This document shows, piece after piece, positions 1-64,000 of a stretch of DNA of 64,000 nucleotides. The notes beneath the pieces were generated by a model. The model searched no databases. It was not told the DNA's origin and worked only from the letters and a program-made list of their open reading frames with translations. Source of the stretch: a virus; IMG/VR virus record IMGVR_UViG_3300020057_000496, positions 64,001 through 128,000 of that record. One strand, written 5' to 3'. Position 1 is the stretch's first letter. Each line of letters begins with the position of its first letter. A program made the position numbers and the translations under genes.

Positions 1-36
1 GGCACTAGTGCTCCAATCGAGACCAGCGGGCTCATG

Positions 37-242
37 CCGGATACTCGCGGCGAGAAAAGGCGTCGTATACCGGCAGCACGCTATAGATGTGGCAAGCGCG
101 CCAGATTGCCTCCTCTTTAGGCAACTGCCCAAAATCTGCCCGGATACTCGCGGCGAGAAAAGGCGTCGTATACCGGCAGCACGCTATAGATGTGGCAAGC
201 GCGCCAGATTGCCTCCTCTTTAGGCAACTGCCCAAAATCTGC
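37..242. repeat. Tandem duplication, 2 x ~103 bp
   Basis: ccggatactcgcggcgagaaaagg...cccaaaatctg starts at 37 and again at 140. Confidence 0.9.
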
Positions 243-504
243 AGTGAGCGATTCCATTGCGACGCGCAACGTCTCTACGAAGCCGAGCAGGTCGCTCGCG
301 ACCTGCTGCACATCTGCACATCCGCAACAGACTACCCGGTCCCCCGACCAAAATTCTGCCCCTCCATCGCAGCCTGGAGTTTCGCACGAACCCTCGAACT
401 CGACTGGGTGAGCGTCGTACTCCTCAAACATTCTCATGTTCCATCCTCCCCCTTACTTTGACCTAAAAGCATCGTTGGCGCTAGATAGCGCTATCAATGC
501 GTAC

Positions 505-1092
505 ACACTTAGCCGGTCTCACTAGCGGATCGTGCTAACTATTGAACCTTACTACGTTTCTTGTCGAGCCGTCGAGCTATCGCGCTATCGCGTCGATCGG
601 CGAGCCTTACATACTTAGCCGATCCCGCGAGCAATCGTGCTAAGTACTGAATTTTACTACGTTTCTTGTCGAGCCGTCGAGCCGTCGAGCTATCGCGCTA
701 TCGCGTCGATCGGCGAGCCTTACATACTTAGCCGATCCCGCGAGCAATCGTGCTAACTATTGAATTTTACTACGTTTCTTGTCGAGCCGTCGAGCTATCG
801 CGCTATCGCGCTATCGCGTCGATCGGCGAGTCTTACATACTTAGCCGATCCCGCGAGCAATCGTGCTAAGTACTGAATTTTACTACGTTTCTTGTCGAGC
901 CGTCGGTCGAGCCGTCGGTCGATCCGTCTAACCTTAGTCGTTTGTGCAGGCGAATCGGCGCAAGTATTGAACCTTGCACGACTTTCGATCCGTCGGTCGA
1001 GCCGTCGGTCGTTTCGATCCGTCGGTCGAGCCGTCGGTCGATCCGTCTAACCTTAGTCGTTTGTGCAGGCGAATCGGCGCAAGTATTGAACA
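505..1092. repeat. Complex imperfect tandem repeats (~120-bp unit x3-4, then a second unit x2, with nested gtcgagcc / ctatcgcg micro-repeats)
   Basis: Recurrent ttactacgtttcttgtcgagccgtcgagctatcgcg...cttagccgatcccgcgagcaatcgtgctaa; gatccgtctaaccttagtcgtttgtgcaggcgaatcggcgcaagtattgaa twice. Confidence 0.85.
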
Positions 1093-1210
1093 ACACTAAG
1101 GAAATAACACGTTAATTTTAAGCTAAACGCTTGACTTGCCCAGTATGGGGCTGATAGACGTGTTCTCGCCTCGCATGTCGCGGTGCGCGAAACCGAAGGG
1201 GAAGACCATC

Positions 1211-2407
1211 ATGGCAAAATTACTAACGACGCTAGAATCGGACGTGGCCAGAGTGGCGGAGACTGCTGCGGACCTGGCCGGCCGCATGGCGGCCGCCCGA
1301 ACGGCCGGCCAGCAGCGGACAAGACTAGCGCGGAGTGAAACGCGGCAAATTGCCGCGTACAAAGCGGAATCGGCTTATTTGGATACGCTTCGCGCCGATA
1401 CGGCCGAGCGTATCATGCGTGATGCTGCGGCTTACGGCTTGCCACATCCTGACGTCGCATTGGGAGGGCAATGGGAAGCAGCGATGGAGCGCGGGATTTT
1501 CGACCTATCGCGCCCCCGCGCAACGTCAGAGAACGTGCCGTATTCGCGGCTGTATCACGCCGAGTGTGAAGGGTACGTAGCGAACGATTACGGCAGCGTG
1601 TCGGCGGAGCGCGTGCATGCGCTAGCGCATGTCCGCGCGTCCGATTCTGCCCGCCATGTGGCAGGCGTAGCCTATTTGGTGCTGCGCACGGAGCAGGCAT
1701 GCCCTGAAGGCGATCGCCTTCGCGTTGTCTTTGCCGCGCACGTCGACCGCGTCACACTTGAAAGTCTGCTGCTCCAGCTTCGCGAGCACGTTGCCGTCGA
1801 CGGCGCATTGCCAGCTAAAATCAAGGTATTCGATGGGGTGAACCCTAGTGGTCGGGCACTGTGGATCGACTGGAACCGAGCGAAAGAAGAGGCGAGAAGG
1901 GAAGGGATAACGGGTACGCGCGCTGCCATGGTGCGCGCGGAAGCGCTTGTCGCCACGATCGTGGCAGAAATCGACGACGTGCCGCGTCCCCCTAGCGGCC
2001 CAGACGCACTGCGTCTCGACCGCCTGCACGCGCGCCTGCAGTCCACACAGGCGCTGCTTGTGGCCGCGCAGGCTGCTGCGGACGAAGACGTAGCTCCAGA
2101 TCGTAGCGCAGCGCAGGCTGCGCTTGAGCGTTGGACGGACGCTCAAGAGCGAGACAGCCTGCCGACCGAACCCAAGCCGCGCAAGCGGACGCGCAAAATC
2201 AAGACGTGCGCGGCGCTTCGTTCCAGTGATCCTGCGAGCAGCTATGAGACGCTACGCGCCCACCAGGCGCTTGTGGCCTCGCTCGCGCCGATGCCAGTAC
2301 GCGCAGTGTCACGACCTGCACGTCCCCCGGTTTCGACTGGGGTGCACGATCGCGCAGGGAGACCCGTGCCTGCTTGGGTACTGGCGGATCGTTCAAAATC
2401 AATGTAA
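1211..2407 (+). CDS. Hypothetical protein (~398 aa)
   Basis: Long ORF; gaagggga-type RBS before ATG 1211; no recognised motif. Confidence 0.65.
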   Translation: MAKLLTTLESDVARVAETAADLAGRMAAARTAGQQRTRLARSETRQIAAYKAESAYLDTLRADTAERIMRDAAAYGLPHPDVALGGQWEAAMERGIFDLSRPRATSENVPYSRLYHAECEGYVANDYGSVSAERVHALAHVRASDSARHVAGVAYLVLRTEQACPEGDRLRVVFAAHVDRVTLESLLLQLREHVAVDGALPAKIKVFDGVNPSGRALWIDWNRAKEEARREGITGTRAAMVRAEALVATIVAEIDDVPRPPSGPDALRLDRLHARLQSTQALLVAAQAAADEDVAPDRSAAQAALERWTDAQERDSLPTEPKPRKRTRKIKTCAALRSSDPASSYETLRAHQALVASLAPMPVRAVSRPARPPVSTGVHDRAGRPVPAWVLADRSKSM

Positions 2408-2943
2408 CAGTACGCACGCTTCGCAAGACTGGCGATGGTCGCTCGACCATCGCCAGTCTTGCGTTCAAAGCTTGACTTCGATTTTCCGCAAGCTAGAGTG
2501 AGACCTATGGGAATCCTTGAGCTTGCGTTGACTGCATTTGGTTTCGCTTTCGCTTTCGCCTCGATCTGTTTCTTGAGCCTGCAGGAATAAGTGAGCCTGC
2601 AGGAATAAGACGCTTCGCTTAAATGGGCGATGGTTCCTCGACCATCGCCCATTTTCTTGCGATCCTGCCCACAGTAGAACGTTGTTCTAGAATCCAGAAT
2701 CAAACGACGTTTGCGGAAATGCCCCAAACGGCGTAGCTGCGTTTGTTTGAGCTAGGTAAGGGTAGGCTATCACCTGCCCTTGCCGTGCTCGCCAGCAAGC
2801 TCCTAGCGCTATCTAGGGCATGGCGAAAGAAAAGCGTAACCACAACCTGTGGTGTAGGTAGGCGCTTGCTACCGCTACTAATGGTGGTCGCCATATAAGC
2901 AAAGGTCGTTGCATAAGTCGCGCAGCATAAGCTAGGCTTCTCA

Positions 2944-3033
2944 AAAGCTGAAAGCTCGAAAGCTGAAAGCTCGAAAGCTGAAAGCTCGAAAGCTGAAAGC
3001 TCGAAAGCTGAAAGCTCGAAAGCTGAAAGCTCG
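2944..3033. repeat. 15-bp tandem repeat x6 (aaagctgaaagctcg)
   Basis: Directly visible. Confidence 0.95.
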
Positions 3034-3111
3034 GGACTTGGCTTGTTCGCTCGCTGAATTCTTTGCTTGTCTCTTGCCTGCTCATCTCGCTCTGTCAAGT
3101 AAGAATTCAAA

Positions 3112-3203
3112 TGACGTCAGTATAAAAATACGAATTGACGTCAGTATAAAAATACGAATTGACGTCAACTAAGAATACGAATTGACGTCAACTAAGAATA
3201 CGA
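3112..3203. repeat. ~23-24-bp repeat x4 containing palindromic TGACGTCA (iteron/operator-like)
   Basis: tgacgtcagtataaaaatacgaat x2, then tgacgtcaactaagaatacga x2. Confidence 0.85.
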
Positions 3204-4117
3204 TGTCGAAGTACGACATCTTACGTCAACTACAAAAAGAAGTGCCGTCAAGCACAAAGTTGGTTCCTTCGCTCGCTCAATTCTTTGCTTGTCTCCTGCC
3301 TGCTTCGCTCGCTCTGTTTTTTTTGATTGACAAGTGCCGTTCGGCCATATCTGTGCTTGACACCAACTTTTTACTTGACATGACTCTAGAATGAGCGAAT
3401 GAGCGGCGTTCGGCCATAACTGTGCTTGAACTTGTTGCTTGACACAAACTTTATTCTTGACATCTGTCAACATAACAATTTGCACTGTGAGTGTCAATAC
3501 AAAAGATGGGACCCTATGCCGGTCCAATTTTCTGTTTGACAGGGTGGGGGGGTAGTGCTAGTGATAGTCGTGAAGATGATTCAAAATGACACGTAACCCT
3601 ATGCGGGTGGTTAGAAGTATTTCCGGGTAAGGTTATGTGGTTTATATATGTATATTTGCGTACTAAAAGACGCCAAAGTTCCAAAACAGAGCGAATAAGG
3701 GAAGGTAAGAGAGAAGAATGAATTGAATTGAGCGAATGAACCAAGTTCGAGCTTAATGAGGGGGCCTAGGTAGTCCGGGCGCCACGTCGGTGTCTCAATT
3801 TGAGTGATAATGGGTTACACTTCGACCCTGGCGGCTGCATCCGCATGCCAGGTGACGTAGACAGGGTGGTCTGAGCGTCGGAGGGGTTCTTGTTTGGGGA
3901 GGTTGTCCTTAACGCGTAACCGGCAGTGGGTGGTATTAAGTAGACATACGCGTTAAGTTTTCGCTTGATGTTAGACAAGGAATAGGTAGCTTTTTATTTA
4001 AGTTACGTAGTTAGACCACAACATGTAGTGGTCGAAGGTAGTGGAACCACAATATGTAGTGGTTTTAGGGCAAGAAGACAGCGTGAAAAGGATTAATCGA
4101 TAACGACACTTCGGCGG

Positions 4118-4321
4118 TTAGAAGTATTTCCAGGTAAGGTTATGCGGTTTTCGTGTACGTTCTGGTTGCCAGCCCCAAGCTGCGCTCAGGTAATGACCGT
4201 GGGCTGTACAGTTCGGAAAGTCCACACACAGATAGACAGGCAAGACGGGCTCGCGAATGATGCAACTAAATCCAGAGACCAGGTACTTACCGAAGTAGCC
4301 GGTACGAATTGTATATAACAA
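4118..4321 (-). CDS. MLYHIRTDY-family small protein (MLYTIRTGYF...)
   Basis: TTG start at 4321 after aagggg RBS; shared N-terminal motif. Confidence 0.75.
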   Translation of the reverse strand: MLYTIRTGYFGKYLVSGFSCIIREPVLPVYLCVDFPNCTAHGHYLSAAWGWQPERTRKPHNLTWKYF

Positions 4322-4349
4322 GAGGTCCCCTTTTAGATACTGAACGGCG

Positions 4350-4523
4350 TTACTCCCCGGTACTAACCTGCACTGTATGCCAGGATTTACCATCTTTACT
4401 TTTCAGTAAGTAAACTTTATACTCCCTTGAGTAAGAGGCGTGTTCCTCTCCGCTAGCGTCGAAGCAGGCATCGTCAAGGACATCCCCGTACCGCCAGTAG
4501 TCTGTTTTAATGTGATACAACAT
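4350..4523 (-). CDS. MLYHIRTDY-family small protein (MLYHIKTDYW...)
   Basis: Motif at ATG 4523; hairpin repeat 2 nt upstream. Confidence 0.8.
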   Translation of the reverse strand: MLYHIKTDYWRYGDVLDDACFDASGEEHASYSREYKVYLLKSKDGKSWHTVQVSTGE

Positions 4524-4557
4524 AAGATGTTGATACCTCGACATCGAGACTAGTATA

Positions 4558-4731
4558 TTACCTTAATTGAGTCCAGCGCAGACTGCCGCCCAGCATCACT
4601 AGAATGATATAGTGTTTAGTCCTTTTATTGTGGGCCACATGTTCAATTTCGTATTCGTCGAAAAAAGCATCCATAAACACACCTCCGCCCCATGCCGGCC
4701 GGAAGTAATCTGTTCGAATGTGATATAGCAT
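4558..4731 (-). CDS. MLYHIRTDY-family small protein, subfamily A (57 aa, not in ORF track)
   Basis: Hand translation MLYHIRTDYFRPAWGGGVFMDAFFDEYEIEHVAHNKRTKHYIILVMLGGSLRWTQLR; paralogue of 5160, 6568, 9926. Confidence 0.85.
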   Translation of the reverse strand: MLYHIRTDYFRPAWGGGVFMDAFFDEYEIEHVAHNKRTKHYIILVMLGGSLRWTQLR

Positions 4732-4864
4732 ACGTACGCGAAGGGGACGGAAGCATTACGTACGCGAAGGGGACGGAAGCATTACGTACGCGAAGGGGAC
4801 GGAAGCATTACGTACGCGAAGGGGACGGAAGCATTACGTACGCGAAGGGGACGGAAGCATTACG
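4731..4864. repeat. 26-bp tandem repeat x5 (tacgtacgcgaaggggacggaagcat)
   Basis: Directly visible; related to the repeats at 7939 and 9442. Confidence 0.95.
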
Positions 4865-5054
4865 CCATAACTCGACTTACCACCTTACCTGTCGCGCCAC
4901 TCCAAATATAGACCTTATTTGGGTTTTTAATATAAAAGTAAACATAGCTCCCCGACTGAAACTGTACATCGAAACCGGGTTCTTCTCGCTCGGTCTGGAT
5001 ATTTTCATAGTCATTAAACCTTTCCCAGTAACTTGTATTTAAAGTATACAGCAA
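4860..5054 (-). CDS. MLYHIRTDY-family small protein, subfamily C (MLYTLNTSYWERF...)
   Basis: Paralogue of 5628..5813. Confidence 0.8.
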   Translation of the reverse strand: MLYTLNTSYWERFNDYENIQTEREEPGFDVQFQSGSYVYFYIKNPNKVYIWSGATGKVVSRVMA

Positions 5055-5159
5055 AATGTCACCCGACTGAGAGGTGTCGATACTTCGACATCCAGGGCCA
5101 CGCGGACACGCCCGGCAGCGCTAAGATGAGGTGTCGTACTTCGATATCGGATTAGTATA

Positions 5160-5336
5160 TTACCTTAATTTGACCCAATTTAAGTCCCCGCACAGCATAA
5201 CGAGGACGATATGGTGTTTAGTTATCTTATTATAGGCAACATGTTCAAGTCCGTGTTCGTCGAGAAACGCGTCCAGGAACATGCCTCCGCCGCCAGCCCC
5301 TGGCCGGAAGTAGTCTGTTCGAATATAATAAAGCAC
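5160..5336 (-). CDS. MLYHIRTDY-family small protein, subfamily A
   Basis: GTG start, LYYIRTDYFRP...DAFLDEHGLEHVAY...WVKLR. Confidence 0.85.
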   Translation of the reverse strand: MLYYIRTDYFRPGAGGGGMFLDAFLDEHGLEHVAYNKITKHHIVLVMLCGDLNWVKLR

Positions 5337-5411
5337 GAGGTGTCCTAAGATGCCGTATATGGCATCTTGAGATGTCGCATACAACATCATATTGGTATTT
5401 TAAATGATCAA

Positions 5412-5627
5412 CTAACGGAAGTTAATAACACTATATTCTCTATTACTCCCAGCTTTTTTACGATGCCAAGACCAAGCCGGAAACTTATTATGGGCCGGAG
5501 TGCCTTCACAGAACGGCTCGACGCACGTCAGAATAGTGCCGGGTTCTTGATCAAAGAATACAATCCGCAGGCACGGAACGAAGCTCCGTGGCTGCGTCCA
5601 GTAGTCTGTTCGAATATGATACAACAC
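5412..5627 (-). CDS. MLYHIRTDY-family small protein (Cys/His-containing)
   Basis: MLYHIRTDYWTQPR...VPC; N-terminal similarity to 11265 member. Confidence 0.85.
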   Translation of the reverse strand: MLYHIRTDYWTQPRSFVPCLRIVFFDQEPGTILTCVEPFCEGTPAHNKFPAWSWHRKKAGSNREYSVINFR

Positions 5628-5813
5628 TTACCGTCTCAACCGAGTCGGTCCATTATGGACGCGAAGCGGACAGAAAGCATTGAGCCACATAAAGACCTTG
5701 TCTGGGTCGCTAACGTAGAAGAAAGCGTACTGAGCGGCGAACTGCACCTCAAAGCCGTCCAGTTCACCGCTCCGAAACCTTTCCCAGTAACTAGTCTTTA
5801 AAGTATACAGCAC
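5628..5813 (-). CDS. MLYHIRTDY-family small protein, subfamily C
   Basis: GTG start LYTLKTSYWERF...GFEVQF; hairpin upstream. Confidence 0.8.
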   Translation of the reverse strand: MLYTLKTSYWERFRSGELDGFEVQFAAQYAFFYVSDPDKVFMWLNAFCPLRVHNGPTRLRR

Positions 5814-5848
5814 GTTACGTGAGATGTCGATACTTCGGCATCGAGGTC

Positions 5849-6031
5849 CTATTTTACCCGAACCCATTGTAGACTCCCTCTCAGTATAACAAGGACGATA
5901 CAGTGCCCAGTCTTTTGATGATAGGTCACATGTGCAAGTCCGCCCTCGTCGAAAAATGTAAGATTAATACGATTAATGTCAGTCTGGTGTGGATAAACGT
6001 CCCAGTAGTCTGTTCGAATATGATATAGCAT
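5849..6031 (-). CDS. MLYHIRTDY-family small protein, apparent chimera
   Basis: First 24 aa identical to 6074 member; remainder subfamily A-like (FFDEGGLAHV...WVRVK). Confidence 0.85.
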   Translation of the reverse strand: MLYHIRTDYWDVYPHQTDINRINLTFFDEGGLAHVTYHQKTGHCIVLVILRGSLQWVRVK

Positions 6032-6073
6032 CACATACACTTAGTGGACGGAAGAATTACTTAAGTGATGAAA

Positions 6074-6289
6074 TTAGCGGAAACATACCTCTCGCCAACT
6101 ACGCCAGGCCCAGACTGGGTACTCATTATGAATCGAGATCCTCGCACAAGGCAAGTTGGAGCACATCCCGACACAGTGTCCGTCGGCGTCCTCCATGAAC
6201 GCGAAACGCGCGCACTTAAGATTAATACGATTAATGTCAGTCTGGTGTGGATAAACGTCCCAGTAGTCTGTTCGAATATGATATAGCAC
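6074..6289 (-). CDS. MLYHIRTDY-family small protein (Cys-rich)
   Basis: Shared motif. Confidence 0.85.
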   Translation of the reverse strand: MLYHIRTDYWDVYPHQTDINRINLKCARFAFMEDADGHCVGMCSNLPCARISIHNEYPVWAWRSWREVCFR

Positions 6290-6333
6290 GAGATGAGATG
6301 CCTTTCTCTAATCTTGCTTGATACCGAAGGGGT

Positions 6334-6522
6334 CTACCTAACCCGAAGCCAGTCTCTCTGGGTCCAGGAGTACCACATGGAACTACCTTTTAGTATCTTA
6401 TCTCTTAAACTATCGACATTCATAAGGAAGTCCGGGGTCCCTAAGTAGTCCGAGAACGCCTGAAGCTCAGCACCGAAGTTCGAAGCCGGAACTAAATAGT
6501 CTGTTCGAATGTGATATAGCAA
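6334..6522 (-). CDS. MLYHIRTDY-family small protein, subfamily B
   Basis: LVPASNFGAELQAF...GTPDF...MWYSW...WLRVR; paralogue of 8795, 9012. Confidence 0.85.
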   Translation of the reverse strand: MLYHIRTDYLVPASNFGAELQAFSDYLGTPDFLMNVDSLRDKILKGSSMWYSWTQRDWLRVR

Positions 6523-6567
6523 GGTGTCGTCCTCGGATACCGAGAGATGTCGTACTTCGACTTCGTG

Positions 6568-6804
6568 CTACCTTACCCGAACCCACTGCAGACGACCGCC
6601 CAGCATAACGAGGACGATATAGTGCTCAGTTCTTTTACGATAGGCCACATGTTCAAGTCCGCCTTCGTCAATGAATGCGTCCAGGAATAGCCCACCGTCA
6701 TAGGCCACATGTTCAAGTCCGCCTTCGTCAATGAATGCGTCCAGGAATAGCCCACCGTCATTTTGGTCTGGCTGGAAGTAATCTGTTCGAATACGATACA
6801 ACAT
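6568..6804 (-). CDS. MLYHIRTDY-family small protein, subfamily A, with in-frame 60-bp internal duplication
   Basis: MLYRIRTDYF; DGGLFLDAFIDEGGLEHVAY occurs twice. Confidence 0.85.
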   Translation of the reverse strand: MLYRIRTDYFQPDQNDGGLFLDAFIDEGGLEHVAYDGGLFLDAFIDEGGLEHVAYRKRTEHYIVLVMLGGRLQWVRVR

Positions 6805-6829
6805 TATGGTTACGATGGAGTATGATTTA

Positions 6830-7015
6830 TCAACATAGGTTAAGGAACTTAATGTCGTAAATCCAGGAACCATTAGATATCCGTGGTGGTAGATGGTACG
6901 GGCAGTACGGGTAATCATTACACCTAAAATACAACCCACTCCCTACCTTACAGTAAACCACGCACTTAGCACGACCATATGGGGTTACGTGCCCTGTAAA
7001 TATTCTATATAACAT
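6830..7015 (-). CDS. Divergent MLYHIRTDY-family small protein (MLYRIFTGH...)
   Basis: Motif variant; same size and strand as the array. Confidence 0.65.
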   Translation of the reverse strand: MLYRIFTGHVTPYGRAKCVVYCKVGSGLYFRCNDYPYCPYHLPPRISNGSWIYDIKFLNLC

Positions 7016-7553
7016 TTAGGACACGAAGGACGAAGGTTCGGATCCTAGCTAGAACGAAGTCACGGTCCGAGAACTCCTCTTCTGAGATTTCAAGGAGACT
7101 TATTCTACGTTCCAGCAGGAAGAGTCTCTTATTCGAACCACTCCGGATACTGCCCTTGGTGGCGTGCCAGAAGGACCCGTTGGCCTCTATGGCTAGATGG
7201 AGGGCTGGGAGCCAGCAATCCACTACGTACTTCTCGCCAACCAGGGCCTGCTCTTCGTATTCGAACCCCAGTTCCTGCTGAAGTTCGAGCAGGACGTCGT
7301 TAAGGGCATCTTCGATCCAAGTCCGTGGCATGCTACGGACGGCACAGAGGTGCGAGCAATACCGGTCCCTTCCGCGTCTCATATTGCCAGCCTTACGGTA
7401 TAGCGGAAGGCCGCATTCGAGGCAAGTGGAGAGTCCGCCGCCGCGACGTCCGGCGTCCCACTGCTCCCATATCTTGCGGCAGACCTGGCCGCAGAAGGTG
7501 GTCAGCCTCCGTGACGACAAGAAGGGGTAGCTACAGGAAAGACAGAACCGCAT
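7005..7553 (-). CDS. Zn-ribbon + DUF559/Vsr-like PD-(D/E)XK endonuclease (homing-endonuclease-like)
   Basis: CxxC...FCxxxC repeats; WIEDAL...YEEQALVGEKYVVDCWLPALHLAIEANGSFWH. Confidence 0.7.
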   Translation of the reverse strand: MRFCLSCSYPFLSSRRLTTFCGQVCRKIWEQWDAGRRGGGLSTCLECGLPLYRKAGNMRRGRDRYCSHLCAVRSMPRTWIEDALNDVLLELQQELGFEYEEQALVGEKYVVDCWLPALHLAIEANGSFWHATKGSIRSGSNKRLFLLERRISLLEISEEEFSDRDFVLARIRTFVLRVLNVI

Positions 7554-7730
7554 TGGTGCATCCTTGTTGAGTCGTACTTCGACTTACTTACGACGGAAGA
7601 ATTAGTGCAATCGATATTTGATTCGCCCAAGTCCACCATTAGGATACCTGACTAAGGTCAAGGCCCCCAGAACACCGAGATTCAGCCTGGGCACGGTCCG
7701 CTAACCCAGTAAGCTGTTTTAATATTAGAA

Positions 7731-7943
7731 TTACCAAACGAAGTAGTGCTGTTTTCCTTCAACATATCGCCAAGCCTGGAAGCTTCTGGGGGACCTCGTG
7801 AAGTGATTCCGGCATTTCGGGTGTTCTGTGCACAGATATGTCCCTTCCCCTGGATGCCCCTCAACACGCGGGCCGATCTTCAGCACGCATGGATAAAACC
7901 CTGGGTCAGCGTACAGGTAGTCTGTTTTTATGTGATATAGCAT
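7731..7943 (-). CDS. MLYHIRTDY-family small protein (MLYHIKTDYL..., Cys/His)
   Basis: Shared motif. Confidence 0.85.
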   Translation of the reverse strand: MLYHIKTDYLYADPGFYPCVLKIGPRVEGHPGEGTYLCTEHPKCRNHFTRSPRSFQAWRYVEGKQHYFVW

Positions 7944-8070
7944 TATGGACCCGAAGGGGACAGAAGCATTATGGACCCGAAGGGGACAGAAGCATTATGG
8001 ACCCGAAGGGGACAGAAGCATTATGGACCCGAAGGGGACAGAAGCATTATGGACCCGAAGGGGACAGAAG
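7939..8070. repeat. 26-bp tandem repeat x5 (agcattatggacccgaaggggacaga) overlapping the start codon of the 7731 ORF
   Basis: Directly visible; two identical copies also at 9442-9493. Confidence 0.95.
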
Positions 8071-8150
8071 GATTATTAAGACCGGCTAATTACACAACTC
8101 TGATCCAGTCCTTTTTAACCCAAGAGTACCAATTGCGTCAAGCTCCGTCA
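8069..8150 (-). promoter_or_regulatory. Duplicated ~80-bp module with putative sigma70-like promoter pointing into the array
   Basis: Minus strand TTGACG-17/18 nt-(T)TAAAAA; near-identical copy at ~9520-9601. Confidence 0.45.
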
Positions 8151-8380
8151 CCAGAAGTCATCGCTTCTTGCCCCCTGGCGCCCGATTCCGGCAACTGTTG
8201 CCGGAATCGTTGCCGGAATGGGCGGCCGGAAACCGGGGAAGCGGTACGAGTCGGAGAGATGACGGCGAGGTCTCGGCAATGGCATCGCGCAATCATGCCG
8301 AGTTTTCGCAGCGGCTCAACCCCTCCCTGAGCCGCTTCCGGAGCGGGTTTTCTCCTTCTCAACCCTGCTCGGCTACCCAC

Positions 8381-8524
8381 TCAAACCCCCGAAGAGCCAA
8401 TATTAAGAAAGAGGTCCGAAGTATTCAGACAGTCGAGGTCCGAAGTATGCAGACAGCCACTGAACGCACAAAGCCAGGAGCCGACAGCCAAAACTAGATA
8501 ATCTGTTCGAATAGTATATAACAT
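8381..8524 (-). CDS. Truncated subfamily B-like MLYHIRTDY member (47 aa, not in ORF track)
   Basis: Hand translation MLYTIRTDYLVLAVGSWLCAFSGCLHTSDLDCLNTSDLFLNIGSSGV*; hairpin 2 nt upstream; ends at a GC-rich insert. Confidence 0.7.
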   Translation of the reverse strand: MLYTIRTDYLVLAVGSWLCAFSGCLHTSDLDCLNTSDLFLNIGSSGV

Positions 8525-8549
8525 GAGATGTCGTACTTCGACTCATGAA

Positions 8550-8747
8550 TCATGCGTTCATTATTAGGAAGTTCCCGTTAACCGTACAGACCCACTTATT
8601 TTTATGCAGACGGCACGCGCCGTCGAGACATGTTATATATATAAATGGGTCCCAGCCTTGCTTTCCCGGAAAATAGACCAACCGTATACAGCTTGCTGCG
8701 CCGTTACCAGCAGTGCCTAGCCAATTTGTTTTGATAGTATACAACAT
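8550..8747 (-). CDS. MLYHIRTDY-family small protein (MLYTIKTNW...)
   Basis: Motif variant. Confidence 0.75.
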   Translation of the reverse strand: MLYTIKTNWLGTAGNGAASCIRLVYFPGKQGWDPFIYITCLDGACRLHKNKWVCTVNGNFLIMNA

Positions 8748-8794
8748 GGGTAGTTTAAGTAACAACCACGTGTCGCACCTGACACCGAAGGGGC

Positions 8795-8989
8795 CTACTT
8801 AACCCGAAGCCAGCCCCCCCGGGTCCAGGAGTACCACATAGAACTACCTTTTGGTATCGAAGGTCTGAGAAAAGGCCTGTTGATATTCATAAAGAAATCC
8901 GGTGTCCCCCAGTACTCCGAGAACGCCTGAAGCTCGGCACCGAAGTCCGAAGCCGGAACTAAATAGTCTGTTTTAATGTGATATAACAT
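8795..8989 (-). CDS. MLYHIRTDY-family small protein, subfamily B
   Basis: Close paralogue of 6334. Confidence 0.85.
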   Translation of the reverse strand: MLYHIKTDYLVPASDFGAELQAFSEYWGTPDFFMNINRPFLRPSIPKGSSMWYSWTRGGWLRVK

Positions 8990-9011
8990 GCGGCACCTAC
9001 GTTAAGGGGCC

Positions 9012-9209
9012 TTACCGGACGCGAACCCAGGTCTTCCTAGCCCAGGAGTACCACATCGAACCACCTTCTGGTATCGGATATTCGCATTTAATGGACCTTT
9101 CAATATTAATAAAGAAGTCCGGTGTCCCCCAGTAATCCGGGAACGCCTGAAGCTCGGCTTTAAGACTCATAGCCGGAATTAAATGGTCTGTTCGAATATG
9201 ATACAGCAC
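9012..9209 (-). CDS. MLYHIRTDY-family small protein, subfamily B
   Basis: MLYHIRTDHLIPA...AELQAF...GTPDFF...WVRVR. Confidence 0.85.
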   Translation of the reverse strand: MLYHIRTDHLIPAMSLKAELQAFPDYWGTPDFFINIERSIKCEYPIPEGGSMWYSWARKTWVRVR

Positions 9210-9215
9210 GGCGCA

Positions 9216-9446
9216 TCACACTAGTGGCTTAAAATCCAGGATATACGTCTTATTTCTACTACACCGGACCCACTGGTTCGGCTTCATGATCCTTTTTTTC
9301 CTAACTACGCACAGAGTAGTCCGAAGACTAATTCGATAATACAGTATATTGAGCGGCGCATTTTCTAGCTCAATATCGAACACGCATTTTTCTAACCCGT
9401 ATACCCCGGACACGACCAGGTAGCTCGTTCTGAGTTTATATAGCAT
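9216..9446 (-). CDS. MLYHIRTDY-family small protein (MLYKLRTSYL...)
   Basis: Motif variant. Confidence 0.8.
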   Translation of the reverse strand: MLYKLRTSYLVVSGVYGLEKCVFDIELENAPLNILYYRISLRTTLCVVRKKRIMKPNQWVRCSRNKTYILDFKPLV

Positions 9447-9624
9447 TATGGACCCGAAGGGGACAGAAGCATTATGGACCCGAAGGGGACAGAAGGATTA
9501 CGGACACGAAGCGGCCGGAAGGATTATTAAGACCGGCTAGTTACACAACTCTGATCCAATCCTTTTTAGCCCAAGAGTACCAATTGCGTCAAGCTCCGTC
9601 AAGCTCCGTCAAGCTCCGTCAAGC
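9442..9624. repeat. Second copy of 26-bp repeat / promoter-like module plus gtcaagctcc x3-4
   Basis: Matches 7939-8150. Confidence 0.85.
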
Positions 9625-9900
9625 TAGCAGGTAGAGGGACGGCAGCATGGTTGTGAGGATCTTGAGTCGCAGGTACTCCTCATCACGTAGGCCGCCGAAT
9701 TCTATATAGATCCTATTGATACAACCGGCCCCATGTTTATGCCTGACCAGACAAAGACGGAGCCTAAAGCGAGAGAGGCTATTTTCTTGATAGGGCAAAG
9801 CTAAGCTGAAACGGAACGCAAATCCATAATTCGAATAGTACATAACAAATAAAGGGTTATTTGGCATATGCAGGTAGTCTGTTTTAATGTGATACAACAT
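9619..9900 (-). CDS. MLYHIRTDY-family small protein (MLYHIKTDYL..., 93 aa)
   Basis: Shared motif; hairpin 2 nt upstream. Confidence 0.8.
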   Translation of the reverse strand: MLYHIKTDYLHMPNNPLFVMYYSNYGFAFRFSLALPYQENSLSRFRLRLCLVRHKHGAGCINRIYIEFGGLRDEEYLRLKILTTMLPSLYLLA

Positions 9901-9925
9901 GAGATGTTAATACTTCGACATCGAG

Positions 9926-10111
9926 CTATCTTACTCGAACCCACACAGGTCGGCCGTTTACCGTTGCCAGAATGCAATGCTTCTTAGTTATCTTATTATA
10001 GGCCAGATGTTCAAGTCCGTGTTCATCCCGGAACGCATCAAGAAACGCTGACATCACCCTGGACACGCTATACGTGGGCGTGAAGTAGTCTGTTCGAATA
10101 TGATATAACAC
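9926..10111 (-). CDS. MLYHIRTDY-family small protein, subfamily A
   Basis: GTG start; DAFRDEHGLEHLAYNKITKKH...WVRVR. Confidence 0.85.
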   Translation of the reverse strand: MLYHIRTDYFTPTYSVSRVMSAFLDAFRDEHGLEHLAYNKITKKHCILATVNGRPVWVRVR

Positions 10112-10189
10112 ATAGACACAAATAAGGAAAAGTTCACACGAAATAGTAACATTTTCCATTCATATTTCGCCAGGCCATAAGCGGGAGCA

Positions 10190-10260
10190 TTGACATCCTC
10201 CCCGCCCTAAAGGACGAGGATTCCTACTGCTAGCGTCGCATGCCCGCGACGGAGAATGTT
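10190..10260 (-). mobile_element. IS605-type right end / 3' part of omegaRNA scaffold
   Basis: Minus strand GGAATCCTCGTCCTTTAGGGCGGGGAGGATGTCAA hairpin ending in TCAA, overlapping the tnpB stop. Confidence 0.75.
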
Positions 10261-11262
10261 CTTGGCGGCATTCACATCACGATCGTGACGTGTGCCGCAC
10301 TCCGAACAAGTCCATTCCCTTATTCCAAGACATGTAATACCTTTCGGCCTCGACTCGGGGAGTGATCCGCAAGACGAGCATGTTTGGGTGGAGTACGCTT
10401 CGTTGACCTCAACGAACAACACGCCAGCGTTTTCGCTTTTGTAATGCAGCATTGTTCGGAACGACGACCAGCCTGCATCTAAGACGGACTTTGCCATTTT
10501 AGTTTTTGCAAGGCCGGAGGCGTTCACATTACCAACGAAGATCGCACCATTCTCACTCACGAGATTGGTGCTCAGTTTGTGCAGGAAGTCTTTCCTGCGG
10601 TTTGCTATTTGAGCGTGAATCGTTTTGACTTGTTTCGTCTTGTTAGCACGCTGCGCCGTTGCCAGCTTGACCTCTGCACCACGGTAAAGGCGCTGCGCTT
10701 CGATTTTCACGCCATTAGACATTGTAGCGAAGTCTTTCAAACCAAGATCAATGCCAACGGATGCAACGCCGGTCGATTTTGCTACAGCAACTTCGACGCA
10801 GATATTGGCGTACCAACGGCCACGAGTATCTTGGCTGAAACTGCCGGAACCTAATTTGTATTGGTCTAGTCCGTAACTATCCCATAACCCAAAGCACTGA
10901 CCCGCATAGCGTATCTGACCGCCTTTGTAGGCGATGCAGTCATGTCGGAATGGAATCCAGCCCAAGGACTTGCGCGCACCAAATGACGTGCGCCAGCGCA
11001 GCTTGGCTTTCTTGAACTGCTTGCGACGCGTAACTAGTTCAGCACCGATCATTTGTACCGATGCTGAATTGATTGACAATCCTTCCTTCGTTGCTCCTGC
11101 AGTATATTTTTGCAGGTCGTAACTACTGAAGAATTTACCAGTGCGTCGGAGGTGTTTATAGGATAGTTCATTGCAGTAATTCCACACCGTATTGACATCC
11201 AACGCCAAGGCATCGAGTGCCTTAGCGTGTTTGTCTTTGATACGGACTCGCAATGTTTTCAT
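10207..11262 (-). CDS. tnpB: IS200/IS605-family RNA-guided endonuclease TnpB
   Basis: RuvC-I VGIDLGLK, Zn ribbon TCSSCG...WTCSECG, RuvC-III HDRDVNAAKNI. Confidence 0.95.
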   Translation of the reverse strand: MKTLRVRIKDKHAKALDALALDVNTVWNYCNELSYKHLRRTGKFFSSYDLQKYTAGATKEGLSINSASVQMIGAELVTRRKQFKKAKLRWRTSFGARKSLGWIPFRHDCIAYKGGQIRYAGQCFGLWDSYGLDQYKLGSGSFSQDTRGRWYANICVEVAVAKSTGVASVGIDLGLKDFATMSNGVKIEAQRLYRGAEVKLATAQRANKTKQVKTIHAQIANRRKDFLHKLSTNLVSENGAIFVGNVNASGLAKTKMAKSVLDAGWSSFRTMLHYKSENAGVLFVEVNEAYSTQTCSSCGSLPESRPKGITCLGIREWTCSECGTRHDRDVNAAKNILRRGHATLAVGILVL

Positions 11263-11264
11263 GT

Positions 11265-11486
11265 TTAAACTAGGCGGACAATTGCATTAGCTTGAAGCAA
11301 CCAGGGAACACCACGCGACTGTTCTGGATGAATCAAGCAGTGGTCGTTATGACACTGATATAGCCCCTGGCGACTGTCGTCAGCCGAGAGGGGTTCTGCC
11401 CTTAACGCCGAGGTGAAGCTCGCCGAGATACAGGGAACGTAGTTCCGGTGCTTAGTCCAGTAGTCTGTTCGAATAGAATACAACAT
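11265..11486 (-). CDS. MLYHIRTDY-family small protein (MLYSIRTDYWTKHRNYVPC...)
   Basis: Shared motif. Confidence 0.85.
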   Translation of the reverse strand: MLYSIRTDYWTKHRNYVPCISASFTSALRAEPLSADDSRQGLYQCHNDHCLIHPEQSRGVPWLLQANAIVRLV

Positions 11487-11526
11487 CAATATCTCTCCAC
11501 GGAGGTGTGGATCACCATCGTCGTTT

Positions 11527-11709
11527 TCAAACGAGAACGACATAATCGTGGTTTTTATACGAGAACGATATACAGGCGCTCGTATCTCCCTGCCAATAAG
11601 TAAATAGCCTCAAGTTATACTCGCCAGTGTAATCTCGCATGGCACATAAGTTCTTTGTTGGGTCAAGGCCCACTGCCACAAAGTGGTCGGTTCTAATTTT
11701 ACACAGCAA
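11527..11709 (-). CDS. MLYHIRTDY-family small protein (MLCKIRTDHF...)
   Basis: TTG start; motif variant; hairpin tandem upstream. Confidence 0.7.
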   Translation of the reverse strand: MLCKIRTDHFVAVGLDPTKNLCAMRDYTGEYNLRLFTYWQGDTSACISFSYKNHDYVVLV

Positions 11710-11710
11710 G

Positions 11711-11810
11711 GTGAGGTGTCGATACTTCGATACCGTGAGGTGTCGATACTTCGATACCGTGAGGTGTCGATACTTCGATACCGTGAGTGTCGCACTTCGA
11801 TACCGAGGTG
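11711..11810. repeat. 24-bp tandem of the intergenic hairpin (gtgaggtgtcgatacttcgatacc x3 + variant)
   Basis: Directly visible. Confidence 0.9.
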
Positions 11811-11813
11811 AGA

Positions 11814-12041
11814 TCACCTAAAATAAACAGTAATATCTAAATCACTATTGATGATTCTAAATCTAGTTTTATGATATATACTGGAGTGCGTAGCGCTACT
11901 GGAGTGCGTAGCGCAACTGTCATTACGGCAGAACCTCATCTCGTACCGCAGGGGCCTCCCGGAATCAAAGGCCATCTCTAGACAATGAAGAAATGACGGA
12001 ACGTTCGCCACGAGATAGTCCGTTCTTATTATGTACAGCAC
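11814..12041 (-). CDS. MLYHIRTDY-family small protein (MLYIIRTDYL...)
   Basis: Shared motif; internal ATHSS duplication. Confidence 0.85.
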   Translation of the reverse strand: MLYIIRTDYLVANVPSFLHCLEMAFDSGRPLRYEMRFCRNDSCATHSSSATHSSIYHKTRFRIINSDLDITVYFR

Positions 12042-12043
12042 GG

Positions 12044-12253
12044 CTATCTTAACTCAACCCAGGCACTTAGTCTCCACGAAAACCACACAGAGCGGCGGGG
12101 CTTGAGCCCGCCCGGACGTCCACTGAAATCATGCGCGGAATCCACATTTAGGAACAAGTCTCCGGTGCCGTTCATGTCGGCAAAGGCTCGCAGATTGATT
12201 CCTGGCACGTCAGATGTCGTGCTTAAATAATCCGTTCTGATGTGGTACAACAT
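12044..12253 (-). CDS. MLYHIRTDY-family small protein, distant subfamily B
   Basis: LRAFADMNGTGDLFLNVDS...VWFSW...WVELR. Confidence 0.85.
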   Translation of the reverse strand: MLYHIRTDYLSTTSDVPGINLRAFADMNGTGDLFLNVDSAHDFSGRPGGLKPRRSVWFSWRLSAWVELR

Positions 12254-12332
12254 ACCCTAAATAAAATATAACATTACGGATACGGAGTAGACGTAAGGAC
12301 CACGAACACTCAGCGTCGAGTCGTACTTCGAT

Positions 12333-12421
12333 TCATCGGAAATCCTCTCGGCGGAGACCGGGGCAGAACGTTGTCATCACTTGGCGGAAAGCCCCAGCCT
12401 TCAGGCCGGGGAAGACGTTAC
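12333..12421 (-). mobile_element. IS200/IS605-end-like hairpin element, homologous to 56358-56434
   Basis: Minus strand taacgtcttccccggcctgaaggctggggctttcc...ggtctccgccgagaggatttccgatga. Confidence 0.6.
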
Positions 12422-12989
12422 CAGCGCGACGAAGCCGGTCCCACTCGGCTTGCACCTCCGGCAGCGATGACGTTGCCGCGTCCGCGTCGCCGAGCGGCTC
12501 GAGCGCGCGCCGACGAACGCTGTACGTCTTTCCGGTCCCGGGCGGCCCGTACAGGATGATGTTCGACGCCGGGCCAGTCGGCGTGTAGGTCTTCGCGGGC
12601 GTAGCGGTGGCGACCGTGTTGGTCTGCACGTCGCGCAGGATGGCGTCGATGCCGATCTTGAACTGCTGTGCCTCGGCCTCCGTGATCTCGCGCAGCTCCG
12701 GCGCCGCCGACAACTCCGGCGCCTGCATCATCGGTAGCCGGCGCCAGTAGAGTTGCGTCTCCTTCCCGCCGTCGAGCGCCAGCACGCGGGCGAGCGCGAC
12801 GACGCTATCGCCATCATGCAGAGCGATCACGTGGCCCGCGCGGATGCCCTCTTGAAAGAGCTTCGACGGTACGGCGTACGACGCGGGCAAGTCGCTCACG
12901 CGCACCTCGTCCTTCGCGGCGAGTTGGGCCCGCTGCTCGGCGGGCGCGATGTCCTTTAGAGGTACGAACCAGAAGCGGGCGTTACTCAT
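12422..12989 (-). pseudogene. McrB-like AAA+ GTPase, truncated shortly after Walker A
   Basis: MSNARFWFV...NIILYGPPGTGKTY...WDRLRRAG then runs into the hairpin element; start overlaps the MTase stop. Confidence 0.7.
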
Positions 12990-15963
12990 CGCTCGCCCTC
13001 TCACTGCCAAACAGGCTCGACCAGCCGCCTGCGCGTTCAATGCATTGATCGATCTCGCTCGAGACCTCAACGAGTCGACCGCAGGCCTCAACGATCGAGC
13101 GGAAGGTGGCGATCTCCTCGTCAGACAGCGAACGCTCGTTCTTGCGCCGATCGTCGAGCCACTTATGACAGACCTGATAGGCCCCGATGGTAAACTCCCA
13201 CGAGGCAACGGGAACGGCGTCGAAGTAGCTCGTCGCGTTGATGAACAGACGCCCCTGCGACGCGCTGGGTGCCGTGAGTCGCATGGTCTTACCCCCCTCG
13301 CCGACCTTGGTTACTTCGCGGTCCGCGCCGTTGAACTTCGCCAACGCCCTAGGCGCCGCTACCTCCAACAAGTATGCGGACGCGAGCTGTCCTCCAAGCT
13401 CGCTCAGCTCGTGAAACGCGACCAACGTCGGGGGGACCGGAATCTTCGGGAAGTCCACCTGCAGCATGTCCAGGTACCGTTTCCGGTACTCAGGCGAGTG
13501 CAGGATCGCGACGATGTAGTCGAAGAGCAGTTCCGGCCACGAAGTCACTCCGCGAGAGGTCGGCCACTTGCTGCGTGGGCCAAGCGTCTGCTCGAAGCGC
13601 GCCACAGCACTCTCCGCGAAGTTGGCGACGCGGAGTGCTCCATCGGCCTCCGGGCTCAAGTACAGAGGGAACGCGTAGCCACGCTCCCTGCTCCTATTGG
13701 AGACGCAACTGTCATCGACGATGCGGTCGGCTACCAGCACATGGCTCCAAGTTGGGCTGACGATCTGGCGACAGACCATGAGGCAGCGATTGGTGGCCAC
13801 GGGGCGAAGATGAACAAAGACATCTTCCCGCGGCCAGTCGACCATCCAAGGCGCGTAGTAGACGTGCCGCGTGTCGAAGGGCCTGTAGAGGCACGGCTCG
13901 GGGCGAGTGCGCCACTGCCGGTCAGCCGCCACCTTCTTTCGAGCCTCGGAGAGTTTCCATCCCCTGGTATCGCCCGGCGGATATTTGCCTTCGCTTCGTT
14001 CTCCGAAAAAGCGGGAGCGAACTGCCGCATCGCTGACGGACGCGTCGCGAAAATCCTCGATGCGGTCGAGAAGGCTTTCGGCATCGAAGTCGACCACCAA
14101 ACCGTCGCGCGCGGTGATGAGCCCAGTCGTCGAGGTGGCCATCAGGTCGGTCACTTTGATGAACGTGGCAAAGTCTGCGCTTCCTCCCGCCTGCCACGGG
14201 AAGAAGAAGTAGTAGGGAGTGGAGGGCGCAAGCGCTGCGAGCCGGCCAGCGCCGGCCTCCAGCAGCGCCAGCTTCTCTTTCCTCACTCCCCAGACGTCTC
14301 GATGAAGCACGACAGACGTCGGAGCGGTGGACGAGGAAGGCGTCGCGCTGCGGACCATGATGGCGATCGCAACGCCCTGCTGAATCTGGAAGACGTTCTC
14401 GTCGGTGACCCCTTTCGGCATGCGTCGGCGATTCTTCGTGCTCCCATTCAGATCGATCACCTTAATTCGAGGGAACGTGCGCATGAGTTGCTGACGCATT
14501 CCTCGGAACGTCGGGTTGGAGAGGTAGCCGTTGTTCGTGACCATTCCCACGACGCCGAGCCCGGAGCACTCGATCCGCCACTGCGCCATACGGATGAACT
14601 TTACGTAGTCATCGTTCAGCCAGAGCTTCTTCTCGCCAAGCGACTGCCCATCGACCTCGTAGTAGCTGCCCGTCGCTTGGTCGGACGGCGACACGCCCTT
14701 CAACAGCCCGACGATCCATCCTCCGTTGTTCTGTGAGACGGCAGCGTACGGCGGGTTGCCGACGACCACGGTGATGGCCGCGCGAACCTTGGTTTCCTCC
14801 GCTAGGCGGGACTCGTCGGCCACATTCGCGCCCAGCATTTCGAGTTGCTTGCCGGTGTGCGGTTCGAGCGAGTTCGTAAGGAACACCCGCAGTCGATCGT
14901 TCTTCGCGAACGTGAAGCCGGTCTCCTGCAGCGCGAGGCCGAGCCGCAGGTGGCTTACGATGTATGGCGCCATCATCAGCTCGAAGCCGTTGATGCGCGG
15001 GAGCAGATCACGGCGGACGTAGCCGACCCACGCCTTCTTTGCGGCCTCCTCGTCGAGTCCCTGCTTCTTGAACTCGGCCTGCATCGTTTCGTGGATGACC
15101 TCGATGACGCGCAGGAGGAACGTGCCCGTGCCGAGCGCCGGGTCGAGCACCTGGACGAACGCAGCCTTCGGGTCGACGCCCTCGGGCACGCTGAGGTTCT
15201 TCGCCTTGGCGAAGGCCGCCCACGTCGTCGTGTCGGCGAGGCCGAGCGGAAGACCGAAGTCGCTCCGCAACGACGCGTGCGCCGTGCGCACGATGTAGCT
15301 GACCACCTCGTCGGGCGTGTAGTAGACGCCCTGGTCCCTGCGGAGCTGAGGGTCGTAGGCGTCGAGGAAGTCTTCGTAGAAGTGGATCGACGGGTCGCGC
15401 TTCTGGTCGCGGAAGACCTGCGCCACCGAGGTCCGCGCGAGCAGGCTCGTGATGTCGTCGAGCAGCCACGAGAGGTTCTTGTCGAAGTTGGAGTTGACCA
15501 GCTTGTCGAACAGGTCCTTGAGGAACGCGCTCGTCTCGGGGAGCAGATCCTTCAGGTTCTTGCGCGTGAACAGCGGGCTCTCGCTCCTCGAGATCCAGCG
15601 CGCGGCCAACATGCCGTAGGTGACGGTTTGCGCGTAGGCGTCGGCGAACTTCTCGACGCTGAGGGTCGCGAGCGCCTGATTGCAAATGTCGAAGAGCTGT
15701 TTCAGTGGGCCACCCCCGCGCGCGATCTCGCGCTCCAGCTCCTCGATCGCGATCGCCTTCAAATGGCGGGCACGCCAGGCGAGTTCGGTGGCGAGCTGGG
15801 CAGGCTTCTCAACCGCGCGCGGCACCGAAGCCGTGCCGTCGCTATCACTGCCGAAGACGTCGTCGCCGCTGAACGCAGCGCTCGAGGCCTTCTTCTGCGC
15901 TCGTTTTGGGGCAGCCGGTGCACCGTCGAGAATGCGGCGGACGAACTCTTCTTTGCTCAGCAT
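12982..15963 (-). CDS. N6-adenine DNA methyltransferase with C-terminal specificity domain (type IIG / type ISP-like); N-terminal nuclease apparently absent
   Basis: GVYYTPDEVV, motif I VLDPALGTGTF, motif IV VGNPPY, C-terminal YRPFD and WEFTIGAYQVCHKWL. Confidence 0.85.
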   Translation of the reverse strand: MLSKEEFVRRILDGAPAAPKRAQKKASSAAFSGDDVFGSDSDGTASVPRAVEKPAQLATELAWRARHLKAIAIEELEREIARGGGPLKQLFDICNQALATLSVEKFADAYAQTVTYGMLAARWISRSESPLFTRKNLKDLLPETSAFLKDLFDKLVNSNFDKNLSWLLDDITSLLARTSVAQVFRDQKRDPSIHFYEDFLDAYDPQLRRDQGVYYTPDEVVSYIVRTAHASLRSDFGLPLGLADTTTWAAFAKAKNLSVPEGVDPKAAFVQVLDPALGTGTFLLRVIEVIHETMQAEFKKQGLDEEAAKKAWVGYVRRDLLPRINGFELMMAPYIVSHLRLGLALQETGFTFAKNDRLRVFLTNSLEPHTGKQLEMLGANVADESRLAEETKVRAAITVVVGNPPYAAVSQNNGGWIVGLLKGVSPSDQATGSYYEVDGQSLGEKKLWLNDDYVKFIRMAQWRIECSGLGVVGMVTNNGYLSNPTFRGMRQQLMRTFPRIKVIDLNGSTKNRRRMPKGVTDENVFQIQQGVAIAIMVRSATPSSSTAPTSVVLHRDVWGVRKEKLALLEAGAGRLAALAPSTPYYFFFPWQAGGSADFATFIKVTDLMATSTTGLITARDGLVVDFDAESLLDRIEDFRDASVSDAAVRSRFFGERSEGKYPPGDTRGWKLSEARKKVAADRQWRTRPEPCLYRPFDTRHVYYAPWMVDWPREDVFVHLRPVATNRCLMVCRQIVSPTWSHVLVADRIVDDSCVSNRSRERGYAFPLYLSPEADGALRVANFAESAVARFEQTLGPRSKWPTSRGVTSWPELLFDYIVAILHSPEYRKRYLDMLQVDFPKIPVPPTLVAFHELSELGGQLASAYLLEVAAPRALAKFNGADREVTKVGEGGKTMRLTAPSASQGRLFINATSYFDAVPVASWEFTIGAYQVCHKWLDDRRKNERSLSDEEIATFRSIVEACGRLVEVSSEIDQCIERAGGWSSLFGSERASDE

Positions 15964-16045
15964 GCTTCCTCACTCGGTCTCACGGGCACAGTCTCGTCGA
16001 GGCGACGAAGCTGAAGGATTCGAAAGCCACTGACTAACAAATACC

Positions 16046-16255
16046 CTATCTGAGGTATATATAGCATGCCGGGCTTACCTTTTTCCGATCGTAGAGCCAA
16101 TTAGCATGCGGCAGCCCACTGTGCGCCCAGCCGTTACATAATTTAAGCGACGGACAGTGACTAAATACCCTGTCTGTGTCGACGAACGCCCCGACGGTAC
16201 AGGACCCCTGATAGGAGAGCGCCACGATATAGTCTGTTCGAATGTGATATAGCAT
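16046..16255 (-). CDS. MLYHIRTDY-family small protein
   Basis: Exact motif MLYHIRTDY. Confidence 0.85.
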   Translation of the reverse strand: MLYHIRTDYIVALSYQGSCTVGAFVDTDRVFSHCPSLKLCNGWAHSGLPHANWLYDRKKVSPACYIYLR

Positions 16256-16312
16256 TACTAGACAAATTTCTATAAAACGAGCTTCCGTACATCTGCACAG
16301 CAGACAGAAGGA

Positions 16313-16549
16313 CTAGCGCATCCTGAACCAGTACCTACCTCCACAACCCAATACGTCCCCGATACTAGGGACAATAGTCTCGTCCGTATCGTTATGTATG
16401 CCGAATTTCGTTTTTATCGAACCTAATATAAGGGTATACCCTACGGTCATGTTCGAGTAGCTGTCGGCAGTAAATGCTAACTGACGGTTCCCGTCCGCCC
16501 TGATGTTACGAAACTGAGTCCAGTAGTCAGTTCTGAGACGGTATAGCAC
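16313..16549 (-). CDS. MLYHIRTDY-family small protein (MLYRLRTDYWTQ...WFRMR)
   Basis: Shared motif. Confidence 0.8.
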   Translation of the reverse strand: MLYRLRTDYWTQFRNIRADGNRQLAFTADSYSNMTVGYTLILGSIKTKFGIHNDTDETIVPSIGDVLGCGGRYWFRMR

Positions 16550-17006
16550 TGGCGTTCAATTCTCCGATTAACCGTAGGGCCTTCTGTGGAACGAAGTAAG
16601 CCTCCTCGCGACCGCCGTACTCCTGCAGGAACGCCCCGTCCTTGGCTTGGTCTGAATGAATCCAGCCGCGCACGACATAGCCTGGGGCTTGGCCTGTTAC
16701 AAGGACATAGACACCGGAAGGATCACCTTTTCGAACAATGAGTTCATAGGAGTGCCGGGACCGTGTTCGGACATAAACCGGGCCAACGTCCGGGCGCTTG
16801 AAGGTATCCACGCTGGAGTCATAGTACCACCCGACCGCCTTCGCAAAGGCCATCTCGCCGCACGCGCCTTCGAGGTGATACTGCCACGCCATGTCCCCCT
16901 TGCCGCCGTGTTTATCTTCTACCTGCCTGGACAGCGCCGAGACGTGTCGCATCACGCCGACGAGTGCACCGGCCATTACCTCGCTACTTGTTAATTTGAC
17001 GTTCAC
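16527..17006 (-). CDS. Conserved phage hypothetical protein (possibly PD-(D/E)XK-like)
   Basis: EGACGEMAFAK...PDVG...VRT pattern common in phage proteins. Confidence 0.6.
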   Translation of the reverse strand: MNVKLTSSEVMAGALVGVMRHVSALSRQVEDKHGGKGDMAWQYHLEGACGEMAFAKAVGWYYDSSVDTFKRPDVGPVYVRTRSRHSYELIVRKGDPSGVYVLVTGQAPGYVVRGWIHSDQAKDGAFLQEYGGREEAYFVPQKALRLIGELNASAIPSQN

Positions 17007-17226
17007 GCTTGTTCAGGTGCTTGCCGTAACCAACTGGTACTCTAAATATAACAGTAAGCCCGCCCGGCTTCCAGGCATAAAGACGCCCACGCTTCAGGCT
17101 GTCCACATAGATAGTTTTTGTATGTGCGTCTATGTCGTCGCCGTGAGGGTCGGTATGAACCGGATACCATACCGCCAGGAAGACTGCCGAATCTCTTTTA
17201 TAATAACAGGACAAAGAATACAGCAT
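16984..17226 (-). CDS. Possible divergent array member (MLYSLSCYY...)
   Basis: MLY start with hairpin variant gtcgatacttcggc just upstream. Confidence 0.5.
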   Translation of the reverse strand: MLYSLSCYYKRDSAVFLAVWYPVHTDPHGDDIDAHTKTIYVDSLKRGRLYAWKPGGLTVIFRVPVGYGKHLNKRERQINK

Positions 17227-17272
17227 AAACAAGTCGATACTTCGGCCAGGGCGTACTCAGCAGTAAGTTATA

Positions 17273-18055
17273 CTAGATTTTGCCGTAGTCAGTAGTCCAT
17301 TCGTCGATACCGTTGACGGACTCTTGCCGGTAGTCATCGAAGAGTGCCGGCCATGTCTTGACACAGATCTTGGCGACTTCGTTGAAGACGAGCCGGATTT
17401 CTTCTTCGGCGTGGCGACTTGTCCGCATCTCGATCACATGCCGGAGTGTTCGAATATTAGCAGACCACCCGACGGTAGTAGCCAGGCCCTCGGGCGCGAT
17501 CCGGCGCATAGCCGAAGTAATTTCCTTCTTGAGAGAGAAGTTCTTCATGTTATCCAGGTCAAAGATCTGGGCAAGCTCGATCTGCATGTCTTCACATAAG
17601 GCTGCGATCTTTTCGAACCTTTCCATAGCTTGTACGTTCTGCTCGATGACAGTCGGAATGAACATCCTTAACTTATCAAGTCGAACATACCGGAGGCTCT
17701 CTTGAGATATCGCGGTGCCGACACGATGACGCACCAGCTCATGGGTGGTGACCCTAGAGATGTTATGTAGGACGAAGTTCCCCGTAACGTGTTCTGTCAG
17801 ACTCCCGTGCTTGCTTGATTTGATGTTTGAAAGATAGTCGTTAATATCAGTACGAACCCGCGTTACGTTTGGATTTAGTCCGACCAAAAACGAGCGATAG
17901 CAAACGCGCCCGTAGAATTCGACTAGTTCTTCGCCGTCAGTCAAGGCAGACGACTCGTAATCAGCAGCGTCGATTTCGGCCAGGAATCTGTTTATTTCAT
18001 CATGGTCAATTGTGGTCTGGCCGACGAGAAATACGGAAGGAGTAACATGTTTCAT
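17273..18055 (-). CDS. thyX: FAD-dependent thymidylate synthase
   Basis: ThyX motif HELVRHRVGTAISQESLRY; HAEEEIR. Confidence 0.95.
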   Translation of the reverse strand: MKHVTPSVFLVGQTTIDHDEINRFLAEIDAADYESSALTDGEELVEFYGRVCYRSFLVGLNPNVTRVRTDINDYLSNIKSSKHGSLTEHVTGNFVLHNISRVTTHELVRHRVGTAISQESLRYVRLDKLRMFIPTVIEQNVQAMERFEKIAALCEDMQIELAQIFDLDNMKNFSLKKEITSAMRRIAPEGLATTVGWSANIRTLRHVIEMRTSRHAEEEIRLVFNEVAKICVKTWPALFDDYRQESVNGIDEWTTDYGKI

Positions 18056-18415
18056 TTAATCGTCCGTCCTTGGCTTCCGCCCGAACTTCTTCTTCAGCTT
18101 ACGGTACAGCTCTACTTCGGCCTGGCGCTTATCACGGGCACGTTTTGCGCGCAGGTCCAGGGCATCCTTACGTTTGACTACATCTTCGTCCAGGCGGGCC
18201 TGGATTTCTGACTCGGTTAAATCCCGGTGGTACGAGCAGACAACGTCGGCGTGATCCACGTCATAGCTGTAGATTTTCACTGAGGCGTCAGCACATACGT
18301 AGCCGTCCATCTCTCGCTTAAGACTGGAGACCATTTCCAGGAGGTAGGACAGTGGGTGCCTCCCGCGCAACGTAAGTGTTCTGGACACCTCGACGCTTGT
18401 GTCCTTAGCTTTCAT
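18056..18415 (-). CDS. Hypothetical protein
   Basis: ORF abutting thyX, ggggaa RBS. Confidence 0.6.
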   Translation of the reverse strand: MKAKDTSVEVSRTLTLRGRHPLSYLLEMVSSLKREMDGYVCADASVKIYSYDVDHADVVCSYHRDLTESEIQARLDEDVVKRKDALDLRAKRARDKRQAEVELYRKLKKKFGRKPRTDD

Positions 18416-18624
18416 CTAATTCCCCTATTATATCGTCTATGTGTTCTCGAACGTACGCAATGAATTCCCTGTCCACTGCCGTTAGTTGCGCGGCGACGTG
18501 TGACGGCGGCAAATAGTTACGTATGAAGTGGTATTCTATGTCCCCCCACGGGCCAGGAGTAATCTTGCCACGGAATTCAAGTAACGCCAGGCGTAGGCTT
18601 GTTGTCGAGTCCGTACCGGACTCC

Positions 18625-19653
18625 TTAGCGCTGCACGAGCATGAAATCCGGCGTTACCTTCTTCGGGAACATCACGGCAACGAGCACGTTGTCAAGATAA
18701 ATAGAAACGACCCCGCCTTCCGGGACAATCGGGAGGTCGGTATAGGACCCAACGATTCTGGTTGCCAGCGTTGACTGCTTGACTATGCCCACAAGCGAAC
18801 CCTCAATCACCCTGTTCGAGCCATAGACGATCCGGACCACCTGTGGATTCTGGCCCGGAAGAGTCTCCAGGTTGAATTTTAACTTGCCATTTTTATTTAG
18901 ATTAATTCGAACCTTTGTCAGGAGTGTGGCGGGTTCGGGGCAGAGTGGGCCAATCATGAGTGGCCATTTGGGGTTCGGGAACGTCATAGTGGCATCGGAG
19001 TTCCGGAGCGTGAAACGGACTTCGGTGCAGCCTTGAGGTTCGGGGACAGCGGCGCGGAAGACCCCGTAGGTCGGTGTACCTTCGTACAGGGCGAGTGTCA
19101 GGCGGTGGGTCCCGACGTCAACATAGGCGGACTGTGGTTTGGTTGTTCCTTGGTAAGTCAGCCAGGCATAGCCGTCATATATGGCCCCGGAGATAACTGG
19201 AGTGCCTACCGGGTACATGTAGCGAAACCCGAAATCTACGATCCCTTCGTTGAAGTAGCCGTAGGCGGTCGGTCGTGGGATATTGCTCTCGCCGAATTCG
19301 AGATATCCGCCGAGCATAGTCGCACGATGGCTGGGACTGTCAAGCCAGGCATCAACCATATCCTGAACACCGAACCCAAGAGCCCAGATCTCGCCGCCGC
19401 CGAAGTAGCCGGGGTAGAAGCGGTCAAATCGCCGCTTGAGTGTTTCGCCTTGGCAGGACTCGTGTGCCTCGAAGCAGCCGAAATGTTGGTGGTTCTGGCC
19501 CAGCACGGCAGCGGCTTGCTGTAGGTCGTGATTGACCCGCAGCGAACCCGGCACGCCGAGCTTGATCCGTTGACGGTTGATCTCCGTCAAGAGGGAATAA
19601 GCCCCGGCCTGAACCGGCAAAGCGAGCAGCAAGAGTAAGATAACATACTTCAT
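18625..19653 (-). CDS. Secreted CAP/SCP-domain protein
   Basis: Signal peptide; EINRQR...LQQAA...GEIWA...MVDAWLDSPSHRATML. Confidence 0.8.
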   Translation of the reverse strand: MKYVILLLLLALPVQAGAYSLLTEINRQRIKLGVPGSLRVNHDLQQAAAVLGQNHQHFGCFEAHESCQGETLKRRFDRFYPGYFGGGEIWALGFGVQDMVDAWLDSPSHRATMLGGYLEFGESNIPRPTAYGYFNEGIVDFGFRYMYPVGTPVISGAIYDGYAWLTYQGTTKPQSAYVDVGTHRLTLALYEGTPTYGVFRAAVPEPQGCTEVRFTLRNSDATMTFPNPKWPLMIGPLCPEPATLLTKVRINLNKNGKLKFNLETLPGQNPQVVRIVYGSNRVIEGSLVGIVKQSTLATRIVGSYTDLPIVPEGGVVSIYLDNVLVAVMFPKKVTPDFMLVQR

Positions 19654-19753
19654 AGGGTTCCCTCAGATTGTTCCGTAACCGTCTTGATTTTGGAATCATA
19701 CTCTTTAAGTGACGGAAAGTAAAGAGAAAAAGGCGTGGCCGTGCATAAAACAC

Positions 19754-19782
19754 TTGACAGAGACGAGTCCTGGTGGTAGGTT
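19754..19782 (+). promoter_or_regulatory. Putative sigma70 promoter (possibly leaderless mRNA)
   Basis: TTGACA-17 nt-TAGGTT, ATG 5 nt downstream. Confidence 0.45.
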
Positions 19783-19787
19783 CCGGC

Positions 19788-20081
19788 ATGGCACAATTAC
19801 AACGGGCAGCGGAACACCGGAACGCCAGGCTGGAGCGGAAGGTGCGTGAGCTTGCCAAGGTAATCGGCATGCGCAGCAGCTACGGCGTGATGCGGTTCGG
19901 CGGCTTCGAGGGGCACAAGTTCCCGACCTACCGGTCGTTCGGCGATTTCCTGGTCCGCCAGGGCTTCTTACGGGAAGAGGGGCGGGAATTCGTCCTGGCG
20001 TACACGCTGCCGACGCCTGCTCCTCCGCAGGCGCCGTCTACCAAGACGGTCGGCTGGCATCCGGCCCAGTTGCGGCCTTAG
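19788..20081 (+). CDS. Hypothetical protein
   Basis: ORF downstream of promoter. Confidence 0.55.
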   Translation: MAQLQRAAEHRNARLERKVRELAKVIGMRSSYGVMRFGGFEGHKFPTYRSFGDFLVRQGFLREEGREFVLAYTLPTPAPPQAPSTKTVGWHPAQLRP

Positions 20082-20282
20082 TAGCTCCAAAGTGCAAATG
20101 TCCGGTTTCTCCAATTTAGAAATGTCCTGTTCCGGGCCACACGGGTGGCATGACGGAGCACGTGACATTGAGGTCGCCGCTCGCATCATGCACCTCACCT
20201 GGAACCCAGTCACCCTGCCCGAGGCAGAGGATGTTCATGCGCGTGTCGGACAGGCTCCACGCCCCGTCGGGAGGGCGGTCTG

Positions 20283-20858
20283 ATGGCCCTGGCACCGTCC
20301 AGCAGGCACCATGAAGGGCTCAAGGCCGCCCGGCTGCTGATGGTGCTCAGCAGCATCTCGCCGCTCTTCATCCTGTGGGCGCTCCGCGGGAACAGCCTCA
20401 TCCCGGACCGCTGGTTCATTGGCTTCTGCGGGCTGATGGTTGTCGTCCCGAACGCCTTCCTTTGGCTGCGAATTCGAACGGCGAAGAAGCAGGCCGACAA
20501 GCGCGATCTCACGGTGGGCACGGCCGACGACCGCCGCGACCACATCCTCGGGTACCTGTTCGCGATGTTGCTGCCGTTCTACTCCGAGGACCTCGGCACC
20601 TGGCGCGACCTCGGCGCGACGGTCGCCGCGCTGGCGTTCATCGTGTTCCTGTTCTGGCACCTGAACCTGCACTACATGAACCTGATCTTCGCAGCGCGTG
20701 GGCTCCGGGTCTTCACGGTGTACCCGCCGGCCGATGGGAACGCGCTCACCGGGAAGACCCGTTACGCCCTTATCACGCGCCGGGTCAGCCTGGCATCCGG
20801 CGAGCGGCTCGTCGCCTACCGGTTGAGCGATACCGTGTATCTGGAGGCCGACGCATGA
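20283..20858 (+). CDS. kwaA: KwaA-like multi-TM protein of the Kiwa anti-phage system
   Basis: About 4 hydrophobic helices, LSSISPLFILW...YLFAMLLPF...LHYMNLIF..G.RVF pattern; followed by overlapping KwaB-like start. Confidence 0.65.
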   Translation: MALAPSSRHHEGLKAARLLMVLSSISPLFILWALRGNSLIPDRWFIGFCGLMVVVPNAFLWLRIRTAKKQADKRDLTVGTADDRRDHILGYLFAMLLPFYSEDLGTWRDLGATVAALAFIVFLFWHLNLHYMNLIFAARGLRVFTVYPPADGNALTGKTRYALITRRVSLASGERLVAYRLSDTVYLEADA

Positions 20859-21004
20859 AGTTGGAGTTCGACCTCGGGAACGTGACGGTCACGGAGTTCG
20901 GCGTCGGGCGCGACGAAGGCAACGGGCAATCCTTCGTCGCGGTGCCGGTGGATCTGATGGCGTCCCACAAGTCGGCGCTGGACACGGCGAGGGGGCCCTG
21001 GTAG
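20855..21004 (+). pseudogene. N-terminal fragment of KwaB-like protein
   Basis: MKLEFDLGNVTVTEFGVGRDEGNGQSFVAVPVD then early stop; ATGA overlap with kwaA. Confidence 0.5.
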
Positions 21005-21123
21005 ACGGGATGCGTGGCTGGGGGGCCGCATCAGGGGCCGATTTACATAATCTGGATGTATCGGACAGCAGCGCCGCTTGTAGTTCGGTCGTCGTCATGT
21101 TCGCCACTCCTTCTGCCAATGCC

Positions 21124-21440
21124 CTACGCAGCAAACACTTCCTCAAGCTCAAGCTGCAGTGCTGGTGTTTTCTTGCCCAGGCCGACCACAGCGGCCAGCT
21201 CATCGGCGGGGACGTTGGCCAGTTCCTTCGGTTCGAGCTTGTGCATTCCGCCGCCGTACACGCGGCCATTGCCGAGCAGCGTTTCCCTATCTACCGCGTT
21301 GAGAGCCTTCCACAGTGGGCGCAGCGCCGCAGGGTCGCGGGCAAGTTCCTTCGCCAGCAGTGGCTTCGGGTAGAGGCACAAATAGACGTTCGTGGCTGTC
21401 GCTTTGCTGTTGTTGAGCAGGAAGCGGAACGGTCGCCTCA
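21124..21440 (-). pseudogene. C-terminal fragment of an N6-adenine methyltransferase (XamI/Eco57I-like)
   Basis: RPFRFLLNNSKATATNVYLCLYP...GRVYGGGMHKLEPKELAN. Confidence 0.7.
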
Positions 21441-21542
21441 CGACAACACGGCGTGCACGGAAGGCAACAACATCGAGGACAAGTACCGCCGCGCAGGGAC
21501 CGACAACCGGCGACGGTGCCATTCCTGTACTGACCTGGCTCG

Positions 21543-21947
21543 CTAAGCCCGCTGTCGGCGCCTGACGTCGCCGAGCTGACCTGACCTCTCCGCCTGCTGC
21601 TGGAGCCTCTTGAGGCGCCACAGCGGGCGGAAGGTCAGGTACCAGTCGGGACCAGTCAGTTCGCCATCCTCGACGCTCCAAGCTCTTCGAAGCTCGGCAA
21701 CAGGTAGGGCATGCTCCATGGCGACGTTAAACGCCCGGAACCCCTCGGTCGCCGTTCCGGCAAACCGAATAGTCGGCTCGCGATACGCGTGCCCCGCGCC
21801 CCCCTGGCAAGACTCGATCGTGCACACTCCGGCATCACGAAGAACTTTCACCGCGTAGCCGATCCACCGATCTAGCGGGAGATCGACGCCAACCTCGCGA
21901 TGGTAGGACGGAGCGTCCGTCAGTTCTGCAACCTGCTTCGGCGTCAC
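21543..21947 (-). CDS. Conserved hypothetical protein
   Basis: LDRWIGYAVKVLRDAGVCTIESCQGGAGHAY; start uncertain (GTG 21947). Confidence 0.6.
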   Translation of the reverse strand: MTPKQVAELTDAPSYHREVGVDLPLDRWIGYAVKVLRDAGVCTIESCQGGAGHAYREPTIRFAGTATEGFRAFNVAMEHALPVAELRRAWSVEDGELTGPDWYLTFRPLWRLKRLQQQAERSGQLGDVRRRQRA

Positions 21948-21964
21948 GGTCGGTTCATCGGCCG

Positions 21965-22100
21965 GCAGCCGATTTCGCCTCGAAGAACAGCGGGAAGTCA
22001 CCGGCCTTGCCTGCCTTCGGCATGACGACCGCATCAATAGGGATGTTGACTGACTTCAGGCCGCCTTCCAGCTTCACCGGCACATTCTTACGAAAGCTGG
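21965..22100 (-). pseudogene. Internal fragment of XamI-family restriction endonuclease
   Basis: SFRKNVPVKLEGGLKSVNIPIDAVVMPK...PLFFEAKSA (PD...EAK). Confidence 0.55.
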
Positions 22101-22130
22101 CAGGAGGCCTTCCACTTTGCGTTGACAGCC

Positions 22131-23006
22131 TTAGTGCCAGTTTGCGGACAGCCACGCCTCGGCCGATTCAAGGCTGAGGTCGTCGGCGTGTTCGACTAGC
22201 TCGGGGACGGCCCGCGTGTCGTCTATCGCAATTTGGCGTGGTAAAACTGGATCGAGGCGGAAGTAGTGTTCTCTCAGGACGCGTGAGCACTGGTAGTGCG
22301 CAACGTCCACCGTCCCTTCCATTGCCATGTTGGTGGCATAACGCATCCAGCGCGCAAGCCCCCAGTCCAACGCATCCCCGACAAGCCCCTGACTTAGTCT
22401 GCCGGTAGACAGGGACAGTAACCTGATCTGGTCAAAGCTACAGCCGATCGTCCCTTGGTCGAGTGCTTGGGCCAGGGCACACATAGCCGGGTTGTTCGCC
22501 ACAATGCCGCCGTCGATGAAGCCCTGGTAGGAAGGGAAGTAAGACGGCGCTGCCGTGGTGCGCAACAAGACATCGACAATCTTTTCGTCCAGGTTCGAAT
22601 TGTCCAAATTATGGAAGAACTTAGGTTTCCATGTTTGGCCGTCGTCGGACATCAAGTCAAACGTCGGAATAAGCACACGTCGTTCTAGGTCGCGAAGGGT
22701 ATGCTCCCCGAAGATGTTCCTCATCTCGACAATGAGGTTCCTGTTGTCGTACTGTGAAGAGAACAGTCCGCCGATCACGCGGTGTACTACGGTCGGCTGG
22801 TAGAACACCTTATTACTGAGACTCCAGTAGAAGTTAACCAGGTCACTGGCCCGGAGGCCGAACGCCAGCCCGACTACTACGATAGCGCCGGTAGATGTTC
22901 CGGCATACAAGTCAGCGGCTGGTGAACCAAGTCGGTCGATCAATCTTGCGGGCAGCACGCCACGTACGCCGCCGCCGTCTATGGAAAGAATCTTAAACTT
23001 GTTCAT
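22131..23006 (-). CDS. Patatin-like phospholipase
   Basis: DGGGVRG, GTSTG, AAPSYFP, DGG motifs. Confidence 0.92.
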   Translation of the reverse strand: MNKFKILSIDGGGVRGVLPARLIDRLGSPAADLYAGTSTGAIVVVGLAFGLRASDLVNFYWSLSNKVFYQPTVVHRVIGGLFSSQYDNRNLIVEMRNIFGEHTLRDLERRVLIPTFDLMSDDGQTWKPKFFHNLDNSNLDEKIVDVLLRTTAAPSYFPSYQGFIDGGIVANNPAMCALAQALDQGTIGCSFDQIRLLSLSTGRLSQGLVGDALDWGLARWMRYATNMAMEGTVDVAHYQCSRVLREHYFRLDPVLPRQIAIDDTRAVPELVEHADDLSLESAEAWLSANWH

Positions 23007-23631
23007 TCCCCGATTGTATCACTGGAGGGGAAGAAGTCTCCCACAGCTTCGTTACGGTTGCGAATGCATCTTTCCCGTAACGTTTAATGAACCACGGATG
23101 CCAGAATACATTCTGTGGGTCCAGTGACTCAACAAACTTCGCCCGACCTTCGGCCCATTGTTCGTCGGTTAGGTGTCGGTACTCCTGCCGGATCTTAGCC
23201 GTTGTTTCCAGTACAGACTCGTATGAAGCTGCGAAGTACACATGGTTCAGGTCGTGGTTGATTTTTCCGGCAATTGTTCGACCGACATACCCCGGCTGGG
23301 TACTCAAGATAGGATCTACCGCTATCATGTCCCCAAGAATGGCAATCGATATTCCGGCCGACAGGGCCTCGTTACCGGAGAACTCCGCGTCGTAGTAGCA
23401 GTTGTGAAGCATCCAGGAGATACGCTGCACGGGGAGAACGGGAGTTTCACGTTCCATCTCCAGTAGGGTATCCAGCCCGACAAAGATGCGTTCCTTGTTG
23501 TGGTACTCTCGGCCTGGCTCGTCGTACATGTCCCCAACGGTAGTCGCCAGGCTATGTGCCCATTCCGGGAGATCGCAGTACTTCTCCATATCCTTCAGTG
23601 CGCGCGTTAATTCAAAGTCCCAACTTCTCAC
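22993..23631 (-). CDS. HD-superfamily phosphohydrolase-like protein (COG4339-like, degenerate HN)
   Basis: YDEPGREYHN...LHNCYYD...NEALSA...IRQEY...GRAKFV. Confidence 0.7.
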   Translation of the reverse strand: MRSWDFELTRALKDMEKYCDLPEWAHSLATTVGDMYDEPGREYHNKERIFVGLDTLLEMERETPVLPVQRISWMLHNCYYDAEFSGNEALSAGISIAILGDMIAVDPILSTQPGYVGRTIAGKINHDLNHVYFAASYESVLETTAKIRQEYRHLTDEQWAEGRAKFVESLDPQNVFWHPWFIKRYGKDAFATVTKLWETSSPPVIQSGNEQV

Positions 23632-23660
23632 TATTTACTCCAGGTATGCTATAGTAAATC

Positions 23661-24143
23661 ATGGGCACGACGCTCCACATACTGATCTGGGTCTTTTTTC
23701 ACCCCGGATGGACGGACCTGGACCGAGACAAGCTAAACACGCGCCATGAGGCACTGGTTGAGTTTTCTTTAGTCGAACCAGTTATCGCCTGTCGCGAGAC
23801 ATGTTCAGTTACGGGCGGACTCTGGCTTGATCCCTATTCGAACCAACTCTTCACTGACCCGCGCCTGCTGGACATTGACCATGTCGTGCCGCTCAAGGAG
23901 GCATACCGGTCCGGCGGCAACCTATGGACGCGCCGGAAGTTCGCACAGTTCGCGAATGACCCCGACAATCTACTCGCAGTATCTGCGTCGCTGAACCGAG
24001 CCAAGGGGGACAGGGAACCCGGAGCCTGGCCCTCACCGGCCATCAAGCAGCAGTCCCCATACTGGTGCGGAGAATACGTCGATCTCTACTTACGTATCAA
24101 AAAGAAATGGGGACTACGAGCCGACGCTCGCGATCGTTGCTGA
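23661..24143 (+). CDS. DUF1524-type HNH endonuclease
   Basis: LDIDHVVPL...FANDPDNLLAVSASLNRAKGD. Confidence 0.85.
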   Translation: MGTTLHILIWVFFHPGWTDLDRDKLNTRHEALVEFSLVEPVIACRETCSVTGGLWLDPYSNQLFTDPRLLDIDHVVPLKEAYRSGGNLWTRRKFAQFANDPDNLLAVSASLNRAKGDREPGAWPSPAIKQQSPYWCGEYVDLYLRIKKKWGLRADARDRC

Positions 24144-24156
24144 GTCGATACCTCGA

Positions 24157-24654
24157 CTAGAGAATACTTCCGAGACGAACCGCGCCTCGCAAGTCGAGAA
24201 CACAAAATTGTCCACCCCAGTCGGTGTAGACAATTCGCTTGATTCCGGCCGCTTGTGCGGCACGGAAACAAGCGGAGCACGGCCGACTGACCCCGAGCGT
24301 CTGGTCGGCCAGCTTCCTGACGACGACCAACGTTGCGCCGACCGTACCAACGCCGGTTCTCCTGGCCCGATCCAGCGCGTGAGCTTCCGCATGCACTTGC
24401 CGAAACGGGCCGTGACTCCGTGAGTGTGTCTTGGTGTAGTTACGACCACTGCCGATGACTGTCCGATTCTGGACGACAGCCGCACCCATCTTCGCAGTCC
24501 GATGCTTGGCGCCCTCAGATGCAAGTAAAGCCGCCCGAAGAATCCGCTTGATCGCATTGTGCCCCCACCCGATGCCAGCCAACTGGCCTAGTTGCAGTTG
24601 CGAGAAACGCAACTGATTCGTCGCGGAAAACAACTTCTTCTGTTCCGAGTTCAA
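24157..24654 (-). CDS. Cytidine/dCMP deaminase-family protein
   Basis: HAE ... PCSAC zinc motifs. Confidence 0.85.
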   Translation of the reverse strand: MNSEQKKLFSATNQLRFSQLQLGQLAGIGWGHNAIKRILRAALLASEGAKHRTAKMGAAVVQNRTVIGSGRNYTKTHSRSHGPFRQVHAEAHALDRARRTGVGTVGATLVVVRKLADQTLGVSRPCSACFRAAQAAGIKRIVYTDWGGQFCVLDLRGAVRLGSIL

Positions 24655-24795
24655 GGTAGTAGACCCTTGGCGCCCCCCTGGCGTGACACCCGGATGCTTG
24701 TAGCTGGGCGTGAATGTGACTTTCTGCCAGGAGGGACCCCGGCGGAATTATTTCCAGGCTCAATCGAGTACCAAAGAATAAAATCACGGGGCTCC

Positions 24796-25179
24796 TTAGA
24801 TTTGTCTGCGGGACGCATGCAGCACGACTGCTCGACCGCCCCTAGCCGCGCGGCGCGCGACCCTACGGAGTTGTTCGATATTGAAGTCAAACAGCTCACA
24901 GACCGACACGAAGGTAAACGTACTCGCTCGACTAGCTGAGTCGAACCACGCCAGTGCCTCGCGTCGGCACCTAGCGGCGGCGGCTGGCTCCTTCCTACTC
25001 TGTACCGTCAGCGCGTCGAACGCTTCTTCGAGCACCGCAAGATACAGCTTGAACTGCGGGTACTCGTCTCGAAGCGACAGCGCGACCAGCTCCTCGCGAG
25101 GACAGAAGCACTCAAAGAAAGGCAAATCCTCGCCTTCAACCGGAGCCCTTACTGGTTCCACAACCACAAACACAACCAC
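24796..25179 (-). CDS. Hypothetical protein, paralogous to the C-terminal domains of 32241 and 42360
   Basis: LYLAVLEEA...ALAWF...FTFVSVCELF. Confidence 0.6.
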   Translation of the reverse strand: MVVFVVVEPVRAPVEGEDLPFFECFCPREELVALSLRDEYPQFKLYLAVLEEAFDALTVQSRKEPAAAARCRREALAWFDSASRASTFTFVSVCELFDFNIEQLRRVARRAARGGRAVVLHASRRQI

Positions 25180-25489
25180 CCCCTGCCAGGCTATGCCTGG
25201 CTATCCGGGACCTAGCTGACATCCTCCCCTCCCTAAAGGACGGGGCCTGCGCTCGCTGTCGGTCACCCCCCTGGTTTCCACAACCGAAATTGCCGAAACC
25301 TCAACCGTCCTATCACGAGAATTTGAGCCGCGCAAGCGGTATTTGGGCCAACCGGAAACTGCGGGTTTGCCTTTTAATGCAAACCCCCTGACCGGCCGGT
25401 TAGCTTACCGCAAGTTTCGCTCGCCGGCTACCGCTGACGAATATCTTCGCCCTGAAGAACGGGGCTACGCTCGCAAGCAGACCAGTTAC

Positions 25490-25900
25490 CTACGCAGCGA
25501 CATGCTCCTCTGGTTCCCACACGAACGCCGCAGTGCCCAGGTCTAGTTCCTCGGTGTCGGTCTGGAGAGTTACGTAAAGACGCCGCAAGCCTTCCGGCGT
25601 GACACAGCCACCGAACGGAGTAAGTAGGTCGGCGCGTGGGCGTGCAATTTGCGCCAGCGCGCGGTCTACCGCTTCAAGTGGCCGCATGCCGTTCGCAAGC
25701 TTGACTTCGTTCAGGACTGGCGTAAATATCTTGATCCAGTCTTTCCCACGAATTGCCATATAGATCAAGAAGTGCGCGGCGGTCAGACTGTTGCGCCATT
25801 CTTCATCTTGCCAGGCACGTCGCCAGTGCGCCTCTAGCTTATCGAAGCCGTCCGGTTGTTCGAAAAACGTAACTGTGATTTGTTTTCCTAATGTAAACAC
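25490..25900 (-). CDS. Hypothetical protein
   Basis: Likely GTG start at 25900 after aggag RBS. Confidence 0.55.
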   Translation of the reverse strand: MFTLGKQITVTFFEQPDGFDKLEAHWRRAWQDEEWRNSLTAAHFLIYMAIRGKDWIKIFTPVLNEVKLANGMRPLEAVDRALAQIARPRADLLTPFGGCVTPEGLRRLYVTLQTDTEELDLGTAAFVWEPEEHVAA

Positions 25901-26287
25901 ATTATCTCCTATGGTTAGGTGTCCCGCCAAGATAGTCCTGTCGCAACTTGGCCCGCCTCGCCCGACTGGTCGCGCGTGACTCGATAAACTCCGCACTCCG
26001 GCGGGTCCGTTTTGTATTCCTTGCGAGCAATACGGTGACTGTGGCAAATCCGGCAATACCGCCCAAGAACAGTGCGATAATTCCCGGACTCGGCACGTCG
26101 CCATGTTTTGGTGCCACTGGGCTAGGAGCGGCAGCCGACGCAACGACCGTTTGTTCTTGAGCAACGGGGACGTGCGGTGCTTCGTCGCTTGCTGAGGCTA
26201 GTGCTCCATGCAGCAAGAGAAACATGGCGAAAGAGAGAAGAAAACTCACGCAACCTCCTGAATCTACTGGTTGGTCGTACTAGTTAT

Positions 26288-26575
26288 TTACGTATCGAGG
26301 CCGTACGTGGCAGATACAACTCTTCCTATAACAATATCGCCCCTTTCGAACTTTTGGCACTTCTCTAGCTCGCTCGGGAGTTGAGCGGCAATACTCTTCA
26401 GCCAGTCGGCAAGCTCTCCCAACACGGAGATCGGAATGGTAATACTATTGTCCCCTTGTTTGAAAGCCAGGCCGCCAATAACTGGATACAGGACGTGGTA
26501 TTCCCTGTTATTGACGACGAGATAGAAATCTAATACCGGACTACGTATAATTCCACCGTCTACTGCTACCATCAA
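26288..26575 (-). CDS. Hypothetical protein
   Basis: Start overlaps AAA stop. Confidence 0.55.
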   Translation of the reverse strand: MMVAVDGGIIRSPVLDFYLVVNNREYHVLYPVIGGLAFKQGDNSITIPISVLGELADWLKSIAAQLPSELEKCQKFERGDIVIGRVVSATYGLDT

Positions 26576-27501
26576 TCGAACCCCATCCTTCCGCTCTCTT
26601 CGTCCGAAGAGGGCTTGCCCTTTTCTAGTTTACGCAGTACTGTACGCGCCTCGTCTAGCGGGATATCCATGATCTCTGTACTGATAATCAACTCAGTCAT
26701 CGCCGAAAAGCTCAGGCCATCCGACGCCTCCAGGAGTCCGTTGATCTTCTTTTCATTCACTTCCCCTATAAGTCCGAGCTTGATCTCGATATACTGCCGT
26801 CGCATAGCCGCATCCGGCTTCTTGACCTTGATTACTCTATCGAAGCGACGCGGTCTATTTACTATGCGTTTGTTTAACTTTTCGGGAAAATTAGTAGTTG
26901 CCACAATGAATGTACCATCAACCTGAGATTCGCCATCAAGTAGGCTAAGAATGCTCTGTTCGCCGAACTTGTCGATCAGTGCGTCGATGTCTTCCATGAA
27001 GACAAGACAGATACGACCAGGTTCAAGTGCGCGGAACATACGCAGCCCAGAAACGAACACTTCCGGGTTCGTGTCAGCCTGGAACGCCGGATAGCCCATC
27101 TCGACCGCACGAGCGATGGTCCGCATAACCGTACTTGTCTTACCGGCCCCCTGTGGCCCGTACAGCAGTATGTTCCGGCGGTGCGACAGTTTTAATTGCC
27201 GATACCGGTCGGCAACGCCACAGAATTTCGCGAATTCATTCGAGACGAGTTCCGCGACGGAGTCCGGCAATGCATAAAGCTCGTCGGCGTACATCAGCTC
27301 GGGCTTGATCACGACCGTCTCGCGAACTACTCGAAAACAGTACACGCCAGGAACAAGTGCTCGCGTAGAATCACGCGTTGGCGAAAAGTACCCACGGTCC
27401 ACTTGTGCCCAGGCGTCATGCGTTCCACTCGCATATGGCTTGTTAAGTGACCGGGATGGAATATAGGTATCCTCTTCGACATCGTAGTTAGTGATCGCCA
27501 T
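26572..27501 (-). CDS. AAA+ ATPase
   Basis: LLYGPQGAGKT, FMEDID, ATTNFPEKL...RPRRFD. Confidence 0.92.
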   Translation of the reverse strand: MAITNYDVEEDTYIPSRSLNKPYASGTHDAWAQVDRGYFSPTRDSTRALVPGVYCFRVVRETVVIKPELMYADELYALPDSVAELVSNEFAKFCGVADRYRQLKLSHRRNILLYGPQGAGKTSTVMRTIARAVEMGYPAFQADTNPEVFVSGLRMFRALEPGRICLVFMEDIDALIDKFGEQSILSLLDGESQVDGTFIVATTNFPEKLNKRIVNRPRRFDRVIKVKKPDAAMRRQYIEIKLGLIGEVNEKKINGLLEASDGLSFSAMTELIISTEIMDIPLDEARTVLRKLEKGKPSSDEESGRMGFD

Positions 27502-27655
27502 GCCGCTACGTCCACCTCGTATTGTTCCAGTAACTCTTTATTGACAAGAAATTGACACCCCCCCTCCCTAAAGGAAGGGGATTCCTACGGCGCTAAACGG
27601 GCGAAGTAACTGGGCGTGCCCCGCCCCTATAACAATCAACGACCTACGCCGTGAT

Positions 27656-28387
27656 TCAACAACTGCGAGCACCACGGACGGCGGAAACTAAGTCGTACTT
27701 CCGCTTACCTAAATCAAATTCGTGATCCTCCTGAAGCGGCGAGAACTGGTACGTATATTCATTGGCATAATTAGTAGCAAAGTCGAACATAGGTTTCGAC
27801 TTGATAACTGGACCAATGATTTGGTACGTAACTTCGATTGGCTCCTTGCCGGACTTCCGGTGTCGCCGGAATAGCTCACTTACTGTGTCCTCGTGATATC
27901 CGATAATCTTTATCGCGAAGGCGGTATCACCTTCCAGGCATGATTCTGAATACTGAATAAACAGTAGTTTTCCCCGCTCCCTCGGCGAGAACAAATTGTG
28001 AATCAAGCTTGACCGGTCCTCGACACAAGCTACGGAAGTGTTGTTCGTGACTCCAATTTGACTTACGTCAATGATTCTAAAACTGCCGTCATGGCTACGC
28101 CACCTCCGGTCGTGCATTAATCTATGACGAACCCGAAGATGCCTGGCAATCATGACGGAGGCCAGAATTCCCCTTTCGAGAGGATTAAGTCGGACGGACG
28201 GACGGCCCAAGCCGTACTGCCTCATAATCCCGGCGGTAATCAACAGCTCTTCCGGGGTAGCGTTGAGTCGTATGCCTGATCGAGATACGCCCGTTGTGGC
28301 GGGGTTATGTGTCCCCGTGCCTTCACCAGGAGAAGCACGTTCCGTTGTAGGTAGCCAAGGCTGCGCTTGGATTGCGTGAGAGTCCAT
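27656..28387 (-). CDS. Hypothetical protein
   Basis: 243-aa ORF with gagga RBS. Confidence 0.55.
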   Translation of the reverse strand: MDSHAIQAQPWLPTTERASPGEGTGTHNPATTGVSRSGIRLNATPEELLITAGIMRQYGLGRPSVRLNPLERGILASVMIARHLRVRHRLMHDRRWRSHDGSFRIIDVSQIGVTNNTSVACVEDRSSLIHNLFSPRERGKLLFIQYSESCLEGDTAFAIKIIGYHEDTVSELFRRHRKSGKEPIEVTYQIIGPVIKSKPMFDFATNYANEYTYQFSPLQEDHEFDLGKRKYDLVSAVRGARSC

Positions 28388-28465
28388 TCCTCTAGTATCT
28401 CGTCCCAGTCGCAGTTATAGCACACAATAGTGCTCCATGTCTCACTCGTGATATAATCATCATCA

Positions 28466-28816
28466 ATGGGTAGTTTAGTAGCGAAGATTGCTTTCCTCGC
28501 GGAAGGGCTTGGAATGAAACCCAAGTCGGTCACGCGGCTCTGCGGACTTAGCCTGTCTCGCCTTGGCAAAGAGAGGGCAACGTTTACGGGGCCGAACTTG
28601 AAGTACTTGTCCGAATTACTTTCGGTCCCCGAAGAGGAGCTTTACGTCACGGGGGAGTTCCTTCCGCGAGAACTCCATGACCTGGTGTATTCCGAACCGG
28701 TCGTCAAGTTTCTGCTTTGGCTCAATGCAAAGCCGGAGAAGGAGCGTCGGGAGATTTTCCTTCTGCTTCTGGCGCTTCAGAAATCAAACTTTGAAGAACC
28801 GAGACAGCCTGGCTAA
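28466..28816 (+). CDS. Putative HTH DNA-binding protein
   Basis: GMKPKSVTRLCGLSLSRL...LKYLSELLSVPEEELY, XRE-like. Confidence 0.5.
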   Translation: MGSLVAKIAFLAEGLGMKPKSVTRLCGLSLSRLGKERATFTGPNLKYLSELLSVPEEELYVTGEFLPRELHDLVYSEPVVKFLLWLNAKPEKERREIFLLLLALQKSNFEEPRQPG

Positions 28817-29381
28817 CGTCCGACCCGGCCTCGCGCTGGATCGCTGGCTTCATCCCGTCCAGCTCGGACTCTTCGCAAGCGGAGATGGTTCGAATACAAC
28901 GGAGTAGCTTTTTGACAGGGTCGTCCACGACGAGCCCGAGATCCTCCCGCGCCTGCGCGACTGAGTACTTGCCCAGCTCGCTGCACCGTTCATTGAAGTA
29001 CTCGATCAATTCGAACGCAGACTTCCCGAGCGCGCCGTCGTGCTTGACGGCTAGGTTGAAGTAGCCCTGCTCATACATATTCAGGTCGGCGTACTTGACC
29101 TCGCCGTGCGCGAGGATCTTGTCGTTGATGTCGGCGTACTTCCGAACAGCCAACGGGCGCTCGCCAAGGATCTCGGCGGCGTTAGCAGCCGCCTGCTTAC
29201 GGGTCCGCCCGGCGGCAACCTCGTCGTCCATGAGATGTACGGCCATCCCAGTCTTGACCTGCCAGGCCCGGGCCTCAAACAGGCCGACCTGTACGTACAT
29301 GTCACGAACGTCGTCCCGCGCCGTCGGGTATGTATAGGTGTCTCCGTTCAGCGCCCGTAGGGCCTCTTTCAAATTGGTCAT
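28722..29381 (-). CDS. Hypothetical protein
   Basis: 219-aa ORF. Confidence 0.55.
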   Translation of the reverse strand: MTNLKEALRALNGDTYTYPTARDDVRDMYVQVGLFEARAWQVKTGMAVHLMDDEVAAGRTRKQAAANAAEILGERPLAVRKYADINDKILAHGEVKYADLNMYEQGYFNLAVKHDGALGKSAFELIEYFNERCSELGKYSVAQAREDLGLVVDDPVKKLLRCIRTISACEESELDGMKPAIQREAGSDVSQAVSVLQSLISEAPEAEGKSPDAPSPALH

Positions 29382-29486
29382 GGCCTTTACTTACGATTCC
29401 CACAACAGAAAGGGAAGCGATTTCTTCCGCCGAGCTTACTCTCGACCATAAACCACTTGCCTTTCTGCTCGAAAGGCTTCATACTC

Positions 29487-30617
29487 ATGGAGTTGGATAT
29501 CAAATCAAATAGACCTCAACTTGGACACATCATTAGCAATGTCGCTAAGGGTGCCGAGCAGAAACGATATAGGCCCCGCGTCTCGAACTCGGGCTCCTGC
29601 CCGCGTGCCTTGACCTACGCGGCCCTTGGGACGCAAGGGTCTGGGGGCGGAAACCCCGTTCTCCTTTTCGACGGCTCGCTCCACGAGGACGCCACTGTCC
29701 ATTGGCTTAAGCAGGGAGGGTGCGAGGTCATTTTACGTCAGCAGGGCCTGGACATCGGGGTGATCGAGGGGGAAGACTCGCCGCCCTGGTTCTGTGAATT
29801 TTGCGAAAAGGAGATTGCCGGTAACATCCTACATGGACACATCGATGGGGTAATCGATGACGGCAATCACTACTATCTTTTCGAACACAAAGGGTTAGGT
29901 GATTTTGGCTTTGACAATTTAAGTCGGGAATTTCCGGTCGGGTACATCACGCAGTCCTGTGCCTACATCAAGGGACTCCAGAATGCCGGGTTCGAGATCA
30001 GCTCGGGGCTTTTGTTCGTCAAGAACAAGAACAACTCGGACTACCGGCAGATCTATATCGAATACGACAGCGAGACGGACATCGCCAGAGTAGAGAACGA
30101 ATGGAACGGCCATGTCGATCTCTTCGCGTCGGTAGTAAGGGACCTGATAGACTTACACCAGGTAGTCGCCGTAGCAAAGCAGCCGGGAGCAAACTTACCG
30201 GCGAGACCGTATGACCAGGACCACTGGAAGTGCATATACTGCGATTTTAGAGAGCCTTGTTGGTCTACCCATGCCCAGGAGGTAAGTAATTTTGTCTCCA
30301 AGGAAAAGATGTCACGGGACAGTAAGCTTGGCCGGGCGGTCGCCGAACTTATGCGGGTACGTGGCGAGAAGGCCACGGTAAGTGAGCAAGAGAAAGTAGC
30401 CAAGCGTGCGATTCATTCCCTACTTGGCGAGTTACAGATAAGGAGTGGAGAGACGGAAGACTTCAAGTTCTGGCTCAGTCCGTTTGAAAAGAAAACGCTT
30501 GACGAGAACAGGATTCCGGCGGACATTGTACAGGCAGCAACAAGAAGGATGACGTTCCAGTCGATCAAAATAAAGACGAACGAGACAGGCGCACGTTCGT
30601 CGGAACACGAACAATAA
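29487..30617 (+). CDS. PD-(D/E)XK (Cas4/RecB-like) phage exonuclease
   Basis: SGSCPR...GHIDG...FEHK...Q..AY...CIYCDFREPC. Confidence 0.8.
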   Translation: MELDIKSNRPQLGHIISNVAKGAEQKRYRPRVSNSGSCPRALTYAALGTQGSGGGNPVLLFDGSLHEDATVHWLKQGGCEVILRQQGLDIGVIEGEDSPPWFCEFCEKEIAGNILHGHIDGVIDDGNHYYLFEHKGLGDFGFDNLSREFPVGYITQSCAYIKGLQNAGFEISSGLLFVKNKNNSDYRQIYIEYDSETDIARVENEWNGHVDLFASVVRDLIDLHQVVAVAKQPGANLPARPYDQDHWKCIYCDFREPCWSTHAQEVSNFVSKEKMSRDSKLGRAVAELMRVRGEKATVSEQEKVAKRAIHSLLGELQIRSGETEDFKFWLSPFEKKTLDENRIPADIVQAATRRMTFQSIKIKTNETGARSSEHEQ

Positions 30618-30627
30618 GGATAAGACG

Positions 30628-31533
30628 ATGGGTTTCAAAACAGCAAAAAGGGAAAAGCTACTCGGGAGAGTCGGCATCTGTGCACCGTCTGGTGCCGGCA
30701 AGACTTACGGCGGACTACTACTGGCGGACGGGCTCGCCGGTGAGGGCGGGAAGATTCTCGTCATCGATTCAGAAAAGGGCAAGTCCCGCATGCACGTCGG
30801 GAAGCCTGGCATTCCGGCCTATCAGGTCCAGGACATCAACAAACCGTACACGCCACAACGTTACATGGATTTGATGGACGAGGCGGCACGAGAAAAGCCA
30901 GACGTACTACTAATCGACAGCATCTCGCACGCCTGGGCAGGCGAGGGCGGCGTACTTGAGATGGTAGACCGCGCGAAGACCGGCGGTAATAATTTCGTGG
31001 CATGGCGGACACTTACGCCGATACACAATAAGTTTGTTGACCACATTCTAGAGCTTCCGTGTCACGTTATTGTCACGATGCGCACGAGGACGGAATGGAT
31101 TACGGAAAAGAACGACCAAGGAAAGGTCGCGCCACGCAAGATTGGTCTAGCACCAATCCAGCGTGACGGCATGGAGTACGAGTTCGATCTCGTTCTGGAT
31201 ATCGACCGAGAGCGACACATGGCGACTGCCAGCAAGGACCGGACTTCACTGTTCGACGAAATTCCTTTCTTTCTTTCGAAGGAGCACGGAGTAATGCTCC
31301 GGAAGTACCTTAATTCCGGAGAAGACGCCGCGCCGATACAGCCGGCCCCACCGGTAGCTCCACCTGTGGAGAGCGACCTAACCCCGGCGATGCGCAATCG
31401 CCTTAACGCCCTGGCACAGGAGGCTGGATTCGAGAATCTCGTCACGGCACTTGAAGCACTAGAGTTTCCACTTAAGACAAAGGAAGACGGCGCGGCGCTA
31501 GCCGAACTTCTAAAGCAACGGAAAGCGTCCTAA
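30628..31533 (+). CDS. Sak4-like AAA_24 ssDNA-annealing ATPase
   Basis: APSGAGKTY, IDSISHAWAGEGG, QRDGMEYEFD, KDRT. Confidence 0.85.
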   Translation: MGFKTAKREKLLGRVGICAPSGAGKTYGGLLLADGLAGEGGKILVIDSEKGKSRMHVGKPGIPAYQVQDINKPYTPQRYMDLMDEAAREKPDVLLIDSISHAWAGEGGVLEMVDRAKTGGNNFVAWRTLTPIHNKFVDHILELPCHVIVTMRTRTEWITEKNDQGKVAPRKIGLAPIQRDGMEYEFDLVLDIDRERHMATASKDRTSLFDEIPFFLSKEHGVMLRKYLNSGEDAAPIQPAPPVAPPVESDLTPAMRNRLNALAQEAGFENLVTALEALEFPLKTKEDGAALAELLKQRKAS

Positions 31534-31571
31534 GCTGAGTCTTACCAGACTCAATGAGGAGTGTATAGAAA

Positions 31572-31955
31572 ATGCGATCGATCAATAAAATCACCATCGT
31601 GGGAAACGTCGGCAGCGACCCCAAGAAGATTGAAACCAAGAAGGGGGATATGGCGTCCTTCTCTGTCGCGACTTCACGGAAGTGGAAGGACGGCGACGGC
31701 GGCGACCACGAGGAGACACAGTGGCATCGCTGCATTGCGTTCGGTCCGGTTGCCAAGATTGCGCTGGACTACGTAAAGAAGGGTTCGCCACTTTACGTCG
31801 AGGGCGAGATGCGGTACAGTAAGTACCAGAACGACGACGGCGTCGAGGTTCCGACGGCCGATGTCCGCATCCGTGACCTTGTTCTCCTGCCTTCCGGCAA
31901 GGGCAAGGCCCCAGAGGGCGGCAGCTATGATGGCGAGGACGTAGTTCCGTTCTAA
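31572..31955 (+). CDS. ssb: Single-stranded DNA-binding protein
   Basis: SINKITIVGNVGSDP...TQWHRC...KGSPLYVEG, acidic tail ending VPF. Confidence 0.95.
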   Translation: MRSINKITIVGNVGSDPKKIETKKGDMASFSVATSRKWKDGDGGDHEETQWHRCIAFGPVAKIALDYVKKGSPLYVEGEMRYSKYQNDDGVEVPTADVRIRDLVLLPSGKGKAPEGGSYDGEDVVPF

Positions 31956-31991
31956 GAATAAGGGGCTCTTCGAAAGGGGAGCCCCTTATTC
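31956..31991 (+). terminator. Hairpin after ssb (possible terminator)
   Basis: gaataaggggctc...gagccccttattc inverted repeat. Confidence 0.6.
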
Positions 31992-31992
31992 T

Positions 31993-32131
31993 GGTTCAAG
32001 GGATAAACCTCTTGAATAAAGTTTCGGCGGTCGGTACGACCGTTTCAGCCAAGTGCCCTGCCGTAAGTCTTTCCTCTGGGAAGCAAGTGGTTTGCTTGGA
32101 AACCCCTATGCTTTAGCGTAGGGGTAGTTCA
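31993..32131 (+). ncRNA. Stand-alone IS605 right end / omegaRNA-like sequence without tnpB
   Basis: gcggtcggtacgaccgt...gtaagtc...ggaaacccctatgctttagcgtaggggtagttca. Confidence 0.5.
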
Positions 32132-32240
32132 TTCTGAGAGCACAACGAAAGGTGTCGAACTTACGATACCAAAAGGTGAGGTGTCGATACTTCGGCACCG
32201 TGTCGTACTTCGATATCGTAAAGAAAAAAGACATGTATAA

Positions 32241-32789
32241 TTGCGGTATGTAGGCGTAGACTTCGACAACAGGTGCCAACGTTACAGGGTAAGACTAACA
32301 CGGGACGGGTTTGTCTTTCACTTAGGCCACTTCGACACGATCAAGAAGGCGGCCGCCTGGCGTTCGGAGTGCGAAGAAAAGCACCGCCAGGGTAAGCCAT
32401 TCGACTACGTACACCGCTACGTCACGCCAGCCCGCAAAAAGAAACAAGAGGTAGACGGCTATCTCTTTAAGATAAACTGTCTCCCGGAAGCACACACGGA
32501 CGTGCCGGAACGCAACCTGTTGATTGCTATTCTTATCCAAGCAATCAAAGACGCTACCCTGAGTCAGAACATTGAAATCCGTACGGCCGCGCATACTTGG
32601 TTTGCGGGGACACAGCCGAACACTGGTCTATTTTCATTTAACGACGTCTGTGAAGAGCTTGGGATAGGGCAAACGAAGGTTCTCTTGACGATCGCACAGT
32701 TTCATCAACGTCGGTCCTCGGTCCGCGTGCTCAGCGGACGCCGGACCGTACAATCATCTAAGCCGAAGAAGTCGCTCGACCCAATCTAG
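32241..32789 (+). CDS. AP2-like DNA-binding domain fused to a helical domain
   Basis: YVGVDFDNRCQRYRVRL...HLGHFDTIKKAAAWR; PERNLLIAILIQAIKD...FSFNDVCEEL. Confidence 0.65.
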   Translation: MRYVGVDFDNRCQRYRVRLTRDGFVFHLGHFDTIKKAAAWRSECEEKHRQGKPFDYVHRYVTPARKKKQEVDGYLFKINCLPEAHTDVPERNLLIAILIQAIKDATLSQNIEIRTAAHTWFAGTQPNTGLFSFNDVCEELGIGQTKVLLTIAQFHQRRSSVRVLSGRRTVQSSKPKKSLDPI

Positions 32790-32819
32790 GCGCCGGGCTT
32801 CGGTTGCGACGGAGGATCA

Positions 32820-35723
32820 ATGGCGAACGACCGGTTCGTGGTCCACCTTCTCTTGATGAGCGGAGAGAAGGTAATCTTAAGGCCAAACGGGGCACTGTCG
32901 CCCCTCCTGTTCGAAACATACAGGACCGCCTGTAAGCGAGCCGGGGCGGTGTACGACGGCCGGAACTATGTCTCGACTTTATCGAACATCCGGCGTGTCA
33001 GCGACGAACTAGTCAATCTAGGCTTTCGTCCGAATCCTTCTGCTCAGCTCACGAAGGCGATCACCGGCACGCGTACTCAGAATGAAGACCACCTGAAGTC
33101 CGTCAATCTTCTTCTCGCCAAGCAGGGAGTCACCCTAAGACAATACCAAGAAGACGCTGTTCGTATTCTGAATAAGCGTAAGTCGTTCCTGTTGTGCGAT
33201 AAACCGGGGACAGGGAAGCAGCAGCCTGTTGATACCCTGGTCATAACTCCGTCAGGGTGGCGTAGAATTGGAGACTTAAGAATTGGTGATGTCGTTACTA
33301 GCTCAACTGGGCAGTCGTGTAACGTAACGGCCATTTACCCGCAAGGCATTAAGCCTAGTTATCGCATCACAATGGACGACGGTAGCTTTACGGAGGCTGG
33401 ACCAGACCACCTCTGGCTAGTTGAGCACAATCGTGGCGGCAAGGTTCGAGTTGGCAAAAAGTGGAACACCATGATTCTTACTACGGACCAATTGCGACTT
33501 AAGCCTATTCTAATACCAGGAGGGGGTGGGCGGACCGGCCGTAAGGCGCTACTGAATCTCTCAACTGGGTACTTTAGAATGCCCATGCTGAGTGGTCCGG
33601 TTAACTTCGATCAAGATAATCAACCGTTACCAATTGCTCCGTACCTACTTGGCGCGCTAATCGCAAACGGCAGCTTGGCTGGTGGCGCAACAATATTAAC
33701 AATTAATGAAAATGATACCACAGAAGTACTCTTGAAGCTTAAGTCACTAGGCTATGTACCAAGCAGTCAGCGTAAAGGAAGTGGCTGCGATGCCCTACTT
33801 TTGTCAGGCTTAAAGAGTAAGATTAATACACTTGGATTAAGCGTGTTAAGTCCATTTAAATTCATTCCGCAGCAATACTTAAGTAATTCCATTAATGCAA
33901 GGATCGAACTACTACACGGACTAATGGATTGCGATGGATCAATATCTTGCGTGCGAAATCGTGTCGCTTATTTCACATCTAGTTTAAAATTAGCCATGGA
34001 CGTTATTTCCCTAGTGGAGCAATTAGGTGGAACGGGCAAGCTCTTCACGTCAGACGGGCGTTTCGAGAATAGGGGGATAGGGTATAGGGTTATATTTAAA
34101 TTTCCAATTCTACTTAAGCCATTCAGTCTCACTAGAAAGGCATCTAGATATCGCCCGCAACAATGGTCCATGCCAACGCGACGAGTAGAGTCCGTTCAGT
34201 ACGTTGCCGACAAAGAATCAGTATGTATTACCGTCGATTCACCGGACAACCTATACGTTACCGAACACTGCATCGTAACTCATAATACCAAAGAAGCAAT
34301 CGCAGCACTACCTAACGACGCGGCAGTGGTCGTTGTCTGTCCCAAGGTAGCCAAGCTGTCCGTCTGGAAGCCGGAATTCGAGCAGACACGACCAGGCTTT
34401 AAAGTTTCCGTTTTGCGCGGGCTACACAGCTTTCGTTGGCCTAAGCCTGGCGAAGTCGTTATTACGGGGTACTCCACCCTGCCGTCACGCGTACATATTC
34501 CGGAGAACAAGGACTGGGGTATTGAGAAGAGCCGGAGTCATCGCTCACTTAAGCACGAGTGTTACGATATAGCGACTCAGCAACTCGTCAAGGTTCCGCT
34601 TGAGGCGCCGTGTAAGGATACGTATATCATCGCCGACGAATGCCAGTACGTATTCAATCCTAACGCACAGAGGACTAAGGCGTTCAACGGACTCTTACGG
34701 AATCTCCGGAGGGCTAACGGGACCGCCTGGGGCCTTACGGGAACACCGCTTGACACTAACCCCATGCAACTCTGGCACCTGCTTGAGTGTTTTGACCTTG
34801 CGCAAGAGGCGTACGTGGACTTCCCTAATTTCTTGCGCATTTACGGTGGTCGGAAATCAGGATTTGGTTCGACTGTAGACAAGAAGACGAACACAAAGAA
34901 GAAGGGGTTCAATCGATCGTTCGAGTGGAATATTCCTGGACCCAACAGTCAGCCAAATAAAGAAGCGGTAGACGGACTACGCCGGGTCTCCCTCATGCGC
35001 AAGATGGAAGACGTCATGTCCGAAGTCCCTCCACTGACTATCATCGACGTACCAGTCGAGATCGACGAACTTACTATCGCGCAGTGTAATCGTGCCGTCG
35101 AGGAGCTGGACCGCATTGGGGTCAGCCTGGACGACGCCATTAATCAGTGCATCAATAATGCTGGCGGAAATATCCCATTCCAGGAGATGTCTACCGCCAA
35201 CAAGATGCTGGCTACTGCCAAGGTGCCGTTTGCTCTTGATTTTATCGAACCATACGAGTCGGCGAAAGAGCCGTTCCTTTTGTTTTCGATGCACGTCGAT
35301 CCGCTTAAGTTGTTCGAAAAAAGAGACAACTGGGGTGTGATCACCGGCAAGGTAACGGACCTGCGTCGGACCAAAATCATTAACTCATTCAAGGCCGGAG
35401 AGATCAACAATCTAGCGATCTCCATGAAAGCGGCCGGGGTCGCGCTAAGCCTGGAACGTGCGGCTTACTCGCTGTTCATCGACTTCGCGTACGCCCCGGC
35501 AATGAACGAGCAAGCGGCGATGCGTATCCGTCGCATGACCCAGCGGCGTCCGCAATTCGTATATAGGCTCATCGCAAACCATGCTCTAGATATTCGCAAA
35601 ATAGAACTACTTGACGAGCGGGAAAGTATAATTAACGCAACGACGGACGCTTCTAGGATTACAGGCAGACCAGACAGCCTTCTGGCGGAAAGCGAATCGG
35701 GACAGAAGAGTTTCGTGCTATAG
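32820..35723 (+). CDS. SNF2-family helicase containing an intein
   Basis: LRQYQ, DKPGTGK|T split by intein, IADECQ, LTGTP, AAGVALSL, QAAMRIRR. Confidence 0.9.
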   Translation: MANDRFVVHLLLMSGEKVILRPNGALSPLLFETYRTACKRAGAVYDGRNYVSTLSNIRRVSDELVNLGFRPNPSAQLTKAITGTRTQNEDHLKSVNLLLAKQGVTLRQYQEDAVRILNKRKSFLLCDKPGTGKQQPVDTLVITPSGWRRIGDLRIGDVVTSSTGQSCNVTAIYPQGIKPSYRITMDDGSFTEAGPDHLWLVEHNRGGKVRVGKKWNTMILTTDQLRLKPILIPGGGGRTGRKALLNLSTGYFRMPMLSGPVNFDQDNQPLPIAPYLLGALIANGSLAGGATILTINENDTTEVLLKLKSLGYVPSSQRKGSGCDALLLSGLKSKINTLGLSVLSPFKFIPQQYLSNSINARIELLHGLMDCDGSISCVRNRVAYFTSSLKLAMDVISLVEQLGGTGKLFTSDGRFENRGIGYRVIFKFPILLKPFSLTRKASRYRPQQWSMPTRRVESVQYVADKESVCITVDSPDNLYVTEHCIVTHNTKEAIAALPNDAAVVVVCPKVAKLSVWKPEFEQTRPGFKVSVLRGLHSFRWPKPGEVVITGYSTLPSRVHIPENKDWGIEKSRSHRSLKHECYDIATQQLVKVPLEAPCKDTYIIADECQYVFNPNAQRTKAFNGLLRNLRRANGTAWGLTGTPLDTNPMQLWHLLECFDLAQEAYVDFPNFLRIYGGRKSGFGSTVDKKTNTKKKGFNRSFEWNIPGPNSQPNKEAVDGLRRVSLMRKMEDVMSEVPPLTIIDVPVEIDELTIAQCNRAVEELDRIGVSLDDAINQCINNAGGNIPFQEMSTANKMLATAKVPFALDFIEPYESAKEPFLLFSMHVDPLKLFEKRDNWGVITGKVTDLRRTKIINSFKAGEINNLAISMKAAGVALSLERAAYSLFIDFAYAPAMNEQAAMRIRRMTQRRPQFVYRLIANHALDIRKIELLDERESIINATTDASRITGRPDSLLAESESGQKSFVL
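33219..34286 (+). mobile_element. Intein (356 aa) with LAGLIDADG endonuclease, class 3-like
   Basis: Starts QQPVDTLVITPSG, ends VTHN before T; YLLGALIANG and LLHGLMDCDG; W in block B, C in block F. Confidence 0.88.
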
Positions 35724-35729
35724 TAATAC

Positions 35730-36209
35730 ATGGACAGTTTCGAGAAACTATATACCAAATTCAAGAAATCCAGCTTTCAGTTAAATCAGTTCTGTAAGAC
35801 TCGGAAGATTAATCCGGCCACGTTCAGGCGTAAGGCCCAAAAGGAACACTCCGCAGAATGGGCCGCACTGATAGCTTCCCGGAAGCCCAAGACATCGGCG
35901 TACGCTCTCGGTCGGGCGTTCGAATATACTGTCAGGAATCTCTTGAGAAAGAACGGATACTTCGTAGTACGTTCGGCGCAGTCGAAGGGTGCCGCCGACC
36001 TCGTAGCACTCGCACGCGGGGTGGTTATTTTAGTCCAGTGCAAGCGGGGTGGAAGTATCCCGGCCGCAGAAAAGGAACACCTTCTTGCTCTAGCGGAACG
36101 AATAGGGGCGCAGGCCGTGCTCGCCGACCGCGCGACCGGACGTGGTGTCAACCTCCAGTTGCTTTCCGCCGTAGGACTCCATAGCTTTGTCCTTGAAGAT
36201 TTTAGTTGA
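35730..36209 (+). CDS. Hjc-like Holliday junction resolvase
   Basis: GRAFEYTVRNLL...GYFVVRSAQSKGAADLVA...VQCK. Confidence 0.8.
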   Translation: MDSFEKLYTKFKKSSFQLNQFCKTRKINPATFRRKAQKEHSAEWAALIASRKPKTSAYALGRAFEYTVRNLLRKNGYFVVRSAQSKGAADLVALARGVVILVQCKRGGSIPAAEKEHLLALAERIGAQAVLADRATGRGVNLQLLSAVGLHSFVLEDFS

Positions 36210-36234
36210 CTTTCCGCTCAGGCGGGAGTAAAAT
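36206..36234 (+). promoter_or_regulatory. Putative sigma70 promoter
   Basis: TTGACT-17 nt-TAAAAT. Confidence 0.5.
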
Positions 36235-36245
36235 ATGGGGCTTTA

Positions 36246-37244
36246 GTGGCTTATCCAATTCTCATGCAAAGCTTTTGGTTCCGGCCGGACATTGACCGCC
36301 TAAACCATACTGACCAAGTAACCTATATCAAGCTACTTGCGGGCAGTTCGGTATACGGGTTGCACGGAATCTCGTTTCTCGGAAAGACAATCAAGTCCGG
36401 CCGAAAGATACGGGATTACTTCTTCGACTTGCGGTCAGTCAGGCCACTAGCGGCGCAAGGGTTCGTTCTTCTGGACGAGATTGAAGGACTCGTATTTGTC
36501 CCCGGCGCATGTAGCGACCCGCAAGCCGGGGTAGTTACGACAAAGCAGTACGGCGACCTCACCGACAGTCTCAAGAAGCTACCGTTCAACTCACCGGTAA
36601 CGCAGGTCTGGGCCTTATCTTGGTATCTATCAAATCTCGCCAAGACGAATACCCAGGTATCGGAAGATTTCAAGCTGTTCGCGCATAACTGGTTTCATCC
36701 GCTATTCTTACATGCAGACCTAGGCGCGACCGAAAGGTTCGACAGCCGGACGGACGTTGCGGAGCTGGTCCTTGGTGAGAAGTTCCAGGAAGAAGTATAT
36801 GTCCAGCACTTATTCGCACCTATTCTGCTAAAGCTGACGACTTGGGCAATCGAAGAGAAGTACATTCTCAACCAACTAACGGGACCCAATTTCGAGGTTC
36901 GATATAAGGCATTCACGGACAAGAAGATTCAGACAGATAAATCCTTGTCACACAAGGCTATCTCCTTATTCGAACAACTATACCTTGCCCGTACCGGCGT
37001 CAAGTACGTGCCGCAAAGTACCTACACGCGTGACATCCGCACGGTTGGCATGATGATCAAGGATTTCGGAATGGACCTCGTTATGGAGCGCATCCAGTTT
37101 TATCTCAAAGACGACTCGTTTACGCACTCTATTCGCGACTTCAGGCTTAACTTCCAAAAGGTAAAGAACCCAGAACTGAACGACAGGTCTTCCTATTGGC
37201 AAATCCTAGAGGAACACAAAAACCGTGCGAGAGGCGATTCTTAG
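36246..37244 (+). CDS. Hypothetical protein (possible replication initiator by position)
   Basis: Long ORF directly upstream of primase-helicase. Confidence 0.6.
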   Translation: MAYPILMQSFWFRPDIDRLNHTDQVTYIKLLAGSSVYGLHGISFLGKTIKSGRKIRDYFFDLRSVRPLAAQGFVLLDEIEGLVFVPGACSDPQAGVVTTKQYGDLTDSLKKLPFNSPVTQVWALSWYLSNLAKTNTQVSEDFKLFAHNWFHPLFLHADLGATERFDSRTDVAELVLGEKFQEEVYVQHLFAPILLKLTTWAIEEKYILNQLTGPNFEVRYKAFTDKKIQTDKSLSHKAISLFEQLYLARTGVKYVPQSTYTRDIRTVGMMIKDFGMDLVMERIQFYLKDDSFTHSIRDFRLNFQKVKNPELNDRSSYWQILEEHKNRARGDS

Positions 37245-39051
37245 CTATATTCAATCGAAGGGGTGGCGCTATTCATTCTCGCCAGATAAGCAGTGGATCA
37301 GGCTCGACAAGTGCCCGATATGCAGTAAAACCTCCCGTCGTCCGTTTGCGATCCATGCCGCCGAAGGCACAGCGCGTTGTCATCACGGAGAGTGTGGGTG
37401 GTCCGGCGGACTAACCTTACTCAAGGCACACTTCGGAGAGCTAATCCAGTCAGTTCGCGCCGAAAAGTTCTCTTATGCCGCCCCGTCCGAATCGAGCACA
37501 GAAGAAAACAGGCGACGCTTCCTTGACCAGAAGGGTGTCGTGGACAGATTCAAGGCATTCAGGCTACTGTCGGACAAGACGGTCGCACAGTTCCGTATTG
37601 GTCTGGACGACAAGCGCGGAGTCTGCTATCCCTATTTCGAACATTCAAGGCTAATCAACATAAAATACAAGCGACGCGACAAGGCCGGAACGAAATTCCC
37701 TTCGTGGTGGACTTCATCGAAGGGGGAATCTGCGCGAGCCTGCCTCTATAACGTAGACTCACTGCGTGGTAACGAGACTGTCTATCTCGTAGAAGGGGAA
37801 GACGACTGTATGATGCTCTGCCAGTTGGGCTTGAGCAACGTGGTCTCTATCCCGCACGGAGCCGCGACGACACGCGGGGCCTGGCTCGACCCACTAGAGA
37901 GCTTCAAGGACATCGTTGTCGTCATGGACGCCGACGCTGCCGGAAGGCGGGCCGCACCGATGTTGGCCGAAACGCTAGGAAAGTACAGGTGTCGAACAGT
38001 CGAGTTACCGCAAGGATTCATGGTGCCGCCCGGCCCCTGGGGAAAGGAAGAGTTCGAAGCAAAGGATATTACGGACTTCGTGCGGGCCGGCAAGACGGAA
38101 TTACTTCTTGAGGTAATCAAGAACGCGCGGCCACCTAAACACGACAAGATAGCGCACGCGTCCGAATTCGTCGATGAGTTCCTGGAGGAGTTCAGGAACG
38201 GCGACCGCTCACGTGGCGCGACGACGGGCTTCCCGAGCGTTGATGCGGTAATCGGCGGCAGGCGCCCTGGTGAGTTGACGATTGTTACGGGAGTAACGAG
38301 TGGAGGAAAGTCTACTTTTACGTTCAATGTTGCGATGAACGTAGCGACGCTCGGGGAGAGCGTACTCTTCTCGGCGTTCGAGCACGGGCCCAAAAAAATC
38401 ATCCAGAAGGCATCATCCTGGATCACCGGGAAAACTCGCTTCGTCGGAAGCTCGAACGAGATGACCCTTTCCGACGCGGAGCACGCCGCCAAGGTAATGC
38501 GGGACATGCCACTTTACCTGGTGGACCACTACGGCCGATTCGAACCATCTTACTTCGCCGACTGCCTGGACTACGCGGCGCGTCGCCTTTCGGTTACGAC
38601 ATCAATACTAGACCACCTGCATTTTATTCTTGACCCGAAAAACCCCGAATCAGAACGGCTTGAGATCGACCAGGCGATGCTGACCCTGCGTACCGCCACC
38701 GAGCAGAGCGGAATTTTCCTGATGGTGGTGGCGCACCCAAAACAGAAGAACGGAGACGACAATCCCGTTCATAACCTAGCAGACCTGCGAGGAAGCTCGT
38801 TCCTTAGCCAGGTTGCCGACAACGTCTGGGTCGTCTGGCGCGATATGGACCTCGCTAAGCTTCGCCCTGGATTCGGACGTTCTATCATCTATGTAATAAA
38901 GAACAGATCTGAGTGTGGCACTATCGGTAAGATAGAATTAGCATTTGATATGAACGCCCAGAAATATATCGACCGACTTGGAAATGAGCTTGACTTTATA
39001 CCAGAAATGGACGAGGATATAGCTCCAGTCAATGAAGAAGAGTTTAGATAA
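37225..39051 (+). CDS. T7 gp4/Twinkle-like DNA primase-helicase
   Basis: Zn finger CPIC, TOPRIM VEGEDD...DADAAG, Walker A GVTSGGKS, LDHLH, VAHP, DLRGS. Confidence 0.92.
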   Translation: MREAILSYIQSKGWRYSFSPDKQWIRLDKCPICSKTSRRPFAIHAAEGTARCHHGECGWSGGLTLLKAHFGELIQSVRAEKFSYAAPSESSTEENRRRFLDQKGVVDRFKAFRLLSDKTVAQFRIGLDDKRGVCYPYFEHSRLINIKYKRRDKAGTKFPSWWTSSKGESARACLYNVDSLRGNETVYLVEGEDDCMMLCQLGLSNVVSIPHGAATTRGAWLDPLESFKDIVVVMDADAAGRRAAPMLAETLGKYRCRTVELPQGFMVPPGPWGKEEFEAKDITDFVRAGKTELLLEVIKNARPPKHDKIAHASEFVDEFLEEFRNGDRSRGATTGFPSVDAVIGGRRPGELTIVTGVTSGGKSTFTFNVAMNVATLGESVLFSAFEHGPKKIIQKASSWITGKTRFVGSSNEMTLSDAEHAAKVMRDMPLYLVDHYGRFEPSYFADCLDYAARRLSVTTSILDHLHFILDPKNPESERLEIDQAMLTLRTATEQSGIFLMVVAHPKQKNGDDNPVHNLADLRGSSFLSQVADNVWVVWRDMDLAKLRPGFGRSIIYVIKNRSECGTIGKIELAFDMNAQKYIDRLGNELDFIPEMDEDIAPVNEEEFR

Positions 39052-39637
39052 GCCACTCAATATTGCAACGATGAAGCTCCCGGCCGATGTGCTGGAGTTC
39101 GGGCTTACCCTTAGAAAACTAAGGACGGCTGCTGGGCTTACCTGTCAGCACGTTGCTGACGCTGGCTGGGTCCGTGAGGCTTCGGTCCGGAAGATGGAAG
39201 CGGGAATGAAACTCCCGGCAGCACCGTCCACCCTGCGGATGATCGAAAGGGAATTGAACTGTAAGCCGGAGTACTTAGTTTCACTAGCAGAGCAACACCG
39301 GAAGTATCTGGCTCAGTTCATTGAACTCTTTAGCTCTACCCTGATCGAGTTACATGACCTTCTCAGGTTTTACCAACCGGACGAAGCCGAGAAGGTTCTT
39401 TTACAGATTGTGAATACTTGGAAATTTCAAAGAAAGGAGGAGCAAACAGTAATGAAGTCAACGGCAACCCCACGTCCGCTCGTAGCCCCGAAGGCTGCGC
39501 CGACGCGCAAGACGACCACGAAGTCCGCGCCTGCACGACGCAGCACGACAATGGCCACGGCGAAGACCGCAGCGAAGACCGCAGCGAAGACCGCAACGAA
39601 GACCGCACTGAATCTCGCACTGAAGCGCAGCAAGTAA
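39032..39637 (+). CDS. XRE-family HTH protein with basic low-complexity tail
   Basis: FGLTLRKLRTAAGLTCQHVA; AKTA repeats. Confidence 0.6.
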   Translation: MKKSLDKPLNIATMKLPADVLEFGLTLRKLRTAAGLTCQHVADAGWVREASVRKMEAGMKLPAAPSTLRMIERELNCKPEYLVSLAEQHRKYLAQFIELFSSTLIELHDLLRFYQPDEAEKVLLQIVNTWKFQRKEEQTVMKSTATPRPLVAPKAAPTRKTTTKSAPARRSTTMATAKTAAKTAAKTATKTALNLALKRSK

Positions 39638-40073
39638 AGTCCAGTCAAGACGCGGACACGGACCAGAAATGGGACTGTGTCCGCGTCTCCAGCCCCGCCG
39701 GTAAGTGGTACCTGTCGAGGGACGACGACATAGAGCGCCTGTCCGTCAGGGCCGACGGAACACGGCGGGCAGTTTTCTCTCGTGACGAACTAGTAAGGAT
39801 CAACGGCGGGCTTAAGTCCGCAAATAAGGAAGAGCGCCAAGAGTTACTTCGTTGTCTGATAGACCTGAAAGAAGTAATTGGAGGAAAGGTTCAGTCAGTT
39901 AGCAATCGAAGTATCGACACCTTAAAGAATTCCGTGAGGTCCCACGCGGATTGGGGATATCAGGACGCCCTTGGCGACGATCCGACAGACCCTACTTAGC
40001 TCAGCGGCTAGAGCACCGGTTTGGCCGTCGGCAACGCGCGAATGCCTATAACGTCATCACGATTCGCGACTAG

Positions 40074-40145
40074 GCTCCCGTAGTTCAAGAAGGTAGGGCA
40101 CCGGATTATCATCCGGGGATGCATGTGCAAGTCGTGCCGGGAGCC
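40074..40145 (+). tRNA. Atypical tRNA-like gene (6-nt anticodon loop)
   Basis: Acceptor GCTCCCG/CGGGAGC, stem CCGGA/TCCGG, T arm GCATG-TGCAAGT-CGTGC. Confidence 0.5.
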
Positions 40146-40151
40146 CTCTTG

Positions 40152-40216
40152 CTGCCCGTAGCTCAATTGGTGGGCGCCATCGGCGCCAGGTGCGGGTTCG
40201 AATCCCGTCGGGCGGT
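40152..40216 (+). tRNA. tRNA-like gene with shortened anticodon arm
   Basis: CTGCCCG-TAGCTCAATTGG...GCGGGTTCGAATCCCGT-CGGGCGG. Confidence 0.55.
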
Positions 40217-40432
40217 ATTGTGTTGTATTTTTTACGAACAAGTACTTTTCTGAATACCACCAGGGATAGACGGAATCGGTCGCCACGGCACTGCTATGGC
40301 GACCCTTCGCTCGTTGGGAAATTCAAATACGTCCAACGCCGTGAATGCAATCTTGCGTTCTCCCCGAATGGTCAGCGAGTTCACGTCCGACAGCTCGCTA
40401 AGTTCAGGGCCAGAACTTTAAGGGTAAAATAA

Positions 40433-41290
40433 ATGAAGGTAGTCGTTACTCGCGGATTGCCTGGCTCTGGGAAGTCGTGTTTCGCAAAGGAACTGATAGA
40501 CTCCGACAAGAGCTACGTACGCGTCAACCGGGACGAGATACGCCTGACACTCTATAACGGAAAGTTTTCTGCGAAGAACGAAGAGCTTACGACTGCCGTT
40601 CGGGACTCCATGATTGACGCCGCGCTCCTCTCCGGTCGCAACGTCGTCGTGGACGAAACTGCGCTGTCCCCGTCGGTCATGGCGACACTCAAGCTTAAGG
40701 CAGAGGCACACGGGGCGGAATTCGAAATCAAGGAATTCAACAAGCCGTACGAAGACTGCATCCGTGACGACTTGACTCGCGCCAATCCAGTCGGCCACAA
40801 GGTGATTACGAGGATGTACCTGAAGTACATCAAGCCAAAAGAAAAGAAGCTCTATGAACAGACTGAAGGACTACCTTCCGCTATCCTCGTGGATATCGAC
40901 GGCACGGTCGCAAATTGCGATTCCCGCTCTCCGTTTGACACGAATGCTTGTTTACAGGACAGACCTAATAATCATGTTATTAGCGCGGTGGTTTCATTAA
41001 GCCGTGATCACCGAGTCTTTTTTATAACCGGACGAGACGAGCGCTTCCGAGAAAAGACCACTACTTGGATCAAGCGGCACGTCTTCCCTGGCGACTACTG
41101 GTTTAAGTTACACATGCGCGCGGACGCCGACAAGCGCAAGGACTACGAAGTCAAGGAAGAGATTATCGTCAACGAGATCATAGGGCGCTATAACGTCCTC
41201 GTATGCTTCGAGGACCGTCCGCGCAATCTCAGGATGATGCGCCGACTCGGCTTGTCTACAATGGACTGCGGACTGGGGTTTGAATTCTAA
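40433..41290 (+). CDS. pseT: Polynucleotide 5'-kinase/3'-phosphatase (T4 PseT-like)
   Basis: RGLPGSGKS, VNRDEIR, DIDGTVA, TGR, FEDR. Confidence 0.92.
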   Translation: MKVVVTRGLPGSGKSCFAKELIDSDKSYVRVNRDEIRLTLYNGKFSAKNEELTTAVRDSMIDAALLSGRNVVVDETALSPSVMATLKLKAEAHGAEFEIKEFNKPYEDCIRDDLTRANPVGHKVITRMYLKYIKPKEKKLYEQTEGLPSAILVDIDGTVANCDSRSPFDTNACLQDRPNNHVISAVVSLSRDHRVFFITGRDERFREKTTTWIKRHVFPGDYWFKLHMRADADKRKDYEVKEEIIVNEIIGRYNVLVCFEDRPRNLRMMRRLGLSTMDCGLGFEF

Positions 41291-42360
41291 TGGACTGCCA
41301 TCTCCAGGACTATCTACGTAACGGCGGATCGCTTACTAATCTCGAAGAAGTACTTCGCGTCAAGCACAAGCGGCACGGGACATATCCAAACCTCTTACTG
41401 TTCTCTTACTCTATCGGCTGTTCGTTCGAATTCCCACTACAGTTAGAGTCACGCGGAATCATTCTCGACGAACAAGACGACTGGCGCGTAGTCAGTCGCA
41501 GCTTTGACAAATTCTTCAACCTCGGCGAAGGCAGGGCCACAGCTATCGACTGGGCCAGTATAGTAGTAAACGAAAAGCAAGACGGCTCGCTCGTGAGTGT
41601 ATATAGACACAACGGAAACTTGCAATTCGCGACTACGGGGACACCGGACGCCAACTGCCCAATTGGCGACTATCAGGTGACGTTCGCGGAATTGTTCCGG
41701 CAGACGCTGCAAGAGCTTAGCCTCTGGCCACTTCCGGAGATGCCCGGCGTAACTCTCTTGTTCGAGTTGTGCACGCCGCTGAATAGGGTCGTCGTCAACT
41801 CCTTGACGAATAAGGTGTTCTTTCTTGGGGCAAGAGAAGCCGAGACTGGATGCTGGCTATCTAATGACCTACCGGAGTTCAGTCACCTCCCAAAGCCACG
41901 CATATTTTCATTTCGAACACGAGAAGAAGTGCTGGCCTCACTCGAACATTTCAGTGGGCTCCATCAAGAAGGTTACGTCGTTACCGACGCTAATTACAAC
42001 AGAGTAAAGATCAAGCACCCCGAATACGTCCAGTTACACCACTCGGTTTTTGGTACGACTTATTCGAGCATCGTCGAGCTTGCCCTAAAGCAGGAGTCAT
42101 CCGAGATCCTAGCTCATTTCCCGGACTTAACAAAGCTGCTCAAGGACACTGAGCAGAAGATCATAAGCCTCTGTGTAACAGTCGAGAATACCTACGCCGA
42201 AATTAAAGACCTGACTACGCGTCGGGAGTTTGCACAGAGGGCGAAGTTCTATAAGTATTCGGCCGTTCTATTTAAAATGCTAGACAAGAAGCTGTGCGCC
42301 CTGGAGGTCCTGAGACTGGAACGAATTAAGACCGTAATTGAATACCTCAAGGAGAACTAA
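41290..42360 (+). CDS. RNA ligase 1 (T4 RnlA-like)
   Basis: ESRGII, SFDKFFN, EKQDGSL, FEL, EGYVV...RVKIK. Confidence 0.9.
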   Translation: MDCHLQDYLRNGGSLTNLEEVLRVKHKRHGTYPNLLLFSYSIGCSFEFPLQLESRGIILDEQDDWRVVSRSFDKFFNLGEGRATAIDWASIVVNEKQDGSLVSVYRHNGNLQFATTGTPDANCPIGDYQVTFAELFRQTLQELSLWPLPEMPGVTLLFELCTPLNRVVVNSLTNKVFFLGAREAETGCWLSNDLPEFSHLPKPRIFSFRTREEVLASLEHFSGLHQEGYVVTDANYNRVKIKHPEYVQLHHSVFGTTYSSIVELALKQESSEILAHFPDLTKLLKDTEQKIISLCVTVENTYAEIKDLTTRREFAQRAKFYKYSAVLFKMLDKKLCALEVLRLERIKTVIEYLKEN

Positions 42361-42866
42361 TGGAAGAGAACAATCGGTCTATATATCTACAGCGTAAAGA
42401 CGGTCTCTTTGTTGTAAAATTCTTCCGTCAAAAGCATGAATACTACGTTGGGGCCTTCAAGGATATCAACGTAGCCCGTGTCGAACGGGACAGGGCGTAC
42501 CTAAAGCTGAAGTGCGGGGATCTTTCCGGAATCAAGGTTCGCGAGTCCGTAAAGCGCAAAGTCTTCTCCGAAGAGCAGTGGTACAAGCAGTACCTGGAGT
42601 ACCCGTTATATATGGATACTCCGCAGTATAAGCTCCGTTATGCCGTATTAATTTCGGCGTTACGGGATTTCTGCGATACCGCTCGGATAGGCAAGTACAC
42701 AAAGGCCCAACACTGGATCATGGAATCGTCACATCCGGACGACACCTTCTCCTTCGTCAATGTCTGCGAACTCTTCCATCTCAGCCCTGCGGCGGTAAGA
42801 AAGCAACTAAATGGACTTAATCAAAAGCAAAAGCAAGCACTCAAGTCGTATACGATCTTTAACTAA
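42360..42866 (+). CDS. AP2-like domain fused to helical domain (paralogue of 32241)
   Basis: YYVGAFKDINVARVERD; LRYAVLISALRD...FSFVNVCELF. Confidence 0.6.
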   Translation: MEENNRSIYLQRKDGLFVVKFFRQKHEYYVGAFKDINVARVERDRAYLKLKCGDLSGIKVRESVKRKVFSEEQWYKQYLEYPLYMDTPQYKLRYAVLISALRDFCDTARIGKYTKAQHWIMESSHPDDTFSFVNVCELFHLSPAAVRKQLNGLNQKQKQALKSYTIFN

Positions 42867-43134
42867 GACACAGAATCTTATTGTTAAAGAATGCGACTCT
42901 ATACGTGATCTTCTATTAGAAAAAAACCGTAGTTACGGCGATTCATTTTCAAGGCCAATTGGAATATTCGCTGCCGGTCACGATGCCGATGTGCAAATTA
43001 GGGTCCGAATTGATGACAAGCTGGCCCGCATCTCGCGCGGAACTGAGTATTCAAATGAAGACACGATCACGGACCTTATTGGATACTTGATATTATTGCG
43101 CCTCCTTGTAAACGTGAAAAAGAAAAAACATTAG
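42811..43134 (+). CDS. Nucleotide-modification-associated (DUF1599/Nmad1-like) protein
   Basis: LLEKNRSYGDSF...VRIDDKLARI...DTITDLIGY. Confidence 0.75.
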   Translation: MDLIKSKSKHSSRIRSLTKTQNLIVKECDSIRDLLLEKNRSYGDSFSRPIGIFAAGHDADVQIRVRIDDKLARISRGTEYSNEDTITDLIGYLILLRLLVNVKKKKH

Positions 43135-43299
43135 TATCTCGTGCAGTACATGGGCGGCAAGGTCAGGTTAATTAAAAGATCAGCAAGCGAGCTTCCGTAA
43201 TTGCGTCCTTCCCGCACAAAACTGAAATGCGTACTCCAACTTCGAAAAATCAAACAAGTAGAGTCGAGAACCTGTATCTCGTAAGGTAGGCAAAATTTA

Positions 43300-44274
43300 A
43301 TGAGCAATAGCACACATGACGTCGTAGTATACAAACTAGGTCCCGTTACCGAGCACCCGGCCGCCGACCAAATCGAGATCCACCACGTCTGGAATTACGT
43401 CTGCATCTCCCAGAAGGGTCTCTATAAAGAAGGAGACTTAGTTGCGTTTATTCCGCCGGACAACGTCGTCCCAGACATCGAACAGTACGCCTGGCTAAGT
43501 GGCAAGCGGCGAATTAGGGCAAAGAAGATTCGTGGCATAGTGTCGTACGGGTTGCTGGTCGCCGCACCGGAAGGTTCGATTGAAGGGGACGTAGTCACTG
43601 AGCAGCTCGGAGTCGCACATTACGAGCCGCCAATATTAACATCCAATGGAGGTGGTTTCAGTCAGGCTAAGCCACCGCCCGGCTACTATGCCAAGTACGA
43701 CATAGATTCCCTTCAGCGATACGCGGACTGCCTTGAGCCGGGCGAGGAAGTATGGATTACCGAAAAGCTCCACGGATGTTGCTTTTCTGCGATCTATATC
43801 GACGGAGCCCTGCACGTCCAGTCACATAATTTCTGGCGCAAGGAGGACGACGACAACGTATTCTGGCCGGCACTCCGGAACACTCCGGGCCTAGCGGAGT
43901 GGCTAGAAGAGCATCCGGGAACTCTACTACAGGGAGAAGTAGTCCCGACCGCACGTGTCGCCAAGACAGTCTTCGACTACGGGTACACCTGGGGGACTCC
44001 GCGAGTCGTGTTGTTCGATATGTCCCAAGACGGTTCTTACTTCTCACACGAGGTGGCGCGAGGACTTAGCAAGGACCTGACTTGGGTGCCTACTATTGGC
44101 CGCGAGGCGTTCTCGTTGGAGCGAGCGGAGGAGCTGACAACTGGGCCGAGTCTTATGCCAGGTGCAAATCATCTCAGAGAGGGCCTTGTTCTCACGCCGG
44201 TCAATGAGCGCATGCACGACCGCATAGGACGAATTAAACTAAAGCTCGTATCGCACAAGTACCTAGAACTTTAA
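43300..44274 (+). CDS. RNA ligase, DRB0094 family
   Basis: EHPAADQIE, IRAKKIRGIVSYG, TEKLHG, QGE, REGLV, LKLVS. Confidence 0.88.
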   Translation: MSNSTHDVVVYKLGPVTEHPAADQIEIHHVWNYVCISQKGLYKEGDLVAFIPPDNVVPDIEQYAWLSGKRRIRAKKIRGIVSYGLLVAAPEGSIEGDVVTEQLGVAHYEPPILTSNGGGFSQAKPPPGYYAKYDIDSLQRYADCLEPGEEVWITEKLHGCCFSAIYIDGALHVQSHNFWRKEDDDNVFWPALRNTPGLAEWLEEHPGTLLQGEVVPTARVAKTVFDYGYTWGTPRVVLFDMSQDGSYFSHEVARGLSKDLTWVPTIGREAFSLERAEELTTGPSLMPGANHLREGLVLTPVNERMHDRIGRIKLKLVSHKYLEL

Positions 44275-44310
44275 TAGCCCGCAACACGCCTGACGGCGCC
44301 TGGGGATACT

Positions 44311-44631
44311 ATGACGAAAAAGATAAAATTCCTTATCGAAGTTGAATACGTACTGGATAAATGGGACCCGAAACAGAAAGACAAGGACTGGATTCCGGAC
44401 TACGCCCTTGACCTCCGTGAGCGCTGTGACATGGTGATTGAATTCCCATGTAGCGAAGTAATGGACGCCGGGCGCGAGCTAGGCCACACCGGTGCGACCT
44501 ATGACTATCTCGACGTCAGTTACTGTCGCGACCTGGGCTACCCCTCGAAGATCAAGGTTCGCCGTGTTAAGACCCCAGCGCCGCGCCGTAAGCCAACGCC
44601 CGGGGTGGCAAAGCGTAAGGCCAAGAATTAA
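44311..44631 (+). CDS. Hypothetical protein
   Basis: ORF with gggga RBS. Confidence 0.55.
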   Translation: MTKKIKFLIEVEYVLDKWDPKQKDKDWIPDYALDLRERCDMVIEFPCSEVMDAGRELGHTGATYDYLDVSYCRDLGYPSKIKVRRVKTPAPRRKPTPGVAKRKAKN

Positions 44632-44632
44632 C

Positions 44633-45058
44633 GTGATCTTTCTCGGTGGAACTTGCGGCAACAACGACTGGCGCAATCGTCTCTTTACGGACTTAAATAG
44701 GGCGCAAGTAAATACGGACAACCTCTACAACCCAGTAGTGCCCGACTGGACTTCTGTCGCACAGGCAAGCGAAGAGAAGGCAAAGGCGAGTGCTGAGTAT
44801 TGTGTTTTCTATATTGCCAACCCTCGCTTAGATGGCGTCAATATTTCTGCTTTCTCAATGGTTGAGGCAACGATGGCACTCTACGACAGTCCAGACACGA
44901 CTGTCGTGGTGTTCGACGAAGACGGGATAGAAGGACACGTACTTAAGGCGATGCAGCGGACACGTCAGGTTCTACAGGCTCGATTCCCTACCGTCGAGTT
45001 CTTGAGTTCGTATCAAGCACTAGTAGATTACTTGATCGTAATGGCAGTCAAGAACTAA
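44633..45058 (+). CDS. Nucleoside 2-deoxyribosyltransferase-like protein
   Basis: IFLGGTCGNNDWR...YNPVVPDWT...FSMVE; start uncertain. Confidence 0.7.
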   Translation: MIFLGGTCGNNDWRNRLFTDLNRAQVNTDNLYNPVVPDWTSVAQASEEKAKASAEYCVFYIANPRLDGVNISAFSMVEATMALYDSPDTTVVVFDEDGIEGHVLKAMQRTRQVLQARFPTVEFLSSYQALVDYLIVMAVKN

Positions 45059-46215
45059 TGCCGACGTTGCTCTTTAAGAAGGGTTCGAATGGGAAAATTA
45101 TCCAGTGGCGAAACTGGGTAATTGGTGCCGAACTCCAGACCGAACACGGCCAAGTCGGAGGCAAGTTGCAGCTTACCTCTGAGGTGTTTTTCGCAGGGAA
45201 GAATATCGCCAAGTCAAACGCGACCACGGCCGAAGAGCAGGCCGAGCTGGAGGCGCAGGCGCGCTGGACGAAGAAGAAGAAATCCGGCTATGTCGTTTCA
45301 CTAACAGAAGCTAGAGCTGGCGGACGTGACGTGGTGATCCAGGGGGGCGTTGACCCGATGTTGGCACAGTCTTACTCGAAACACGCCGCAAAGATCAAGT
45401 GGCCGGCTTACAGTCAACCCAAACTCGACGGAATTAGATGTCTGGCGTTACTCACCGAAAAAGGTGACGTAACGCTGTGGTCACGGACTCGAAAGCCTAT
45501 CAAGTCGATGCCTCACGTGATCAAGGCGCTCAAGGGCCTGCACGTCAAGGCAGGTACCGTCCTGGACGGCGAGTTATATTCGCATGCGGCCTGGAATGCT
45601 GTCGCCGACGAAGCCGAGGACTCGGAGTCGGCCCATAAAGTCTTGTTCGAAAAGATAACAAGCCTGGTGCGTCCGCTTGAGCCAGTACCGGGCCACGAAA
45701 TTATGGAATACCACGTCTACGACATGTGTGTAGATCTACCTTTCGAACAACGACATTGGAATTTAGCCAGGCTACTAAGGAAGGCAACCCTGCCGCTCGT
45801 CCTAGTCGAGACCTTACATTGCGAGTCCGAGCCCGACGGCGTGTCTCACTACGGGGACTGTCTTACGCGTGGTTACGAGGGTGCGATGTTCAGGAATGCC
45901 GACTCAACCTACGAATTCGGCAAGCGCAGTTATTCGCTCCAGAAGGTCAAGCAGTTCGATGACGCCGAATACGAGATTACCGGAGTAATGGAAGGGCGTG
46001 GTAAACTTGCCGGGTGTGCGGGCTCCATGGAGTGCAGGTTGCCGAACGGAGGGGTGTTCAATGTCAAGATGAAGGGCTCCTTCGAAAGATTGCGGGAGTT
46101 CTTCCAGCATCCGCCGGTGGGAAAACTACTCACGGTGCAGTACCAAAACTTAACGGCAGCCGGTGTACCTAGATTCCCCATTGGACTAAAGATTCTACAG
46201 GACAAGGACTACTAA
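45058..46215 (+). CDS. ATP-dependent DNA ligase
   Basis: PMLA, QPKLDGIRC, LDGELY, YEGAMFR, KVKQFDDAE, PRFP. Confidence 0.93.
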   Translation: MPTLLFKKGSNGKIIQWRNWVIGAELQTEHGQVGGKLQLTSEVFFAGKNIAKSNATTAEEQAELEAQARWTKKKKSGYVVSLTEARAGGRDVVIQGGVDPMLAQSYSKHAAKIKWPAYSQPKLDGIRCLALLTEKGDVTLWSRTRKPIKSMPHVIKALKGLHVKAGTVLDGELYSHAAWNAVADEAEDSESAHKVLFEKITSLVRPLEPVPGHEIMEYHVYDMCVDLPFEQRHWNLARLLRKATLPLVLVETLHCESEPDGVSHYGDCLTRGYEGAMFRNADSTYEFGKRSYSLQKVKQFDDAEYEITGVMEGRGKLAGCAGSMECRLPNGGVFNVKMKGSFERLREFFQHPPVGKLLTVQYQNLTAAGVPRFPIGLKILQDKDY

Positions 46216-46316
46216 AGCGACATTAGTCTTTATATCCATAGCTGGCGGTAAGTACTGTGCTAGACATCTCGCCAGACTTTGTCTCTAACTAGCAGAATTA
46301 AGCAAGGAAAACGGTA

Positions 46317-46760
46317 ATGCGAACTAAGATTAAATTCCCAATTGGTGACTGGTCAGATGATGGCCACGGCAGGTGTGACTGGTACATGGCTAGCACCACG
46401 ATGACGGTCGAGGACGTCAGAGAGGCACATTTTGCTTGTAAAAATAAGTTCGGGTTCGATATCGGTGAGATCTGTTCCCAGTACGGAGAGACGACTATCG
46501 ACTCCGATTTAGCTAAGAAGATTTCCGCCGTAGTTCCACTAGGTGATTATGCGTACGGCGCAGAAGGAAGTGGCGAATATACCTTTGAGTACAATACTGA
46601 GGCCGTTTTTGCGCTATGGATTGCTATCTTAAATAAGTCTAACCTAGATTTAGATTTAGTCACAGAAGAAGTAGCGATTGAAGCTATTCAGTTCAGCGGC
46701 CACGACTCGCTAGGGAGACATATAGTCGTACCGGGCTACGGAGTGTTCGGGGAAGCCTAG
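46317..46760 (+). CDS. Conserved phage hypothetical protein
   Basis: IGDWSDDGHG...GYGVF pattern. Confidence 0.65.
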   Translation: MRTKIKFPIGDWSDDGHGRCDWYMASTTMTVEDVREAHFACKNKFGFDIGEICSQYGETTIDSDLAKKISAVVPLGDYAYGAEGSGEYTFEYNTEAVFALWIAILNKSNLDLDLVTEEVAIEAIQFSGHDSLGRHIVVPGYGVFGEA

Positions 46761-47038
46761 TGGACTGCCAGGGGTGCTTCAAGCCAACGAAGGAGTACGG
46801 ACCTATCTGTCCTGAATGCAACCCACTACTGTTCGAAATGATCAAAGCTGGTGCGGACATAGGCGGGGTAGAGTACCGCTGGTCTGTACTCTGTCCCGCC
46901 TGCGTTCATCTCCATAAACAGGAACATGCCCTCAGCCGAGCGGGGCCTGACATCGAACTTTAGGCCACAACGCAAAGAGGCCACCCGGAGGCGACCTTTC
47001 TACAGGCATACGATTTCAGCGTTGCCCTTTACTGAGAG

Positions 47039-47114
47039 TAGAAATGGACAGGATTCGAACCTGCATCAATACCGTAATATGGTACCAGCCTTGACCAATT
47101 AGGCTACCATTTCT
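47039..47114 (-). tRNA. Atypical tRNA-like gene (nominal anticodon ATT)
   Basis: GAAATGG-TAGCCTAATTGGTCAAGGC...GCAGGTTCGAATCCTGT-CCATTTC. Confidence 0.55.
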
Positions 47115-47120
47115 ATCCAA

Positions 47121-47192
47121 GTCGGACCGGCAGGAGTTAAACCTGCGTCCTGGGAGCGACCCAGTGCTCTGGTCGCTAGAGCTACGGTCCGA
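47121..47192 (-). tRNA. Atypical tRNA-like gene (5-nt anticodon loop)
   Basis: CGGACCG-TAGCTC...GAGC-A-CTGGG TCGCT CCCAG...GCAGGTTTAACTCCTGC-CGGTCCG. Confidence 0.5.
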
Positions 47193-47195
47193 AAA

Positions 47196-47269
47196 GCTGG
47201 CAGGGCACGACTTGAACGTGCATTTCCTGGTAACAGGCCCAGGGTCCTTTCTTTTAGATGACCTGCCAG
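47196..47269 (-). tRNA. Atypical tRNA-like gene (8-nt anticodon loop)
   Basis: TGGCAGG...CCTGG GCCTGTTA CCAGG...GCACGTTCAAGTCGTGC-CCTGCCA. Confidence 0.5.
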
Positions 47270-47350
47270 ACAAAGCGAGGCGACACCGGCGTTTCACCGA
47301 GACCTTTCGGCCTTGTCCCTCTCTAGAACTGTAGCCTGCCGACACTCTAA

Positions 47351-47433
47351 CTTCGGCAGCATGAGTCGAACATGCACCACTTTCTTTCTTCTTTTTAAGA
47401 AAGAATCGCTCTACCGTTGAGCTATACCGGAGC
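47351..47433 (-). tRNA. tRNA-like gene with elongated AT-rich anticodon arm
   Basis: TAGCTCAACGGTAGAGC, TTCTTTCTT-AAAAAG-AAGAAAGAA, GCATGTTCGACTCATGC. Confidence 0.5.
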
Positions 47434-47520
47434 AAGGACAGATTGGCCGTTTCTTAACAGAAAGTCAACTATTTTATTTCGAACAAACAAAATAAATCAT
47501 TCGAGCTTTCGGCCACTTGT

Positions 47521-48018
47521 GTGTCAGACTGGTGTCTACCTAATTACGACTCAACAGGGGGCCATATCGCAACATACGTTTCAAGTGCAACGTCATTCTT
47601 GACGCAGACCGGGAGCCTAGCTTTTTCTAAGCTGCGGGACGGGATCAAGGTCGATGTCCTGACACAACGCGGAACCTGGAAGCCGGGCACGGTCCGGAGC
47701 GTCGGGCGTCGGCCCATGTCGGACCTTACCTTCGTAGCCTCCGACGGAGACTCGATGGTAATACAGGCGACTGCCGGGTCCAAGTGGCTCCTGGCCGACG
47801 ACAGTATTTCTTTCGTTCTGGGCCCAGGTGACTTCGTGAAATCCTTACGGCTCAAGGTCTTTACTGGGGACGAGGTTCTGTTTGTTTTAGAGAACGAAAT
47901 GTGGCAGCTCCGGGAGGTCAGCGAGCCTCGGACGCGTGACGCCTGGACCATTGAACTGGCCGAAGACTTCTTCTTCGTCGCGACCGGCAACATCGTTATC
48001 GGTGGGAGCGCCAGGTGA
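47521..48018 (+). CDS. Free-standing degenerate Hint (mini-intein-like) protein
   Basis: TSFLTQTG...VDVLTQRGTWKP...IQATAGSKWLL...GD...AWTIEL...FFVATGNIVIGG; lacks Cys1 and terminal Asn. Confidence 0.55.
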   Translation: MSDWCLPNYDSTGGHIATYVSSATSFLTQTGSLAFSKLRDGIKVDVLTQRGTWKPGTVRSVGRRPMSDLTFVASDGDSMVIQATAGSKWLLADDSISFVLGPGDFVKSLRLKVFTGDEVLFVLENEMWQLREVSEPRTRDAWTIELAEDFFFVATGNIVIGGSAR

Positions 48019-49013
48019 TTCATTCTTCCTCTTACGTTCTTACGAGCAAGGGGCTGCGGCGAGCAGGCGACATCCGTGACGCGGAGGTCGTCACGTTTGA
48101 CGAGAAGGGGGTTTCACTTACTTTAATCACCGAACCACGCCCTTTGTATAGGGAAGGCAATTTACTTACACTCGTGACCAGTGACGGCCACGAGCTTCTT
48201 TGTAGTGGCCTAATCAAAATCAAGACGCCGTTCGGGTTCATAGCGGGGACCGACCTGGCGGCAGGGGACCGCGTAAGCCTCCAGCCACGAGAGGGCAACT
48301 TTGGTGAAGCTAGCTTACTACACAACGACTGCGAGACTGGGCTCATTTTGGGACTACTAGCAAGGGGGACAGTCAGCGCCAAGGATACGCTGGCGCTTTT
48401 CGGTACCTCTTCTTTTATTGATCCTGAAGAAGCGCGGGCGGCAGTGGCCAGTCTTACGGCACTCTCTGGACCTGTAGAGTTGTTCGAAAAGAATATTGAC
48501 CAGATTGGCGGAAGTAAGCTTTTCTATTGGCTTGCCGACTACGTCAGTCACCCCGAGTTAATCCTCGACCAAGTGATTGAGCCCGTCATGAGTGGTTCGA
48601 TTGAGGCAACGCTCTGTTACCTCGCTGCGCTATTCGCGGACCCTGACCTCAAGGCAGAGCGACTGGGCGAACAGATCTCGGTTTACTCCTTGAAGACGCA
48701 CACCTTCGCTAGGCAGGTCCAGCTCTTACTACTTAATCACGGGATTCTTTCTAGTGTCCATGGAAAAGTTGTCTACATGGACATGAAATCTTTTTCTTCT
48801 TTAATTGGCAAAATCGCCAGATACGGCCGGACCTTTTCTTACAGCGACAAGCTCTGGGCGATGTTAGATCCGTTTTTCAATCAACAGCGGGCTTTCTTCT
48901 CCACTGTTAGGTCTGTTAAAACTAGTCAGATGAGTTCCGCGCCGGACTCGTCGGGAATATACGCCATATCAAGTCAACCATATATAGCTAACGGACTTAT
49001 TGTCCAGGAATAG
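48015..49013 (+). CDS. Free-standing degenerate intein-like protein (Hint + decayed LAGLIDADG)
   Basis: SYVLTSKGLRRAGDI...LVTSDGHELLC...DLAAGDRV...YLAALFAD...RQVQLLLLNHGI...YIANGLIVQE. Confidence 0.65.
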   Translation: MIHSSSYVLTSKGLRRAGDIRDAEVVTFDEKGVSLTLITEPRPLYREGNLLTLVTSDGHELLCSGLIKIKTPFGFIAGTDLAAGDRVSLQPREGNFGEASLLHNDCETGLILGLLARGTVSAKDTLALFGTSSFIDPEEARAAVASLTALSGPVELFEKNIDQIGGSKLFYWLADYVSHPELILDQVIEPVMSGSIEATLCYLAALFADPDLKAERLGEQISVYSLKTHTFARQVQLLLLNHGILSSVHGKVVYMDMKSFSSLIGKIARYGRTFSYSDKLWAMLDPFFNQQRAFFSTVRSVKTSQMSSAPDSSGIYAISSQPYIANGLIVQE

Positions 49014-49019
49014 CAACGC

Positions 49020-50942
49020 ATGTCAAATATTCTCACCGACGCTTTTCTCGCCAAGTACGCTACTAAGGCCCCACCGTTCGGTGGCTCCGGCTTGGGCCAG
49101 TTCGTTGCTAATCGTACTTACGCCCGCCTCAAGGCGGACGGAACAAAAGAGCACTGGAGGGAAACTATCGCTAGGTGCGTGAATGGTGCCCAAACGATTG
49201 GTGCAGAGTTCACCGAAGACGAAGCTATGGCGCTTTTCGATCACATGTTCAATCTGCGCGGCCTAGTTGCTGGGCGTTGCCTGTGGCAACTAGGCGTAGA
49301 TAACATGATCGAAAGATTCGGTTTTGGCAGCCTAGTGAACTGTTATTATACAAATATCGAATCGATTGATGATATTAGGTACTTATTTACTATGTTAACC
49401 TTAGGTGGCGGGGTCGGCGTAGGAATAAAGCGCGCCATGATCCACGAGTTCCCTAAAGTCAAGCATAATGTTACTATCTCGCACGAACGAACTAACGATG
49501 CCTCGTTTATAGTACCTGACAGCCGTGAGGGTTGGGCAGAACTCCTAGTCAAGACACTTGAGTCTTATTTTTTTACCGGTAAGTCATTTACATACTCGAC
49601 TATCTTAGTGCGTCCTCCTGGGTCAAAACTTGCCAGCTTTGGTGGTCGCGCCTCTGGCCCGCAAGCTTTAATTGATGGCATTAAGGATATTTGCAATCTA
49701 CTGGACGGTCGTGCTGGCAAAAAGATTCGCAGCATTGATTCTTTAGATATAGTAAATATTATTGGGCGAGTTGCCGTTGCCGGGTCTTCCCGGCGTAGCG
49801 CTATTTTAGCGATTGGCGATACGGACGATTACAGTTATTTACGCGCGAAGAACTGGGCCGCTGGTAAGATTCCGGCATGGAGGTCCCAGTCTAATAATAG
49901 CGTAGCTGCCGATAGTTACGACCAGATTGTAGAAGAGTTATGGAAGGGATATACGGGAGACTCTGAGCCGTACGGCTTAGTAAATCTAGAATTAGCAAAA
50001 AAGTACGGTCGCCTAGGCGAACTAAGACCAGATCCAAACATTGAAGGTTTTAACCCCTGCGCGGAGCAGGCACTAGAGAGTCGTGGGTGTTGCAATCTAT
50101 CTACCGTATTCCTGCCACTAATTTCGTCGCGCGACCAATTCTTTGAGGTGTCCAGATTACTCTTTAAGGTCCAAAAAGCAATCACGCGCCTACATCATGT
50201 AGACAAAGAGACCGAAGAGATTACCCACAAGACTCGTCGAGTGGGTCAGTCTATTACTGGCTGGATGCAATTAACATCAGAGCAGTTATCGTGGATTAGC
50301 CCTGCATATTCTCATCTCAGAGAATACGACAAGTCACTCTCGGCTCAATGGGGTATTAATCAATCAATTCGCATTAGTACTTGTCAACCGTCTGGAACCA
50401 TGTCCCTTTTGCCGTTCGTAACTCCGGGAGTACACCCGGCGTATGCAACTCACTTTATTCGGAGAGTCAGACTCGCTGCCGACGACAACCTCGTTCAACA
50501 GGCCAGTAAGAATGGCTACGAAGTAGAATACGAAATTCAACTTGACGGTAGTAAAAACCACAATATCTGTATCGTTAATTTCCCCTGCGAAATGCCAAGC
50601 CATGCCGTGACTAGTAATCAACTATCGGCGATTGGTCAACTAAACTGGCTCGTAAGGGTAAATACCGACTGGAGTGATTCGGCCGTCTCGTCTACCGTTT
50701 ATTACAAGCGAGAAGAACTTGAGGAAATCAAGGCTTGGTTAAGGGATAATTACGAATCTAAGATCAAGGCAGTTTCTTTTTTACTGCACCAGGACCATGG
50801 CTTTGCGCAACCACCTTACGAAGAGATCTCGCGAGAGCAGTTCACGAAGATGTCTTCTCAAATTACCAGTACTAGCTTCGACGACGAAGGATCAGAGGAA
50901 ATCGATCTAGAGTGTGCCGGCGGGCACTGTCCGATTAAATAA
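49020..50942 (+). CDS. nrdJ: Class II (adenosylcobalamin-dependent) ribonucleotide reductase, RTPR-like
   Basis: RTYAR, LVNC, DSREGW, RRSA, NPCAEQ...CNL, PSGT, C-terminal CAGGHCPIK. Confidence 0.92.
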   Translation: MSNILTDAFLAKYATKAPPFGGSGLGQFVANRTYARLKADGTKEHWRETIARCVNGAQTIGAEFTEDEAMALFDHMFNLRGLVAGRCLWQLGVDNMIERFGFGSLVNCYYTNIESIDDIRYLFTMLTLGGGVGVGIKRAMIHEFPKVKHNVTISHERTNDASFIVPDSREGWAELLVKTLESYFFTGKSFTYSTILVRPPGSKLASFGGRASGPQALIDGIKDICNLLDGRAGKKIRSIDSLDIVNIIGRVAVAGSSRRSAILAIGDTDDYSYLRAKNWAAGKIPAWRSQSNNSVAADSYDQIVEELWKGYTGDSEPYGLVNLELAKKYGRLGELRPDPNIEGFNPCAEQALESRGCCNLSTVFLPLISSRDQFFEVSRLLFKVQKAITRLHHVDKETEEITHKTRRVGQSITGWMQLTSEQLSWISPAYSHLREYDKSLSAQWGINQSIRISTCQPSGTMSLLPFVTPGVHPAYATHFIRRVRLAADDNLVQQASKNGYEVEYEIQLDGSKNHNICIVNFPCEMPSHAVTSNQLSAIGQLNWLVRVNTDWSDSAVSSTVYYKREELEEIKAWLRDNYESKIKAVSFLLHQDHGFAQPPYEEISREQFTKMSSQITSTSFDDEGSEEIDLECAGGHCPIK

Positions 50943-50979
50943 TGCTCTCCCACATTCTAACCGGCGCACGGTGTTCATA

Positions 50980-51189
50980 ATGCTATACCATATAATAACT
51001 TCATATACTTGTGGGGATTGTTATCAAAGAAATATAAGTTGGTCCGCCGAGGAGTACGAAAGAGAACAAAGAGAACCAAGTTCAACATTCACCGTCTGCA
51101 CCCACGACTCAACTGGTATACATTTCGGAGAAGAAATCTGCCCCTGGTATGCTGTAAACAAAGAGATTGATGAAGGATATGACATTTAA
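50980..51189 (+). CDS. Possible orphan MLYHIRTDY-family member (MLYHIITSY...)
   Basis: 69 aa, motif variant, Cys/His-containing. Confidence 0.5.
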   Translation: MLYHIITSYTCGDCYQRNISWSAEEYEREQREPSSTFTVCTHDSTGIHFGEEICPWYAVNKEIDEGYDI

Positions 51190-52720
51190 TAACAATAGAA
51201 TGATTAACAACTTGTACCATGATCGAGCTTACCCTGCGAAGGAGGTTTCGGCTAAGGGAACTTGCGCTTACACATTCCCTTCTTTGGCGGCTGCCGAAGA
51301 GTCCGGCAGGTCCTTCATGCTTATGCCGAAGAATAATCTGATAGTTATCGATTTCGATAGGTCGGAGCCTGCTTATAAAACTGAGCCTTACTTCATTTAC
51401 CTTGACTGGCTAAAGTCTCGCGAAGTCGCTTACTTCGAATGGAACTCCGGACGGGCCGGACACCGGCATCTCGTTGTAGCTTTCTCTACCGTTGCGTTGC
51501 AGACGGAAGCGTGGCATTACTTGAAGTCCATCAAGTTGCCGTGTCGCTGGAACCAGTACTGTCGGCCGCCGCTCGCGCCTCACAAGCACGGCCTGAATGT
51601 CGGACTTTGTGACGGAGTAACTTTAGAAGATGTAGAAAGGGTACTTTCCGTACAGTCGGACGGTGAGTTCGAATCCCCAAATCACTTGCTGAACAATACG
51701 GTGCGTGTCCTGCGTCCGGCTCCGCCTCGTGCCCTCAGTCAGGAGATGCAGGCTTTCCTTGTGTCCGGAGCCCCTGCCGAATCAGACCGTTCTTACTTCG
51801 TGACGAAGGTGGCGCTGGCACTCGTGAATTCCGGCTATTCTGATACGGACGGCGGTGCCGCACTGGCCAATCCGAAGAACGGAATCTCGGCACATATCCT
51901 TGACAAGCGGCGGGGGACGCAAGAACAGGCCCGTTACGGCCAGTTCTTCATGCGTAAGGCGCGGGTTTTCGCCCAGAAGAATCCAGTCCAGGTGGTTCGC
52001 TCCGAAGAAGAAACAGAACAAAACAGGAAACTTCTTTTCTTTATACAGAACCGTCCGTGGCCCGGACGTACCGGCTCAAGTGACTTGAGCACGCTGGAGG
52101 CACATCTTGGCTGCGCGTTGCGAGCCGGAAGCAAGCAGTACGGCCTCTCCGCAAGAGAACAGGAGCTGGAGTCCCGTCTAGCCCTAAAGACCTGCCTGAA
52201 GGCCAACCGGCGGCTTGTCGAGGCCGGCTGGCTCCGTCGGGTAAAGAAGGGGTCAGGGGACGAGGCTTCGGTCTGGGTGGTTGGCCTACCCTCCCACCTA
52301 GAGCAAGAGTACCACACTACCTTCCAAGAGAGAGATGCAAGAGAGTGTGGTAGATTAGCTCGCCCCGTAAAAAGCCCCGTATTCCGTGCCTTTCTCTCTG
52401 GCGGGTTGCGTGGACTCGGGCAGGCCGCAGGCAGGGTGATGCCTTACCTGGAGGCCGGAATCACCTCTACAGGGCTCCTGGCTCGCAAGACTGGGCTGTC
52501 CGTCTGGAGTGTCCGGCGGGCTTTGAAGATCCTTTCAGGGGTCGGGATGGTAAAGAGCACCTCGGAAGGGTTCGTTTTGGGTCGGGAAGTCCCGGAATTC
52601 CTGGAGAAGTCGGCTAACCGGAAGCTGGAGCTGATTTCAGCCAGGCACGTCCGCGAACGGGACGCCTGGAAGGCTGGCCGGGTCGCCCGGCAGATCGCGG
52701 AATACCGCCTCTGTGCCTAG
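51167..52720 (+). CDS. Hypothetical replication-protein-like (primase-like N-terminus, wHTH C-terminus)
   Basis: VIDFD...SGRAGHRH; DRS helical domain; LARKTGLSVWSVRRALKIL. Confidence 0.55.
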   Translation: MMKDMTFNNNRMINNLYHDRAYPAKEVSAKGTCAYTFPSLAAAEESGRSFMLMPKNNLIVIDFDRSEPAYKTEPYFIYLDWLKSREVAYFEWNSGRAGHRHLVVAFSTVALQTEAWHYLKSIKLPCRWNQYCRPPLAPHKHGLNVGLCDGVTLEDVERVLSVQSDGEFESPNHLLNNTVRVLRPAPPRALSQEMQAFLVSGAPAESDRSYFVTKVALALVNSGYSDTDGGAALANPKNGISAHILDKRRGTQEQARYGQFFMRKARVFAQKNPVQVVRSEEETEQNRKLLFFIQNRPWPGRTGSSDLSTLEAHLGCALRAGSKQYGLSAREQELESRLALKTCLKANRRLVEAGWLRRVKKGSGDEASVWVVGLPSHLEQEYHTTFQERDARECGRLARPVKSPVFRAFLSGGLRGLGQAAGRVMPYLEAGITSTGLLARKTGLSVWSVRRALKILSGVGMVKSTSEGFVLGREVPEFLEKSANRKLELISARHVRERDAWKAGRVARQIAEYRLCA

Positions 52721-52783
52721 AATTCTGTTGACGAACCATGCCTAGTCGTGTTAACGTGCGGATCTCTGGATAGGGGGTATGCC

Positions 52784-53098
52784 ATGGCGAAGCTGATACT
52801 TACATTACTGTGTGTTCTTCTGGCTAGTTCGGCATTTGCGTGGACCAAATGCACGACTCGTGGGGCGAACACGTACTGCGACGACGGGACCACCTTGCAC
52901 CGGACTCCGGGCGGTGGAATTGTGGATTACAAGACCGGCGAGACGCACTCGCGGTACGGGCAACACCTTTACAGTAATAAAGACGGTTCGTGGCGCGCGA
53001 AGAACGGCAAGGGGCGAGTCACGAGTAGCCTGAATCACAAGCCTCAAGTCAAGGACCGGGTCCTGGACGAGATCTTCGGCAACTCGGAGGACTGGTAG
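52784..53098 (+). CDS. Small secreted hypothetical protein
   Basis: Signal peptide ending SAFA; CTTRGANTYCDDG. Confidence 0.6.
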   Translation: MAKLILTLLCVLLASSAFAWTKCTTRGANTYCDDGTTLHRTPGGGIVDYKTGETHSRYGQHLYSNKDGSWRAKNGKGRVTSSLNHKPQVKDRVLDEIFGNSEDW

Positions 53099-53346
53099 TC
53101 GTGAGTAAAGGAACTTCCTGATTCATCGATTCTCCGGGGCGGAAACCCCGTCCTTTAGGGCCGTACAGAGCGCCACCGCAGTTTAGGAACCAATGCTTTA
53201 CTATATTCAAACTGGCGTTTGGTGTTCTCATTGCGACAACCCAGTCAACGGCATCAAGGCGAACCATATTCGGGTTTCCTGGCAGTCTTGGTTTTGCTTA
53301 TTTCAGAATCGAACAAGCGCTTGTTCGAAGTAGAGAGGGATGCGAA

Positions 53347-53589
53347 TTGAAGAATGACGGCGCGCTACCCGAACTCGGCGTTCGGGATTTGAGATTGAAA
53401 TTACGCTTGACTCAAGAGGAGTTGGCGCACGCGATAGGGGTGACGTTCTCGACGATCAATCGCTGGGAGAACGGCCATGCCAAGCCCAGTAAGCTCGCCA
53501 GGCGCGCTATCGAGCTTTTGCGGCAGACTCGCGGAATGACGGCCGCGTCGCGTCAGAGCAGTAAGTCGAGTACTACTCAATTCATTTGA
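53347..53589 (+). CDS. XRE-family HTH regulator
   Basis: LRLTQEELAHAIGVTFSTINRWENGHAKPS. Confidence 0.9.
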   Translation: MKNDGALPELGVRDLRLKLRLTQEELAHAIGVTFSTINRWENGHAKPSKLARRAIELLRQTRGMTAASRQSSKSSTTQFI

Positions 53590-53593
53590 CGCT

Positions 53594-53667
53594 GCGCCCG
53601 TAGCCCAATTGGAAGAGGCACTTCCCTCAAGAGGAAGTTAGTGTCCGTTCGAATCGGACCGGGCGTA
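53594..53667 (+). tRNA. tRNA with anticodon CAA (Leu) on a short-variable-loop, Arg-like body
   Basis: GCGCCCG-TAGCCCAATTGGAAGAGGC-A-CTTCC CTCAAGA GGAAG-TTAGT-GTCCGTTCGAATCGGAC-CGGGCGT-A. Confidence 0.8.
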
Positions 53668-53693
53668 TTCAGGAGTGGTGGGAGGCTTCAAGC

Positions 53694-54434
53694 ATGGGCA
53701 CTGTGTTCGTAGGTGATCTACATGGGCGTATCAGGACCTTACGTGAGATTGAAAAACTGGATCACTACTTTGTCTTCATGGGGGACTTCCTGGACTCGTT
53801 CACGCAGTCACGCGAGGATCAAATCGAAGTGGTCCGGGAGGTGCTACGCCTGGACGGAGAAGGCAAGGCCAGGTTCCTGCTCGGCAATCACGAATTGAGT
53901 TATGCAAACCCGGACTGGCGCTGTTCTGGCTGGAATAAGCAGACACAGCACGCCGTTGCTCCGTACCTAGATCAGCTATTGCGACGCGGCTTGAACTGGT
54001 ATTCACCGGGACCAGGAGTTCTCGTTACTCACGCCGGGGTCACGGCGCGACTCTGGCATTTGCTGACCGACTACCCGGCATTCGACACGCCAGAGGCGAA
54101 GCTCGACGAGTGCTGTTGTCAGATAAATCGTGCGAGTGGGGACGCCTATTCATGGCTATATGCGGCTGGAGCCGGTCGAGGTGGGGGCAGCCTGTTGCCA
54201 GGCCCATTTTGGTGTGACTGGAATTCCGAATTCGAACCTGTTTCCGGACTAACACAGATTGTCGGGCACACGGCAGTGGTGGAAAGTACCCGCTTCTTTA
54301 AGCAAACGACGAGACAGGGGTTGCGCCAGACCCCGAACGGAGACTGGAACATAGACTGCCTAGATCTCGATACGGCACGGACGGTATTACTGTACGAAGA
54401 AGGCGCCTTGACGCCACTTCCGCTAGGGGGCTAG
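53694..54434 (+). CDS. Calcineurin-like metallophosphoesterase
   Basis: GDLHG, GDFLD, GNHE, THAG, QIVGHT. Confidence 0.9.
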   Translation: MGTVFVGDLHGRIRTLREIEKLDHYFVFMGDFLDSFTQSREDQIEVVREVLRLDGEGKARFLLGNHELSYANPDWRCSGWNKQTQHAVAPYLDQLLRRGLNWYSPGPGVLVTHAGVTARLWHLLTDYPAFDTPEAKLDECCCQINRASGDAYSWLYAAGAGRGGGSLLPGPFWCDWNSEFEPVSGLTQIVGHTAVVESTRFFKQTTRQGLRQTPNGDWNIDCLDLDTARTVLLYEEGALTPLPLGG

Positions 54435-54694
54435 ATGGGAATCTACGACACTCTTCATGGTAAGTGTGCTCACTGTGGAGAATACTGCGAGAAACAACAG
54501 AAGCCCGGTACGTTTATCTTTTTCGATCTAGAAAGGGCAACCGGAGCAGAGCTAGCGCGATTCTGTGGCAAGAATGAATTGCTCTGTGGGATGTGCAGCG
54601 GCGTTACCGTCGTTACTATCGAAGTGGAGAAGGTGTCAGTATCTATCAGTAAAAAGGAAAAGGAAATAGCAAAGGAAATAGCAAGGGGGCAGTC

Positions 54695-55102
54695 GTGAGT
54701 ACGGCGCGCGATAAGTTAGTAGCGGAACTGGTACGGGACTGCCTAGCCGCCGGAATCGCGCCAGAGGAGACGGGTGAGGGCCTGGATACAGGGCGAATAC
54801 ACCGCAACGGGCTTCGTCGCGGCATCGTCGAGTGGTTGCGGTGGTACGACCTGGACTCAATTCTTGTCGAGTTGCCAGAGTCAGAGTCGTTGTGTGCGCC
54901 AACTGGTCACGGCTGGTGGTGGGCGCGACGCAGAACCAGTGCTCAATGGGCGGCCGTTAAGGTCTTCGTGATTAGCGATGAGACCGCCACGGAGAAGTGG
55001 ACAGTCCTGGAAGTTGGTGACAATCACGGTTATTCGTTGCACCACTATAACGCCTGGCTGCCGCTCGCCCAGCCAGTGAAGTCGAAGGATACGCCCAAGT
55101 GA
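54695..55102 (+). CDS. Hypothetical protein (MSTARDKLVAEL...KDTPK)
   Basis: Shares start/end motifs with downstream ORFs. Confidence 0.55.
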   Translation: MSTARDKLVAELVRDCLAAGIAPEETGEGLDTGRIHRNGLRRGIVEWLRWYDLDSILVELPESESLCAPTGHGWWWARRRTSAQWAAVKVFVISDETATEKWTVLEVGDNHGYSLHHYNAWLPLAQPVKSKDTPK

Positions 55103-55274
55103 GGAAAATGCGGCCGCTTGCAAGTTGCGTCAATGGTTGCCAAGCCGTGCCGCAACTTCCATCGCTCGTGCTTTGCGCGTCGTGCCTGGCAGGCTTGACG
55201 CGCAAGTTCAACGCATTAGCGGATTTGTTTGCGGCCAGGGGTCGCGCGCTAGCGAAGCCGAAGGAGATTTCCAA

Positions 55275-55526
55275 GTGAGCACGACCGACGACCTGCTGCG
55301 CGCCGTCGCGATTCGCATCATGAACGAGTGCTACCTTGCCTTGCGATCGGGTTCGAGTTGTCGGACCCCCGACATGCAGGCGTGGCAGCGCATCACCGAG
55401 CGCGTCGGGAACCACCTCGAAGCCTTGATCGAGGACGTCAAGGCCGAGCGTGCCTTCTGGGGCTTGCCATCTGGCGATTGCGCCGCGCTCGACAAGGCTG
55501 CGGAGCCGAAGGATACGCCAAAGTGA
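55275..55526 (+). CDS. MSTxDELLRAV-family small protein
   Basis: GTG start after gaaggag; ends KDTPK. Confidence 0.6.
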   Translation: MSTTDDLLRAVAIRIMNECYLALRSGSSCRTPDMQAWQRITERVGNHLEALIEDVKAERAFWGLPSGDCAALDKAAEPKDTPK

Positions 55527-55804
55527 GCACACGCGATGAACTGCTGCGCGCCGTCGGGGAGGCGGTGCGCGATAAGTGTCGCGTCGCCAAGGGTGACGCA
55601 TACGGGGTCGGAAACTCCGATCTCGACGCTATTATCGCCCGCGTCAAGTCAGAATACGCCCAGCGCGAGCCAGATAGCGCGAGCGAGGTGGTTTCGCTTC
55701 GTGCAGAGGTGGCACGCTTGAAAGCAGACGTGCGGGCAGCGCGGGAGTTAAGCGCCGAGATCCGAGTTATTCGCCGCGCTCGACAAGACTGCGGCCGGGG
55801 ATAA
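55523..55804 (+). CDS. MSTxDELLRAV-family small protein
   Basis: GTG overlapping previous stop. Confidence 0.6.
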   Translation: MSTRDELLRAVGEAVRDKCRVAKGDAYGVGNSDLDAIIARVKSEYAQREPDSASEVVSLRAEVARLKADVRAARELSAEIRVIRRARQDCGRG

Positions 55805-55819
55805 AAAGGAGACGCCCAA

Positions 55820-56263
55820 GTGAGCACACGCGATGAACTGCTGCGCGCCGTCGGGGAGGCGGTGCGCGATAAGTGTCGCTTCTGGTCTGGCTTTCCAGCG
55901 GCCACGAAGGCTGAACCCCACGGCGTCGTTTCTCACGAGGCTAGAAGTGCCGACGTCACAGGATCGGCGCCGAGCCCCGTGGTGGCGACCACGGCGACTG
56001 AGAAGGACGATGCCATGCCGCCTCCGAACTACGAGCGTCGGCTCACATACCGATTCCTCACGCTGCCATTCCGCCACCAGATAACCGTCGCCAAGAACCT
56101 CGACGTACTCACCGACGCCGATCGGGCGCTCAGCGACGGGGCGCTCTTGCGTGTCCTGTTCAAGCGTGCCGCCGAAAAGAGCCTCCTCGGGAAGCTCTGG
56201 GCCGAGACGGAGAAGCTTCACGACGATCCGGCGGACTTCAACCCTTTCGAAACCTCAAAGTAG
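55820..56263 (+). CDS. Fusion of MSTRDELLRAV N-terminus with GAAD-like (GTPase-associated adaptor) domain
   Basis: First 20 aa identical to 55523; RRLTYRFLTLPFRHQITVAKNLDVL...LFKRAAEKSLLGKLWAE. Confidence 0.55.
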   Translation: MSTRDELLRAVGEAVRDKCRFWSGFPAATKAEPHGVVSHEARSADVTGSAPSPVVATTATEKDDAMPPPNYERRLTYRFLTLPFRHQITVAKNLDVLTDADRALSDGALLRVLFKRAAEKSLLGKLWAETEKLHDDPADFNPFETSK

Positions 56264-56357
56264 ACGGGAGCAGAGCACATGCACAAGAACTTTGGCGAAC
56301 GGTATCGGCAAGTCTCGATCCGCCGCTGATGATCTGGCGGAGGAGCAAGGTGCCCGA

Positions 56358-56434
56358 GTAACGTCTTCCCCGGCCTAAAGGCTGGGGCTTTCCGGACTGA
56401 AGTCCGGGGTCTCCGCCGAGAGGATTTCAGATGA
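56358..56434 (+). mobile_element. IS200/IS605-end-like hairpin element, homologous to 12333-12421
   Basis: taacgtcttccccggcctaaaggctggggctttcc...ggtctccgccgagaggatttcagatga. Confidence 0.6.
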
Positions 56435-57249
56435 TCACAATTGAAGAACTGCAGAAGGTCGTGGATGACAACTTCGGCGGCGTACTCACGGCTGGGGGTC
56501 AGCACTCCAATACCAGGGGCAAGGCCTGCGTCTGGGAGGCGTACAACTTCGCCGAGGGTGATTACTGGGGAGACCAGTGCCCTGATTGTGTCGAGCCGGA
56601 TCTATACCGGCTCCTGATCAAACTGAACGACTCGCGTCACTGGGCGAACGACACAGAGAGCGCGGAAGTGTTGTTGCCCGCCGTGGTCCGCTCCCTCGGG
56701 ACGCGAGGCGATGTCGAGGCACGGCGGATGCGGTCGTTCCGGTTGGCCGACGTGGCTGTCCGCGTGATCGCAGCGGATGCGCTAGACTCAGCGAAGCTGC
56801 CCGAGTTGGCTAGCCAGCTACGCGCGCTCGTGCCGATCACGGACGTGGCAACGGCCCTGGCTGCTCGCGACAAGTGTTGGGACGTGAGCACCGCCGACAC
56901 CGACACCGACACCGCCGCCGACACCGCCGCCGACACCGCCGCCGACACCGCCGCCGCCATCGTCAACACCGCCGCAGCCGCCACCGTCGACGCCGCCGCA
57001 GCCGGGCACGGCGCCGGCGGCGCCGCCGGCGCAGCCACTTTAGCCGGCGCCGTGCCCGACGCCGCCGCAGCCGGGCACGGCGGCGGCGGCGGCGCCGCCG
57101 CCGCAGCCACTTTAGCCGGCGCCGTGCCCGGCGGCGTCGTCGCCGTCGCCGCAGCCGCCTCCGCCGCCAGGCACGGCGCGTGGCGATCGTACGTCGACGC
57201 GATACTCGTCGCGGCCGGGCTCGCTGGCGAGAAGGGAGCTTGGGCGTGA
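56431..57249 (+). CDS. Phage hypothetical protein with Ala/Gly-rich repeat region
   Basis: GGQH...ACVWEA...PDCV...LNDS; gccgacacc and 63-bp repeats. Confidence 0.65.
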   Translation: MITIEELQKVVDDNFGGVLTAGGQHSNTRGKACVWEAYNFAEGDYWGDQCPDCVEPDLYRLLIKLNDSRHWANDTESAEVLLPAVVRSLGTRGDVEARRMRSFRLADVAVRVIAADALDSAKLPELASQLRALVPITDVATALAARDKCWDVSTADTDTDTAADTAADTAADTAAAIVNTAAAATVDAAAAGHGAGGAAGAATLAGAVPDAAAAGHGGGGGAAAAATLAGAVPGGVVAVAAAASAARHGAWRSYVDAILVAAGLAGEKGAWA

Positions 57250-57961
57250 GGGACTGGTGCGACGATCCGAGCCGCGAGAGGCGCGATGGCGCACGCGCCG
57301 CTGAGCGTGGGTACGTATCGCACGATGAACGCGAAAAGCTCCGCGACTATGAGGACGAATGCGCGCGGCACTTCCGGGAGGGGTATCGCACTGAAGAGCG
57401 TCGCCAGCAGTATCGCGAGGAAGAGCGCGCAGAGGAAGCTCGCCTTGAGCGTGCAGCATTCGAGCGCCGCGAGATAGCTCGCGGCGAGGCGGACGCGTAC
57501 GAAGGCCGCAGGCAGGAAGAACAGGAAGAGGAGCAAGCCGGGCCGGATGCCGCGATGTGCGACGAATGCGGTCGCAAGACGCGGCACCAGCTCACTGGCG
57601 AATGTACGGCGTGTGGCTCGATACTGGATCCGAAGGGGACGCCATGATGGACACGAGCAGCTGGCTGCTGGTCGAGACGTGGCTCTCTCTGGGGCTGCGG
57701 ATCGAGTGGTCACATGCGTGGGACGACGACAAGGATAAGGACGAGACGAGGGAGAAACGTGATCACAATACGTGCAGAGGTGGCGCGTTGGCGAGGCACG
57801 GCCGCGAACGAGATGATCACCGACGCTCGTCGTGAGGTGTTCGAAGAGTGCGCTGAGATCGCGGAGGCAGACGAGCCGCGTTCGCTGGCTGATTCCTCGA
57901 CTCGGATGGCCCCGCGCCGTATCGCTGCCGCTATCCGCGCCAGTGCGCAGAAAGGGACCTT

Positions 57962-58303
57962 ATGAGCGAGCGGTGTCACGTTAAGCAGTGCCCAACGTGT
58001 CCGTGGCGAGTAGACTGTGACCCCGAACAGGACATTCCGAACGGCTACAGTGTCGAGTTACATTTAAAGCTGCGCGGCACCATCAACGAAGGGCTCGCAT
58101 CCTTATTCCCTCGCGGCGGCATGCGTATCATGGCGTGCCATCACTCCAAGCCCGGTGAGGAGTTTGCCTGCGCCGGTTGGCTCTACAATCAGATCGGTGT
58201 GGGGAATAACCTTGGCGTGCGGATGGCCGCTGCTCGTGGCGATTTACCTGTGCCCGAGATCGGCGGCGAGCAACACGAGAGATTCGAGGACACGTTACCA
58301 TGA
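57962..58303 (+). CDS. DUF6283-like Cys-rich protein
   Basis: CPTCPWRVD...MACHHS...ACAGWL. Confidence 0.65.
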   Translation: MSERCHVKQCPTCPWRVDCDPEQDIPNGYSVELHLKLRGTINEGLASLFPRGGMRIMACHHSKPGEEFACAGWLYNQIGVGNNLGVRMAAARGDLPVPEIGGEQHERFEDTLP

Positions 58304-58668
58304 GTGCCAAGCGGAAGCTTCCTAGTGTTCCACCAACGGTTGAACCAGCCGGGTGCGTCCCTCGTTCATCACTAACGGGTTACGATCCTGGCCCGATTCA
58401 ACTGGTCCCGACCGCTAACTATCCGCTCACTCACCGAGAGATCGACGTGATCGAGGTAACACACTCGCGCGATATTCAATTCCCCTACGTGCGGGAACTG
58501 TGCGCGATGGCGCGACGCGCGATTGGGGATCAGGGTGTGCTCCATATGGCCGTCGTGCGCCTCGGTGGCGAAGTGGAGGGGCGACCGACTGGACGACATA
58601 ACTTCCTGCAGCGCATCGATGAGCTGAGGGAGCTGGAGAGGCGTTTGGCCAGGCGTGATCCTAGATGA
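58300..58668 (+). CDS. Hypothetical protein
   Basis: ATGA overlap; VVRLGGEVEGRPTGRHNFLQRIDEL. Confidence 0.6.
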   Translation: MSAKRKLPSVPPTVEPAGCVPRSSLTGYDPGPIQLVPTANYPLTHREIDVIEVTHSRDIQFPYVRELCAMARRAIGDQGVLHMAVVRLGGEVEGRPTGRHNFLQRIDELRELERRLARRDPR

Positions 58669-59031
58669 ACGAGACTTAGTTAAAGGAGTTTTACAAATGA
58701 AGAAAGTTTTACTTTGTGGACTACTGGTCGTGGTGAGTTTTTCGCTCGTCGTTGTATTTACTCGTGGCGAAGCCGACTGCGAGGGGGAGATCGAAACGGA
58801 CATCGATGGCAGAATTTGTGTCACCGAGACGAGTCCGGACGGCGGAGCGCTCCATATTAAACAAGCCGATCTACCCAGTGTGGGGCCTCACGGGGGACTC
58901 GTCGGGGCGGACGGTCAACACGGGTTAGTCCCGGCGGTGTCGGCCCGAAGACTGGACATTGAACACAGAAGCGAGACAACCAGTGAACACTAGGTGGTGC
59001 CTTCAGCGCGAGTACGAGAGGAGGAATCACG

Positions 59032-59319
59032 ATGAGTAGCGCGGAGTTAAAGAAACGTACGTGGCGCTACCTGCAGGCGCCGTCGGTTTACGAAATGGCC
59101 CCATGCGCGTGCGGGAACGTCGATACGCAATGGTCCGAGTACGAGAAGCACCTGTGGTGCAATCGCTGTGAGATCGACTTTGTCCCCGAGCACGCCGGAA
59201 TCTTCGATGGCCCGATTCCAGTTAATATCAGTCGTCTACTTGGTATTTCGTTCGATCGCATCGACCTCGCCACGGGTACGATCGAGCCGTTCATGCTGGA
59301 GGAGTCGGCCGATGTTTGA
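59032..59319 (+). CDS. Hypothetical Zn-ribbon protein
   Basis: CACG...WSEYEKHLWCNRC; gaggag RBS. Confidence 0.65.
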   Translation: MSSAELKKRTWRYLQAPSVYEMAPCACGNVDTQWSEYEKHLWCNRCEIDFVPEHAGIFDGPIPVNISRLLGISFDRIDLATGTIEPFMLEESADV

Positions 59320-59638
59320 CACAACCGACGAGCTGTTGCGCGCCGTCGCTGAAGCGGTTCTCGAACGCTGTACGGATTTTACCGACCAAAACTCGTGTGC
59401 GTACGTTGTTGGCTTAGAACTCGACGCCATCATTGTTAGGTGCACGTCAGAGCACACTCCAGAGTGGCATGGTGGGGGCGACAGGCTCGCCGCCGCCCGC
59501 GCGGAGGGTAGGGCCGAGGGTACTCGCGGCGCGTACGAGAACGCTGCCATGATCGCGGAGGAGAACCCACGCGGCTACGGTGAGTTCATCGCTGTTCTGA
59601 TCCGCCGTGCCCGAGCGCAAATTAAGGCGTCGTGCTGA
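59312..59638 (+). CDS. MSTxDELLRAV-family small protein (MFDTTDELLRAVAEAV)
   Basis: Shared N-terminal motif; ggagg RBS. Confidence 0.6.
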   Translation: MFDTTDELLRAVAEAVLERCTDFTDQNSCAYVVGLELDAIIVRCTSEHTPEWHGGGDRLAAARAEGRAEGTRGAYENAAMIAEENPRGYGEFIAVLIRRARAQIKASC

Positions 59639-60254
59639 CCGTCAATAAAGCAAAGTGCCGGAAGTGCCAGCAGGTGCTTGAGTCGAAGCATTTGACTGAG
59701 GTGCTTAAATGTAAGTGCGGAGCACTCGGGGTTTCTGGTGGTATCGGGAAGGCCGGGCACATTCACCGCATAGGCAACAGCGAAGATTGCGAGGAAATGA
59801 GTGAATACGAACGCAAAACCAAACCACTCCAATGGCCGTGGTAAGCAAAAGCCCAGACCAGTTCGAGTCAGCACCGGGCTCAAGAAGGAATGGCTTGAGG
59901 CGAGCAAGGAGTACCGGCGACTGGAGAATGGTGCCTGGATACCGGCCGGGTTTATGCTGGTGGTCGTAGACCGCGAGTCGCGCGAGGACTACCCGGTCTA
60001 TGCCGAGAAACAGCGTGATGTCAAGAGACTACAAATCGAGCTTGAGGGGAAACAGCAGACGGTCAGGGGCGTGGTCGAATGCCTAGATCAGTAAAGAGAC
60101 GCGAGGACGGATCAGTCGTTATAAGGCTCAACGGGAGAATGGTGGTCTTCGAGAAATTGTGCTTGGATGAGGCAAAAAAAGCAGATGCTACAGGGAGGGG
60201 CCGGGCAGTAATCAACCCCGCCCTAAAGGACGGGATTTCCGCCCCGGAGAATCG

Positions 60255-60740
60255 ATGATTCGTTATGTCAACGGGGATGCGACCTACCCAGTGGGCACTG
60301 GGTCCCGTGTAATAATACATGTAGTAAACGATTCGGGGGGTTGGGGGCGTGGCTTTGTTAGGGCCGTGACAATGCGCTGGCTGCACGTCGAGAAGGCTTA
60401 CCGGGAATGGGCCAAGGCAACGAATCCGGACGTCCCGTTCGAACTAGGCAGTGTCCAGTACGTGGCGGTCGGGCAGGATCTGTGGGTCGCTAACATGGTA
60501 GGACAGCACAACGTAGTCTGGGACGACGGGGTGCCACCTGTGCGCTACGGGGCCATTCGGACGGCCCTGGCTGACGTTGCAGCCTTCGTGCGCCCACTCG
60601 CAGCGACGGTCCATGCGCCCAGGTTCGGTGCTAGTCTTGCCGGTGGCTCATGGCGCGAAATCGAAAAGCTAATCCTGGAAGAACTGGCCGATACCGACGT
60701 TACTATCTACGACATGCCTGGCGGGAAGTACAATCCTTAA
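60255..60740 (+). CDS. Macro-domain (Appr-1-p processing) protein
   Basis: IRYVNGDATYP...IIHVVNDSGGWGRGFV...VANMVGQ...HAPRFGASLAGGSW. Confidence 0.88.
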   Translation: MIRYVNGDATYPVGTGSRVIIHVVNDSGGWGRGFVRAVTMRWLHVEKAYREWAKATNPDVPFELGSVQYVAVGQDLWVANMVGQHNVVWDDGVPPVRYGAIRTALADVAAFVRPLAATVHAPRFGASLAGGSWREIEKLILEELADTDVTIYDMPGGKYNP

Positions 60741-60970
60741 AGCCAGAGCGGCCGGAGGGACGAATGAATTTGCTTCAGCAAGTATATCTAGCGGCATACA
60801 TGGGCCACTTAGGAGTAAACGCCGGGCAGGACCGGCACCTGTTGTCCTATCCGTACACCCGCCGAGAAGCTCGCGACTACGCCGACTGGGTACTTCTGGA
60901 CGTTACGTTAATTAACCGCCTACGAGAACTAGGAGACCCCGAGCCGCCACTTTAATATTACGCCGCCCAC

Positions 60971-61002
60971 GAGCCGCGCCTGACGGTGCGGCTCTTTTTT
61001 TT
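60971..61002 (+). terminator. Rho-independent terminator
   Basis: gagccgcgcc-tgac-ggtgcggctc followed by a T run. Confidence 0.8.
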
Positions 61003-61119
61003 GCTCAATGTCAAGCATAAATATGGAGTTAAGATTTCGACTCCGAATTGCTTCTTCTTTCGTCCGACTGGCACAATGAGAATTGTGTTTTATTCTAGGA
61101 GACAGAAGGAGAAGTAGAA

Positions 61120-61410
61120 ATGCCAGTAGTTCGTTTGTTCGTAACTAATTTATCGTATGAGGCGGAAGAGGGGGAGTTAAGAGAGCTGTTCAGGCAAATC
61201 GGCAAGCCTACGATCATCAACATCATGCATGACCGTAAGACAGGCAACCCGCGTGGATTTGCTTTCGTAACGCTCGATACGCTGAGTGCTCCAGAGGACT
61301 GCTGGCGTGCCGTCATCCAGGGCGAGATGATCAGGGGTCGCCCGATTCATGTCGATTTCGCAATTCCCAAGGGGAAGCCAATTCAGGGGAATGATGTCGG
61401 CCGGACCTAA
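61120..61410 (+). CDS. RRM (RNP-1) RNA-binding protein
   Basis: RLFVTNLSY (RNP2), DRKTGNPRGFAFV (RNP1). Confidence 0.9.
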   Translation: MPVVRLFVTNLSYEAEEGELRELFRQIGKPTIINIMHDRKTGNPRGFAFVTLDTLSAPEDCWRAVIQGEMIRGRPIHVDFAIPKGKPIQGNDVGRT

Positions 61411-61730
61411 TGGCGCGCAAGTCCGACATAGATAAATCCGTATCTGACAAGCTCGACGAACACTTACTGGAAGCCCTCGATGAGCTGAAGAAGATCGTCA
61501 CGGACGCACGTCACCCGGAGCACAAGCGTCACTATTTCGAGGCGCTGCGCTTGATCATGAGGCATTGTGCGCCTGTCCGTAAGGAAATGGGTCCACCTGA
61601 CCCTGGGCTAACTCTCCAGATCGGAGCGCTCTTTCCAGGTACCCAGTCCGAGCCTCGTTGTGAAATTGACGTAACTCCGTCAAGCATAGAAGAATCAGAA
61701 GAACCGGATGTCGATCCAGAACTACCTTAA
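61410..61730 (+). CDS. Putative terminase small subunit
   Basis: Position and size upstream of TerL only. Confidence 0.4.
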   Translation: MARKSDIDKSVSDKLDEHLLEALDELKKIVTDARHPEHKRHYFEALRLIMRHCAPVRKEMGPPDPGLTLQIGALFPGTQSEPRCEIDVTPSSIEESEEPDVDPELP

Positions 61731-63162
61731 GCTTAGGCCAGAACTAAAGAAATACGAAAACGACCCGGTCGGATTTGCGAAGGCGGTATTTAACTGCCCG
61801 ATTGACCCATGGCAGGAAGAGTTTCTTTGGAACATCCAGAACCACCAAAAGGTGGCGTGTGCTGGCGCGACCGGAACGGGCAAGGGGTACGCGTCGGCAC
61901 TGGCAATCTGGTGGTTCATCTCGACGAAAGAGGAGGGAGGTAAGTTTCCGAAGTTAATGTGCACCGCGCCTGACGAGAACACATTGAAGCGAGGGGTCTG
62001 GGCGCAACTTTCCGAGTTGGCGCGACAAGCTCCGTTGATTCAGCTATTGTTCACTATTACGGCACAGAAAATTTACCTAAAGGGTGCCGAGCGTGAGTGT
62101 TTCTGTATTCTTAAAACTACATCGGCAAGATATTCCGCATCCGGCGATGCCCAGGCCGAAGGTTTGGCCGGTATGCATGCCCCCTGGACCCTTACGCTTC
62201 TTGACGAAGTAAGTGGCGTGGCAAGACCCAACGTGGAGGCCATTTTAGGTAGCTCCGTGGGGCCACAGCGCAAGGTCGTTATGACGTTCAATCCGTTGCG
62301 CGACGACGGGTATGTGTATCAGATATACACGGACAGGCGATACGGCGACGCCTGGAAGAAGATGAACGTATCATTCTATGATGTCAAAAGGCTATGTAGC
62401 GACCCGACACTAAGGGCCGAGAGGGAAAGTTGGGTAAAGACGTACGGGATGAACTCGGCATATGTCCAGGCTCGCGTGTACGGGAAGTTCCCGACCGCAG
62501 CTACTACGAATCGAGTCTTTACTATCGACGAACTAAAGAAAGCTCGCGCACGTAACGACTCACTCGAAGACGACGACACCCAGTCAGTACAGATAGGAGT
62601 TGACGTAAGTCGCTACGGATCTGACGAGACAATTTACTACGTTCGGCGTGGACTAAAGTCACTGGAGATGGTCTGCGAATCGCAGACGTCGGCGCCGCAC
62701 GTCGAAGGCCGTACAATTGAGTTAGCCACGAAGTGGTGCCCGGAAGGTAAGGACCCAAAGCAGCATACGTTGCTCGTCATCGACGAGACTGGACTCGGCG
62801 GTGGCCCGGTTGATCACCTACTTGAAGAGGGTTGGCTCGTGGCTGGCGTGAATAATGGTTCGTCCCCGACGATGCCCGAAGAGTACCGAATCATGATCGA
62901 CGAACTATGGCTGGAGGACGGCAAGGACGCCGTCCGTGACTGTGGGCTGGTTGACGACGACATATTAGTTAATCAACTACAGGGGCGTACTTATACGTTC
63001 ACTGGCAAGATGAAGCAACGGCGCATCTCGACTAAGGACGAAATGAAAGCGAAAAAGCTGGATTCGCCTGACCGCGCCGATGCGTTTATTCTGGCGTTCG
63101 CAGACCCCGGGAAGCTGAGCTTGCGCTCGATTGACTTGAAGTCAAGCATATATTTCCTTTGA
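61708..63162 (+). CDS. terL: Terminase large subunit
   Basis: DPWQ, GATGTGK, LLDEVSGV, TFNP, GVDVSRYGSDET, IDETGLGGG, SPDRADA. Confidence 0.92.
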   Translation: MSIQNYLKLRPELKKYENDPVGFAKAVFNCPIDPWQEEFLWNIQNHQKVACAGATGTGKGYASALAIWWFISTKEEGGKFPKLMCTAPDENTLKRGVWAQLSELARQAPLIQLLFTITAQKIYLKGAERECFCILKTTSARYSASGDAQAEGLAGMHAPWTLTLLDEVSGVARPNVEAILGSSVGPQRKVVMTFNPLRDDGYVYQIYTDRRYGDAWKKMNVSFYDVKRLCSDPTLRAERESWVKTYGMNSAYVQARVYGKFPTAATTNRVFTIDELKKARARNDSLEDDDTQSVQIGVDVSRYGSDETIYYVRRGLKSLEMVCESQTSAPHVEGRTIELATKWCPEGKDPKQHTLLVIDETGLGGGPVDHLLEEGWLVAGVNNGSSPTMPEEYRIMIDELWLEDGKDAVRDCGLVDDDILVNQLQGRTYTFTGKMKQRRISTKDEMKAKKLDSPDRADAFILAFADPGKLSLRSIDLKSSIYFL

Positions 63163-63232
63163 CGAATTTCATGTTCTTTACATTAATTTGTTATGATGAG
63201 ACACTTTGAGGACACTTTTCCAAGGGACCTAA

Positions 63233-64000
63233 ATGTTCGAAAGAATCAAGAGCGCTATATTTGAATCGCCAGCATCGCGCGAGATTGAACTGTCTGACAC
63301 TTCGGTACAGGTACGTGGTGGTGCGCTCGCAGGTATTGCGGCCTCACGCGATCGTTTTCTTCGTGGCTTTGACTTAACGTCGAACGGTAGTGGCGCAGTA
63401 CGACTGGCGAATCCGTATCCGCAGCACGTCTCCGTGTTCCGTTGCGTGAATCTTATCGCGACGGCAGTCTCGACCATTCCATATAAGCTCCGTAACGGCG
63501 AGAAGGACGTTCTATCCGGTCCAGTGTTCAGCAAGGTAGCACAACCGAACGAACTAATGAACTGGTCCGACCTATTGCTCAGGTTCATAACTGATTTACT
63601 TGTAGACGGAAACGCGTTCCTGCTCTGGGACGGCGAAGACCTATACCCGCTACCTCCGTCACTAATGTCTCCAGTAATGGAAAAGGGTAGTTACGTTAAT
63701 ATACACCACTGGGAGAAGTCGAACGGCAGTGGCCAAAAGCCGGACAGTATCGATCCAGCTAGCGTTATTCATATGGGGTACGCCCCTAGTATGAATAATT
63801 ACATTATGGGTATTGGTCCACTTGTTTCCGCCAAGATCGTAGTTGATGCCGACTATGCGTCTATGTGGAATAACCTTACAACACTGAATGGTGGCGGTCT
63901 GCCGGCCGGGATTCTGAAGTTCGTCGGCAAGGGGATGTTGACCGAGACGATGCGTAACGACATTCGCGAGACGTGGCGGCGTACGTTCGGTGGCCCCAAT
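63233..64000 (+). CDS. Portal protein, HK97-like (partial; runs off window, absent from ORF track)
   Basis: Hand translation: VFRCVNLIATAVSTIP...QPNELM...DLLVDGNAF...LYPLPP...VIH...GIGPL...GGLPAGIL. Confidence 0.85.
   Translation, partial: MFERIKSAIFESPASREIELSDTSVQVRGGALAGIAASRDRFLRGFDLTSNGSGAVRLANPYPQHVSVFRCVNLIATAVSTIPYKLRNGEKDVLSGPVFSKVAQPNELMNWSDLLLRFITDLLVDGNAFLLWDGEDLYPLPPSLMSPVMEKGSYVNIHHWEKSNGSGQKPDSIDPASVIHMGYAPSMNNYIMGIGPLVSAKIVVDADYASMWNNLTTLNGGGLPAGILKFVGKGMLTETMRNDIRETWRRTFGGPN

Follow-up and report, generated by a model that had tools for sequence, protein, structure and literature searches.

A dense array of small genes in an uncultivated phage from microbial mats raises the question of why so many short proteins should begin with the same nine residues and then differ so widely. 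The analysed stretch of this 166,852-bp genome, hereafter the window, is 64,000 nt long, and member coordinates are positions in it. The phage encodes approximately 28 miniproteins (26-29 copies) starting with MLYHIRTDY, and the tandem miniprotein genes take approximately 8% of its genome.

Strict members were defined by a six-frame regular expression, i.e., [M/V/L-start]-L-Y-x-[ILV]-[RKNF]-T-[DSGN]-[YHW]. It returned 25 ORFs that encode 47-93 aa and lie between 4118 and 16549, each on the minus strand, and the strict motif was found nowhere else in the genome. With one degenerate-tag member (11527..11709, minus strand, MLCKIRTDHF, TTG start), which is preceded by 24-nt hairpin repeats at 11711-11805, and one weak member (16984..17226, minus strand, MLYSLSCYY), the array covers 4118-17226. 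The 26 clear and one weak co-oriented ORFs of the preliminary description were thus recovered, including its two short members at 4558-4731 (57 aa) and 8381-8524 (47 aa). Two dispersed plus-strand members outside the array had not been listed there, i.e., 50980..51189 (MLYHIITSY then CGDC) and a 46-aa candidate at 53193..53333 (MLYYIQTGVW then CSHC), which has an XRE-type HTH ORF downstream. The array is located in a leftward, divergent block that adjoins ThyX and contains a patatin-like gene, approximately 50 kb from the head module. From its gene order, this block looks early.

The bodies, i.e., the sequences after the shared start, were grouped by body BLAST or, for the Cys-rich type, by Cys pattern, and all genes of the groups below are on the minus strand. 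Subfamily A comprises 4558..4731, 5160..5336 (GTG start), 5849..6031, 6568..6804 (polymorphic internal 60-nt duplication), and 9926..10111 (GTG start), and the member at 4350..4523 (MLYHIKTDY) has a distantly A-like body. Subfamily B comprises 6334..6522 (TTG start), 8795..8989, 9012..9209 (MLYHIRTDH, GTG start), and 12044..12253, and subfamily D comprises 4860..5054 (TTG start) and 5628..5813 (GTG start). By body-only BLAST these subfamilies have 5-6, 4, and 2 members, with 30-70% identity. Three invariant Cys and one His (CCCH, type C) are present in nine members and in none of the others: 4118..4321 (TTG start, LLYTIRTGY), 5412..5627 (GTG start abutting the stop of 5628-5813), 6074..6289, 6830..7015 (MLYRIFTGH), 7731..7943, 8550..8747 (MLYTIKTNW), 11265..11486 (MLYSIRTDY), 11814..12041 (GTG start), and 16046..16255. 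Singleton bodies were found at 8381..8524, with an internal repeat of variable copy number, 9216..9446 (MLYKLRTSY), 9619..9900 (93 aa), and 16313..16549 (GTG start). No similarity between subfamilies was detectable by body-only BLAST or hhalign. The earlier claim that the bodies diverge almost completely therefore does not hold for every pair.

The shared start, hereafter the tag, has the form MLYHIRTDY-(W/F/L) in the window phage. Among strict members, R/K6 is kept in 23/25, T7 in 25/25, and D8 in 19/25, with both strand faces conserved, and residues 11-18 are rich in P/G/S/T/N/D (0.47 vs 0.31). Of 87 variant tag codons, 54 were synonymous and 33 non-synonymous, whereas 24% synonymous would be expected, and Leu2 alone is written as CTA, TTG, TTA, CTG, or CTT. 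The conservation is 3-periodic, with an invariant second base and a variable third base in the codons. Information content stays at or below 0.5 bit at positions -30 to -1 and then jumps exactly at the start codon. The recoded tags at 12044..12253 (TTG TAC CAC ATC AGA ACG GAT TAT) and 16313..16549 (CTA TAC CGT CTC AGA ACT GAC TAC) read as the preliminary description had quoted them. In paralogue comparisons, dN/dS was 0.16-0.77 for bodies and mostly 0-0.2 for the tag, i.e., below 1 in both and lower in the tag. From these pairwise values, positive selection on the bodies was not apparent; with 15 differences in 4.7 kb, strain-level dN/dS had too little power. Selection acts on the nine-residue tag as a peptide and not as DNA, in agreement with the earlier suggestion, and the miniprotein ORFs behave as genuine coding genes.

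Strain contigs from several mat samples retain the intact array. The members 5849..6031 and 6074..6289 share 72 nt and so the initial 24 aa; the latter is a recombinant of a type C body with the 5' end of the former, and neither L003 nor run X8 has it. Recombination at the shared 5' ends adds and removes members. Other minus-strand genes were found among the members. These are a Zn-ribbon and Vsr/DUF559-like gene (7005..7553, HNH/homing-endonuclease PHROGs), a TnpB insertion (10207..11262, OrfB_IS605 and Cas12f1-like TNB) absent in L003 and run X2, and a conserved phage protein of 159 aa (16527..17006, phrog_18407, >460 homologues). A 3.4-kb high-GC (62-63%) block at 12495..15860, with a Type ISP-like methyltransferase/restriction ORF (12982-15963, minus strand), is absent from all strain contigs.

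Several start codons are abutted by hairpins and tandem repeats. A GATGTCGA-AGTA-TCGACATC hairpin occurs upstream of approximately seven members (8 matches vs 0.01 expected), and hairpins were located at 4526-4545, directly upstream of member 4350..4523, and at 9903-9922, upstream of member 9619..9900. A 26-nt tandem repeat of 5.3 copies (4727..4864, minus strand) ends within the ATG of member 4558..4731 and forms an 8-codon uORF chain; 26-nt repeats also precede 7731..7943 (7939-8076) and 9216..9446 (9442-9527). Promoter-like sites in the array numbered 16, against 11.3 +/- 3.7 in shuffles, and neither sigma-70-like promoters nor terminators were enriched. tRNA and Rfam scans of the array region gave nothing relevant. 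A degenerate tRNA array, considered for the TTCGAA core, was ruled out by unpaired stems and a negative ARAGORN result. HIP1 enrichment, a hint of a cyanobacterial host, was absent.

Database searches gave no described relative. At curated cut-offs of Pfam-A and PHROG, 0 matches were obtained for 10 window members, 53 members of the related lineage L009, and 10 further members, and a profile search of 1.84 billion protein representatives returned only strain variants of the window phage itself. The statement that this is no named family was thus borne out in these three resources. In 50,697 phage records, megablast found no match to the array, a homologue search by shared words with member 6337-6522 gave no candidate, and a viral-contig search anchored on the embedded endonuclease gave no relatives. 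The degenerate DNA pattern for [start]LYHIRTDY had 0 matches in viral contigs and matched only the same phage (L004, L005) in metagenome contigs. In genome contigs, two single matches were placed inside larger unrelated proteins and were considered chance. A literature search for a described equivalent found none.

Related arrays were reached by synteny. With the 159-aa gene as the anchor that led to them, arrays of 16 to at least 53 small genes were found in three other low-GC lineages (L009, L091, and L093), where they again flank ThyX, the 159-aa gene, and the endonuclease and take a similar or larger share of the genome. The Zn-ribbon/Vsr-like endonuclease gene lies inside the arrays of all four lineages, and no comparable array was found in 80 other viral contigs with the 159-aa gene. 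Adjacent members in the relatives overlap by 1 or 4 nt, with a coding fraction of up to 0.99, and miniprotein length across the family is 36-93 aa. The consensus start is M-(L/I)-Y-x-(F/I/L)-(R/K), of which only five or six residues are conserved, e.g., MIYKFVIAIPY. It is kept in genomes of 36-39% GC despite entirely different codons, i.e., up to 11 Leu/Ile-type codons at position 2 and both TAT and TAC at Tyr3. With all lineages pooled, 121 members gave 99 body clusters, 89 of them singletons, and body-only profiles revealed no relationship between subfamilies or between lineages. Because an approximately 28-copy array here is joined by similar arrays in at least three related phage lineages, the family is real and undescribed. 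It is a clade-specific family, tandemly expanded in the leftward arm of a group of approximately 170-kb phages, and the array is syntenic in four lineages.

In structure prediction, the AF2 model of member 4558..4731 was all-beta with five strands. In two AF2 models (pLDDT 78 and 62), residues 1-9 were a low-confidence coil outside the folded body, which is weak evidence for an unpacked tag because the models are of modest quality and their alignments shallow. With the model of member 4558..4731, the best Foldseek match in PDB had an E-value of 0.77, the Atlas shape search returned only generic beta-meander rows, and the VIA-align wide search peaked at Z 3.7. The weak rows of the fold searches repeatedly contained small beta proteins such as Sm and Tudor. 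ESM Atlas feature searches with two members gave no usable match. At the other end of the proteins, the ending W[VL]R[VL][RK] is common to subfamilies A and B, and enrichment of a C-terminal Trp extends over all four lineages (55% vs 34 +/- 4% in shuffled sequences; 0/2000 shuffles reach it). The charge of the members is mixed, with a median pI of 8.6 and 16% acidic.

Our tentative preference, somewhat short of a probable explanation, is that a shared N-terminal beta-strand docks diversified early effectors. The motif M-(L/I)-Y-x-(F/I/L)-(R/K) would form a short, amphipathic beta-strand that leads into a Pro/Gly-rich turn, in proteins that are probably mostly beta-rich. This strand may serve as a common docking or assembly strand that pairs, by beta-strand addition, with one shared partner, which could be a phage protein, a host protein, or another family member. 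The remainder of each protein would have diversified into many unrelated binding bodies, including the putative zinc-binding CCCH type, that may act as host-takeover or counter-defence effectors. The five or six residues kept in the relatives resemble an ordinary hydrophobic first strand, which counts against docking.

A bolder form of this reading, which we regard as doubtful, makes the M-Phi-Y-x-Phi-(R/K) strand a universal adaptor by which dozens of rapidly evolving miniprotein "warheads" of a phage clade are connected to a single machine. This machine might be a host hub or, if the proteins are injected with the DNA, the prohead core. In that case the array would serve as a natural library of takeover or counter-defence effectors that recombination shuffles, and the shuffling may be driven by the endonuclease that each array contains.

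The tag may also be purely structural. All members would share one ancestral small beta fold, perhaps SH3/Sm-like, closed by the first strand (M-Phi-Y-x-Phi) and the last (W-x-Phi-x-+), with a middle diverged beyond recognition; the tag would have no separate address or docking role, and the array would be a scaffold-based binder library. This role is possible although rather unlikely in our judgement, and it is a serious rival because the relatives keep only M-(L/I)-Y-x-(F/I/L), which resembles a hydrophobic first strand, together with an enriched C-terminal Trp. That enrichment is consistent with one small fold closed by its N- and C-terminal strands, so an external partner would be unnecessary. 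The alternating hydrophobic pattern of the tag, the Trp-containing C-terminal strand (0.55 vs 0.34 +/- 0.04 in four lineages), the common ending of A and B, the five strands of the AF2 model, and the recurring Sm, Tudor, and small beta proteins all agree with it. However, in the window phage conservation extends to the outward-facing polar positions 6 and 8, and the predicted models leave the tag unpacked. The CCCH bodies are hard to fit to one fold, as are some short L009 members that, on inspection of their sequence, look helical after the tag. Body-only profiles are also unrelated between subfamilies and lineages, and fold matches never exceeded Z 3.7.

By analogy with T4, the main idea of the preliminary description, the tag could instead bind the scaffold/protease core, so that the miniproteins would be packed into proheads and injected as an anti-restriction or anti-defence library. 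T4 IPI, IPII, and IPIII and the polymorphic T-even IP loci have a conserved short peptide, the capsid targeting sequence, at the N-terminus, and related phages differ in these loci (PMC3012670, citing Repoila et al. 1994). This precedent has the same layout as the miniproteins, i.e., approximately 10 conserved N-terminal residues on otherwise unrelated small phage proteins. The phage also has prohead protease-scaffold (L008:3226-5142), portal (L008:1234-3207), and HK97-fold capsid (L008:5328-6605) genes, and it avoids GGATCC (2 sites vs 47 expected), therefore the restriction pressure on it is real. The T4 capsid targeting sequence is cleaved after Glu by gp21 (Peptidase_S77), whereas the miniproteins show no conserved cleavage motif after the tag and no fixed Glu or other residue beyond position 10. 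The protease here is an HK97-type Peptidase_S78 (PF04586), and PF03420 is absent from the genome. The array is away from the head genes in the divergent ThyX/patatin-like block, the tag is on no larger virion protein, and the mixed charge is a further point against packaging. The two groups also share no sequence similarity; T4 internal proteins have few copies, whereas the miniproteins occur as 25-53 tandem copies. Capsid targeting is accordingly considered unlikely.

A role as a processing or turnover signal is less probable again. In this case a protease or modifying enzyme would recognise the tag as a leader or degron, as in a RiPP-like leader or an early-protein timer. RiPP precursors likewise combine a constant N-terminus with a variable remainder, one member group is Cys-rich, and a radical-SAM enzyme is encoded elsewhere in the genome (L008:10459-11574). 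However, this gene, the only radical-SAM one, is approximately 55 kb away in a glycosyltransferase island, and no maturase, protease, or transporter was found in or beside any of the four arrays. The tag has just 5-10 residues without a GG/GA-type cleavage site, and the bodies, at 40-80 aa, are folded-looking and under purifying selection.

Lastly, the idea that the 27 nt act in DNA as a recombination handle or in RNA as a translation-initiation signal, with incidental ORFs, is very improbable and largely refuted by codon analysis, since 24/25 tag 27-mers are distinct with mostly synonymous variation, second codon positions are invariant, the motif survives recoding in the low-GC relatives, and body dN/dS is below 1, even though Tyr3 is TAT in 22/25 while large phage genes prefer TAC (77:47), a hint of A/U preference near the start, recombination through shared 5' sequence occurs, and hairpins or repeats abut several starts.

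Two further kinds of known system resemble the array. T4-type hyperplastic regions contain small lineage-specific ORFs with recurrent PeSL (promoter-early stem-loop) cassettes, in which an early promoter and a stem-loop flank each ORF, and are shuffled via repeated flanks (PMC2839356, PMC4122927). The hairpin before several members and the recombination through shared sequence are alike. However, the PeSL repeat is a non-coding regulatory cassette between unrelated ORFs, whereas here a coding N-terminus is selected as a peptide, the array lacks sigma-70-like promoter enrichment, and the low-GC relatives have nearly no intergenic space. Constant N-termini with variable C-termini are also found in conotoxin precursors, RxLR effectors, and ASFV multigene families. 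Polymorphic toxins likewise join a constant N-terminal trafficking or recognition part to diversified C-terminal parts (PMC3482391). Such conflict families share tandem arrays reshuffled by recombination with the miniproteins, but their N-terminal parts are whole domains or signal peptides, whereas the miniproteins have only 36-93 aa in total. No toxin or immunity domains and no secretion signal were found in the miniproteins.

The existence of this family, which matches nothing in the databases searched and has in common only a Met-(Leu/Ile)-Tyr-x-(Phe/Ile/Leu) start, has meaning under either reading. If the docking tag is true, it would either be another, independent example of the principle seen in T4 capsid targeting or represent a new, intracellular principle, and it would provide a cargo-delivery handle and a catalogue of >100 candidate host-interaction proteins. 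If the start is structural, the family would be a minimal scaffold of natural origin on which extreme sequence diversification is tolerated. In both cases, it offers a defined and testable entry to the function of the small-ORF "dark matter" of phages.

The window was derived from a tailed phage and covers positions 64001–128000 of a linear viral contig in IMG/VR (166,852 bp, 54% GC, CheckV completeness 87%). Replication and packaging genes, i.e., Cas4-like exonuclease, Sak4-like protein, helicase, T7-type primase/helicase, RNA and DNA ligases, ribonucleotide reductase, and terminase, were located on the plus strand from approximately 29.4 kb. The head genes, i.e., portal, Peptidase_S78 protease-scaffold gene, and HK97-fold capsid gene, were found directly past the window edge. 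From approximately 29.4 kb down to 4.1 kb, a divergent minus-strand block encodes AAA ATPase, patatin-like lipase, phosphohydrolase, ThyX, and the array of tagged small ORFs. No close relative was found among sequenced phages (top primase identity, 27%), and the phage was detected in at least eight metagenome runs from microbial mats. In the whole genome, GGATCC (2 observed vs. 47 expected) and GTCGAC (16 vs. 47) were depleted, and TCGA was in excess (1111 vs. 642). These deficits amount to avoidance of restriction sites and suggest that the host has BamHI-like and SalI-like systems.

The array noticed in the preliminary description was confirmed. By six-frame scan, 25 ORFs of 47–93 aa, all on the minus strand at 4118–16549, were found to start with the strict motif [start]-L-Y-x-[ILV]-[RKNF]-T-[DSGN]-[YHW], which had no further occurrence in the whole genome outside the array. 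Further members were assigned at 11527–11709 (MLCKIRTDHF) and, weakly, at 16984–17226, and two dispersed ones on the plus strand at 50980–51189 (MLYHIITSY) and 53193–53333 (MLYYIQTGVW). The ten window members searched had no match in Pfam or PHROGs. The all-member profile, searched against 1.84 billion representatives, returned ten proteins, all of them the phage's own or strain variants, and pattern scans of three DNA collections gave only the same phage or chance matches.

Selection on the tag was suggested earlier to act on the peptide, and this holds. Second codon positions were invariant and third positions variable. Among variant codons 2–9, 54 were synonymous and 33 were not (24% synonymous expected), five codons were used for Leu2 and three (CGA, CGT, AGA) for Arg6, and 24 of the 25 tag 27-mers were distinct. 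The mostly synonymous variation therefore indicates selection on the peptide. Information content in the start-codon alignment was 0.5 bit or less at -30 to -1, rose at +1, and fell after approximately +30. One minor RNA-level bias was seen, i.e., Tyr3 was encoded by TAT in 22/25 members, whereas TAC is preferred in the large genes of the phage.

The bodies were grouped by body-only BLAST into subfamily A (members 4731, 5336, 6031, 6804, and 10111, named by upper coordinate, with 4523 distant), subfamily B (6522, 8989, 9209, and 12253), subfamily D (5054 and 5813), and four singletons. A fourth, less tight grouping, C, comprises nine members with three invariant Cys and one His (C...C-x4-6-C-x2-4-H). 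Profile-profile comparison of bodies showed no similarity across subfamilies. Within subfamilies, dN/dS was 0.16–0.77 for bodies and mostly 0–0.2 for the tag, therefore purifying selection is stronger on the tag, and these pairwise averages gave no sign of positive selection on bodies. The strain contigs L001–L005 were 96–99.7% identical overall, and their dN/dS comparison is underpowered because the ORFs differ by only approximately 0.3%.

Gene content varied among strains. Members 6031 (5849–6031) and 6289 (6074–6289) have their first 72 nt in common, and one of the pair was deleted in strain contig L003 and sequencing run X8. A 60-nt duplication inside an array ORF was polymorphic, and tandem-repeat copy number varied among strain contigs and runs. 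Tandem repeats of 26 nt stand immediately 5' of three members (4727–4864, 7939–8076, and 9442–9527, minus strand). Each unit is an 8-codon uORF (MLPSPSRT* or MLLSPSGP*) whose TAA stop overlaps the following ATG (TAATG), so that coupled mini-ORFs run like a ladder down to the start codon of the member itself. Both repeat families keep this design despite their different sequences. The intergenic hairpin of the array, GGTGCCGAAGTATCGACACC, has one more copy outside it, at 32180–32199 (minus strand) among the plus-strand replication genes. An intact TnpB (10207–11262, minus strand; IS605 OrfB and Cas12f1-like TNB domain) lies between two members. It was missing from L003 and one contig of run X2, so the population is polymorphic for the insertion. 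Also embedded in the array is a 3.4-kb block of 62–63% GC (12495–15860), in which a 993-aa ORF for a Type ISP-like enzyme has an N6_Mtase domain and a Type ISP C-terminal specificity domain. The block was found in this contig only; in the strain contigs, as in three mat runs, 12490/12495 was joined straight to 15883/15886. The block represents either an assembly chimera or an insertion that a minority variant acquired recently.

Similar arrays were reached in three low-GC lineages through neighboring genes. The 159-aa gene (16527–17006) has widespread homologues, and one of them is carried by the 171-kb contig L009 (37% GC). There, at least 53 co-oriented ORFs of 36–92 aa, starting with M-(L/I)-Y-x-(F/I)-(R/K...), e.g., MIYNFRFDYW, MLYKFKFDVW, and MIYTFRCGPW, surround the homologue 3' of patatin and ThyX; none of the 53 matched Pfam or PHROGs. 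The same layout was reached via endonuclease homologues in L091 (27 members) and L093 (16 members), and no comparable array was found in 80 other viral contigs with the 159-aa gene. The endonuclease (Zn-ribbon and Vsr/DUF559-like; 7005–7553, minus strand) lies among members in all four lineages (L009:12244–12777, 49% identical to that of the window; L091:10001–10549; L093:75–632), with 175–185 aa and 47–51% identity. Such conservation is unusual for a homing endonuclease, and the gene could be a stable array component, e.g., a recombination driver. A conserved 342–355-aa protein, which starts with a signal peptide and shows CAP/SCP-like motifs, adjoins arrays in three lineages (18625–19653, minus strand; L009:2783–3823; L091:4392–5459; 46–48% identity), without Pfam or PHROG match at the thresholds applied. 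A Cys-rich Zn-ribbon-like protein of 47–48 aa (MAIKK...CDICG...CKGIC), lacking the M-Phi-Y tag, is conserved inside two of these low-GC arrays (L009:8567–8713; L091:8349–8492).

In the relatives, up to 11 codons were used at tag position 2 and both Tyr codons at Tyr3, and most adjacent members overlap, by either 1 or 4 nt. The 121 non-redundant members of all lineages formed 99 body clusters, 89 of them singletons, and no body type of the window recurred in another lineage. The window-family HMM scored L009 bodies no higher than shuffled controls. The N-terminal strand is the sole deeply conserved feature of the family.

AF2 predicted member 4731 as five beta-strands from residue 10 on, with residues 1–9 as coil (pLDDT 78). 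The type C model was poor (pLDDT 62, tag below 50), and fold searches with the model of member 4731 gave no significant match. Turn-forming residues were enriched at residues 11–18. A common strand for docking or assembly, placed before diversified effector bodies, is tentatively favored because both strand faces are conserved in the phage of the window, a turn comes after the strand, the tag is unpacked in models, and one tag is carried by bodies differing in Cys content and, by inspection, likely secondary structure. The main rival, a somewhat less likely one, is that N- and C-terminal strands merely close a single ancestral mini-fold. A further feature shared across the lineages is a Trp among the 12 C-terminal residues, seen in 55% of members and in 34 ± 4% after shuffling within each sequence, frequently as W-x-Phi-x-(R/K). 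Capsid targeting of the T4 type has a true precedent (PMC3012670), but it is improbable here: the cleavage-site test failed, so did the protease-family test, the protease-scaffold gene being Peptidase_S78, and the array lies in the divergent minus-strand block with ThyX. The preliminary interpretation was partly supported: selection on the tag peptide and the lack of a match to a named family stood, and the T4-type tag did not pass these two tests. Leader or degron roles of the tag are weaker still and quite unlikely, and a function at the nucleic-acid level is the least credible.

The array resembles T-even internal-protein loci in layout, PeSL-bounded hyperplastic regions in hairpins and recombination through repeated flanks (PMC2839356, PMC4122927), and constant-N/variable-C conflict families in logic (PMC3482391), and it belongs to none of them. 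No published description of such arrays was found in the searchable literature. The array is a real, clade-specific multigene family with rapid turnover, and its scale, the invariant tag, and the total absence of annotation give the finding its weight.
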